A stretch of DNA of 64,000 nucleotides from Tubulanus polymorphus (taxonomy: Eukaryota > Animalia > Nemertea). A model generated the notes under the pieces. It made no database searches. It was not told the DNA's origin and saw nothing but the letters and a program-made list of their open reading frames with translations. The stretch spans positions 2,232,001 through 2,296,000 of the forward strand of contig NC_134031.1 in the NCBI RefSeq assembly GCF_964204645.1. The letters run 5' to 3'. This document shows positions 1 to 64,000 of this stretch, one piece after another (position 1 is the first letter of the stretch; every line of letters begins with the position of its first letter). Made by a program: the position numbers and the translations under genes.

Positions 1-560
1 GTATTAAAACCCGGGTAGATGTAGATCAGTTCTAGTTCATCCTATCGATATGTTTGTCTAAGTCTATTTTGAAGAGAGGGCTGGTATTTATTGTGTCGTG
101 TAAATATACACGTTTGACGATAAGTACTCGACGCGCTCGAAACATTCGACCCCGAGGCGCTTCTAAATCTAGAATGAGCTTCGCACTAGATATGAAACCA
201 TAAAAAAAGATACAATAAAGTATCGAGATTACAAGTTTTAAGTAGATATTAAAAAATTATCGCGCTTCGAATATTTTTCTTAAGAAGTCAATTTTAAGGT
301 TTTAGGAACGATACATGCTAAAATTAGAGGCGAAAACTAGAAACGTCTTTTCACGCGTCATTCGGGAAGCCGCAACCGAGAATTATAACAACATTATAAA
401 TTTCGCGTAGACATCATCGGCTGATATCAACGACGGTGACGTTTTAGGTAATCTATCTTCGTATTCATTTTCGTCTCGTTATTTCCGAGCCGAAACAGGT
501 GATTAGCTTTTAATTGTCGTTACCGCGGCAACAAATAACAAATGCGCTTGTTGCTCGTAG

Positions 561-893
561 CAGACGTATTTCTGAGTCGGGTTGACTGCAGACGTATTTC
601 TGAGTCGGGTTGACTGCAGACGTATTTCTGAGTCGGGTTGACTGCAGACGTATTTCTGAGTCGGGTTGACTGCAGACGTTTTCTGAGTCCGGTTGACTGC
701 AGACGTATTTCTGAGTCGGGTTGACTGCAGACGTTTTCTGAGTCCGGTTGACTGCAGACGTATTTCTGAGTCGGGTTGACTGCAGACGTATTTCTGAGTC
801 GGGTTGACTGCAGACGTATTTCTGAGTCGGGTTGACTGCAGACGTATTTCTGAGTCGGGTTGACTGCAGACGTATTTCTGAGTCGGGTTGATT
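561..893. repeat. 28-bp minisatellite (CAGACGTATTTCTGAGTCGGGTTGACTG), ~12 copies
   Basis: Directly abutting near-identical units, two of them 27-bp variants; no spacers. Confidence 0.95.
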
Positions 894-1020
894 GTAGATC
901 GGTTTCTCAGAATTACACGACAGTATTTCCTCGAAAATCCTGCGCAAGATGAACTACAACGTTGTCAATTTACGCTATTAATCAATTTACTCTAAAGGGA
1001 AAATTGATGAATTTCCTAGT

Positions 1021-1143
1021 ATCCACCTATTATCATTTTGCTGCTGAATTTATCCACCTATTATCATTTTGCTGCTGAATTTATCCACCTATTATCATTT
1101 TGCTGCTGAATTTATCCACCTGTTATCATTTTCCTGCTGAATT
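1021..1143. repeat. 31-bp tandem repeat (TTATCCACCTATTATCATTTTGCTGCTGAAT), ~4 copies
   Basis: Read directly from the sequence. Confidence 0.9.
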
Positions 1144-1940
1144 TCTTTTTCGCAATATTTTCAATGTTTTGATTTGAAATTGTTTTTAACGATCTCGCGA
1201 CCAGTTTGCCAAAGGGCCTCGTCCTCTTTTGCGATCTATTAGAACTGTGTTTGCATTGAGAGACTCAACCTCGGTCTGAGTACCTGTTATTCTACACACC
1301 TTCCATCCATCATAACATTACTAAGACCTCTTGTAAAGACTGTATATACTGTAGGAGTTTTAAGGAGGAACGCGGGCGGTTCGAGCTCATTTTTATTCTT
1401 TAGCCAACATTACTTTTAGTTCTATTGCATGTCTTAACAGTTTAAGACGGAAATAATTACTCCTTGATACTCCTTGATCATACCTGACAACCAACACCAA
1501 TCTTAAAATCTAAGCCCGTCTTTTACTTTCCCGGGATTAGCGGTAAAATGTTCATGTAATTGAATGAAAGACCAGTGAGGTTCTGATTAGACCAACATTA
1601 AAGCATTAATAGAAAATCCGTTCGGCACGCGGAAGCCCTGAATACAGGCGCGTTCACCTTTGACATTTGAAACAGTGTCGCGCAGTCGTAGGTTGTCGTT
1701 TGTCGCCGAGATGTGTTGGTTACTGATGATCGATACTGAAAGCAGCTCACATCTTTTACGATGCCCTGCGGGGATTTTATACCCAGCGAGAGCCGAGCGA
1801 GTACAGGGACCTATAAACCTGTATTGCTTTTATCTTAATCAGCTCAATACACGTTCAAAATTCTTCTCGTTATGAAAATTGATTTTCGCAGATCGAATTT
1901 CTGCCGCAGAATTTTTACATCCATGTTTACATTCACGGCG

Positions 1941-2023
1941 CTCTCTCTCTCTCTCTCTCTCCCTCTCTCTCCCTCCCTCCCTCCCTCCCTCCCTCCCTCT
2001 CCTCCCTCCCTCCCTCCCTCCCT

Positions 2024-2115
<92 letters not shown>
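1941..2115. repeat. (CT)n/(CCCT)n polypyrimidine microsatellite
   Basis: Pure pyrimidine tract; explains the spurious RE/SL-repeat ORFs. Confidence 0.97.
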
Positions 2116-2119
<4 letters not shown>

Positions 2120-2635
2120 GTTGAGATGGGATTAAGGGATGGTCGATTTCTTATTCGTAGAGATTTTTGACGGGAAAACGTTCTAATCTTCGGATGAATA
2201 TAAATTTTGACATGAAAAATTTCAATAGACAAAAAGTTCACCATCGCATCGCGTAAACAAGTTCAAGGAAAAATTATCAAAGTTCGCAAAAAAATTGAAC
2301 TTAAAGATTGTCTATTTCTGGGTTGATTTTTAGTTTAGGAAATATCCAAAGGGAGTGCTGGTATCAGTTGCTCAAAGAGTTATTTGGGTTATCTGGTGAA
2401 CAAATACCATAGTTAAACGCTGCAATTTCAATTGTCGCTATGGCATTAATCCACGAGTTAGTTTTATAATTAGAAATACCAAATGGAGTGCTTGCTATCT
2501 GTAATGAACTGTAGAGAAGTGTCATCTCATTTATCAGAGGTCACTGCGTTACGCGGAAACCACCGATGATTGGCGACCATCCTGATGAGAACTATCTCTT
2601 GAATCTTATTTCGACGATCTCGTTTTTCTTTCTAG

Positions 2636-5600
2636 GAAATGACGATTCGGTTATCGATAAAATCGCGAATGAAAATAAAATCAAGGAATCAAGGCGCGAC
2701 GGTGGTGATGGTGGTGGTAAGTATCGGTGTGATTTTTCCGATCTGTCTAATGGAACATTTTCAGGGCTGGATCCAGACGGAAGCACAAGGAGGTCCAGAC
2801 AACACCTGCCGCTCCAGTCACAATTTTCCCGTGCCCTGTGTTGAAAATACAATGGCGATATTTTTCAGGGAACTTTTTCGACCCATTTTCCCGTCCATCA
2901 ATTGGCCAGAAATTGTATGCAAAATGCACTGAAATTTCAGAATTTTCTAAGCCCTTGTTTTGGCTGCGTATATATTATATTTGCCCTTTTCATTTCTTTG
3001 TGCTCTTGACAAAGTCTGCCCCTGATTTTCTTTTCCCAGTTTTAAGAGTCTGTCCATCGATCTCTATTTGGAATTAATGCCACCAATCTCCTATCAATCC
3101 AGGTCATTTATCTTAAGAGATCTAATGTCCACCTCCACTTTAACCGCACTGCCGTCGTTCAGCACTCCGATTACCGGATCCCGGGAAAATTTTGTCCTTG
3201 AATGAAAGATATTGGCTGCCATCACGCGATGGAAGTAATTCTTATTTCGCTGTGAATTCAAGTCTTGAACCCTGGGGAAGGTGAAGTCTTGATGATCACT
3301 AAAATAAGTGGTGTTTGTAGCTCGTTTTCAATTAAAAATGCACCCCTGCATAAATGAATTGATTGTCAGAGGGAGTACAGGGTCCAGACTTAATGGGCAG
3401 GGTCCAGGTTTAGGGGGCAGGGTCCAGGTTTTAGAAGAACAGAATCTAGACTGGGGGGGCAGGATTCAGGTTTAGGAAGTGCTGAGTCTAGACTGAGGGG
3501 GCAGGATCCAGGTTTCAACGTGGATCCTACCCCCTCAGTCTAGCTCAGTAATGAGAGCACTGTAAGGCCCCTAAAAAACTTCACTCATTCAATCTTAAAA
3601 AAACCCAAAGAGCATTTTCAAAATCTCAGAATTCAAATAGTGATTTTTTCTGTGTCGGTTGTATTTTCAGGTCCGGTCGTAAGGCCACTCGATAAAAGCG
3701 CGGATGAAGTTAATAAACAAGCAGAGGAGCCTTCGAATACGCAAGGAGGAGGCGGTGGCGGAGGAGGAGGCGGAGGTGGAGGAGGAGGTGGAGGAGGAGG
3801 TGGAGGAGGTTCGCAAACGGTTCATAGACCTCCCTCGAAACCTCAACATCAAAGACAAGATAAAATCAACGTCGAATCAGAAGGAAATTTAGCATTTCTA
3901 AGTAAGTGAACTTCCTCATCTGAGGTTTACGAACTCCTCATCTGAGGTTTACAAACTCCTCTTCTGAGGTTTATGAACTCCTCTTCTGAGGTTTACGAAC
4001 TCCTCTTCTGAGGTTTACGAACTCCTCTTCTGAGGTTTACGAACTCCTCTTCTGAGGTTTACTGCTTCAAAAAACAATTATCGAAACCACATGATAAATC
4101 ATGCGCTTTGTAGGGAAAGTATACATATTTAACCTCCTCAGTTCGTCTATGCCACAGTGCAGTGTATAAACAGTACTTCAGCATTGGGCATTAATTAGTG
4201 ATCACTGGGGCAGGGTTAACCGGGCGGCCACTACTGATCTGGAAAACTCAAGGAGTCAAAATGATCTTGAAGCAATCAGGGAAAACATGGGGAACTTGAA
4301 ATTAAAAAGGGAATTGAAAAGAAGAAAAAAATGAAAAATTCAAGAGAATTTGGTTATTTTCATATGAAATTCAAGAAATTTTGGAATGGGGGAAAGTGGT
4401 AGGATCTGATCTGGATTAAGCGATTCTAAACGATTTTGACTCAACATAGATCGCCGGCACTGGTTGTATAGTAACCCTACCCGGGTTCAGTTCCGCGATA
4501 GATTGATGATGATATTGTCAGCTCGAATAGAACAGAATGATATCTGTAAACGGAGCTGAACTCGAGGCGGATGTTATAAATTACCGATCTACGGATTATC
4601 GAGGTGATTTCCGGTGATGTCAGTCGATATCGAGATACGTGTGATGAATTCATTCCTCTCGAGCTGCTTCTGCCGTGGCTGCTACTGCTGTGGCAGCTAA
4701 TGTGGCTACTGTGACAGCTACTTTGGCTGCTACTGCTGCTGCTGGTGCTATTGCTGGTGCTGCTGGTGCTGGTGCTGGTGCTAGGCTAGTGCTGGTTGTA
4801 TAGGGGAGTGAATGCGCCGAGTAAAGTTATTTTATTTGCATGACGTGACTGATAACTCGAAAATAGCCGATAGTTACCAGACTGCTGGTTATCTCTCTCG
4901 GGGAAGGGAGGGTGGCAGAGAATAAGATCCCTCTTAACAGCAGTCGTTTAGAGACTCGGTAATGATCGATATCTGCTCCGTGCTAGCGCTGAAATCGTCG
5001 TTCTTTTCATCGAGTTAACATTTAATGGGGTGAAATTATTGAATTTAGTTTGCTGAGATTCGGTTGCTTGTATTGCCTGCAGTGATCGCGTTTACACTAT
5101 ATTATTTTGAACGTCCTAGATTTAGTCTGTTCCATCATAGAGCGGACTAATTTAAACCAACCAAAAAGACCAATCCAGGTCGGTTCTAAGTTTTAGAAAG
5201 AACTGTGCATTGATAGCTATTTGCTTTGATAGCTTGTCAATCGTAGTATTAAGTCTAGCTGGAGCAGCGATAATGGCTGAAACATGTGTGAACGCACAGC
5301 CTTCATTTCGTCCGTTCATGATTCAGCCGTTCCTGAATGGAGTAACTAGCGATATTGTGAACGCAGCTTGTATGAGATATGCCCTAGGTCTGGGTCTGAT
5401 ACTTCAACTCGTATCATTCTCACTTATGACTATGTGATAATTGGCACATGTGTCACGACATGAAATGCCCCCTTTGTATTGAAATGTGTGTTAATTATAT
5501 CTTAACAGCTTTTCTATTCTCTATTTTGCAGTTCTATGCGGGGGTCTAGCTGCGTGCGGATTCATCGGGCTCGTAGTCGCCGGCGTTTGTTGGTATAAAC

Positions 5601-6677
5601 TACAGAAGACGAATAAAGCGGCCAGCGACGTCGACTACCCGGCGTACGGCCCGACCGGGCCGTCAAAGGAACGCATGGCGTCTCCCGGTGACCGCAAACT
5701 CGCCCAAAGCGTTCAGATGTATCACTATCAACATCAGAAACAACAAATGATCGCTTTAGAAAAGTATGATTTGAAAATTTTGAACTATTGTCTTTCAGTT
5801 TGATTGATTATTTGCTGATTTTATGATTAACCATTTCCTTAGTATTCACTAAGTCCTAGAATTGGAATATATCTAAACCTCGTAAAGCTGGATCCACATT
5901 CAAATTAAACCCACAGAATACAAAATCAAATAAAGTTCACACAATTATGGAACTGGGTCTAGAGTCGGAATTAAACCCGCACAACTGTGGTGTTGGGTCC
6001 AGATTTAGTTGAACCCACACAACTGTGAAACTGGATCCGTAGTCTGACTCTAAAAACTCATTCAAATTTCATATGAAAAAGTTTTGTTTTTGTGTTTAAG
6101 GGCAAATGGTGAAATGAAACACGACGCGTCTGATGATGATTCTGAAGAGGAGAATGAGGAGGGAGATTATACTGTATATGAATGTCCAGGATTAGCACCA
6201 GTAAGTGATTAAACCTTACCCCTTCAAACCTGCCGAAAAAATACTTCAGAGGACCTACTATTAGCATCGATAGTAATTACCCTAGCCCTAAACGTAATGT
6301 AACTGTGTAAATGTCATCTCTCTCTGGAGAGAAGTGACATGCAAGCTACAACTAGCATTACGAGTCACCTCTCACACCAGGTGGAGACAGAGACAATGAT
6401 TATAGATGTCTTGCCTAGGGAGAGTACAGTAATGCGTAGGGTTCAAACCGATGACTTGGCATCCCAGATTCTAACCACTCACTCTCCCACACGCTGCTCC
6501 TGTCCTGCCCTCGATCGTCGTATTAATTCATTTCTTATTTCTTTTCATTCGTAGACGGGCGAAATGGAGGTTAAAAATCCGCTATTCAGCGAGGACACGC
6601 AGGGCAGTCCAAACGGTAACGGTAACGGTAACGGTGGCGATAAAAAAGACAATTCGCACGAAGGTGGTTCCGGATAA
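2636..6677 (+). CDS. NPDC1: Neural proliferation differentiation and control protein 1 / cab-1-like type I membrane protein, 5'-incomplete
   Basis: Phase-compatible GT/AG exons 2636-2716, 3671-3901, 5532-5763, 6101-6200, 6555-6677 (possible extra exon 411-447). They encode a TM segment (ILCGGLAACGFIGLVVAGVCWYKLQ) and the family motifs GDRKLAQSVQMYHYQHQKQQM, EEGDYTVYECPGLAP and TGEMEVKNPLF. Confidence 0.92.
3908..4062. repeat. 22-bp minisatellite (GAACTCCTCTTCTGAGGTTTAC), ~7 copies, intronic
   Basis: Read directly; starts just after the splice donor at 3902. Confidence 0.92.
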
Positions 6678-7039
6678 CTAGAATTAGCGTAGGATAAAAA
6701 TGGAAATAGTGAATTAATTAGCGATAACGTCACTGACTGACTCACTCACTCGTGTGAAGGAGGAGGAGGATGAGGAGAATGAGGAGGAACAGACGTACGT
6801 CAGACGCGCAATTGATCCACGATTACTACAATAATCTATTATACATATACATATATTATATATATGAGGAAATGTGTCGAAAAAGTAATAATAATTATGT
6901 TGTTATGTCGTAGAAATTTCAGGGGAAGGGATGGGTGGGTCATCGGGGGCCGGGATAAAACATCAGAGTCGTTTTGTAGCGAACAGGTCTTTTATTTTTC
7001 TCGTTATTTCTGTAAATGTATATATCACATCGATTATTC

Positions 7040-7580
7040 GGCCTACATGAGTAGTAGGCCTACACCTACATGAGTAGTAGGCCTACACCTACATGAGTAG
7101 TAGGCCTACACCTACATGAGTAGTAGGTCTACACCTACATGAGTAGTAGGCCTATACCTACATGAGTAGTAGGCCTACACCTACATGAGTTGTAGGCCTA
7201 CACCTACACGAGTAGTAGGCCTACACCTACACGAGTAGTAGGCCTACACCTACACGAGTAGTAGGCCTACACCTACATGAGTAGTAGGTCTACACCTACA
7301 TGAGTAGTAGGCCTATACCTACATGAGTAGTAGGCCTACACCTACATGAGTTGTAGGCCTACACCTACACGAGTAGTAGGCCTACACTTACATGAGTAGT
7401 AGGTCTACACCTACATGAGTAGTAGGCCTGCACCTACATGAGTAGTAGGCCTGCACCTACATGAGTAGTAGGCCTATACCTACATGAGTAGTAGATCTGC
7501 ACCTACATGCGAAGTAGGTCTACACCTACATGAGTAGTAGGCCTAAACCTACATGAGTAGTAGGCCTACACCTACATGAG
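7040..7580. repeat. 23-bp minisatellite (GGCCTACACCTACATGAGTAGTA), ~23 copies, downstream of the NPDC1 stop
   Basis: Read directly; unit junctions form the palindrome GTAGGCCTAC. Confidence 0.95.
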
Positions 7581-10500
7581 GGTAGATCCCGTACTGTGAG
7601 AAAAACGATCGATTGAAAATTGATACGTAATTTCTGTTGTTATAAGATTCAGGCTCTGTTGTTAACCTTCTTCTAGTGTTTGGAGGGTTCAATAATAATC
7701 AAGAGACGGTATTTGGTCTGCCCTCTTGTTTACTTATTGTCGCTGTTTTCAACGTGGTCGTCAGTATCGTATATAGATATATAGTATAAGTATAAGAAAA
7801 ATTCTAGTCATCAGAAAATGAAAACAAAAAGTCGAGACCATTTTTTGCCGGGGCGACGTCAGCGACAATATTTTTAACAATCACGGACATGAATATCATC
7901 GCACGATGGCTTATGAGAATTTCCGGTAAAACTAAAAGTCGAAAATTCTTGGTGAGGTTTGAGAAGAAGTCATTTGAAGTCATCACAATATTTGTCAATG
8001 CTTCGATACTGCCTATTAAATCAATGATGTATGAATTGATTTTTTTGTAAATACGTTTAACGAGAAAGAAACTTCTTTTTTTCTGTTGTAAATAGACTCG
8101 AGGGTAAGCCTCGAAGAATCAGGAATCTATCGGATTCTCCTCCCGGTGGGCGGCAATTTCTGACCGGGCCGGATCCCGAGGGTCGAACAGTTTCTTCTCC
8201 ATACAACGAATTGTTTTAGTTCTCTATACGTTAAGCTAGGTGGCGCTCTGAGCGATGATAGTATGATTTCCCCGTTCTTGCAGATATAGGCAAACACTTA
8301 TTATTTCGCATCAACTCCATCGGAAGCCTCAGTTTCAAGGGTTCTTACAGATCAGGGAAAATCTGTGAATTCTGGATTTAATTTTCCTTCATAGGATTTC
8401 TAATTGGGGGATAAACATTCAAAATGGAAATTCTGACTCATTTCTTGAAAAGTCTGAGAATTTGAATTTTTGGTGCCTTGTTCTTGGTGATGACAAGTGG
8501 CACGAACAACCTCTTCAGAAGACACAGCCCTTACTAAAGATATCATAATTCAATCTGAGAACTTCCGGTCAAGGGTCAGGCAAATATTTGGATTTCCTGA
8601 TTAGTAAGATCCCTCGCGAGAGTGTTTCAACTTAAACTACTATACTTTTTCCATTGACTTTCTCATGAAACTGAACATGTGTGGGTTGGCGGGTATTCGA
8701 TTCTATTCGATTGTAATTCCTAGACTTACGTTAAATAGCAAAACTCTATAAAATTGGCGTCGTTAAGGCCGGGGTGATCCGGGCTCAGAACTTGCCGCCG
8801 TTCGGTTGCGGAGTTTCCCTATTTCAAATGTGACAACGCGCCAGTTGAAATTATCCTACAGTAGACTCGGCTTTACTCGGTTCAGTTCAGATCGTGAATA
8901 TTTCACTGAAATGAGAATCAGAAGTTTTCTATGAAATAAATTTTAGTCAAATTAGAGCTAAATCTAGAGCCATATATCAGAGTTAAGAGGAGTCTACTGT
9001 ATACAGCACATTCGTACACGAAAAATGGTTATTTTTATCAGAATTTGGAATATTAAAACAGTCAAACTCGTCTAAGTCGTCATAGCTGGTTGAATCATTA
9101 TGTTGCAGGCCAGGCTAACTTATATCTCTAATTGTGTGATAGTTATGACTAAAAATGAGAGTAATTCGATATCGAAAACAGTTGTTCGATAGAAAATGAA
9201 CTAGAAATTATTCCGATTTTGAGAGTATTTCGATAATTTCAGAGCTCTTGAAAAGAGTGAGAAACTACAGTAGTAGTCGTCATAGTTGACTACTCGTCCA
9301 AACGACAACTTACTCTTTACCGCAAATTTGACTTATATGCAAATTTTAGACTATCAGCGATGTGATGACTTATCCGATGATGACTTAGTCGCGTTCGACT
9401 GTTTACGAAATTCAGTGAGAAAAAAATCATTGCCAACAACGTATGAAATTATTATTATAATCATCGTAGTTGTCTTTGCCAGCTGCGTCGTCGTCGTCGT
9501 CGGGAATGAATTTTTTTGCGGCCGCGTCCGTTCGTTCGTTCGTACGTACGTGTGCTATTATTATAATATAGAGAAAATGTGTGAGAAATTTATTATCGAC
9601 AACAACAACAGCGTGTTATTGTGAAACACATGTTTCTGACCAGCGTTAGTCTGAATACATACGCGCTGTAAATACTCGTGTCGTTATGATATATAAAAGG
9701 CTTTAAAAAATCTTGATTTATTGTACTTGTAAAATCTGGTCCGCGATCTCGAAGTCACGCCTTATTCTCGCTTGTTTGTAAATTCGCAGCCTCGAAAATT
9801 TTATCTGAAAATATATATATATAGAAGCGTTTGAGTGGTGAAGTCGAAAATCTGTCGAAGTTTCGATCGAGCTTTTGAAATGAAATCGAGAGTCTCGATG
9901 AAGTTTGGATCTGAAAATTTTTTTGGCGGACGAGAGTTGATGATAATATACTCATGCCATTCTCGCGTAGACCGGGGTTGTTAGGGGGGTGGGCCGGAGA
10001 TGTCCTGTGCGGTAGTTGCAGGCACTGGTATGCGGGGATGAGTAGATGTTGTTTTCGACGCGTCGGCTACTCTCGGGTGAAGCTTTCGAAATATTCGTCG
10101 CGCAAGTTTTTCGTTCGAAATTCGTTTTCAGTTCATCGTGTTCTCCAGACACCAAAAAATAGACATTTGCGAAAACGCACTAAGTTGCGTTCATATCCCC
10201 TGTTTCATGCAATAGAGGTATGCAATGCGTGGAATTCATTCAGTTTTGTCGGTTGTCGGACGAGAATTTGCGCGATAATTATCTTGCGAAAAAATGGTTT
10301 CGAAATCTTTGCCCAAACGCGCGAAAAACACCAGTGATATATAAATACATGCATACATACATATAAGAATATATCTATATATTATGATATTTTGGAGCGG
10401 GCCACGAAGTGAACGGTCATTTTCTGTGTTCGGTTTTCAAGAACGACTTGTATACGACTCACGTGTACGAATTCATATATACTCAGTTCGAGGCTAGTCA

Positions 10501-13500
10501 GAAATTGGTGTAAAGAACCTGCAGTAAGTATTGCTTAGCTTTCATTGAAATCGGACGGTCGAGTTTTCAGTTTATTTCGATGTATTAGTTTTAGCTAGGC
10601 CGCCCCACCTCGATGGTCACGGATGGTTAACGGATTTAAGTTAAGCCATGAGATTAAGCGGGTTTTAATCGTGTGGATTAAGCTGATCCATTCATTTCGA
10701 ATCGGGATAGTTAGAAACCGTTCATCTGCACTGCCGTGTCTTAAGATCTTTTTTGTTCATCTGTATATAGTAGTAATCTTTGGTGGGTCTAAATTGGTCC
10801 ATTTTAAATTCGAACAGACCAAATTAAAAATGTTCTACAATAACGGTATTGGTAGTTTGAACGTGCAGTAAGAGTAAGGCAATAAGTCCACAGGTTCAAA
10901 CTAACTAAGTAGCTCTTCTCGAGTTTCTGTGTCGAAGTGTGGTCAGATGCACTTCATCTCACAGAAAACTGCCAATATTCTTTATGGCCCGCTCTTGTTG
11001 TTGTCATTGTTATCATTAATATTATTATTATTATCATTAATATTATTAATATGATAATTATCAATATTACCAATATATTATATTAGTTTCATCGCGTCAT
11101 GTGGTACATAATAATGATTCTGTGATTATATTTTTGGAGGGGGGTTTTTTGGAGTAGAGGTCGGCGTCAGTTCGAGCCGGTTTTGGTTTTTTTCGCCCTT
11201 TGATTTAATCGTGTTCAAATCGGTTTATGGCCCGATCTAAGCCTAATTTTACCCGATCATTCGTTCTTCGTCGTAGTTTTCGAATTAATTAACCAATTAA
11301 GTCAATTAGTAATCAATTAAGATGATTGACATTTCGCTTCGGCGTAATATAGTTTAATTTCAAAATCGTTGGCAAAATCGATGTCTTTTGATTTACCGAA
11401 AATTTCTATCATGATTCTTCAGTCAGATTATCAATTAATGATCAATTAAATAGTCAATTGCTTAATTAAGCTGATTGATAATTAATTGATCGATAATTAA
11501 TCAAATTAATTAATCGGACGAAAGTCAATTAATCTCCATTTATTTATTGAAATTCTCTCTATGAATAATGAGGTTGGATACCTCTCCGTTATTTTTACAA
11601 AACGTTCCTGTGATATTTTTTTTTTTTGTACGAATCCATTATTTTCTTCTTCGTATTTCCGCGGGTGATGAGAGAAAAAAAAAACGATTTAAAAGAAAAA
11701 AATCCGAAAATGTATTCGCGGACGAAAAATGAAGAATCAATGGCTACGTTTTCCCTAATCGCGTTTTCAACCTGTCGAAATTTCGAGTCAAGTTTCGTTG
11801 TAGTTCCGTACTTAAGGGAAAAAAGAACGAGGGACCTATTTATTTTACCAAAACTACGTCTCAACGCTGTCGCCTCCTTGACGCGAAAATAAACCTTATT
11901 TGAATAGAAAGACATTCCACAAACTCGATCCACAATCGTTCCACCAATTCGTTCACACTTGCTATCATCGTCACTTCGTATGTTGTATATACACAGTACT
12001 AATAATTAGCTTAATTATCATTATTTCATTATGGAAACTTATTTGCATTTATTTCAACTATGCGTTATATGGGCTATTGAGCAGGGGTGTAGCTTGTCGA
12101 TTTGGTCCTATACTGTTCTCTCGGTTTGGTTTAACCTCTGAACCGGTATGCAAAACGAAGTCAGGAATTTCATTTCGTAAATCGAGGTGACTTTAAGAAA
12201 ATCTCAGTAATATCGGTGGCTACGCTCCTTTACGAGACAATATACCGATCTCTGAATGAGAAAAAGGAAAGAAACAATAGTTCAACTCTTACTGTTATAT
12301 CTTAAAGATCTTATGAACTCTTTTCAACTCTTTGATTATTCTTTCGATGATTTTGCTTAGGTTTTAAAAGTTCACGCAGAAGTTTTAACTTTGTCAATGT
12401 ACTTGTAGTATGCTTGAAAGATTGCCCCGGCAGTGACCGTTATTCGCATCCATGCGCACCAGTCAAAAGCTTCTGACCCATGAACAGTGGCGATTACTAT
12501 GGTCACCTCCACTGTTATGTTCCCAACGTTTTGTTTTGACATCTAAATGATTTCCCGAAGTATGAAAAACGTGTAGTTATTCTTAACTGATTTGTCCCTC
12601 CACAACTATTTGTGTTGAAGCTTTCAGGACTGCTGCCAATCTTCCGTGGCTCCAACATTTTCAATTCTCGGCCAGCGGTGACGTTTTTCAACGGTCAAAA
12701 ATTCTTTGGTGAATACAAAATACCGACTGAATCGTTTATCGGTCGCGGCTTTGGTGCGCGTGGACGGACGGTTGTAAATTCGTTCATTACGATATATTAA
12801 GAAATGTAGATGATGAAATTTGTGGTGAATCGTTTTTGGGAAGTAGTTGCACAAGGTCACATCAGAGTTGTGTAGTGTCGTGTCCGTTGTATCGTATATC
12901 GAAATATGAGTAGAGTTTTAACAATTAATTCAATAATAATTCATTCTCAGAGTGGGTAATTTCAGTGATAACATCATTTACTATATCTATACTACACCCG
13001 TACAGATCTGTGTGGAAAGAAACCGGATCATTTCTTGTTTATGATTTTAATGAAACTGTTGTTCACTGGACGCGCGGAGATCGAATAGAATCTCTGTCTC
13101 GGTCTCCGCCACTTTCTCTCTTTCTTTTGCGAACGTCAGACAATGAATATTCGCCATTTCACTGATAATTATCGTGTATTGATAAAAGAAAATGAAACAC
13201 GTGTCCGAGAATAGAAATGATGATATTGTATTCAGTTTTTGTCTGCTGTTCAAAAAAATCTGGCATCAGAAATAAAAACTCATGTATATGTATAAACGAC
13301 TGGTTTAGTATTCGATCTATTTTCTCCAAGGATGTTCGCCTTTTCAGACTTTCAGAATCGAATATCTCCATTTACTTCCTTTTGTCAAAGGAAATGGCTT
13401 TGCTTTTAGCGATATATCTTTATCGCTAAATTTCCCAAATCAGTACACGATGAACATACACCCTTATGTCAGAAATGGGCCAGCACTCTACCCGCACTCT

Positions 13501-14836
13501 TTACGCAACCCGGTCTTTTCCTGGGTCCAGACTTTTACAGGTGTTCTACAGTGATATTGCTGGATTCCAGAAGTTAGATTGGATATAAATTGAATGCAGT
13601 CCGATGCTGGCTACGTAGGGGAAAATAACGATAATCTGGTTTCTCTTGTCGTCCTTGGATTTAGCATAACGACTACAAGCAACAACAACGCAATCACGCC
13701 GATCATCCCTTCTTGACAGTAATTGCTATCGTTTGACCATCGAAACCGTTAGGTTTTTCTAAATCCATTATTGATCGTCCCGCTGTAAGCAAATTGGATT
13801 TGGCAATGACTTAGTTGCGTGTTTATCAATACGTAGAGATGTCGATGGAGTGGGAGACAACAGCTCGTGACTGATGCACAGCCGAGATTGAACACTTATT
13901 TGCCGACATCTGGTAAATATGTAAGGAAGTCAAGTACTGCGTACACTGTACTCAATGTACTTTATTTAACAAGTGTCATCTGGACCGGGACCATGTTGAA
14001 TATGAATTTCAAACCGAATTTGAATTTTGAAGAAAAAGGACTTTTAACGTAGTTGTTTTTGCACACACAATTAGAATTTGCTTTGTTAATGTCTTTCTTA
14101 TTTATTACAAAATTTTTGTTCCCCGATCCGCTGGTGCTGTTCAGTGGTGCCATATATCATATCTTAACTATCTCCTGTAGCCACATAAACTTTAAAAATC
14201 CACTGAGCCCAAAAAAAATTGGCAGAGGCCCTAAAACTGCTGGAAGTGTGGTTTCAAATATTGTCTGGAGTAGATTAAAATCCGGATTAAGCGGGATTGA
14301 ATGTAGTTGATAAAATCCTTCGAGTTCGAAAATCAACAACGAGATACGAGTCACTTTCCGTAAATAATCTGTTTTATTATATTAATGTTTATATCATCTA
14401 AAGCATTATTTGTACAGAATTTACAAAAATCAACACCGCAATCTCCCAAAAACAGATATAAGTGACGTCAAATGCATGACAAACAAAACTGTTTTCTAAT
14501 TACATTAACAAATTGAAATAGCAGAGAACAGCCACATCTAAATCACGATCTATCCATGCTGCTTTTATCATTATTGAAAACATTTCAAAATAAGTGATTT
14601 TAATATGAAATAGTTCTTTGATGGGCTTACATTGACAAAGTTAAAACTTCAGAAGCGCAATTTCCTTTTTAAGTTTATCATTTACTAGATGAAAATTGCT
14701 TTTATGAAAATTACATACTAGATATAGACTTCATTTGAGAGGAATGAAATTTCTAATCAATTTAAACTCTGTTCTGTTCCCACGTTGTGTAAACTTTTCG
14801 CTCCACATTTAATCGAATTGAATTCTGAATTAATTT

Positions 14837-17800
14837 TCAATTTAACCAATCGAGGTCGTCATCATCATCATCACCGAAAAGTGGAGGCGGCGGCGGCTGT
14901 GGACGTCCATCCTTAAATCAAAAATAAAAGATAATGTAAATCAAAATCAAATTTTTTACAATCTTTTGCATTAAAATTTCGAAACTGTGAATAATCTTAA
15001 CATCAGACTATTGTTAACAACAGCAGGAAACTACAGCCTGCAATAGCAAAACTTGCCCATGATTACAAGAAGCAAATGCATCTATAAAATTGATGAACTC
15101 AAATTACAAAATGAAAGACTTTAATAAAGGGGAGCACAAAAGACATATTCACATAGACATACATGCTTCTAAACGTAAAACCGAAAGAACATTCAGCCGA
15201 AAGGGACACTTTTCAATTCTTAGAATTTTTCATTTCAATCTCATGCCAGAACGCATTTAATTGATCTAATAAAATCTTACATCTGAATCGACGTCGTTTG
15301 TTGAGGTTTTCAGTTTTTTATCGTCGATAGCAGACGGTTTTTTCTTTGTTGTTGTTGTTGCCTGCCCGACACCGAACGGATCATGATCATCATCAATATC
15401 TCCAAACAACGGCCTGAAACAAACATCAAAACTGATCGTCATTTCTCATTTCAATTTATTTATTCAAGGCCTAGCTCTTACTGAGGGTATTTTGAAGACT
15501 TATGGGGTACCACACTTCACCCACGTCTCTTTTCCATCTATAGCATTTGAGATACACGTGCTAAGCTAGTTTTCATGATGTTCAGGTATAAGTTTAGCTG
15601 CGCAAAATGTCTTAACATTGCTCAGCAAATAGTAGTGCGTTTAGCTGAACAAATCGAACATATCGATCAGCATATGGAGTTGAGATAAGCTGAGCAAAAA
15701 GTGTGACCTATTGCTCAGCAGGCAGAAGTGAGTTAAGCTGAAGAAAGCTGAGCAGATTTCTTTTTCACGTTCAGTACTGAGTAAAGGTAAATTTCAAAAC
15801 TGTCACAAACTTTGAAACTCTGTTGCAATTTCAACTCACTCGTCGTCTTGCGTTTCCAGTTTCTCAACTTCGTTCTTCTTTTTCGAGTCGTTATCGTTCG
15901 AATATTTCAATTCGGTAAATAACGGATCGCCGCCCATCACAGAGGACGTTAGATCATCATCATCAGCGCCAACGGCGGACGTTACTTCGTTATCCTTCTC
16001 CTTCTCCTCCCTCGCTGCTGTTTCATCTACGTGGTTACTCTTCACTAAATCTGGTTCTAAAATTAGACAAAAATGTTTTCAGAGAAAAGAACCTCCAAAA
16101 TTAGTTAAAATTAACTTTTCCAATGTTTTTACACCTAGTCAAATTTTGACGGAGAACTGTAGAAATGTGTTGTTTTTTAACTTTAACCCGGGGACTATTT
16201 CATTTCATCATCAATTGAATTGATCTCACACCCTTGTAATTAACATACCAAATATCGAACCCAGTTTAAAACCCAGTAGTTTTAGCCTTTAACTCTTGAC
16301 CAAATCTATCGAGGAAAATGATAAAGGACCGAACTGGACTGCGGGTAGAATAATTTAGCCCGATTCAATATCATCTTACCTCCGTGATTCATATCATCAG
16401 GGATGGATTTGACGTCTTCGTCGTTGAGTTCGGGAAGGTCAGGCGGTGCCTCCCTCCACGGTTCCTCGCCATCGGAATCGGCCGGGTCAGTTCGGGTCGG
16501 AACGGTCAACGCTTCACGTAAAACGGCCTCAGTTGCTGAAATAGAGACAGCGCAACTATAGGAGCAGGGAACAGGGTTAGGTGAATCCGCAAATGACAAT
16601 AGTTAAGCGTCAGAAAACTAGTAGACCATTGGAAACCGTCAGGACCCTTTTCAAAAGTGTTTACTTTGCCTCTGGAAGTTAAAACTCGGCCATTTCCAAT
16701 GTTTTAACCCCTTAAGTCAAATCCGAATTGACAACTACAAGTATGGAACTGGGTCTAGAAGAACTTTACCTTTCATAGCTTCCTCATTATTTTGACTTGA
16801 CTTCTGTTCCTCATTTTTCGTCTCAGTTTCGACATCTTTTTCTGCCGATGTTTCGGTTACATCCGCAAAATCCTCCGTACCGCTAGTAGTTTGTTCCTGC
16901 GCCGGCGGACTTTCGACTGGAACCGCCGGTTTTTCCATCTCCTGCGATGAAATTTCGACTATCTCTGGAATGTCATCGGGAACATCGTCGACTACCGCAT
17001 CGTTTTCATCCGATTCGGGAATCTCTTCGCGCGTTTCGATGTTATTTTCCTGCGGCAGACTGACTAAATCTACTGTTGTGATATCACTCTGCTGCTGCTG
17101 TTGGACTCCGCTCAAAACTTCTGGCAGAGTCGAATTCTGACTCACTAAAACGTCGGGTATCGCGTCTCTCGGAGCGCTTTCAACGATATCCGGAGCGACC
17201 TCTACTATTGACGGCTGCTTGGTGAATGATATCGGAATGGATGAATCGTTTGAAGGAATGTCTGCAGACGGATTGTCGTCTGCTATAGCACCGTTTAGTG
17301 AAAGTTCATTAACCGCTGCTCGAGTCTCGTTCTGCGGAACGTTAGATATTCGCGGCTCTGGTTCTCGCTCTTCCTCTCTTTCAGACTCGCTCTCATCTTC
17401 GTCGGCAGATGCTTCTTCCTCTTCTTCTTCCTCTTCCTCGCTTTCCTCCTCACTTTCTTCTTCCGGTTGTACTACGATCGTCGATGGATCTTCGCCGTTC
17501 ACTAGTTTTAGAGTGACCTCCTGAAAAAGAGCAGATCCTGAATTGATGAGAGACCAGTAAATGACAGACTGACTGAAACCAAAGTACGACACATACCTTA
17601 ATAGTATTGAGAAGGACCTGTATTATTCTAGCGCCAGAATACCTTCTATCAGCGGGGAATCGAGCTCTCAGTTGATAGAATACTGTATTCATTATCTTCT
17701 TAACCTGCAACATCATAAAACACATAGATATCATAGACTTGTTGGCAAAACAGGGTTCTTAAAGATCCGGGAGTCAAACATTCCCTGGTATTTCCAGATT

Positions 17801-20800
17801 TCCCTGGACCCTTGAGAATGTGGATCATGAAAGGATTCAACAATTACCTCTGCAATGAGAATATCTCTATTGAGCTCTGGAGCGACTGGAGTTGGAGCAG
17901 GAGGTGGAGCTGCACTCGCCGCCTCCGCTTTATGGATAGCGTCATCGCGTTGTTCAACCGCTTCATCTCTCTGCTCAATCAACTGATTGATTCGATCTTC
18001 GTAACGTTTTTTCATCGTAGCTGCTTGACCTCGTAGATTATCATACTGTAAACAACAACAGATTACAGTATTTACTCAACAGTGTATTCAACTGAACGGT
18101 TTTATAGGAAACTGCCTACAAGTCATCACCCTAGCAGAAATTTAGCAATAAGGGTTGAAAGCATAGACAATCATCATTACTTTGAGATATTACTACAATT
18201 GTTTGATAACATTCAATGAATGGTGAATAGAATACAGACACAATGAACATGTTGATGCATGGAATACAGACAGTTCAAGCAGGGGTAGGGTTAAGGATTA
18301 AGAATTAAGAATGATCATTGCATTGTTCCTAATTTCCAGAACTTATGATTACGGCTAATGACATCTGTACGATCCATTTATTTGAAAAATCTCAGTTTCA
18401 ACATGATCATTAGGTAAAATTTCTCTGATTCTATCTCGTGAATCAGCTATGAGAAATCGATCATCTCCTCTATTGATCTGGGGTCGGGATGAGGTTTGTT
18501 TTATACCTTATCCTTCCACATTTTGAATTCATCGACCTGACCTTGTAAGTCGGAGACGTGGCGTATACTTTCAGAACGATGTGCTTTCATACCACCCAAC
18601 TATATACAACATGCAACATGCAACCAGTGATGAAAGAAACACTATGTGTAAGAAATCTATCTAAGTTTTTTCACCATAAGAATATTGAAATATTTTGTGG
18701 AATATTGTTGCCAGTTCTTTTTCAACGCTGAATACGAGCTGTAAACTGGATCTTAACTTATGTCTTTACCTTCTCTTCCATATCTTTGTATTTCTGACTG
18801 ATTTGTTCTTTCTCTTCGATGAGTTCTTTAATCGCTCGCGAGTGTTTATCGTCTAAACTCGTCTGCAGCCGGTCGTATTTACTCTGCCATTCGGCGTTCA
18901 ATTCCTGTTCGATTTGCGACACCTTAGAAAAACGAAAAATCTGAACATAACTCGAATCATTTCTCAAAAACGGAATGATATCGATTTGGAGTTGAATGTT
19001 AAACCCACAATGAAAAACTGAATAGTTTTAAACCATCGAAAATTTGCAAATCTGTCTCCAACTCCAAATTTTGTTTATGATATCTTCTAGTATTGAGGTA
19101 AAGTTAAAGATCGAAATTTCAAAGTGACCTTTGAGGTATGAAAAATTCGTAAAAAATAAACAAACATTTATAGGGCAGCTTTTTTCATTGAATATTTTCT
19201 GTAAAATAATATCTTTTCTCGAGTGATACTTTAACTAGTTGTTATTTACGCACCTGTTCAGAAACCGTGGAATCGGTTTGAGTTTTATGATGTTTCAGTT
19301 TGTTTCTCAAAGTATGAAGTTCGGCCTAAAGAAAACCATACATCTAATACAAACACTTATAACTGTTTTACTTAACTAGATACATGCATCAAACATGTAC
19401 ATGTAACATGCACATGTAGAGTTAGACATGAACATGTTACCTCGTGTTGCGTCTTCTGCTCCTCGAGATCTTCCTCGAAACGTTTCTTTTCTTCCACTGA
19501 TTTCTTCTTTCTCTCTGCCAAATTCTGGATGACAAAAATATCAAAACAAAATGAAAATTGAACGACGAAATTCCCCAATTCAAAAGTCGAGAGTCAAATT
19601 AACGCTTTACCTTTTCGAGAGTGGTGTTCGTTGTTTTCAAATCGGTCATCTCCTCTTGCAGCGTCGTTAATTGCGCTTCGACCGATTTACGCGTTAGTTT
19701 TTCGTCGCGTAACGTTTTCAACTGTTCTCCCAGCTTCGATTCTGATTCTGAAAATCGCAATTATCATCACATTTCACAAGTAAACGAATCGATATGATCG
19801 TAATCTTACAATTTTCGATAACGGAAATATAATTTTACGGTAAAGTACATGAACTGCGTCTCTGAGTTCTTGAGTTAAGAAATAGAATACGGGTTAGGGA
19901 AAGGGCAGGTAATGGTTAAGATAAAGGGGGTAAGTCAAGCATAAGGGGAAGGCTTATAGGATTGTTCCACAGGGTAAGGATATGATTAGGGGGTAGCAAG
20001 ATTAGAATAAGTCAGTAAGTTAAGGATAACGGTAGGTTATAATAAGGGTGCGTTTTAGGACAAGGAGTAGGTTTAGGGCAAGGGAAAGGATTAAGATAAC
20101 TGAAGTATAATGGTAAGCATTGAAAATAGGTGGGAAGATTAGATCGAGGATGGTTAGGATTTTTTATTTTTAACCATTGAAATTTTATTATAAACATAAC
20201 ATTAACAATATACAATGGACAACCACAAATCGTCCGGGGATGGTTAGGATAAGGGTTAGGTTTAGGATAAGGGTGTATTGAACGTACCGGCTATCTGTAA
20301 ACGTAATCGAGTTAGTTCCTCATTACTGCCTTCTTTACTCGTCAGCGTATCGTGCAACTGTTGTTTGATTTCCGAATTTTTCAATTTCATATCGCGTATT
20401 TCCAGCTGAAGATTGCTGACCTGTCCGGTCATATCGGCGAGCTGACTCGCCAGGGACACCTTCTCTTGCTCGAGCTGTAGAACGCGGCTGTGCGTCTGCG
20501 TTGTTGATAAATTCATCGATTGATGCCGATCCTCTAAATCTTTATTACTCCTTTCTACGTAACTATAAGCGAGAAATAATCTTTTAACCTTAACACGCGA
20601 ACACACAAAGTAGTCGCCTGGTTGCCGTCTTTAAATGCTAACCTTTGATTTCGCGATAATAATTCAGTTATTTTGTCGTTTTGTTGTTCAATTTTCTGGC
20701 TTTTTTCGAAGAGGTCTTTCTTTAGTCGGTCGTTATCCTGAATGATGCGCTGTAGATTCTGGAACAACATGGCCGTCTCCATGTTCGGCATATTATTGTG

Positions 20801-23800
20801 TACGGATGCTTGGCTCATTGTGTGCGTGTGAAGGCTATCGACCTGTAGACAAAAATATAAATGTAACGTCATTTGTTTATTCGAAATGAAGCTCCAACAT
20901 TTATAGACAGCATTTTGAAATACAACCTTATCCATAATTCTATCTAATTTATCAGTGACTTTGCTGATCGACAATCGAACTTCAGTATTCTGTTGTAATA
21001 GCACGGGTAGATGTGTCTCAGACGCCGTCGATGTCGTAGGTGGCGCCACTGTACTGGTAGCGGGCGGAGCTGCAGCTGAAATAGTCCAAATGTGCTGGAT
21101 TACTGGTAGTAAAGTAGCATTTCGCAACAAATTTATTTCACGGGAAAAAACTCAGCATCGAACCAAGATGCTACCTTAATCTAGTAAAAGTTCATTAACA
21201 TGTATAAAGGAACTTACCGGGGGCCTGTGTTTGATAATACTGCGGAATTTGTGGATTCTGAATGAATGGTTGAACAGGAGGCTGATAGACTGCTAGTGAT
21301 GCTGATGGAGGCTGCATGGCTAGAGAAATAACAAAATATTAGAGTCGATCTCAACCAACAGCACTGAGTGCCAGTCAGGGTAGCTGAGGTGGTAACAGGT
21401 GATAGACTCTTCTTTTTTTTTCTAAATTTTTTTTTTTAACACCCTCAACCTGCTAAGCGCCATGCAGGGCATTATAAGCAGGTTTCGATGTTTCTTTTTC
21501 CCAATGGGGGAGAGACCAGAGAAGAACCTTCCACCAAGAAACTCTGTCGCCACCAGGGTTTGAGCCCAATAACCTTGGATTGACGAGACCAGTGACCGGC
21601 GGCTTAAACCATTCGGCCACTGCGCCTCTCCTAGGTGATAGACTCGACCTACCCCTACACAGTCAAACTTCACAGAGAACAATGAAACCAGGTCGTGATG
21701 ATTTGGTGTTTAAACGTACCTTGCATAGGATTTGTCATTAAAGTCGGTGCGAAGATGTTCGGTTGTTGTTGCAATTGATGTTGTTGCAATTGATGTTGTT
21801 GTAACTGATGTTGTTGTAGCTGATGTTGTTGTTGTTGAATGATTGGAATCTGCTGCGTGACGACAGCTGGATGAGGATGGACCGGCGCCGCGTGGACCGG
21901 TTTGTGAGCGATGTGAGGTTTCGGAGGCGCGGTCGCCACAGGAACCGCCTCCGCGGTCGGGTGATGCTGAAAATAGGTTGAGCTACGCCTAATAAGGTAA
22001 TAAAAATTCCTGGTTCCATCTGTACTGATTTACGCGTAGTCTAAAATATCTAATTGCTTATTTTTCAAAATTTAAGGAGTTTCTGGCATTTTCTTAAACT
22101 TAAAACGAACCTTTAGAAGCATTTTCTGTTTAGGAGTTTTTAAGAAATCAAAGAGTTTAGTTAACGGAAATTACTACTGTACCTGTTCATCGTGTACAGC
22201 AGTTGTTACGTCCTCTTCATCTTCACCAGACGGTAAACTCTGAGTAGGTAACATCGCTTGACCCATCTTCGCGATTTTTGTAATCAATTTAGCTTTTTCC
22301 GATTTCGGTGACTGTTTGAATGAAAATGAAGAACAGCGTTCTTCAGATGTAACTTATGCCATACATAGATAAATATCGGTACATCTTTAAAGCATTAAAA
22401 ATTGATAAGCTGAAAAATTGAACTATTTCTTATTTGACTAAATTTCAGGACCCAGTTCCACAGTTCCACAGTTCCACAGTTCTGTGTTAAGATTTGACTC
22501 ATTGAAAATGAACTAATCTTAACTCAGAGTTAACTCTAACTCAGAACTGTGGAACTGGGTCCAGGGTTCTACCCAGATCGGGGACTCCTGTCCCTTCTCC
22601 CATTCTCAATGGGGATTGCCTTGTCTCAAGAGGTTCGTTGTGCCACTCGTCATCGGCAAGAATGAGACATCAAAAATTCAAATTCCCTGAGTTTTCAAGT
22701 TAAGAGATTTCAAAAGTTAAGCATTCCTGATATTTCCTGATCTGTAAGAACCCCCGAGTTCTCTACCGCAGTGTGGTTTCTGCTTTGTGACATGTTAATT
22801 CATCACGCGCTGAAAATCATCAGCTTCAAAAGCTGTGTAAAAGGCAGATAATATCATCGCAAAACGATACATACCTGGGATAGATGATCGGATAGTGATC
22901 GCGATCGTGTTTTCACATCGTCCGAGGCTGATTCCGGTTCTATGTCGACCGGAGGCGTTTCGGGAGCTGGGGAAGACTGCGATGAACTTTCCGGCGATTC
23001 TTTCTCTTTTAACAGTTTTACCTGAAAATCACGCGAATTATGAGCAAACCCGCGAACCGGCGCGCGTACACCCGACAAACTCAACTCACCCGAACAACTT
23101 CTATTTCAAATATAAGCGTGGCATTCGGCGGTACTCGATTACCGGCTCCTTTAGATCCGTACGCTAAATTCGAAGGAACGATCAACAAACGTTTACTGTT
23201 TTTACTCATACCTACAACTCCTTCATCCCAGCCCTGAAAATACAGATAACAAATATTCGACAATTAGATCTCAATGTCTCGCGCTAGCATTACTTCTAGT
23301 TTCATGGGTGGATATTAATATAGGTCCAACACAATATTTCGTATGAATCCCACATTGTTAACCCTTTCAGTGTGTCTACACCGCAGTCCGGTGTACGAAT
23401 CGGTGATAGATTTTGCTAGTACACCGCACTGCGGTGTATTGTTGTAATTAGTATTTATCTCTATTGAAAGATGGCAGTACATGTCAAACACAGTGAAATA
23501 TTAGTAACTAATGATACACTGCGCTGCGGTGTAGACGCACTATAGTGGTATTCCCGTTATTCAACACACTAGAAGGGAATTTTTCGAAATTTTTAAATTA
23601 TCTCCAGCACTAGGCCTATAGGGAATTGATAAGTCAGTACTGAAAGGGTTAATGGATTTATTTACGTTATTTGTATCACACTAAAACCATAGGGATTAGC
23701 GCAAAAAGGGTTTAAGTCTCAAGACATGTTTTCTTCCTCCGGTAAAAGGTATTTATTCATATTCGAAGCACTTTCGGAGCTAGGACCGTTATTAGATCGG

Positions 23801-26019
23801 AACTTGCGTACGTACCCGAATAACCTTTCCTTTTCCGACGCGGAATCGGAAAAGTTTATCAGAATTTGTGTTCGTGTCGAAAACGTCGCCGAATGTGAAG
23901 TTAACGAGCAGCCAGCCAGTGTAGCGTACTTCTACCGAATCGTCCCTCTCTAAACCGCCTCCTTCGCCGAGCGTTAAATCTTGACCGATCAACGATGAAT
24001 TATTACTGAAACTCGCTTTACATAAAGCAACCTAAAAAGCGTGGATCAAACGAAGTGAATTAGGACTCGCGATATCGAAAATTTTAAAACGAAAAATCTC
24101 GTGATCTTCTACACAGAGAATACACCAGTCAATGTAAATATTTTACACTGATATTTGGGTAAAACATCTCTACCGATCTTTAGAGATTTATTTGAAATGA
24201 ATCGCTCTGTTTCTCTGTGAAATACATTTCATTTTTTTTTTATAAATCTCTGGGTAGAAGCGTGTCACAGCCACTTTCCACCCATTTACAAATACCCTAA
24301 GTTTTCCATATATGATTACACAAAAACCTTCGAGTGAATCAGAGAAATTTATAGACCTAAAATGTTACAATTCATTCATTTTTCATTGAATCACGTCCTG
24401 ATAAAGAAACATGCCGTCAATAGCGTTATCTGAGTTATCCAGGTTTTTGGTACAATTTGTAAAATTTCCCGACTTTTCCCTGATTAGTTTTAGATTTTTC
24501 TGATTTCGGGAGTTTTCCAAATTTTCCAGTTCAGTGTCCACCATGTGTTATTAAATCTTCAATGTTGAGGGTCTTTTGATGAATCAAATGACATCAGTTA
24601 TATCTACCATCCTTGATTATCAGTCAAAAAGCCATCAGTCACGAAGAGTTACCTGTTTGAGAAAGTCCGAGATATTCTGCTCCGAGGGGAACATCAGCGA
24701 CCAGTTGACCTGTTTCTCATCGTAAAAGCTTAAATAATTATTTGGTTGCACCTGAAAAATACAGTCGACGAATTATGAAAATGACTATGATAATATTTAT
24801 AATATCTTGCTCACGATTCACGTTTGAAATGCAGCACTTACTGTGAGAGTAAGGTTGGAGGTTACTCTGGCATGCGTCAGTTGCTGTTGTTTGCTATAGT
24901 ACAACAGAATCTTGAACTGTGAAAAAACATTCATCAAATTCAGTGTACAAGCAATGGATTGAGACTAGCGAAAGATTGAACCCTTAGGGCGACCACTTTC
25001 CGCCAATTTACAAATTCCCCGATTTTTTCATGTTACAACACAAAATTCCAGAGTAAATCCAAGGTCAGTGGCCACCCTGCTTTTTATCAATTTGATTTTG
25101 ATGAAATTCATGTAGGCCTTAAATGAAATGAAAAGGTTGACTTACATCTTTTTCTTTATGATTAGCCAGAATGGCTGAACCAACTTGACCCTGACTCACG
25201 TAGGCACCATTCACTCTATAATACAGTAGAATAAGTTCCTAAATCTGGCAAATATAAAGCTATATATATATATATAAAGTAGCGACGATTGAAGTTTTAC
25301 TTACAGTTTATACGCATGAACTGCGCAAGCCTTCAATATTGCTGTCCCACCGGCAGCTTGCTCTGAAAATACCCATCATCAAAATAAGCATTTAATATCA
25401 CGCCAAATCGCGGAATTAATATTACAGCCAGACCCACTCTGCATTATGGTTTTCATATACCGTACCTTGTTTCTTTTTCGGTTGTTTTGGAGCGGTATAT
25501 GTCAATGATGCGTTGCCACTGGTGCTTGAAGCTTTGTCCATCCCGAACAACGAGTGCAGCTTAGACCTGAAAACATCAATCAAAGATATCGAGTTTCATC
25601 CATTGCAACAATTAAAATCATTACTTATACCCAAGATAACGATAAAAACATAGTTTTAAAATACAGATTTTGGCCTTAGACAAAGGGCTAATGATGATAT
25701 CGAGGATCTTTTACTTTTCTTTTAACTTTTCACATGTTTTTGGAGGAAAGACTACAGGGGCTCATAGATGAAGTTTGGGGCTGAAGTGTAGCTTAGATCA
25801 CCCAGTATCACGGGTCCTATTCACTCCTAACGTACAACTGGAAAGACAAGCCAACATCATCAGCTGATCATCAGAACAGCAAGAAGAAGGTCTGTCTTCA
25901 TTTTCCTTAATTTTATGGATGAAAATAAGTATGACAACTAGTTTTGTCGATATACCTCATTCTGCTACTTACCCGCCGGGTGATAGGAAGTCTTGATCGT
26001 CGTCGTCCCCTCCGAACAT
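14837..26019 (-). CDS. FKBP15: FK506-binding protein 15 (WASH/retromer-associated), ~26 exons
   Basis: First exon 26019-25973 encodes MFGGDDDDQDFLSPGG, followed by SKLHSLFG..YTAPKQPKK. The FKBP domain spans ~24031-23089 (VEVRYTGWL..FD..GKGKVIRGWDEGVVGM..LAYGSKG..VPPNATLIFEIEV). A coiled-coil region and a long acidic exon (~17520-16770) follow. The last exon 14911-14837 encodes DGRPQPPPPPLFGDDDDDDLDWLN*, matching the FKBP15 C-terminus. Confidence 0.95.
21410..21632 (-). mobile_element. tRNA-derived SINE in an FKBP15 intron
   Basis: On the minus strand: A-box TGGCCGAATGG, B-box-like GGCTCAAACC, and an A-rich tail. Flanked by the 13-bp direct repeat AGGTGATAGACTC (21397-21409 and 21633-21645), a TSD. 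Confidence 0.85.
22448..22562. mobile_element. MITE family B (TIR GGACCCAGTTCCACAGT)
   Basis: Terminal inverted repeats; a second copy lies at 50327-50436 in the opposite orientation. Confidence 0.8.
23362..23648. mobile_element. piggyBac-like MITE family A, copy 1
   Basis: TTAA|CCCTTTCAGT...ACTGAAAGGG|TTAA; homologous copies at 41302-41582 and 44249-44521. Confidence 0.88.
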
Positions 26020-27330
26020 GTTGTTTTAGCCCTGCTTTTTTATGTGTAGGGGGTGTTTTTCTACATGCCAAAAACGAATGCGGAAGTAAGTCATGAGACT
26101 GCCGTCAGCTGTCTCCATCTGGCGGCTTAGGTCATACTATTTGTCGAACGAAAACGTCGAGTAAAACTGAGAAGTTGAAATCGCGGATCTGGTCCAACAG
26201 TCTAACTCGCGGGTGTAACACCGGGCCGGGTCGGAGACAAGTGCATAAGGAAACTGCGCAAATGAAAAATGTCTGATAGCGATTGTTGATTGTTTTTCCA
26301 TTTTGTATTTAATTCGATCATCAAGTTCTTAAGAAGTGGGCCCTTAACACATCGTGACCTGGCTCAAAACTGCCGTCCAGCAAGGGCGGTGCCCGGGCTT
26401 GGGCACATTTTCACCGGCGCTAAAGGGCCAGTTCCTATTGAAAAAGGACAGATCTTTCTCAATTTTTTTTTCGATAACCTAAACTTAAACAACATTTCAC
26501 CTATAATTTCATTACGTTAAATCTAGCCTAGTGTGATTTATCTGCAAATATTCAACAAGTTAACCACTTAATACGGAATCATAATTTTTAACAATAGGGC
26601 CTACAGATGTTTAAAATTTTCCCCAAAATTTCCATATTTTGAAAAATAAAAACTTGACCTGAATTTTTTGACATTGAAAATTTTAGGAGTTCGTTCGCTT
26701 TCCGCCGAGTTCGTCGCGGGACTGGTACTGGATGGTGTGAGATAAAATGAACTTATAGAACAACATTTTTGTTTTTCTACACTTTTGTTTATTTCTCATC
26801 TTTTGAGAGCTAAATGTATTTGTATTTATTTATCTTAGTGATTTTCTGATATTGGATTGTATAGAAATAGAAAAATTACGTCCTCTTTCCGTCAGTTTTC
26901 AATCGAATAGTTTTGTAAATCGTATATATTTGAAAATAGACAAACCAAAATTCAAATAATCTGCTTCCGTTAAAAGAAAATCGACGAATCCTCCGAGAAA
27001 ATAATCATTCAGTTCGGACTCTCACTATCATTCGACTACGAATTCAATCGTAGTTGTTCATCTGCTCCTAGCCAGAAAACAGTCGACATTACAAATGAAA
27101 TCATTTGTCACTTGCAGCTAATCGATGATATTGATTCTATGTTTAGTGGAACGAAATCGTTCATTGAGGCTGGTTCTGAATACCACGACCGCGTGTGTCC
27201 TTCGTGAAAACAACCTGCACTGATATCTCGACACCAGTGTCAGAAACAATCAAATAACACTAGCATTTTCGACAAATAATCTTGTAACATATCTTTGAAT
27301 ATTAATTTTCTTTCTTTGGCTTACAGATAT

Positions 27331-28798
27331 CTAACAATTTGGAAGATTGCTTAAAAATCCTTTTTTAAAAATCGATAGTATGCTGCACGAAACCTCTTCA
27401 GCGGTATTTCCCGGATACCCTAGGAGAAAAGAAAATAATCAAATCAAAGAATTGTCTGGGTGAACTTTTGACGTTTTAACGCCCGTTTTTTACACGCCAG
27501 CACCCTCTTTCTGGAGGTCCGACTATTGTTCGAGTCGCAAAACACTGAATTGTTGTGGGTCTTTGCCCAATATATATATATACATTGCCGCTTATCCACC
27601 ATATCGGGATATATTGTACAGATGTCAAAAGCAATCAACACCTGTCCGATTGGTATATACGTGTATATAATATACCCCGGAATAAAATCATTGCAGAATA
27701 AATTTTCTCTTAAAGGTAAATTGAATATTTCTTGGATTTTGTCTTTTCCCTTCAAAATTCTTCTAATTCAAACTCACCGAAATCATCTTTGTTCTCGAAG
27801 GAAAGTTTCTTTAAGCAATTGAATTTATCGCACTCAATTGATATGGCCTCACATTCTCTCATTTTGGCATCTATTTTTTTTGCGGTATTTTCACATGTAA
27901 CTAAACTGTCGCCGGAGAGGGCTTCATTGCGTGCAGTATGACACAAAGTTTTAGGTCGGACGCATGTTGGGTCGTCACCACCGCACAATAATTCTGCCGC
28001 GTCAGTAACTTCAATCAAGACATTAAAATCCGCGGCTTTTTCAGCCTCATCTGCGCAACCTATCGAAACTAAAAATGAGAAACAAAATTGAGAATGACAC
28101 GTCGCGGGCGCTTTACGCAATCATGACTTCGTTACAAACCACGATTCAAACAGAAAATTGGCTAATTCATTTTCATTCGACTGAATTGATTAAATTGAAA
28201 TTGAGAACGGTGGAGTCGCATCATAATACCGCATCAACATATTATTTTGTTCCGTGTACAATTAATTAATTCCAGATATTTTTTATCTTAAAATAGGGAT
28301 TGTCCCCATTATTTATTTATTTGGCTGGTAAATTTTGTTTGATTTTTCGATTGAGTGTCCCTTACAGACCCACCACACCTGCCGGGAGCGAAACAGGGGG
28401 TTTGGTTTTGAAATCGGAAATCCAGATATTTGTTGGAGTTTAAAGGTTTTAGACTTTTTATTGAGTGTCGTTGAAAATTCAATACCCACGTACCACTCTT
28501 TGAAGATATGGCATAGATAGACATATTGTCAAAACCAATCATCGATACCGTCAGACTTTCATATTCATTTCCGTGAAAACTGAGACATCAAATCTACCCG
28601 TCGAATTGACATGATGTGCTCGTCAAAAAATCACATATATTTCTAAGTTTTGATGGCTCAAATTGTTGTTAAAGTTTTGACATCTGTGCAATGCAAGATA
28701 CCAATGCCAAATAACCCTTGCTTACCTTGTATTTTGAACACCATTAAAACCACGAGCGACTGAAAAACAGCAAACATTATTTTCGTTGACGATAACAT
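27331..28798 (-). CDS. Secreted Cys-rich protein, family member 1 (150 aa, 10 Cys), unknown function
   Basis: Exons 28798-28726 (signal-like MLSSTKIMFAVFQSLVVLMVFKIQ), 28068-27778 and 27419-27331, with phase-1 GT/AG introns. TATATAAA lies upstream at 28895-28888. The structure is conserved in the paralog at 31518-32740. Confidence 0.85.
28288..28445. repeat. Dispersed ~150-bp repeat; inverted copy at ~47920-48060
   Basis: Shared core ATTTCAAAA.CAAA.CCCCCTGT.TCGC.CCCGGCAGG.TGTG.TGGG at both sites. Confidence 0.7.
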
Positions 28799-30240
28799 CA
28801 CGAAGAAGAGATGAGAGACTCTGGTATGACAGGATACTCTGGTATGACAGGAGACTCTGGTATGGCGGGGGAATGATTTTCGGAAGGTTTATATAGGATT
28901 TGGTGCAGCACAGATGGGCGGGGCAACATGAGAAGTGACAAGTAGTAATCAACGAATGAAATTGAATCAAACGATATTTTGAAAATATGCTGAATATGCT
29001 GAAAAACCATACGGCAATTAGATCGATAAAATATAAAAATCGTACATCAAAAGTGACTTGATATTTCATAGGAATTATTTTTCTGATTGTCTCGCATTAA
29101 GACTAAGATTTTCATTTTGAACGCAGCTTCACGGAGAGTGGCCACTGTTCCTGAAAAAAAACGTATGTAATGGAAATTCTAGAGGCTACGCGTGGTTCTT
29201 TCCGCGGAGACTATGGAGACCAATTTTTGAAATTGGAGAACATCTGACGTTCGATCGAAAATTCCTCGAAATTCCTCGTTTTATAGTGATTTTGTTCGAA
29301 TGGGGAAAACATCTTTATATTTCTTATTGGAAGAAAATATCGTTCATAAGCAAGCAACGAATAATCCAATTCGCTATCTTTGTGATGAATTATGTGAACC
29401 GTATTTCTTTAAACGATCATTCAAAAATGATTCTAGCGAATTCAGTTTTACAACGGTGGAATCGGGCCAGATAGAGGCTGAGATTGAAGAAAGACTCATC
29501 AAGTTGGGCTTATGAAACAACATTTGGTATCCGATACATAGAAAAACATGCTTTCAGTATCGATTCTCCCTGAATGTTAAATGACAGCTATGTTAGAAAT
29601 ACAGGACCGCGCAATGATAGATCGCGCAAGCTGAATTTAGCTTCATCTGACACATGTTTAGTGTTGGAAGAGAACCTTTTCTGTATGCGAATAAAATGTA
29701 GGGCCTCCTGCATTAGCAGTAGAAAATATTAAAACTACCTTAATTCTTGAAGTAAGAAAAGAGCGTCAGGGAACATTGTGAGTATGGTGGTTGCTAATAG
29801 GGCATATGATTTCCAGGTTAAAAAGTGACTGAGAGAAATCAGTTCTTGTCTAGAAAAGTGGGTTTTCGCATGAAATGCGGTTTCAACCTTTTTTTCACGT
29901 TTCCATTCAAACTTTGTTCTTTTAAACTATTATTTGTGGGATTCGTCATTCGTTGATTTATAAGCTGGACGTTTCCTTTCAACGCCCTCCGTATATGGTC
30001 CTAGCTTATTCTACAGCACCAAACAAAAACCTTCATAAATTCATCCTTCGCTCAAGCATGACTACTTATGTTTCTGCGTCTCTTTTTTTGTGTTTCCCTC
30101 TGCGTCGTGTGCGTTGGGCTTCAGAGAGGGTAAACCCGGTAACCAAGATCAAATTAATAAGATAAAATCCCACTATTTACAGATTAAAAGAATTTTAAAA
30201 CCAGAATTCATTTATTCAATCAAAAATATATATAAAAGAC

Positions 30241-30277
30241 ACGACGTTTCGATCTCACCCTAGAAATCATCGTCAAA
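30241..30277 (-). ncRNA. Degenerate minimal hammerhead-ribozyme-like motif (Penelope-type)
   Basis: Minus strand TTGACGA-T-GATTTC-TAGGGT-GAGATC-GAAACGTC; core C3 mutated and stem I not evident. Confidence 0.35.
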
Positions 30278-31517
30278 TTAATAAAAATCATAATCTTCGA
30301 ATTGATACATTGAATGTATTTATTTCTCTTTTTTTATATCTTAAGTTTATTTGCCGTAAAAGCTGAGCGGCCGGTTGTAGAAAGCTCCATAACAAACTAA
30401 ATCACACTCACTGGAATCAGGCGGGGGACTGATCAGTTTACAAAATAGAATACTTGAAATTACAGGATAAACATGATATAGAAATCTTCAAAGCTCCGCT
30501 TTTAATTTTCCCGTACAACATTTGCTTTAAGCACTGTCCTTATTTTCTTAGTTGTTTGAGGTATAAAAAAGTTATAGATACATACATGTACATAAGATAT
30601 AGAAAAAAAATAATTTTTCGCACTTTTTATGTAATTTTTGGATCCAACCTTGGATCTTTTGATCTTTCTTGTAGATTTCTTTTTTTGAATTTCTCTTTTA
30701 AAGTCGACGTGTAACATACAGACAATATACGTGGTAAATAAGAAATTGATTGTGAAATTTGACTACATAATTTCTGGAGTTCTACAGTGGAACCCTCGTT
30801 TATACGAGGCGGGTCTAGAAACTTGCGGTTCTTTCGTATTTCCCAGCCAAATTTAGTAGAACTTCTACAATAGTAAATAATCAGTCTGATACGAACACGA
30901 TGATACGAAAAATTTGCCTAAACGATGAACAGTTTTATGTCTCATTTCCTTTTGTTGATTGATACATGTGTAGCAATAACATTTTACATAATGTCGGAGG
31001 TTTCAATCGGCCAACAAATGTATTTTGAAAAAAGTTTTATTTCGTTTTTCGTTTTATCTCTTCTTTTCCATCATTCAGAATCGTGTACATATAGACCTAT
31101 ACGTCAGGCAGAGAACACGTGGGCGTGCTAGGAATCGATAGGCAACTATTGGCCGGAAATTTACGTTGGATTGCATGTTACAATCGTTCGATTCCGGCTT
31201 TCTCTCACGAAATATACGACGCGTCTCCAGATTCGATCGTCCGCTATCCCAGCTTGAAACATGCAAATGAATCGCAGCACTTCCCGTCGATAATATAATT
31301 CTATGTTCGATCGTTCAGCGAATCCCTGTTGAACTTATGACGGTATTCTAAAATTCGTTTCGTAAGAACCATCTGCACCGACCAGTGCGAGAAACACTAT
31401 CGAATAAAGATCGCTTGAAATAATTTTGAATCTGTGAATATCAGCCAAAATATATAAAGAGGACCCCTTTATGTATTTTTGATGTCAGATATATATGTTT
31501 TATTTTTCCTCTTTGGT

Positions 31518-32740
31518 TTACAATATCTCACAATTATGATAATTCGCAACAATTCCTGTTTTGTGGATCGATAGAACGCTACACGAGACAGCATCAACGG
31601 TATCCCCCGTGTACCCTAGAATAGAAAATTAACAACTCTAAGAATTGTTAATCAACTTTTTATATACAAAACGAATATATAATGTACGTATTTCTTGGAT
31701 TTTGTCTTTCACCTCTCAACATTCTTTTCTGAAAGCAAACTCACCGAAACCATTTTTGTGATCGTAGTAAAGTAGGTTCATGCAATTCCATTTCTCGCAG
31801 TTGGTCGGTTTCGAATCGCATTCACGCATCTGTGATCTTGTTTCTTTCACGGTTTTATTACACGTGTTACAACTGTCGCCGGTGAGGCCTACTTTCCGTG
31901 AAGTTACACACATTATGTTAGATGAGAGACATTCATCGGTAACATTACCACCTACTGATACACCGCACAATCCCATTGCCTTTACACCAGCATCAAACAT
32001 AATGGTCGCATTCACGCTTATTTCGGCCTGACTGTCGCAACCATTGGAAACTAAAGAATAAAAGACACAATTGAGAAAAGTCGCACCCGGGAACTTTAGG
32101 ACATCGTTATAAACACCAGTTCCACGATTACAGTTAGACAGTTGAAATATGGACAGATTTTTTATTCCACAGAATCTAAGAGTAGTTTCCTGCAAGAAAC
32201 GCAAGAGAACTGACACCGAGCTGGAAAATGCGGCAGCTGAGAATAAGCTATTGCAAAATTTCTCAGCAGAAATTGTTGGCTGGAAAATGCTTGCCGTGGT
32301 TTAGCGGTTTCCTGCTCTTGCCCTTAAAATTTTCCAGCTGCCCGTCACCAAGTTCGAGTTGCATGCAAGCGATAGCTTTGGCCGTCTCCACGGCGGAAAA
32401 ACGCGGGCCGCCACTGCAAGTATCGAAATTCAGTTGTCCCGGTGATCATCTACTTATGTTTGATGTCACTGAAGGTGTTTTCGTGTAGCAAAAGCATCAA
32501 GAAAAGACAAGCTCGTCAACTAGCGGTTTCCAGCTATAGGTTCTAAATACAAACTGAAAACCGCAGTATCCGATTTGATCATAATACCAAAAACCAAAAT
32601 TCGATGTTTCATTTTCACATTTTATGCCAGATATACAAGAAACCAATGCGAATTAACCGTTGCTTACCTTGTATTCCGAACACCATTAAAACCACGAGCG
32701 ACTGAAAAACAGCAGACATTATTTTCGTTGACGATAACAT
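31518..32740 (-). CDS. Secreted Cys-rich protein, family member 2 (158 aa, 11 Cys), unknown function
   Basis: Exons 32740-32668, 32050-31745 and 31615-31518, with the same phases and Cys spacing as member 1. TATATAAA at 32873-32866. Confidence 0.85.
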
Positions 32741-33532
32741 CACGAAGAAGAGATGAGAGACTCAGGTATTGCAGGAGACTCTGGTATGGCAGGATACTCT
32801 GGTATGACGGGAGACTCTGGTATGACAGGATACTCTGGTATGGCGGGAGAATGATTTTCGGAAGGTTTATATAGAAGTTGGTGCAGCACAGATGGGCGGG
32901 GCAACACGAGAAGTGACAGGTGATAATCAACGAATGAAATTGAACCAAACGACGCGTACCGGCACTTTAAAAATATGCTGAATATGCTGAAAAGCGTCGG
33001 CAATAGATCGATAAAAGATCTTTTTTTCTTAAAGTCGCATACGTTCCCTAAGAACGATTTCAAACGAATTTTTGCACATTGAAGTTCTGAATGTGACAGG
33101 GCCAGTTTTTGGGCTGGGGGTAAACCAAATATATCAAGACTTTCCCTGGAAGCGTCTTCAGAACTTCCCAAAATAAGTGGATTCTGAGACAAACGAACAT
33201 GGAGGAAAAGTGAACTATAGCCCACTCGGACTAAAGTCAAAAGTGGGCTAAACACGAATAATTCTTGCTCTCATGAATTCTAAATCTTTTATGATTGTTA
33301 AAATTTAATGTTTCTAGCAATTTTTCAAATCACTAAAATGTTACTCATCTAAAAACAAATCGGCCGGGTCAAAATGCAATAGAATTTGTAATCAGTTCAT
33401 TTCTATCTGGGGTCTGTAGTGCATGGTTAGCTTGAGTAGATAGGCGTCTGGTCGCGTCGACTTTCAAGCCCAGCAGATAGAAATGAGAAACAAGTATCAA
33501 TTTCTATCTCTGGGTGTTGAAATCTCAATATT

Positions 33533-34320
33533 AATAGAGAAACATCAATCGATCAGTGATCAGGTGTTGAGCTCACGTATGAAAATGTACATTAGTATTG
33601 GATATACTGGAATAGAAAAGATTTTTTTCAAAACATAACTTTCAGTATCGATCCCCAGACTGGTAAAGGCAGCTGCTATTCCATTCAAAAAAAACATGAC
33701 ATCTAATGCTGGGTTCACACACACAACTTTTTGAAGAGAAAATTGAGAAGTTGTCTCAACTTCTCGATTTCTCAACTTCTGACCCGGTTAGATAAATAAA
33801 CAAAGTTGTGTCAAAATGTGTGTTCACACACACAACTCCAGCTGGGCGTAGATGCAGCAGTGCATAGAAGGCATAGAAGGATGAACAAGAAATTGCAATT
33901 TAAGCAGAAATCAAAAAGATAATTGTGATAAAACGACTTTGGCCTATCCAGCATCCATATGGATGCAGGATACTTTCTGCAGTCTGCAGTCGTCAAGCTG
34001 CTCTGTCTGCACATGATTAGAACCTACGAGCGCGTGTATGTAACATACCGAGATTCGTAGAAAACGTAAGGCATTATTCATTCCTCAATTTTTAGCCTCA
34101 ACTGCTAGCAATACCGTTGCTATCTTTGGTTGATGAAATCTTTATATTGATAGAGAAACATCAATCGATCAGTGATCAGGTGTTGAGCTCACGTATGAAA
34201 ACGTACATTGGTATTCGATATACCGGCATATAGAAAAATATTTTTTTTTCTCGAAGCAACATTTTCAGTATCATCGATCTGCTTCTACGGGTAAAGGCAG
34301 CTGCGATTCCATTAAAAAGT
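33533..34320. repeat. Local direct duplication (~33533-33690 and ~34150-34320)
   Basis: ATAGAGAAACATCAATCGATCAGTGATCAGGTGTTGAGCTCACGTATGAAAA occurs twice; weaker similarity at ~29510-29600 upstream of member 1. Confidence 0.8.
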
Positions 34321-35798
34321 ACCTGCCTCTGGGATGATGACAGCTAACTTTCTACATGAAATTCTGCAGTCGTCAAATAGCTCTGCTATTAGTTAAGTGT
34401 ATAGAAACCTTTCTGTATATAAGTCTGCAATATACAATCCGCCAAACTGCGTTGAAATTTTTAGCTCATTTCATTATTCGCGCTACGAACTCTTGAATCA
34501 CAGTATTATACACACTCGCGATCATACACATGATTAGATCATTCAGAGATTCGTAGACAAAAAGCGGGTTTAGCGTGTACATCTCTGGTCTCTGTGCAAT
34601 TAATCTTTTCAACTCTCTGCGGGATTTCGTCATTCATCAACTCATAAAACTGGTATTTCTCGTCCATAGGAATGTTCCTTTTGATTCTACAGCACGAAAC
34701 TCGAAACTACAGTAGAACTCACATGACTCGAGCTTCCGATGATAGGGACTGCTCCGAGTCCGATTTCTACGAATTAAGTAAATACCCAATTATGAATAAT
34801 AGTTTATACGTTCCAGGTTAAATGGACCGACTATTTCATCCGAATTAAATGAAAATCCGGATTGAAAAATCTGAATTAGGCGAGTCGAGATCTACTGCAC
34901 AGGGCCCAGTTTCACAAAAAGGTTTATCTCTTAAATCGATTTAATTTCTTCATTAATTCAGTTTATTTCAAATCGATTTAGGTCTTAATCCTTTTTTTGT
35001 GAACCTGGGACCTGAGTAAATCTCGCCTTATTCGCACATGGCTTACGCGGGACTTATGTATCCATAATGCCGACAACATTTACCTAGGACCAATTTCGCA
35101 TCAGGTTCGAATCCCTTCCAGGGGAGGATGGTATTCGCACAGAGAATCAATCGAGAAAGATCTACTCTAGATATCAAACTAAACCAAAATCGAAACCTTC
35201 AAATCAACAAATTCGATGTTTTTATTTCTCTTTCATAAGTTGACGAGTAACATGCATACAATAATATAAAGTAGATATCAACATCACTGTAAACTTGACA
35301 ATAACTTCTCAGCAAGAACGAATTCTACAGCACATAATTCCACCTTCAAAGACCAGTTCAGAAACAACATAGAACCATTGTTACCTTGTTTCTCCGCTCT
35401 GCTGAGCTTATAAGTTGACCCGGCCGGCCGCCTATCTACACTGTACATTACTTTTTTTAAAATCGTGATCAATTTTACCATAACAGCCCCGGCCGCTATA
35501 GAAATGAACTGTTTAGAAATGTTATCATATTTTACAAAAATGACCCCCGGCCGCTGCGGAGAAACAAGGTATCATTTGATTTTTGTTTAGCCTTAGTTAT
35601 AAAATTGTTAACATAGTACAACTCATCTTGTTATTTATTCTGAACCCGGTTAACACGGCTACTCTGCGATTAGTACACTGGGATATTGGATGATCTAAGC
35701 TACTTCACTTCAAATACGAGCCCCAGTGGTGGCAAGACAGATTCCAAACCAACCCCTACATCCACCCCTAAACTCGAGTAGAGAGTATACATTACCTA

Positions 35799-38700
35799 TC
35801 ACACATCGTCATCCTCACAAGAACCGTTTAATTCAAATTTATCGGCGACAGCTGACGCGACGGTCATCCCGCGGTCCAGTCTTATCAACGGTTTCAACGC
35901 AGTCATCAAACTATTGAACAATTCGGGAAACAACACCTCCTGCGACGCGAGGATCTGCTTCGTGCGATGTCGTTCTTTCGGCGCTTCGAAACACGCCGGA
36001 CAATTCTCGGCGATTATCGGCAATTTACGACCCTCGGCGAAGTCGCGCAGTTCGGTTTCGCGCACGTATACGAACGGTCGCACGACGCGTAAATCGCCTT
36101 CTCGTACGGTGTAGTTCGCTTTCATCGTTTGTAAACTTCCTGCGTGGAACGCGTTCATCAGGAAACTCTCGGCGAGATCGTCGAGGTGTTGCCCCATCGC
36201 GAGAACGTTATAACCCTCGCGGCGAGCGGTCGCGTAAATGCGACCGCGCTTCATGCGACTGCAAAAACTACAAATCGACGCGCACTCGTACGCGAGGTTC
36301 GCCGCCTGTTCGAGGATGTTTTGCTCCTCGTAGAAATACGGCACGCCGAGCGCGGAGAGGTAACGCTTCAACGGACTCGGGTCGTACGAGGCGGTGCGCG
36401 GGTCGACCGTCACGGCGCCGAATTCGAAACGGACGCCGCGCGACCTCGCGTAGAACTGATACTGACGTATCGTGTGCAGCAACGACAGCGAGTCTTTACC
36501 GCCCGATAAACAAACGAGAACGCGGTCGCCGTCCGCGATCATTTTATACTCTTCTAAAGCTCGTAAAGTCGGTTTGAAGATCTTTTTCGGAGGAGGGTGC
36601 CATTTTATTCCGCTGACCGTACTCGCCGCCGGAGCACTGTCCGAAATGTTTTCTTCTCTCGGTCTGAAGCAAGCATCGCCATCTTTACAAACGAATCCGC
36701 TGTTCGTCTTATGATCGAGTTTAGACTTTTGACTGGATTCCGAGCCATTGACTGTAACCGAATCTGGAGTTTTTGCTTCTTTCTCCGTCAAATCAGCACT
36801 TGAAGATTTACCGGTAGATTTAAAACCGTCTTCTCGACTTTTCTGAACAGTCGAATCAGGAATCGGAGTCGCTTCTACTTTCTCGGTAAAATCAGTGCTT
36901 GAAGAATTGCTTCTAGATTTTACTTTCTGAGTTATCTGATTCGTCAAATCAGTGCTTGAGGATTTAGTTTTAGATTTGCCTTTTCTAGCTTTTCGAGCAT
37001 TTTTCCGAGGATTTTGAGTTGCTTCTACTTTCTCGGTCAAATCAGTACTTGAAGAATTGCTTTTAGAATTGACTTTCTGATTCGTCAAATCAGTGCTTGA
37101 AGATTTAGTTTTAGATTCACTTTTTCTAGCTTTTCGAGCATTTTTTCGAGGATTTTGAGTTGCTTCAACTTTTACAGTCGAATCAGTACTTGAAGAATTG
37201 CTTTTAGAATTGACTTTCTGATTGGTCAAATCAGCGCTTGAAGATTTAGTTTCAAAATCGCTTTTTCGAGCTTTCTCGCTTGTCAAATCAGTATTAACTT
37301 CAATTTTCTGGGCTGGATCAGCGATTGAAGAACTGTCTTTACGAGCTTCCTCATTCATCATATCAGGATGATCGACAGCAGAATCAGGTAGAAATCCTGA
37401 CGTTAACATTTCAGTCATTCCCTCTGAAAAGCTTTTACCGTTATCCTGAATACTAATCATATTCGCGCTTTCATTAGATTTATCAACGAACTGATCACGG
37501 TCACTAGCTTTTTCAACATCACCGGCCATCTTATCAGTTTTATCAACGAACTGATCGCGGTCACTCGCTTTTTCAACATCACCGGCCATCTTATCAGTTT
37601 TATCAACGAACTGATCACGGTCACTCGCTTTTTCAACATCATCGGCCATCTTATCAGTTTTATCAACGAACTGATCACGGTCACTCGCTTTTTCAACATC
37701 ACCGGCCATCTTATCAGTTTCTAAGATCGGGTAGTGCTTGCGTTTCATTTTAATACGTTTCCCCGGATAGAACGTGGTCAGCACAGGCGGGTACTGCGAG
37801 GCTGTTTTGCGATCGTACAGCCACAACGCTGCCTCGCTGGGCAGCAGGAACCAGCGTATACACCGGCCGCGCTCGTCGAAGAACGGTTTTTGATCGGCGA
37901 TTTTCACTCGTTGCTTCGCGGCGTTTCGAAACACGTCATGTGCGAATTCGAGGCACTCTCCGAGCGACTCGGGAAGCGGGCCTTTCTCGTTCGTCGGCGG
38001 GTCGCGGAACCGCATTTCCGCGGCGCCGTACGATATATACCCCAACCACTTACGATCTTTGAACACTTGATGATCGCGATGGCGCCACTCTCCCGTTTCT
38101 GGATTGAAAATATACCGCGGTAGAATCCGCCAGGCGTTTTCGGCGACGAGTTTCACGGCTTCGAGAATGAAATCGACTTCGTCGTCGTTCGCGAAATACG
38201 GCAAATTCAAACGCGTGAAACCGGGACGCAGGATCTCGCGGTGGTTGTATTCCCGTTTACGCCGTAGATGAGTCCGATCGAGACGACTGTCCTCCACCAA
38301 TAGATCCTCGATGCGTTCGGCTAGATCCTCGTCGATACCGAGTAGATACTGCGCGTACGGACCGGCGCACGCGCAACCTCCGCGCGACTGGATCCCGAAC
38401 AGATCGTTTAGAACAGCGGCTACGAAGTTATGATGCAGAAACAGACCGGTCTCCGGGTGACGGACGACGAACGAGAAAATCGGCAAACGACGCAACGTCC
38501 GACTTCCGAGCAGCACCAAATTATCGACGTCCTTCCAATAATCGAAAGCCTTCGTGCAAAGTTTTTGATCTCGCGACGCGATCAGGTCCACGGTTACCGC
38601 ATCTTTCAACTGGAAAACTAACCCGGCTCGGATAGATTCAACGATCGCCGGCGTCCCACCTTCCTCGCGCATCTCAACTTCCTGTAGATAGCGGTGCGCG

Positions 38701-39638
38701 TCGGCGCGCACATAGAACACCGACCCGCCACCGGCGCACGACGGAACCGCATGTCGAAACAGACGTTTCTTAGCGACGAGCACGCCGGGGGTCGCGACGC
38801 CGCCGACGAATTTATGCGGCGATAGAAAGACTGCGTCTTTATAAACGTACGGCTGATCGTCGGTGGCGACCACCGGATTCATATCGATTGTTACGTACGG
38901 AGCCGCGGTCGCGTAATCCCAGAACGCGAGAGCTCGGCGACGGTGTAACAAGACGGTCACGCGATCCACGTCGACCAGCGTACCCGTTATATTCGACGCG
39001 GCGCTGAAACAACCGATCAACTCGCGACTGCAATCCGACCACTCATCCAGTCGCCGTTCTAAATCGTCGTAATCCACTGCGCCGTCGTCGGTCAAACCGA
39101 TCTCGACGACGGCGTACGCCACTTCGCGCCACGGTAGAAGATTCGAATGGTGCTCGTATGGTCCGACGAAAACGACCGGTCGCCGTTTGAAATCGAGCGC
39201 GTGGATTAATTTATGAACGGCCGCTGTCGAGCCGCTACCGACGAACAGAACGGCGTCGTGTTCGCCGGCGTTGGTCGCGTTACGGATTAAATCGCGCGCC
39301 TCGTGTCGATACAGCGTCGTTTGAAGCGCGGTGACCGTCGTCGTCGTGTGGGTATTCCCGTAATCGGGCAGGACCTCATCGCGGACGTAATCCTCGATGA
39401 AATTCAACGATTTTCCCGACGCAATGTAATCGCAGTAGACGGTCGAGCGTAGTCCGTACGGTCCGCTGAATACTTTCTCGCGACCGATCACGTTCCGGTT
39501 TATATACGACAATAATTCTTCGTTGGTGTTTTTATGGCGGTCTGGCTCGGCGTCGGCGGAAAACGCTTCTCGGTTCGGGTAGTCGTAGAATTTTCTGTTC
39601 GCTGCTTCAGGGATATTCGAGGCTTTAGATGATGACAT
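35799..39638 (-). CDS. Cysteine desulfurase (aminotransferase class V, SufS-like)-TtcA (tRNA 2-thiocytidine synthetase-like) fusion protein, single coding exon
   Basis: 1279-aa uninterrupted ORF. N-terminal PLP motifs: YGNTH, EHHSNLLPW, WDYATAAP, SPHKFVGG, EEGGTP and RGGCACAG. C-terminal motifs: PP-loop SGGKDS, CSFCSRMKRG, GQHLDDLAES and ENCPAC. Confidence 0.93.
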   Translation of the reverse strand: MSSSKASNIPEAANRKFYDYPNREAFSADAEPDRHKNTNEELLSYINRNVIGREKVFSGPYGLRSTVYCDYIASGKSLNFIEDYVRDEVLPDYGNTHTTTTVTALQTTLYRHEARDLIRNATNAGEHDAVLFVGSGSTAAVHKLIHALDFKRRPVVFVGPYEHHSNLLPWREVAYAVVEIGLTDDGAVDYDDLERRLDEWSDCSRELIGCFSAASNITGTLVDVDRVTVLLHRRRALAFWDYATAAPYVTIDMNPVVATDDQPYVYKDAVFLSPHKFVGGVATPGVLVAKKRLFRHAVPSCAGGGSVFYVRADAHRYLQEVEMREEGGTPAIVESIRAGLVFQLKDAVTVDLIASRDQKLCTKAFDYWKDVDNLVLLGSRTLRRLPIFSFVVRHPETGLFLHHNFVAAVLNDLFGIQSRGGCACAGPYAQYLLGIDEDLAERIEDLLVEDSRLDRTHLRRKREYNHREILRPGFTRLNLPYFANDDEVDFILEAVKLVAENAWRILPRYIFNPETGEWRHRDHQVFKDRKWLGYISYGAAEMRFRDPPTNEKGPLPESLGECLEFAHDVFRNAAKQRVKIADQKPFFDERGRCIRWFLLPSEAALWLYDRKTASQYPPVLTTFYPGKRIKMKRKHYPILETDKMAGDVEKASDRDQFVDKTDKMADDVEKASDRDQFVDKTDKMAGDVEKASDRDQFVDKTDKMAGDVEKASDRDQFVDKSNESANMISIQDNGKSFSEGMTEMLTSGFLPDSAVDHPDMMNEEARKDSSSIADPAQKIEVNTDLTSEKARKSDFETKSSSADLTNQKVNSKSNSSSTDSTVKVEATQNPRKNARKARKSESKTKSSSTDLTNQKVNSKSNSSSTDLTEKVEATQNPRKNARKARKGKSKTKSSSTDLTNQITQKVKSRSNSSSTDFTEKVEATPIPDSTVQKSREDGFKSTGKSSSADLTEKEAKTPDSVTVNGSESSQKSKLDHKTNSGFVCKDGDACFRPREENISDSAPAASTVSGIKWHPPPKKIFKPTLRALEEYKMIADGDRVLVCLSGGKDSLSLLHTIRQYQFYARSRGVRFEFGAVTVDPRTASYDPSPLKRYLSALGVPYFYEEQNILEQAANLAYECASICSFCSRMKRGRIYATARREGYNVLAMGQHLDDLAESFLMNAFHAGSLQTMKANYTVREGDLRVVRPFVYVRETELRDFAEGRKLPIIAENCPACFEAPKERHRTKQILASQEVLFPELFNSLMTALKPLIRLDRGMTVASAVADKFELNGSCEDDDV
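36870..37720 (-). repeat. In-frame coding repeats in the fusion linker: 4x60 nt (DKMAGDVEKASDRDQFVDKT) and ~3x141 nt (47-aa S/K-rich unit)
   Basis: Visible in both DNA (37479-37720; ~36870-37300) and translation. Confidence 0.9.
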
Positions 39639-40163
39639 TTTATTTCCTTATGTATAACCTTAAATAAATATTTTTAAATTAACATGAGATATTTGTCGAT
39701 AAAAGTTGAGAACTTCACCGTTTCAAAATTAAACGAAACCAGGCGGTGGTGACTTTTTGATTTTAGACAATGACATTTTGATCATTGGATTAATACGTAA
39801 AACCTGAAAAATTTTTTGAATAGATTAAGGGACAAATTGACACGATTTAAGATTAGGACCACACTATTTCATAATAAAAAGGAAAGCATGTGGGGGAAAA
39901 TGAATAAATATTAGTTGTTTTTGAATTGGTACGTTTTTTCGGAAATCTGTCCGTTTTTGGCTTAAATTTTAGTTCTGATCACTTTCAAAAAAGTTCCCTC
40001 TAATCAGTGGGTAATCAATACAATCATTTTGGAAAGTTAAATACCTGAATTTGTGCGTAATTTAGTCGTCAACCGAAGCTTTATGACGAAATGAAACCGA
40101 AAGGATGCCAAGTACGGGTGCGAAAATAGCGGGATTCGAACCTAAACTAGTATAACACATGTT

Positions 40164-40223
40164 TGCGTCATCAACTGCAATGACGTCACCATCAAGAGGT
40201 TTTCCGAGGATTTCTTGACGTCA
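40164..40223. promoter_or_regulatory. Candidate bidirectional promoter with two CRE palindromes (TGACGTCA)
   Basis: TGACGTCA at 40181-40188 and 40216-40223 plus TGCGTCA at 40164-40170, between the divergent ATGs at 39638 and 40289. Confidence 0.55.
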
Positions 40224-40288
40224 CGAACACCGGCTATTTCCGTGTTTCCTCCTCCGCTGCCGCAGCTGTCATTGCCAGTAGTTCAAAC

Positions 40289-43200
40289 ATGGCGGCTGAG
40301 TCCACGTACTCGAGGAATTTACACGATAAAATGGGCGCGGCCGAGCAAACTAATCAAATACAATGGGCAGCAATATCATTAACACACGTAGAATATCCTA
40401 AAGGTATTTTCTGAACAGTTTTAATTCATATTCGTATATTAAAAAGCTTTTATTTCGTAATTAAATCGAGGTTTTCCACTTCTATGCCAGAAGAGGGCAA
40501 CACCGTACGGCCATCATGTTTTGATTGAAATATTAATCTGTTTTCCGAAAGCCAAAGTTTTTGGTTTCCGAAACTCCTTCCTCCCAAGAACAGTTGAGGA
40601 CTGGAACAACAGCAGTCAGGAGAAGGATATGTTCTGCTGTTTCAGTACGCACCACCTAATCGCACCATCGCGGTTCAGATGCAGTATCCCATATAGATGA
40701 TGTAGATGTTTTGATTAATTTTTTTATTTCAGGAGATTTTATCGGTTTCGTGTTGGCAATTATCAGTCTGACGCCAATCTGTATTCTAGTCGGTTTTGGA
40801 ACGTTGATTCTATTCAGGAGGGACTTACACACAGTATGTACTACTTATCATCCCTGACCCAATCTTTTTCTGACAGAAACAGTTCTTTAGGTTCGATTGA
40901 ACATTTAGTTTTGACAGTGGCCGAACTTGTACCACTTTTCAGTTTAATGTATTTTCCTCTTCACCCTTATAATAACCTAGGCCCAGATTCACGGAAAATG
41001 GTTTAATAATTGGACACTTAATCTAATGTTTTCAAAACAATTATAATTCAAACTTAACAGTAAGCATAAACTTTTTCATGGAACATCATCCTCAGCTTTT
41101 GTTATGAACAATTTTCACAGTGTATTGTAGAACACGTTGTGTATTAATCATAATTTCTACTGATGAATTTTTTCATTTTTTTTTCGGTAGATCTCGTATT
41201 TAATTGGTTTACTGCTGAATGAAGTCGTCAATTGGATCCTGAAACATCTAATTCAAGAATATCGTCCACTTAGACGTAAGTTGAAAAAACCACTGAATTA
41301 ACCCTTTCAGTGCTGACTAATTGATACCGTGTAGTGCTGGAGATAATTTGAAAATTTTCAAAAATTCCACCCTAGTATGTTGAATAACGGGAATACCACT
41401 ATAGTGCGTCTGCACCGCGGTGCGATGTATCGTTAGTGATTAGTATTTCACTATGTTTGACAGGTGATGCACTTATTCAAGAGAGATAATTACCAATTAC
41501 ATCTGTACACCACATTGCAGTGTACTAGCAAAATCTATAACTGATTTATACACCGCGCTGCGGTGTAGATGCACTGAAAGGGTTCATGGTTTACTGAGAT
41601 ACACAGTACTGATTTAGGTGTCTACAGTAATTGGGTTATGAAAGCGATGCAGGCGCTTCCTTGAACTGTGAAATGTTCTCCTTTAAAAACTCTTTATACG
41701 TGTATCCTGTTCAAGTGATTTATCCAGTTTACCAAGTTTGACTGTACAGTTATTATTATTAAACTGGAAATTCAGTTTGAAAATGATTCACAATATCTGT
41801 ATCCGCAAGAACTGATTTGTTTATGTGTGTTTTGAATAAATATCGAACGAAAATTGAATACTTCGACAAATGAAAGACCCTTTATTCCCTTCCTTTCACG
41901 ACTGGATAAAAATCAATATCCATGAAGAGCTGTATGTCGTATGAATTTGAGACTATGTTTTGCTATTTGAGGATGATAAATATAGCTGTGTTTGCTTGAT
42001 GATATATTGATTATTATTTTCTATAGAACGTGAGACTGTATTTTCTGAATACGGTATGCCTTCGAGTCATGCACAGTTTATGTGGTTTTATGCAGTCTAC
42101 TTGTCTTTCTTCCTTATCATTAGGTGAGTCCTGGCATATTGCCCTTTTGAATATCCGAAACTTGATGCTGAAATTGCCTCTTTGAATTTTGAAATTGAAT
42201 TTTTTTCTGATGAAGCGTGCCCCCCTTTTTGACGAAAAGGCTCCTTATAATAAATGGGCACTCGGAATTTGTGGGGGTCTTGTAAAACCCCTGGACTCAT
42301 CTTCTCTTGGGTTTACTGTGAAAGTCTAATCGATGCAGATCTGTGGGTTCTATAACTATATTCCAACACAATTATGGGTTGGGTTGGATTTAGATAAACT
42401 TTATTTGGACTGGAGGCTGTTTTTTCAGAATGCATAGAAATTATCATTTTGTTGATGAATTATGGAAGTATGCCATCGGATTAGTAGTCTATGGTTTAGC
42501 TTGTACTGTAGGATATAGCAGGTATGTGAAAAACCAAATATTCGGGCTTTTTTCAAGTTTGAAATTTATATAAATCCCACACCTACAAAGATGCTCTTGC
42601 ATATTAAGACAGTTGAAAATAGCTCAAAGAATTGAGTCATAGTTTTTCTTTTAAATTGTGCATTTTCATCACTTTAAAATGTGGATGGACAGTCTCTTGT
42701 ATATGGAAGCCAATTTCTTCATGTTTTTCTATGTCGGTGAATAACTGGAATTTAATGTGAGATAATTTATTTTTCAGAATATACCTCGGTTATCATTCGT
42801 TCAGCCAGGTGGCGGTTGGAGCTCTTATCGGACTCACATTAGGAACTATATGGTTTTCGACTGTACATTTAGTTTTAACGCCGTTTTTCCCTGTTTTAGC
42901 ATCTTGGTAAGTGTCGGACTGATAGTGATGCTAATAAATTTTTAAATTGTGTGCTCAACAATTTCAGTAATACAGCTCTTGACTACGCTCATATCATCTT
43001 TGCATATATCATAGAAACATATTGTATATTTCAATTGGTCTTGAATGTAATGAAATAAAAACTGTACTATCCTTTGATAAAAAAATGATGGTAGCCAAAT
43101 GTATGCTATTTTTTAAAGATGGCAATCTCCAAAAGTCAATCTGCATCATTGATCATTGAGGCCAGGTCGAGGAGATTTTTTTAAAGGAAAAGCCTCATGC

Positions 43201-43475
43201 AATTTTGTTGTTTAAGCTGAAAAGATACAACACGTTTTGATTTTATTTTTATCCGCAGTTCGTTAGGTGAATTTTTAATGTTACGCGATTCGACGTTGAT
43301 CCCGAATGTGATGTGGTTCGAATACACGTGTTCACGCTCGGAATCCAGGTAAAATAATCACTACATGCAGTTTAAGATTACACCAACCGAAACTCGTAAA
43401 TTTATCATCTTTTTGAGTTTTCATATTATTTTCAGGAGTCGACAACGCAAGATAACGTCTCGCAAGTCGCAATGA
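40289..43475 (+). CDS. DOLPP1: Dolichyldiphosphatase 1 (PAP2 family)
   Basis: Exons 40289-40403, 40733-40833, 41191-41275, 42027-42123, 42429-42521, 42778-42906, 43259-43348, 43436-43475. Motifs SLTHVEYP, KHLIQEYRP, YGMPSSHAQFMWF, SRIYLGYH and RDSTLIPNVMWFEY. Confidence 0.96.
41302..41582. mobile_element. piggyBac-like MITE family A, copy 2 (inverted), in a DOLPP1 intron
   Basis: TTAA|CCCTTTCAGTGC...GCACTGAAAGGG|TTCA. Confidence 0.88.
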
Positions 43476-44248
43476 CTATATATGTCGGCGGGGAAGAACC
43501 ATCGCCAACGAAATCATCGCGGCCAGTAACTGCCTCTCAACAGCTGCAGCTGCGTTACTCTTCTCCATAATCAAACTAATATTCAGCAGGGTAATTCATT
43601 ACGCGGACAAACTTCTTTCTTCGGTGGAGGCGCTGCTGGCAAAGACGCGGCGCTGTTAAGGATACTTTACGGAAGAACATTTCAGCAGATTTGTGCGCTG
43701 GAACTCACTAGTATTTATGTAAATTGTTAAAGGATTTTAATTTATATGCAAATGAAATGTCAAACACGGCGAATGAATGTCTCGTTGTGTTATTATGAAA
43801 TTAGCCAAAAAAAATGTTAATATGCAATGTTGAAATATTTGATATCGATAGCCTCGATTCGAAGAGGATTTGGGTTTGTCTGTGACTATGTACATTGTCT
43901 CCACGTTTGGACTTATTAGCTCTATGTATATCGGTTTTTAATTGGCTATCATAGGGAACCTCCAGCGCTACTGTGGCAATCTAGGATTCGCCAGGTGTCG
44001 CTAGTAGTTACTCGGTCTTCGGCTTTCGAATTCTTTTAAATTTCAGTTAAAATTGAATGAACTTTTTGCTTGAACAAACTAACTATTGATGAAAACTATA
44101 TCAATCATGAATTTGATGTATATTCCTGTGATTATATACGGATACGAGTGCATTACCAACTTCAAAATTGATCGATAACGAACGAATTTTGAAAACGTAA
44201 GACTGAGGCTCGTCGCGCCATCTGGTGTGGTGGTTCTCCATTGTTTAA

Positions 44249-44521
44249 CCCTTTCAGTGCATCTACACCGCAGTGCGATGTATGAATCGGTGATGGATTT
44301 TGCAAGTACACTGGTGTGATTAGTTATTAGTATTTATCTATATTGAAAGATGGCAGCACCTGTCAGACATAGTGAAATATTAGTTACAAACGATACACCG
44401 CACCGCGGTGCAGATGCACTATAGTGGTATTCCCGTTATTCAACATACTAGGGCGGAATTTTTGAAAATTTTCAAATTATCTCCAGCACTATCGGGTATT
44501 GATTAGTCAGCACTGAAAGGG
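44249..44521. mobile_element. piggyBac-like MITE family A, copy 3
   Basis: TTAA|CCCTTTCAGTGC...GCACTGAAAGGG|TTAA. Confidence 0.88.
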
Positions 44522-45276
44522 TTAAAGCGATGCACTAGTGAAATGTAAAGAAATGCATGACAAACATTGTTTGATATATGATAACTAACCCATCTCTAGA
44601 AGTAGTGTAGTGTATCACGCGTTTTAAGAGTATTGTTTTAGTTTCTTGATCGTTTTTAGTTTCTTGAACTGTTTTCTAAACTATCGAAATGAGAGTGAAC
44701 GCAGAGCATTTTATCTGCCATTGCACAAATAATCAATTTTTTATATGAAGGTGAATGATTCTGTGGTAGAAGCAGTTGATCATGTGTTGATTTCGATGAT
44801 AGGTGTTTGATGTACCCTGTAGATGACCGATATATTTAACTGATATAAAAGCAGGTACCAATTTGTAGCCTATACCCTCCATGACCTCGGATGTTCAAGT
44901 CCTACACGTTTCTCCCAATTTTGGTCGCCCACACTAACTAACTTCACTTGTATTTAGAACTTCCAACTAAGTTATCTTTATTCGGTAATGAATGTACCAG
45001 ACATCAGACATTTTATCAACACTCTTTTAATACGTGATGATTGAAAGATTTTTGAGCAGCCATTGTTGAATATCTAAGTTGTCCCATACTTTCAAAGAGT
45101 GATCGTCCACACTTTACGTGTTCGGGAATTCCTCACAGAAATCTTTTATTCGGGAATGGACTAAACGCCGGGGGCCAGTAGTTCGAAAGCTGGTTAAAGA
45201 TAACAGGCGTATCAAGAGAAATCCCGCAATAAATTCAGCCAGATTGAGAAACTCGAATAGAAGAGTAAATATATTT

Positions 45277-45319
45277 GCGCAACGTTTCGGCTAAAGACTA
45301 TAAGCCATCATCAGGCGTG
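45277..45319 (-). ncRNA. Minimal type I hammerhead-ribozyme-like motif (Penelope-type)
   Basis: Minus strand cgc-CTGATGA-T-GGCT-tatagtcttt-AGCC-GAAACGTT-gcg: intact core, stem II, palindromic ACGT stem III and a short stem I. Confidence 0.6.
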
Positions 45320-45827
45320 AATTTATCAGGCTGAATTTATCGTCGGATTTCTCTCGTTATCATCATACACGGATATTGTGTATCGGTATCTTCTCGTCTC
45401 ATAACAGGCGATCCCAGACGCAGATTGATACCTGCATTTATGTACATACAATACGTGCAAGCACTGTGTTGCGAAATTCCAAATGCCCGTAGTTGTTTTG
45501 CCTGTACCCAGGGGTAGATCAATGGTACAAATAAATCATACTCTCAACCATGTCAAAGTAGGGTACTTCTGCGCTTTACTCAACCACGGAATAAAAGGCT
45601 AAAAAAAACGATTAGGCTGTATATATATGGGAATGGGGTTCTCGGGACATATAGTTTTTGCATCATGTCTAGATTCACCTTTGGTTTTGCGTTTACTGTA
45701 GTTGACTTATTTATGATTGTTTTTGACTGCGGTCTATTCTGGTCTCTTCTTGTCGTATTTGACACGAATATTTTACGATTTTATATCGAAAAAACGAAAC
45801 TTTTCTACTATTTTTATCTCATTGTCA

Positions 45828-45828
<1 letters not shown>

Positions 45829-45871
<43 letters not shown>

Positions 45872-45882
45872 ACTGATGATGA
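45829..45882. repeat. (GAT)n microsatellite
   Basis: Read directly. Confidence 0.95.
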
Positions 45883-46989
45883 TTTGCCGTCCGTTTTTTA
45901 TCCTCTCCGCTTCACCTGTAATTATCGTTCATTTTACGAATAATCATACGCGTTCAATATTCAACCTGAGAACTGTTCTCAACTTTTAGTGTCTAGTTTT
46001 AACGAATGTTTACCCTTTATTCTTAGATAAAAGGTTGAACATCGTGGATACGTGTTCGATGATAAGGCTACAGTAGACATTGGATAATCACACGTCGCGT
46101 GGTCTGCGATGGCATGAGCTTTGTCACAAATGTTCATTGCCCATCAGAGTCCGATCTAAGGAATAAAAGCCACTTGCCCGGGGGCAAGTATATCTAAAAT
46201 TCTATTTGCCCCTTCAAATATCTGCTTGCCCTACCTACACAAGCAGTCCAACTGTTGTATCGATTGGGAAATGGCTTTGAGCTATAAAATTGCTCTAGCC
46301 CGGTGGACAAGTGATAATGATAACCTACTTGCACTTATGATAATATACTCGTCCCGGGAAATCGGACAAGTGCTTAGATCGGACCCTGCCCATGGTCGCC
46401 TCAACTGCCCTGTTATCGACTTTTGCCGCCTCCAATCATTGGTCGTATTGGTCGTGAGATCCGATGAGGCGAAGGCAGTCTGCTGAATCGTGTTTTGTAT
46501 CATACACGCTCCGCTCGAGTCCGATCTTTTTGAACCTTGAATAGATTTGTCGAATTTGAGAGCTATGTCCGTGATGCACGCTATATATTGAATTCATACG
46601 TAGAGGCAGAAAGCTATTTGAATATTTAAACGGCTTTCTGGGAGTTGATCGCATCAGGCTGGAGCATCCTCCCTAGGCAGGGATTCGAACCTGATGGCAT
46701 CGCTGCTCTCAGCCACAGCATAAACCGTGGCAATCGATGCCATCAGGGATGATGGGCTGGCGCCGACTTGATTATGAAAGAAAATGTCAAAATTCGTTTC
46801 TCCATCTAAAATTTACGCAGTTAGTGTGCTGTCATTTTGTTCGAAAGATTAACAGAATTATACATGTAAGTTTTTTCCTCAATGTTATTCGCGAGAATTC
46901 TTTTTTCGTATCTTTAGATGTGTGTGGTTCAGCTGTGTTATGATTTTTTCGTTTAACACATTTTAATGTAAGAACAAAAAGCGGCACAA

Positions 46990-47293
46990 TACGCACACAT
47001 ACACATACATACACACACACATACATACACACATACATACACACACATACATACACACACATACACACACACACATACATACACACACATACACACACGC
47101 ATACATACACACATACATACACACACATACACACACACATACATACACACACATACACACACGCATACATACACACACACACATACATACATACATACAC
47201 ACACATACACACACACACACATACACACATACATACGCACACATACATACATACATACATACGCACACATACATACACACACACACACACACA
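46990..47293. repeat. (CA)n/(CATA)n compound microsatellite
   Basis: Read directly; explains the CV/MY-repeat ORFs. Confidence 0.97.
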
Positions 47294-48714
47294 TATATCT
47301 ATTAATCATTGTTTAATAATAAACAATGTATGCATGGAAATAATGTTGGCAAAATGTTTTGTAATAAACTCATCTTTGATTATAAATAGTCGCAATTTTT
47401 TCTGTTTTTGTGAGCTCATTTTGTATGAAAATAGCTTGGGATTCCTTGATGACCTCTTCAGTGAAAACGGCTTTGATCCTCCATTACCAGTGCTCCCTCC
47501 TCTGATAGCAGTAAAGCTGACTGGATTGCCCACTCCCCTGACTATTGTACTGTAGTAGGTTTCAACCAATATAATAACAATCGGACGATTATTGTTTGTT
47601 AGATTGCAGCGAAAGTTATAGTTTATTTGGGAACAAAGACAACAATTTTCAGTGAGCAAAGAAACATCATAAAAGTCACTGAAATAACTGTTGAATTACG
47701 CGATATACTGTTTAATAATTGACTAATTCAGCGAAAATTTTCCACAGGGATTATCAGAATACTCATCTAAAAGCGCAGCCAACCATTTACAAGAAAACTG
47801 ATCAACGGTTTCAGACGCCTCGATTCCTATCACAGATAAAAGAGAAATGCAGAATATTTGCGAAAAAAACGATTACTTACAATGGCTCGGCCAAAAATGT
47901 CGTTTCAGTTGACAGGCTAAAAACTCTTGATATCTCTACTCTGATTTCCAATTTCAAAATCAAAACCCCCTGTCTCGCACCCGGCAGGGTGTGTTGGGTT
48001 AAGGGGAGACCAAATCAAATCTACCAATCAAATAAATAACAGGGTCAATCCCCATTTTAAGATCAAACAAGTATCACAGGTGTTATCACAGATGATATAA
48101 ATTCTACGAAATTGGTTTGGGTGGCTCAAAATAATGATAGGCATACTACTTAATACCCCCCCCCCCCCCCCCCCAGTTCAAAGTCACGAGCTTTATTACA
48201 TGTAATGATAACAACCGATTATTCCAATCACTCATTTTAGGAAATTGCATAGAACGAGGCAAATATCTCACTTTTTCTTTAAAAAAAATCAATTGTAGGT
48301 CGAAAACGAAGAACCAATTGTAAATTGTAATTACAGGTGGTGAAGTAGCCAGCAGACGTGATTGAAGCAGTAGTTGACGCTAGCTCGAATAGCTATAGTA
48401 TAGTTTCTCAGTGACATCAGCGACACCAGTGTAATAATCTGACACTACACAGTTTGCCTGAAGACTCGGTGGACGATGAGTCCGTATTGTGGCTGGATGG
48501 ACCCTCACGTTTCCCCTCTGGTGTTGACTTGCGATCCGTTTTTTTCCCTCCCACCCTCCCCATCTCTATCTTTCTTGCCTCCATGTACATTCGTCCGCGA
48601 AAAGTCATTCCCTCCCAATACTCTATAGTGGACGAGTATATATAGGGGGAGTTGATGTCACTGGGGAAACGGATAAATTGGGACCAACTTCACAGATAGT
48701 CCTGTTATGCTTAC

Positions 48715-49392
48715 CCAATTCGTTTGCGTATTTCATCATTTTACCGCGGTCGCATTCAGCCTGTTCACATCCAATTATGCCAGTACATTTTTCCAGTGTC
48801 TCGTCGATGTACTTGCCGGCTGCCTCTTTGCAGGTCTTCAATAACGCCTCGTCTGTCAATGGAGATTTTCGACCAGAAGAGCACATTAATGCCGCACCAG
48901 CGCAGCGACTACAATCGACGTCATCGGCACAGTCCGAATTTTGGCACGCTGCATATTCCTGGTTGAAGAGATCCTCAAACGCGGTTTCATTGCGGAATTT
49001 AAAATCCTCGCTCTTACAACTTTCTGAAACTACACGCAAAGATATATTCAGTCAACCATTTACAATGTAAACTCTGAGCCTGTGATGAGCAATTTAATTG
49101 AGGTTGTTAGATTTAGATGAGATCGTAGTCTACCGAGGTTTTAAATGGTTGACTTCTTTTTGTATCGGAGGCTCGAGATTAAAAAAGCAACGGTGAGAAT
49201 ATTGTTTGAATTTTCCCGAGCAAGATTTTCGGGAAATATGTATAACTCTTAAATGATCAAATCTCTATATGGCTCGTTGCATAGCCGCGATTTAAGTATT
49301 ATACAAAAGCGAATCTTTTTTTGTTACTAACCTCGCATTTCATACAGAAATACCAGAAACAGACAAACAACAACGGCGTACGATGTCTTCAT
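48715..49392 (-). CDS. Secreted Cys-rich protein, family member 3 (3' exon(s) unresolved)
   Basis: Signal exon 49392-49332 (MKTSYAVVVCLFLVFLYEMR) and exon 2 49029-48715, both phase 1. Exon 2 starts VSESC and shares C-x23-C, C-x6-C, C-x4-C and the 12-residue spacing to the intron with members 1 and 2. Confidence 0.8.
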
Positions 49393-50326
49393 TTCGGAGC
49401 TCGTGAAGGTGTAGTTTTTCCGGAACGTGCAGCAAACTGAATAATGAAGCCAACGTTGGGTCGTTTAAAATAGAAAATCGTGCCCACGTTGTGAAACAGG
49501 TGGATATTTTCAACATGACATATTGTCAATAATTTCGTGTCATCAGCAAATGATTTGCATTTCACATTTTATAGAAAATGTAGAAAATGAAAAATACTTG
49601 GAAATAACACAGGAAAATACTACGAGATACGAGAAACATGGTTTCGGGAAAACAATGTTTCCGAGATCAAACATGTTTCCGTGTTTCTGTGTTTCGTGTG
49701 CGTTGGGCTTATAGCTCCGTGATAAACGACGGGCTGCTCGTAAAGATAGCGTGTGCCCGCATTGACACCTGAGCTTCCTGGTTCCTTCCTTATTATTATC
49801 AATTCTCAGTTTTTCAATGCTACATTTCGAAGTACGAGGCACATTTTGACACGATGACGCTTTGCCTAAAACGCTAAGAATGAATGAAAAACAGACGCAT
49901 TTTTCAAATATTTCCGTCGAATCGATACTCCAGTAATTTTACACTCAATGGTAAAATTCAAATTCACACCTTTTGAGTTTTGAACTTCAAAATTATTATA
50001 CTAAGTTTAGAACAGAGGCAAGACGTTTTTAGTGATATAAACAATACTTGATAAATTCATGAAAAATCCTAATTCCCAAAAACCCAATTCAACCCCACGC
50101 CTCTCTAAATTGTATCAATAAGTAGCAAGATCTCTTCCCTTGTATCTGCCTTTCATTCGTTCGTTGGAATCTTCAAAATTGGCAGATCACACCGCACTAA
50201 TCGATGTGAAGCCATCTGCTTTTTGCATGCGATATACAACGTGTATACATGAAATCGATCGGTGTTAGTACAAGCAAACAGAATTCATTTGTAAATTTCA
50301 TAAAGATTTATTTCACAAATTCACCA

Positions 50327-50436
50327 GGACCCAGTTCCACAGTCGTGAGTTAGAGTTAACTCTGAGTTAAAGTTAGTTCATTTTCAATGTTTTAACCCAG
50401 AGTCAAATCTTAACTCAGAACTGTGGAACTGGGCCC
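50327..50436. mobile_element. MITE family B copy
   Basis: TIRs GGACCCAGTTCCACAGT/ACTGTGGAACTGGGCCC; absent from the paralogous segment near 54390. Confidence 0.85.
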
Positions 50437-50671
50437 TGGTTTATAATTATGGTAAAAATGGATTTGATCTGCTGATTGATACTTTTCAACAATTATTTTC
50501 ATATTTCTTTTCTTAATCATTTATGTCATTGAGTCTTATAGTTTTACTGTAATGTATAATCAAATATATTATCCGGTTCCGAGCCTATTTTACTGAAACG
50601 TTCATGAGTTAATCGAGCTCCTCAGTCGGCCTGTGCATTGGACCGATTTCGCTTGAATCAATTCGGTCAAT

Positions 50672-51160
50672 TCAGTTGATCCACCGCGTATTAAAACATT
50701 CGCCATATAAACAAGAACTGTTGAACGACGTTTTAAACGAATTCAAATCGCGAATGACCTTCAAGAAGTTATCGTCTTCGCATTCTTCGACGCAGATCAG
50801 CCAATCAACGCAGCGACCGTTACACGCATCGGTTTCGAGCATCTGTTTAGGAAGAGAATTTTCCTCCAGATATCGTTTCATTATTCCAGAACAAAATAAA
50901 TGTCGGCAGTATTTCTGCTTGAATGAATACATCGTTTTCACGCCCGGATCGGACTGTTCCGCCATTGCTATAGATATCGTCTTGAACAAGAAAATGGCGC
51001 CGAAGATTTTGGCTGTAAGGTCACAATAGAAACAAACAATGAAAAAACATTTCAGAAGAACTCTCGGGTTTGAACTCTTGGTCCGTGTTCAATTTGCTTA
51101 GTGTAAGTCATAATCAGTGCTTCACATATAGACCTACCTACCGGTCATCAGCAAATTCAT
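50672..51160 (-). CDS. Small secreted 8-Cys protein (119 aa), unknown function
   Basis: Exon 51160-51142 (MNLLMT) plus 51012-50672 gives the signal-like MNLLMTAKIFGAIFLFKTISIAMA, then C-x4-C...C-x3-C-x5-C-x3-C...C-x4-C. Confidence 0.7.
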
Positions 51161-51980
51161 TTTAGTTCTGCGACACAGTTCACAGATCGGAATGAAACAC
51201 TAGAAACTCGATCTTTCTTTGAGTTACAACGGTTTTTTCTGTTATCGAAATTAAGTGTAACGTAGGCAGCAGCGCCCCCTACTCTCATAGCATAATCCAA
51301 TCTCCAAAATACCTCAGATCTACTCCCGAGGAAAGCCCATAAGATTCGTGTTTAGTCACGCCTGCCCCTACCCTGCCCTATGAACGCCACGAAGGAACAA
51401 AAATTTAAAATTGAAGTCATTTCGGAGGTAAATTACCCGGCGAAATGGCCAGTTTTGCAAATTCTGGCGCTGAAAGTGATATCGAGGATACGTTGATTAG
51501 ATGAAACAGGTGATCCAGAGATGACAAGAGAGTCACTCGTTATGACAGATGGTTTAGGAAATCAATTGTGGAAACCTGGGAACTGTCAAGTCGTAAATCG
51601 CTCTTCCAACTGACGAATGGATCGATACACGTGTATTTATCTATCTATCCACTATACAATGGGTAGTAATCCGTTTAACTGATAATGACGTTCCCTTTTA
51701 TTCCCGGTTCAAAATATTTTTACGACAAGCACATACTAATCACTTCGGTTACTGCATTGGCATCCTCGCTTATCAGGGTTTGATTGCCCCCGCCGAAACT
51801 CACGCCAACAAACCCTGGGCCCCTTATCCTTCATCGCGCTAACCGGACACCAGTCTACACATCTAGCCAATCAGATGCGTAGCGAATCTACCGACGAAAA
51901 CCAACGCATCTCATAGGCTTTATCCATAGACTGGTGGCCGTGTAGCGGAAACCTGTCCATTCAAGAAATCTTGGGTAATG

Positions 51981-52477
51981 TAAAGCCTGGCGCACACGAG
52001 GCAATTTTCAGTCGCCGGTTGCTGCGACCGATTTTTGAGCAACCGTTGGGCAATCGATCGCTAGGTGTCGCCCGTATGCGACCACTGGCGACGGAGAGGC
52101 GATTATCTTTCGCGCCAAACATTTTTATCACGTGACTTTACAAGATGGCCACGCTACTAACCCGGGTGATGCCGTATTTGGAAGTATCACATGATAATTA
52201 TTCGTTTAGTCATTGGCTAGGTTGATGAGGTGCTCGTTGCTTGGCGTCTCCAGCTACCGCACACGGGCAATTCCCGAGCGATCGCCGAGCAATTTCTCGG
52301 CGACAAGCAATTTTCAAACATGTTTGATATTGGGCGACACGGAGCAATTCCTTTCGACAACGAGCAATCGCTGTCGCCCCTTGCCGCAGACGAGCGAATT
52401 TTTTCGTTCGACGCCGAGCAATTCGGGCGGTTGCTCGAGAATTGCTCGAAACTGTCGCCCGTGTGCGCCAGGCTTTA
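51981..52477. mobile_element. ~500-bp MITE (TIR TAAAGCCTGGCGCACACG), Harbinger-like ends
   Basis: Perfect 18-bp terminal inverted repeat; internal short repeats (GAGCAATT / TCGCC). Confidence 0.8.
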
Positions 52478-52884
52478 TAGACCAACGTAGGGTTTGCGGC
52501 CAGCGTTTGTGTTGGCATGAGCTTCGGCGGGAGGCAATCAAACCCTGGCCAGCGAGGATGCTGCATTGACTTTTTCAAACCAATTTGATTGTAGCCGGTA
52601 CCAGTACCACAAACAAGAAATATCTAGCACTTCCTATGAAAAGTTAGTATATTCAAACGCCTGTAAGACATCACGAGTGTTGACATAGCCACTGTGGAAA
52701 GTAGGTTAGTAGTTCATTCATGTCACCTGGCAGGTGACGACGCCCGGACGTATCGGATCACGCGTCGTCACGACCCATGTGACAACGACAGTGAAGAGTG
52801 ATATCCCCGTATTGGACCTCTTCTCTGTCTCCTGCGTTCTCTCTTCGATAGATTGCATCAACGTTTGAAACATTCATTCTTAAG

Positions 52885-52940
52885 CCACTGAACGATGACG
52901 TCATACAGTTTCAAGGACAGGTGGCCGTCTTTCATTAGTA
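52885..52940 (-). pseudogene. Relic of the 3' end of a paralog of the 54847-57497 gene
   Basis: TCATACAGTTTCAAGGACAGGTGGCCGTCTTTCA closely matches ~54863-54896 (KDGHLSLKLYDV vs KNGNPSLKLYEV). Confidence 0.5.
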
Positions 52941-53562
52941 TATCGTATCTATAAATGATGATTTGCCGTTCGTTCTATGTTGCCCCGAAATCTAATTTTG
53001 CTGCTTCCAGGGAGAATTCATCGGTCATTTGATAACGAGATCTGACTAGATTATCTATCCAGTGAAGCAAGCCTTGACTCCCGATTACCAGTGCTCCCTG
53101 CTCTGATAACATGGAAGCCGGCTTTGACCCTCCATTCCCAGTGCCCCTCCTCTGATAATGGTGAAGCTGGCTTACCCTCCATTAGTGCTATAACTCTGAT
53201 AACAGTCAAGCCGGTTGTGATCCGTGATTGCCTGTGTCCTCACTTCTAGCAGTGAAGCTGACTGGGAGATGGTCCACTCGCAACCTCGCCGCTCGTGAAG
53301 GTGTAGTTTTGCGAAACGTGCAGCAAACTGAATAGTGAAGTCATCGTTGGGTCGTTTAAAATAGAAAATCGTGCCCACATTGTGAAACAGGTGGATATTT
53401 TCCACATGACACATTGTCGATAATCTTATGACACCAGCGAATGATATACATAATAGAAAAGTATCCTTGCGTCATGAGTATCATAGATAATACACGTTCT
53501 TGCAAAATGAATAATTATCTTAATAGATTTGAGAGCTCGGATAGCTATCCATAGAGCCTTCT

Positions 53563-53742
53563 TAAGCCCAACGCACGCGACGTATGAAACACGAATACAG
53601 GAAACAGAAACATGTTTCCAAGCGTTTCCCTGTGTCGCGTGCGTTTACGAGATACGAGAGACATGGAGACAATGTTTCCGAGATTACGTGTTTCTGCGCT
53701 TCTCTGTTGCTCTGTTTCCGCGTTTCGTGTGCGTTAGGTTTG
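53563..53742. mobile_element. Palindromic MITE (AAGCCCAACGCAC...GTGCGTTAGGTTT)
   Basis: Inverted termini with internal GAAAC/GTTTC repeats; related fragments at ~49620-49712 and ~30070-30121. Confidence 0.7.
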
Positions 53743-54846
53743 TGGTCTAGTGATGAACGACCACAGTGGGCTGCATGTGGGCGAATAGTGGAAATCTGAA
53801 GGAAAATTATTCTTACCGCAAGTAAGAAGATACGACTAATTTTGTCAAATCTTCCCTTTGCTCTATATAGTATTCAAAAGCCTCAGTAGCAAAATTCAAA
53901 TTCAAAACTTTTTCAGTTTTGAATATCATGAAATTATTGTACGCATTTATTTCAGAACGGACCAAGTCGTGCTTGTTGATACATGAATTCATAAAAAATT
54001 TTAATTCACGGAAGCCCAATTCTTGCTCATTCGAATAATTTATGCACAGATTGAAATATCACAACGAAATCTATTCTTCTCGTGCTAATGTGCGTTGACA
54101 GAATAAACGAATGTATTGATTGGATCGGGAAAGGCAGGTGGTTTTATATCAGCGCAATAAGCAGGAAATGAATTCGTATTCGGTGAGTTTTTTTTCGGTT
54201 CATAAACTCGCCTTCATTTCGTTAGTTAGAGATCAGACTTCCAACTTTGCAGATCATCGCACCAATCGATTTGAGAAGCCATCTGCTTGTTGCGATGTAT
54301 ATCTACGTATAGCAATGTACATCGAATTGATCGGTGTTAACGCAAAATTGATAGCATTCATTTGGAAATTTCATAAACTTTCTTTCGTCAATTCATCGGT
54401 TTCATTAATGGAATAATTATATCATGTACAAATGGAATAGTTGATCTGCCGTGAAATATCCTTTTGAATATTGAATGACGATTTTTCTGCTATTTTTAAA
54501 AATATTTTTTCTCGATCATATTTCTCGCTCAAAGCCTTTATTGTTTTACTGTAATGAAATCAGTGTATCAATCTACGTAATATGCTCTCTAGAAAGAATG
54601 CGAGAGTTTATCAAAAACCACCGTCTGGAAAAAACAAACCGAGAAGTCCTCTTATACTTATGCCGACTATTGAAAATAAATGCGACAAAAACTTTTTCCT
54701 TTTTTATATCATATACTGAACTTTTATTGATGAAAATAGAAACAAAAATCATGAAATCTACTCTTGTAGAAGATGAAATAAAACTATATGAAACCTCAGA
54801 CCCACAAACATTCATTTTAGTGTCAAACGTTTTGAAACATATTAAT

Positions 54847-57497
54847 TCACTGATCACTGACTTCATACAGTTTCAAGGACGGGTTGCCGTTTTTCAGATT
54901 CACTTGGCACACGGCGACACAATCGCCGACCCGGATAATTTGAGAAGTTTGACTATAAATCGTCGAATAAACAATTCTAGGATTCTTGAAGCGGTCGTTA
55001 GCAGCATCGAAGTTAAAGCATATAACCGCTCCTGAATTTTGGTAATGTGGATGCACGGATAGCAGGACGTTGCCTTCGTCGTAGGCGCACACGTAACCGA
55101 CCTGCGGGCGGAAATCCAGCCCGGTAACGTCGATCACGTTAAAATCCTGGATGAAATGGCCGTCGTGCGATAAATGCAACAGATCGCAAGAACGCTCGCA
55201 GAAAAGGAACATTTCGCCGCGCGCGTTTACGTCGAAAACACCGCTGGTGAACGTGCCGCGCGGCAGCCTTACTACTTTCATTTGTCCGCTTTTGACGAGA
55301 CTGGTAACCTTCGGTGAGAGATCTAACGGAGTGATGTGCACATTTTGAGCTGTTTGCGCGTAGATCGTATCGTTACGAATAACGAAATTCTGTATATCGA
55401 GCGGTATTATCTTCTCCATACATTCGCTATTTATCTCCTCTTTACGGGAACTAAACTTTCTCAAAACGAACCCGGATCTACTGTCCTTGTTCAGTACGTA
55501 TAGAAAACCGGAGCTGTCCGTTCCTAGGCCGTATATAGGACCGTAACGTTTCGAGTCAAAATGTAAGTAACTGTACAAAGCATCTTCATCCATACGATAT
55601 AAAGCATTAGATCGCCATTCGGTGCATATGATGTTCGGTATGGCATTAACGGAGTCGTGGTTTGGTATCGCGGTCATCAGAGTCAGTTTCAGAGCTGAAT
55701 TCGTCTGCGTTTTAAGCAGAAATGTTCCGATATTGCAAACCGATTCGGTTGTACTGGTACTCATTCGTGATTCGTCATTTTTATCGCGTTCCTCTAACTC
55801 GGTGATTCGCGCGCACAGAGATTCGTTTACGGTTCTGACGTGTTTCGATATTTCGACGTGTTTGCGGCGAACTTCGGCGACATCTTTTTCGAATTGTTTG
55901 AATCGGTTTTCGAGATTTTCGTTGAATTCGGGGCAGCGAATCGGAGCCGAAACCGTCGGAAAATTCACCTTCCACGAATGTTGATTTCCTTGTGTAATGA
56001 CGGCTAAATGAAGACCTAACGCTATTGATTGTGGACTGCGCTGAATCAATTCTCCATATTTCTTGGCGATATTCTCATTGTCACACCTGACAACAAACGC
56101 TTGCTTCATCGGGCTATGACTGAATGATATTGCGAGTTCGGGTACTTCGACACCAGGCGGCGCTTCTCTCCATTCTAGCATCACCTAAAAAGAATCAATT
56201 ACAAAAGACATATTAAATTTACAATTAAGAATATTACCATTTGTAATGAAAATATAACAAAAAAATTTTGACCTAGATATCAAATATCAATCGGTCAGCC
56301 CAAATTGGAAAGGACCAATTTGGAACGAACTTTTTGCAGTTCGTGAACATTTGGTCCGGTCCAAACTTAAAGCGGGCCAAACTTTTAGCAGTCTAAATAA
56401 TGTAGTGTGATCGCACCTTATATCAAGTGTCTAAAGAAAATGTTCTTACTGGTCTTCTATTTGACTTCAATGCATGTGTCTAAATAGTGGAAAAGTGGTT
56501 TGATCAACTTGGCGCATTTCGATTTTGTTGGCAGGTTTCAAAAAATTGATAGAAAATATTGTCTCAGAGATAAGCGATTCCCATATTGTTTGATCGTGTT
56601 AAACGTTTTTTTTTTTTAAATTTTTATTCCAGATTCACATCGGGACACAAAGAGACTGCACGCGATGAAGTCTGTCCTTCAGAGTGTACACTATACCTTA
56701 TGCAATATGATTGTATACATTCTGTACGTCCTGATAGGTTACCAGAAGCTTCAAATTGTATTCGCGTGGTGAGGCGATCAAGGACCATGACAATGATTTA
56801 ACGATTTTATGTCCCATTCCATAATATTCAAGGCCTTGAATTGACCAGTGCCCTATGTAAGGAATTTTGAGGACCGCTAATGAACCCTGTTCTGTGGATT
56901 TTCAATTATTTGAGCTCTTTACCGATGATCTAATAACATAATTCTAAGGTTAAGTTTATTTCATATAGAATTCTATCCTATATTTCATACCGAAGAAAGA
57001 TATCAAAACATATACTTTAAGCTTACATGTACTACTTTGAATTTGTGGGAAAAGCATCATGACCAGGACTAACAAAACGACCTTGGACCTGCCTGACTAT
57101 CTTAAATACGACAATACGTGATTTTCGTTCACCAAAGAATATATCTCAACTTTCAACTCACCTCGTTGATTGGCTTTGCTTGAATCGTCAACATCTGCCC
57201 GGTGAAAATTGCTCTCAATTTCTCCTCCACCGCCGACTCCAACGCGGTCGTCCACATCGTTACAACTAGGTGTAACAAATTACCGCGAACTTGTGTCGAA
57301 CCGCAGTCGAGATCTACCAACGGCTGATAGAAAAACTTCTGAACCGTGCGCTTTTTATTTTGCGAGTCGGACCACACGTTGATTTTCCGTTCCCCGAACG
57401 TAATAGCCAGCTCGTGTATTAGTTCTTCTTTGTCGCTGCTACAGATTTTTTTCGAAGACGACATCGTTCCAACGCTGGTTCTAGCAGACATAGCCAT
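54847..57497 (-). CDS. Uncharacterised ~557-aa protein: N-terminal globular domain, coiled coil, C-terminal beta-propeller-like (NHL/six-bladed-like) region
   Basis: Exon 57497-57162 (phase 0, GTGAGT donor) joins 56184-54847 in frame. Heptad segment FNENLENRFKQFEKDVAEVRRKH..ITELEER, then beta-rich repeats (IYGLGTDSSGFLYVL, FDVNARGEMFLF, VCAYDEGNVLLS). Confidence 0.7.
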
Positions 57498-57655
57498 GTT
57501 GTACGCAAGCCGGTCAATGCAAAACTGATGAACCACGAGCTACGAGGAAACTATTTATACAATGCAACGCAAAACGTCGCTGACCGTTGCCCCATTTCTG
57601 ACTGAGTGCATAGATATTATTACATGGTCCTAACTCTAATACAGTCAATGGTTTC

Positions 57656-57892
57656 AGGCCTACAGACTTAGAGGCAGCTACAAACGGTCCACTACTAATT
57701 AAGTTTGATTTTAGTTCTATAGTTTCAGGTACAAAGTAACAAATTATTGATCCAACAGAACACAATTTCGAATTGTTAAATTAGTGTGGTTTAGGGGGAC
57801 GCGTCGTGCGTGCGCTTGGTTGTATCGGTGATCTTGTCTATTGTTTAACTTAGTAGTGGACCGTTTGTAGCTGCCTCTAAGTCTGTAGGCCT
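57656..57892. mobile_element. Foldback element with perfect 43-bp inverted arms
   Basis: 57656-57698 is the exact reverse complement of 57850-57892. Confidence 0.8.
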
Positions 57893-58217
57893 TATTGTCT
57901 CCGTTGCAGATAATCTCCTCAATAGAATTCTAAGAATATAATGATGTACTATTTGCGTTTATTTTTTACCGATAAGAGTAAAATCTCTGCATGCGTAGAG
58001 CAGTCTCTTTACTTGACCAGAATATTGAGTGTCGCAAGAGATTTTAGATTGACCTAAACAAAAAACTGAATTCATTTCAGCGATTATCGCCACAAGTTCG
58101 TGATTGTTGAATCTTTACAGCCATACTAACGGATGTCTAAGACTTTCGAGGATTTAAAAGACAGAGATTTTCAGATGGATGCTTTTATTTGAAAATTTAA
58201 AACAAACGAAGAATTGA

Positions 58218-59791
58218 TCAATCCATAATTTCAACTGGAAGGTTGATACAAGCGATATTTTCTCCATTATCACCCTGAAGTTCCCACTTAACAATAACTT
58301 TCACCTAGAAAATAAGAAAATGTCTTAAGATGATTCTTATCTTGAGCAGGGCATAAAATGACGTGATGGTTGACAGTTGAAATAAGTTCCAAGGCAAATG
58401 CTAGTGCAAATTCTGGCTCTGGGGCCAGTTGCCAATTCGTGGCTTAGATTCATGACTATGTCCAGGACAATCTTAGTTCTATAGAATCTAACAACTGAAG
58501 CTCAACAGACACGACAAAACGTTTGTTTCATCAAAACAGAAAACACATTTTCCACAAAACGTATTGAGTTAAACGTGTTTTCTGTTTAAGTACAAAACAT
58601 ATGTCTTGCCGTGTGCGGTGAGCTTAACAATCTAACAAGATTTAAAAACTCCTTTTTACTTAAATCACGACTGTGCAACTGAGCCGAGAACTCTGGAAAT
58701 GTTTATGTTTATATGAAATGGCATATTAATTTCGATGATGCATATTTTGTCGGAATGATTTTGTTGTGTAAGAATTTAATATAGTAGTTTATTCTTTATC
58801 AAAGTGTGTATGTACTACACTGTCTTGTATGACAGATAATGATATATATCTTGTGTAAATTAGGAACTTATGAAGACTATATTGTTTCAATAATTACCGA
58901 TGGGTACAATTTATGAACCGGTATCGAAGCTTTGTAGATGTGGCTTGAACCGGCAGTTATCGGACAGGCGACCCCCGATTGACAGCCGTCTGTTTGAGGG
59001 ATCGGAAACGGAATCGGAAATCCTCCCAGAATACCATGCACCGAACCAGTCAACGTTTTACTGTTAACATCTGCAAGAAAATATATGTTCAGAAAAAAAC
59101 GTGTATCTACTTCCTGCAAGAAGTGATTATATAATGTATCAAAAGATGACAATAACCAATTAACATTCATGACTAATGATCAGTAAATGAACTTAGGAAT
59201 TTGTACAAAATTAGGGCCTATAGTAATGAATAAGTAAACAAAAGTTATTGTAAAGTTCATAGAAACAATAGACGATCTACAGGAATGAAAATGTTAGAAT
59301 AAAGAGAGTTAAATAACCACTTACTTGAGACGAATTCAATGGCGACACTGGCTGTAGTACCACGATGTAAAATACATGGGAATTCGGAACAGGGAGTCAC
59401 TGTTACTGACTTCACTTTTCCATTAGCAGATCCTGAGAAATATATTCGAATTATAAATAAATCTGCATTTCAGGAGAACTTTTACTAAGATTTAACCCTC
59501 AACTTGATGAACCATGGACCAGAAGAATCAAAGTGAACCCTTTATCTCAAATATCAAGGAAATGTAACATGTTTTTAACTGCTATAGATGTTCTTTCGTG
59601 AAGCTTTATCATAACGTGGATGCTCCAGATTTTCGGAGATGAATTTTCAGAAATCTTTTTCAACTCATCGATATAACCATTGACTCCACTCGTTTTAGTC
59701 CACGGAATAACCGATACTTACCGCATTCTTTGAATCTAGTGGCGGAACTGAGAGCCAAAATGGCAGCGAACACTGTTACTGATATCAACAT
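58218..59791 (-). CDS. NPC2: NPC intracellular cholesterol transporter 2 (ML domain), 145 aa
   Basis: Exons 59791-59722, 59432-59325, 59070-58898, 58304-58218. Signal peptide, then FKECGS, VTPCSEFPCILHRG, PFPIPQTDGCQSGVACPI, YPSVKVIVKWEL and IACINLPVEI; six conserved Cys. Confidence 0.93.
58421..58685. mobile_element. Nested MITEs in NPC2 intron 3
   Basis: Outer GGCCAGTTGC...GCAACTGAGCC; inner AAGCTCA.C..ACACG...CGTGTGCGGTGAGCTT at 58498-58625. Confidence 0.6.
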
Positions 59792-60963
59792 GGTGACGGT
59801 GAAAGTTTAGATGAATTGACGCGCTGAGAAATCTCAGTTTTTATTCTAGTCGAACGTGGCGTGATCGAAATGATCTCGAAAACCACGCGCTCGTTCACAT
59901 CGCTGGGGAATCTTATCTACAACCGAGACTAAAAGCAACCCATTAAAACATCCGTTAATTGACCGTTTATTTGAAATTTTGAATTCCGTACGTAATCATG
60001 TAGGAAAATCTAAGAACATGCAGCAGCCGAATAAACATGCACTTTCAATTTGGATGTCGCAACGGGGTACAAGAAACCATAGGCTCCAAAGTGAAAATAA
60101 CGAGTTTGGTTTCGACTACTCAACATTTGAATGTTCTTTTCTAAAAAAAACTTTTCAATGCTCACCAAAAAGTACGTTTTGTGATGAGCAAAAATACAAT
60201 GCAGGTTCTTGAGTTCTTGAGAGTAAAACTGTTGCTTCAAAGCAGTCCCTCATCTAATATTATTACAATTTTAATGTATTTGTTTATTCATTAATTCTGT
60301 AAAAATTTTACAATGAAAATAAAATCATATCATATCAAATATAATCACTTAATTCAAGATGAAATTCAAAGGCGACTGCTTGAAACCGATCATTTCGTGC
60401 GAAGGTGAGATAATAATTAGTGAAATACACACTTAGACGAAATTTAGAGAGTCATATTTCAAATACTTAACGTTTAATTGAAATAGCATCTAACAGCTAA
60501 CAGCTAACAGTTAACAGCATGTGACACGAATAAACTTAAAATGCGAGAAAGTGCATATTAATTAAATAAATAATACGGAGTTTATCAGACTGGGGTTATT
60601 GCTCTGAAACGTAGGTCGGTGCTTGTCCACAGTGACCTATAACTACTCAAAGGTGTGTCGAGAACTGTTTGTGCTCTAAAACCAGTGCTCTCTGGTCGGT
60701 GAAGTGAAACGTGCTCGCTAATCGTGTTAATTCCACATTGCACACGTAACTCAATGAACTCACACGCCGGGCGGCTACGAGCAGATCTGTGACAAGCTAG
60801 AACGAGTGGTCAGTACAAATATATACACGCATTTGCGCGAACGACACGATTTGATTTGATTTGTGAAAGGATATCACAACAAAGTTACAGTAACGACGTT
60901 GTGACCGCGCAAAGTATACGCAGTCTCGCTGTATTCACTTCGATTCACGTAAATCAACACGAA

Positions 60964-62653
60964 ATGAATTATGGTAGGTTTTTACTCGTATTTTCACTTA
61001 AATGTTACTGTTTGAAATATCTACCAAGGTTGGCCTTTAATAGTGACCTCGTCGCTTGCTGAAACCTTGACCTAAAGCATTTTTCAAGAAGGCTGAAGTC
61101 CGATACAAATCTGATTTTTACGCTTCGTCACCGAAACCCTGTGTCCAGTTTCACGAAAATGATCAATTCCTAAGTTGATTTAGCTAGATCGATAAAGAAA
61201 TTAATCGATCTAAGAACTGAAAAAAAACCTTTTTGAGAAATTCCATTTTCCATTCACGTGTGTCATGTAAGTGTCTCCTGACGGAGATAGGTAAGATGTA
61301 TACCTTATTATCAAAGTCAACTTTAATTTTTATTTCAATTTTGGAACATATTGCATGATAGTATCTTACAGCCATATATCTATTATATGTCAAGGTAAAT
61401 ATGAAGGACACACACTTCACGCTTCAGACTTACAACGTCAACGCAGATATGAATACTCCCCAAAATAGTCATATCGTAATTCGTCTTGATTTCACCTTGC
61501 ATTTACACTGATCGGGTAAAACCTTTTTTTATTTTCAGTTGCGAAGGTACTTAAACAGTACAAGGTCACTATATTGGCGTTGATATTTGGGTTGGTAATA
61601 TATCTGTCCCTGCTGAGACGAAAAGGCGTCAAAACGGTTTATCATCACCGCGTGTCTATAGGCGCGCTGTTCCCGCCACCGCCTCCACCGAGCAGGGTCT
61701 CCACCGTCCTCGAAGGTTTACCGATTCCCGCAGTTTACTACGGCGATTACGCGACCGCCATCGAATACCTGCACCGTCGCGACTACGTCACGCCCCGCAA
61801 CTGTTCGGCCACTATACCGAAAATAATCCACCAGACGTGGAAGGATGAGATGATTCCGATTAAATTCAAATCGTCGGTCGAATCGATCATCGCCAATCAC
61901 CCTGATTTCGAATACTGGATGTGGACTGATGCCCTCGCCGAGGAATTCATCAGTAAAAAGTTCCCGAGTTTTCTACCGGTTTATAAAAGCTACCCGAAAG
62001 CGATCAACCGCGCCGACGCGATTCGATATTTTGTCCTTTACGAGTATGGAGGAGTTTACGCCGATTTGGATATCGTATCGTTACGTTCTTTAAACGATCT
62101 GTTGGGCACTCATACGTTCCTCATACCCGAGGACCATCCATTCCATACTCACATCATATTCGGTTTAAATCGTATTCCGTTGAACGCTTTCATGATGTCT
62201 ATTCCTAAACACCCGTTTATGAAAGCGGTTATAACTCACTTAGCCGAATATTCCAAAAGGAAGAATATTCTCTACACAGCCGGGCCAATGATGCTCGACT
62301 TAGAATTGAGTAGATATGAAGATGTATTGGGCGATAGGAAAGACAATTCACTTTGCGACGCCGTGTATATGGGCAAGTGGCAGAATTTCATACCGCTGTT
62401 TTTAGACAACGCCGTCACGATCGCGGCGTTAAAACACAAATGCGGCCGAAAAGACGGCAATCCGCGAAAGTTGAAAGACTGCGACTTTCTACGCGCGAGA
62501 AATTTCACGCAGCTCACTCTACCCGATACGGCTTACACTAGACACAAGTTCTCGCACGTCCATGAGGCGAAGACGCGAAAACTGATGTTTCATATAGCGG
62601 ACGTGGCCGGTGAATCGTTGAGAAATGTCTCTCAACTGTTAGAGAACATATAG
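60964..62653 (+). CDS. Type II membrane glycosyltransferase, GT32 DXD family (SUR1/CSH1/OCH1-like), 374 aa
   Basis: Micro-exon 60964-60973 (MNY) plus 61539-62653. N-terminal TM segment, Pro-rich stem, IPKIIHQTWK, RADAIRYFVLYEYGGVYADLD, NAFMMSIPKHPF and TAGP. Confidence 0.88.
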
Positions 62654-63104
62654 ACTGAATCCAAAAGGTGCAAAGCGTTGAGAACGAAATGTCTTATATC
62701 TGTCTAGATTATAGGAGCAATATTAGTTCAGCCTATACGCACATATTATAGTCATTTAGTCTCGACCGTGGTAGCAGCCTCTTGGACGGGACGATTTATG
62801 CGATACCGCCGAAAGAAGTGACGCCACAAGATAATAATTGCCTTACTGCACCAGGCGCAGTATGTGCAGCCAAAGTTGTAAACAAACTTTTGGTCGAATA
62901 TCTTCGTTACGACCAAAAAAAACAGGGTTCAAAATCTTTTATCACAGATATTTGATTTGTTTTATCTTGGAAACAATTCGAGTGAAAAATGAGTACGAAA
63001 AATTATGTATAAATGTTTATTCATCTACTTGGATTTTTCATAAATTGAGTTTTTTTTTTAATTTGAAATTTCAATGAATTAATCATATGTAATGTTGGCT
63101 TCAG

Positions 63105-63258
<154 letters not shown>

Positions 63259-64000
63259 CTCTTTCTGGTAACACGAAGGGCCGTAAATAAGAAATGTATA
63301 AGAATGCGTTGACCGTGTTAATCTTTTTCTATCGAATGCAATCCTTAAATCGCCGCTCAAAATCATAAAAGAAGGTATTTGGAAAGTTCTAAATTCCAGC
63401 GCTTGATATCACGAAAGTTCGGTTACGCTCTGCACGGTTTTCAGCGAATTTGATTGTTCTATATTTAACCATGTATCAATAAAAGGTCTATTCATTTGGC
63501 GTTGTATTCAATGAATATCCTTAAACTGAATATATAAATGTTTTCATTGTATCGACTATGAACAATATGGATCAACGCTTCATACCGCACCTTGACCGTA
63601 GGAACTTGTTGTGACAACGAGAAGGTCAAAATCCTTAGTAAACAAAATCTTTTTCATTCAATCAAGCTTATGCAAATAGATCAAATGTCACGTCAGGTTG
63701 CCGATGATTATTTGTAATTGCTGTCGGTAATTGTAAATGTAATTGATGACGGCGCATGTAACTAATAAGAACAACTATTCGGTTTCTAAGGCGGAGTCGA
63801 AAGATCTCATTATTGTGATGATTATAAGAGGATGTCATGCATTTCTAACACAAAAATGATAGATAATAATTTGAAGGTATGAATAGTAACTTTTTAAACT
63901 ATATTCCATATTTCGATGTATTCATTTTGTATTTCACGTCAATGTTCACGTTTTATGGCGAGTTCATTGACCTGAGTTCCTGCTGTTTCGGACAAGACAA

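What the first reader, a model, noticed from the sequence alone, without database searches (positions are those of the whole stretch)
35799..39638. Animal cysteine desulfurase-TtcA fusion: a possible self-contained tRNA 2-thiocytidine system
Seen: one ORF joins a group-II desulfurase (PLP Lys in SPHKF, catalytic-type Cys in RGGCACAG) to a PP-loop ATPase with SGGKDS, CSFC, HLDD and CPAC. Known: bacterial TtcA has this PP-loop plus two-CxxC layout, binds [4Fe-4S], makes s2C32 and depends on IscS-derived sulfur. Eukaryotic Ncs6/CTU1 instead carries extra Zn-finger CxxC pairs, which are absent here, and uses Urm1. To my knowledge s2C is described from bacterial and archaeal tRNA, not animal tRNA. 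Inference: the protein carries its own sulfur donor and may install s2C (or another thio-nucleoside) on animal RNA independently of NFS1/Urm1.
Basis: partly seen in the sequence, partly recalled or inferred. Interest (0 to 1): 0.92.

Follow-up and report, generated by a model that had tools for sequence, protein, structure and literature searches.

The report
Desulfurase-TtcA fusion, candidate tRNA thiocytidine enzyme
This ribbon-worm gene joins an enzyme that pulls sulfur from cysteine to an enzyme that puts sulfur on tRNA; it most likely makes 2-thiocytidine, a mark first reported in an animal in September 2026 by a preprint that also named this gene family, but its activity has not been tested.

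Summary
Observation confirmed. One intact, transcribed, intronless 1279-aa ORF joins a SufS-fold cysteine desulfurase (K276, C424) through a disordered linker to a TtcA-type PP-loop domain with two CxxC motifs and no zinc fingers. NCBIfam scores: TtcA 193 bits, TilS 54, TtuA 45, NcsA 23.

It is not a first sighting. bioRxiv 10.64898/2026.09.27.754811 reports s2C32 in Aplysia tRNA-Lys(UUU) and names this fusion ('IscS-TtcA') as the candidate enzyme, without enzymology.

Added here: (1) the fusion is pan-eukaryotic, not animal-specific (Amoebozoa, choanoflagellate, Rhodelphis, ciliate, dinoflagellates, apicomplexans, nematode); (2) the catalytic cysteine that the preprint could not find aligns to C424; (3) the N-domain is a separate SufS-like family, not IscS; (4) the TtcA domain groups with an unfused proteobacterial subfamily; (5) AlphaFold pTM values and a fusion-specific R529-x-W531 motif suggest the two domains dock.

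Best reading (0.7): an s2C32 synthase with a built-in sulfur donor. 'Independent of NFS1' is overstated, because the Fe-S cluster probably still comes from ISC/CIA. Verdict: new member of a just-described, biochemically untested family.

The parts
35799..39638 (-). Single-exon ORF, 1279 aa: desulfurase, linker, TtcA-type domain
38139..39506 (-). PLP-dependent SufS-fold desulfurase core (about aa 45-500): H163, D241, H275, K276, R476; T244 replaces the PLP-binding Gln of SufS
38811..38813 (-). K276, PLP Schiff-base lysine (= SufS K226, IscS K206)
38367..38375 (-). C422-x-C424; C424 aligns to SufS C364, CsdA C358 and IscS C328 (persulfide cysteine); C422 is an extra invariant cysteine
37779..38138 (-). 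Family-specific C-terminal extension of the desulfurase (about aa 501-620), folded in the models
38046..38054 (-). R529-x-W531 motif: 98-99% conserved in fused proteins, under 20% in stand-alone paralogues, absent in bacterial relatives; candidate docking or RNA-contact surface
36618..37748 (-). S/K/D/T-rich disordered linker (about aa 631-1007), longer than the family median
37479..37720 (-). In-frame 60-bp tandem repeat, 4 copies (20-aa unit), in the linker
36866..37274 (-). In-frame 141-bp tandem repeat, 2.8 copies, in the linker
35859..36617 (-). TtcA-type PP-loop thiotransferase domain (aa 1008-1260)
36489..36506 (-). PP-loop SGGKDS (aa 1045-1050)
36261..36272 (-). First CxxC (C1123, C1126 = E. 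coli TtcA C122, C125)
36177..36188 (-). HLDD (aa 1151-1154)
35991..36002 (-). Second CxxC (C1213, C1216 = C210, C213 of the MG1655 TtcA)
35634..35639 (-). Only AATAAA in the 3' flank scanned (35401-35798); an RNA-run contig ends at 35583: likely polyadenylation signal

Best explanation
The protein is a cytosolic tRNA C32 2-thiolase that carries its own sulfur donor. Shown by sequence and model: all catalytic residues of both enzymes are present and conserved. Inferred steps: (1) PLP on K276 takes L-cysteine and leaves a persulfide on C424 plus alanine; (2) the TtcA domain holds a three-cysteine [4Fe-4S] cluster (C1123, C1126, C1216) with one open iron; (3) the PP-loop uses ATP to adenylate O2 of C32; (4) the docked desulfurase, in the same chain or across a dimer, hands its sulfur to the open iron after reduction by a thiol (perhaps through C422), and the bound SH displaces AMP to give s2C32. 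No Urm1, SufE or rhodanese carrier is needed; the cluster itself probably comes from ISC/CIA. Likely substrate, by analogy with Aplysia: tRNA-Lys(UUU).
For: TtcA model 193 bits against TilS 54, TtuA 45, NcsA 23. 31% identity to E. coli TtcA over 236 aa, E 2e-39; TilS E 9e-6; TtuA E 1e-12 and NcsA E 8e-6 in a separate search. All four CxxC cysteines align with TtcA and are invariant. TtcA with IscS, cysteine, ATP and DTT makes s2C in vitro (PMC4081106), so a desulfurase is the right partner. Best folds are SufS (Foldseek E 2e-26; VIA Z 33.6). Two plasmid-borne bacterial relatives of the N-domain lie beside sulfur-handling genes: a Blh-type persulfide dioxygenase plus TauE in Rhizobium, an MBL-rhodanese gene in Rhodococcus. 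s2C32 was measured in Aplysia, where this fusion was the E. coli TtcA hit reported. The fusion is kept across eukaryotic supergroups. AlphaFold pTM 0.84 (sponge orthologue) and 0.67 (this protein) exceed my rough undocked ceilings of 0.72 and 0.55. The R-x-W-L motif is in 162 of 195 fused and 7 of 92 stand-alone proteins. Precedent: ABA3/MOCOS.
Against: No enzyme assay, knockout or complementation was found for any member. The domain is below the TtcA equivalog cut-off (193 vs 272) and sits on a long stem apart from tested TtcA. The Aplysia substrate, tRNA-Lys(UUU), is not among the bacterial TtcA substrates (Arg, Ser) and is a CTU1/CTU2 substrate. The s2C report is one unreviewed preprint, one tRNA, one species. 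The nearest bacterial subfamily has no desulfurase gene nearby, so the domain type can work unfused. Docking is inferred from pTM only; I had no coordinates and no active-site distance. Nothing shows s2C in this species.
Confidence: 0.7

Rival explanations
1. The C-terminal domain makes s2C32, but the desulfurase only builds or repairs the oxygen-labile cluster, or passes sulfur through a separate carrier, instead of being the direct turnover donor.
For: Type II desulfurases usually depend on partner acceptors such as SufE, SufU or CsdE (PMC8300815). The TtcA cluster is oxygen-sensitive. Unfused bacterial relatives exist.
Against: Predicted docking and the fusion-specific motif. Both domains stay intact together across eukaryotes.
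Confidence: 0.12
2. The enzyme thiolates a different nucleoside, RNA or molecule, and Aplysia s2C32 arises elsewhere, for example as a side reaction of CTU1/CTU2 on tRNA-Lys(UUU).
For: Separate subfamily on a long stem, with no tested member. The substrate class differs from bacterial TtcA. No other eukaryotic s2C report was found although the gene is widespread.
Against: The nearest characterised enzyme by every measure is TtcA. s2C was found at the TtcA position in an animal that carries the fusion.
Confidence: 0.12
3. The chain is a polyprotein or co-expression device: the linker is cut, or the two domains act independently (the preprint raises this).
For: Long, variable, disordered linker; 248-908 aa between the RxGCxC and PP-loop motifs across the family. 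Stand-alone paralogues of the desulfurase exist in animals.
Against: Short-linker orthologues exist; the linker aligns poorly; pTM indicates a defined relative placement; one motif is specific to fused copies.
Confidence: 0.04
4. The locus is a bacterial contaminant, a mis-assembly or a dead retrocopy.
For: The gene is intronless and richer in GC than its flanks, whereas orthologues are spliced.
Against: It lies on a 21.6-Mb animal chromosome among spliced genes. It groups with animal orthologues, nearest Owenia at 79%. It is transcribed, and 11 of 18 listed variants in the folded domains are synonymous. All catalytic residues are intact.
Confidence: 0.02

Closest known systems
Aplysia californica 'IscS-TtcA' fusion LOC101861551 (bioRxiv 10.64898/2026.09.27.754811)
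   Same: Same domain order, PLP lysine, PP-loop, C-CSFC-CPAC pattern and variable linker; proposed s2C synthase. Gastropod orthologues are 72-77% identical over the TtcA domain.
   Different: Intronless here, with a repeat-expanded linker. [quoted passage not shown] The Aplysia sequence itself was not held, so no direct alignment was made.
E. coli / Salmonella TtcA (s2C32 synthetase)
   Same: PP-loop, both CxxC motifs and the H-x-DD motif in register; no zinc fingers; 31% identity.
   Different: Below the equivalog cut-off; separate clade shared with an unfused proteobacterial subfamily; fused donor instead of IscS in trans; reported eukaryotic substrate is tRNA-Lys rather than Arg/Ser.
SufS / CsdA (group II cysteine desulfurases)
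   Same: Fold (TM 0.87 over the target), PLP residues, short catalytic loop, catalytic cysteine position.
   Different: RGGCAC instead of RXGHHCA, Thr for the PLP-binding Gln, a C-terminal extension of about 120 aa, 25-26% identity; its own family with bacterial members at 40-52%.
ABA3 / MOCOS (molybdenum cofactor sulfurase)
   Same: Works like it: an N-terminal desulfurase makes a persulfide and passes sulfur to a fused C-terminal acceptor domain (PMC3916724, PMC8931425).
   Different: The acceptor is a TtcA-type Fe-S enzyme, not MOSC; no MOSC hit. Kinship of the desulfurase domains was not tested.
CTU1/Ncs6, NcsA, TtuA
   Same: PP-loop thiotransferase fold with cluster-binding cysteines.
   Different: No zinc fingers; far lower scores; these use Urm1, SAMP or TtuB carriers and modify U34 or U54.

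Membership tests
TtcA family (broad) | PP-loop SGGKDS | tested here: met
   aa 1045-1050; invariant in 235 aligned homologues
TtcA family (broad) | Two CxxC motifs in register, no terminal zinc fingers | tested here: met
   C1123/1126/1213/1216 align to C122/125/210/213
TtcA family (broad) | Closer to TtcA than to TtuA, NcsA or TilS | tested here: met
   HMM and pairwise scores. In trees the TtuA-like and TilS rows are very long branches with unstable placement, so the trees do not root the family.
TtcA equivalog (PRK10696, E. coli type) | Score of at least 272 bits | tested here: not met
   193 bits. The bacterial sister subfamily scores 201-219 and an annotated C. difficile TtcA 221, so the cut-off is narrow; this is a separate subfamily.
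TtcA family (broad) | Binds [4Fe-4S] and makes s2C32 | not testable with these tools
   Only indirect: s2C32 in Aplysia
CTU1/Ncs6/NcsA/TtuA | N- and C-terminal zinc-finger CxxC pairs | tested here: not met
   Cysteine list; a TtuA-like control has five CxxC
CTU1/Ncs6/NcsA/TtuA | Family HMM score | tested here: not met
   TtuA 45 of 450, NcsA 23 of 500. No eukaryotic CTU1 sequence was held, so CTU1 was tested only through NcsA.
TilS | TilS HMM cut-off and C-terminal domains | tested here: not met
   54 of 93.6 bits; no TilS_C hit
Group II cysteine desulfurase (SufS/CsdA-like) | Aminotransferase class V fold, PLP lysine, catalytic cysteine on a short loop | tested here: met
SufS / CsdA proper | RXGHHCA consensus and family cut-off | tested here: not met
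   RGGCAC; 109 of 475 bits; separate clade
IscS / NFS1 (group I) | SSGSACTS and the long catalytic-loop insertion | tested here: not met
   No IscS model hit; the insertion is lacking
Cysteine desulfurase (function) | Persulfide and alanine formed from L-cysteine | not testable with these tools
   Residues and bacterial gene context only
Eukaryotic desulfurase-TtcA fusion ('IscS-TtcA' of the preprint) | Desulfurase-linker-TtcA order with the C-CSFC-CPAC pattern; groups with animal fusions in both domains | tested here: met

The most novel reading that the evidence does not exclude
An ancient, possibly LECA-age, third eukaryotic tRNA-thiolation route: a carrier-free enzyme in which a dedicated desulfurase docks on a TtcA domain and loads sulfur directly on the cluster, so that s2C32 is common in invertebrates and protists (nematodes, apicomplexans, ciliates, amoebae) and has been missed because the usual model organisms were thought to lack it.
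Probability: 0.4. Interest if true: 0.78.

Novelty: new member of a known kind. Interest (0 to 1): 0.5.

Why it matters
s2C32 was held to be prokaryotic until a September 2026 preprint, and the enzyme that makes it in eukaryotes is still unproven. This family is the obvious candidate. Its presence in a Caenorhabditis species, a dictyostelid, a ciliate and a coccidian close to Toxoplasma makes the question testable by genetics. How sulfur reaches the TtcA cluster is unresolved even in bacteria, and a natural donor-acceptor fusion with a predicted interface is a good system for it. The ribbon-worm copy adds little by itself beyond intron loss and linker repeats.

Tried and rejected
CTU1/TtuA/TilS identity: rejected by scores and cysteine layout. 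Rooting the TtcA tree on TilS or a TtuA-like protein failed: both are very long branches and moved between runs; the AU tests and two careful searches did not finish. The direction of transfer between eukaryotes and the proteobacterial subfamily is unresolved: bacteria nest in eukaryotes, the reverse. A bacterial operon or fusion as precursor: no desulfurase within about 5 kb (less on short contigs) in 9 genome loci, none within 8 kb in Thermithiobacillus; this small sample is not proof of absence. Viral copies: none. Conserved synteny: none in Lingula, Capitella, Dimorphilus, Oscarella or C. brenneri; the PAP2 gene beside a protist orthologue does not match the window's PAP2 gene. Literature: 'IscS-TtcA' occurs only in the preprint; two short-term searches were noise; Jager 2004 is not held. 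No tRNA gene lies in the window. The spliced neighbour genes were not joined or searched as joined models.
Full report
Observation. The window holds one ORF at 35799-39638 on the minus strand, 1279 aa. It is identical to the gene called on a 21.6-Mb chromosome of GCA_964204645.2; earlier scan notes name this genome as the ribbon worm Tubulanus polymorphus. Pfam finds Aminotran_5 at 68-431 and ATP_bind_3 at 1040-1208. Between the domains lies an S/K/D/T-rich linker of about 375 aa with in-frame 60-bp and 141-bp tandem repeats, disordered in the model.

The gene is real and expressed. Run X1 behaves as RNA: one contig skips the GT-AG intron 40401-40731 of the head-to-head PAP2-family neighbour, and coverage is zero over 39728-40121, where run X3 is continuous. 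Listed X1 contigs cover most of the ORF, no joint falls inside it, and one contig ends at 35583, just past the only AATAAA of the scanned 3' flank. No contig spans the linker repeats, so a full-length transcript is inferred. Of the listed variants, 11 of 18 in the folded domains and 6 of 13 in the linker are synonymous (a partial list). Orthologues in Owenia (26 kb, at least 15 exons), Lingula, Oscarella and C. brenneri are spliced and have other neighbours. The single-exon state here is therefore probably derived, most likely by retroposition (inference).

C-terminal domain. NCBIfam gives TtcA 193 bits (cut-off 272), TilS 54, TtuA 45 and NcsA 23. It is 31% identical to E. coli TtcA over 236 aa (E 2e-39); TtuA gives E 1e-12 and NcsA 8e-6 among solved structures. 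C1123, C1126, C1213 and C1216 align to TtcA C122, C125, C210 and C213 and are invariant in 238 homologues. Bouvier et al. (PMC4081106) found both cysteines of the first CxxC and a third, their Cys222, essential as [4Fe-4S] ligands; I take Cys222 to be the last cysteine of the second CxxC, C1216 here. They also showed that IscS, cysteine, ATP and DTT suffice in vitro. Zinc-finger pairs are absent. The closest prokaryotic relatives (49-61% identity) are unfused proteins of about 250 aa from beta- and gammaproteobacteria, several of them sulfur oxidisers or symbionts, which also miss the TtcA cut-off and have no desulfurase nearby. Eukaryotic fusions plus this subfamily are separated from other TtcA by a long branch with SH-aLRT 99-100. 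The TilS and TtuA-like outgroups were too long to root the tree, the direction of transfer changed between runs, and no true CTU1 sequence was available. The assignment to TtcA thus rests on scores and motifs more than on a rooted tree.

N-terminal domain. K276, H163, D241 and H275 match SufS K226, H123, D200 and H225. C424 aligns to SufS C364, CsdA C358 and IscS C328. R476 is invariant and lies in the strand where SufS has its substrate-binding arginine (inference; my alignment was cut before it). The best structural matches of a family model are SufS enzymes (Foldseek E 2e-26; VIA Z 33.6, rmsd 2.2 over 398 residues). It is not SufS proper: RGGCAC replaces RXGHHCA (PMC8300815), Thr replaces the PLP-binding Gln, and there is a C-terminal extension. 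It belongs to an unnamed family with bacterial members at 40-52% identity and a stand-alone animal paralogue clade. In Rhizobium the relative lies directly upstream of a Blh-type persulfide dioxygenase and a TauE exporter, and in Rhodococcus near an MBL-rhodanese gene; a third locus, in Sagittula, lies in an ABC-transport and catabolic operon. This fits persulfide chemistry without proving it.

Distribution. The fusion occurs from sponges to tunicates and arthropods. Of 76 long cluster representatives hit by the TtcA domain, 75 also carry the desulfurase. Named members include Vermistella and Polysphondylium (Amoebozoa), Choanoeca, Rhodelphis, Stentor, Amoebophrya, Biecheleria, Gregarina, Besnoitia and Caenorhabditis brenneri. 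The fusion is therefore old and pan-eukaryotic. No vertebrate, fungal or land-plant member was named in the listed rows, but only the top 120-150 hits are shown and many are unnamed; the preprint mentions bird hits without data.

Do the domains touch? AlphaFold2 of the 901-aa sponge orthologue gave pTM 0.84, and residues 61-1260 of this protein gave 0.67 with 380 disordered residues. A rough calculation puts the ceilings for undocked domains at 0.72 and 0.55 and typical docked values at 0.85 and 0.66. R529 and W531 in the desulfurase extension are 98-99% conserved in fused proteins, under 20% in stand-alone paralogues and absent in bacteria. Both results point to an interface, but I had no coordinates and the models were single chains.

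Mechanism. Shown: the anatomy and conservation. Inferred: cysteine gives a persulfide on C424; a thiol reductant, possibly helped by the invariant C422, releases the sulfur to the open iron of the cluster; ATP adenylates C32; the bound SH displaces AMP. The N-terminus has several acidic residues in its first 35 positions and does not look like a mitochondrial presequence (inspection), which fits a cytosolic tRNA substrate. The cluster most likely still comes from ISC/CIA (own knowledge), so independence from NFS1 is doubtful. Confidence 0.7. Rivals: cluster repair or relayed sulfur (0.12), another product with Aplysia s2C made by CTU1/CTU2 (0.12), a split or independent pair (0.04), artefact (0.02).

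Prior knowledge. Reviews list s2C for bacteria and archaea only (PMC7694415; PMC5372739). Huang et al. (bioRxiv 10.64898/2026.09.27.754811) detected s2C32 in Aplysia tRNA-Lys(UUU) by LC-MS/MS, named LOC101861551 an IscS-TtcA fusion, found it in 28 molluscs and proposed that it is the dedicated s2C enzyme. They did no enzymology and did not identify the catalytic cysteine. That is the only paper holding the term in the searched library. ABA3/MOCOS and bacterial desulfurase-rhodanese fusions are precedents for a desulfurase fused to its acceptor.

Verdict. A real, conserved and probably active gene. It works like TtcA with a tethered donor and is a member of the eukaryotic desulfurase-TtcA fusion family, but not of the E. 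coli TtcA equivalog, of SufS or of IscS. The core idea was published two months ago, so novelty is 'new member of a known kind'. Interest stays at 0.5 because the enzyme is unproven and the breadth, catalytic cysteine and docking reported here make it directly testable.

Noticed in passing
window 40270-40835 (+): Spliced PAP2-family gene (dolichyl-diphosphatase-like by my reading) starts head-to-head about 630 bp from the fusion's start codon; a shared promoter is possible. Its first intron 40401-40731 is spliced in runs X1 and X5.
   Followed up: partly
window 35377-35577: Very high-copy repeat with GC-rich palindromic cores just 3' of the gene (summed contig depth above 100,000 in two runs); MITE- or SINE-like.
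   Followed up: no
P0415, P0419, P0420, P0425, P0457, P0500: A stand-alone animal paralogue clade (SH-aLRT 99) of the same desulfurase family, with intact PLP lysine and RGGCAC motif but without the R-x-W motif; function untested.
   Followed up: partly
L002-L009, L033-L035: Unfused TtcA subfamily in beta- and gammaproteobacteria, 49-61% identical to the eukaryotic domain and below the TtcA cut-off; a simple bacterial model for the subfamily's specificity.
   Followed up: partly
Pieces were scanned separately and not joined.
   Followed up: no
window 54847-56184 (-) and 61574-62653 (+): A 445-aa ORF with no Pfam hit, and a 359-aa ORF with a DXD glycosyltransferase domain (PF04488).
   Followed up: no
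window 15000-26000 (-): Part of an FKBP15-like multi-exon gene (called gene runs over the end of L001; ORF pieces near 16735-21130 probably belong to it).
   Followed up: no
P0326, P0335: Some fused homologues, including an ant (Temnothorax) protein, deviate from the exact PP-loop or CxxC motifs in a pattern scan; possible divergence or decay in some lineages.
   Followed up: no
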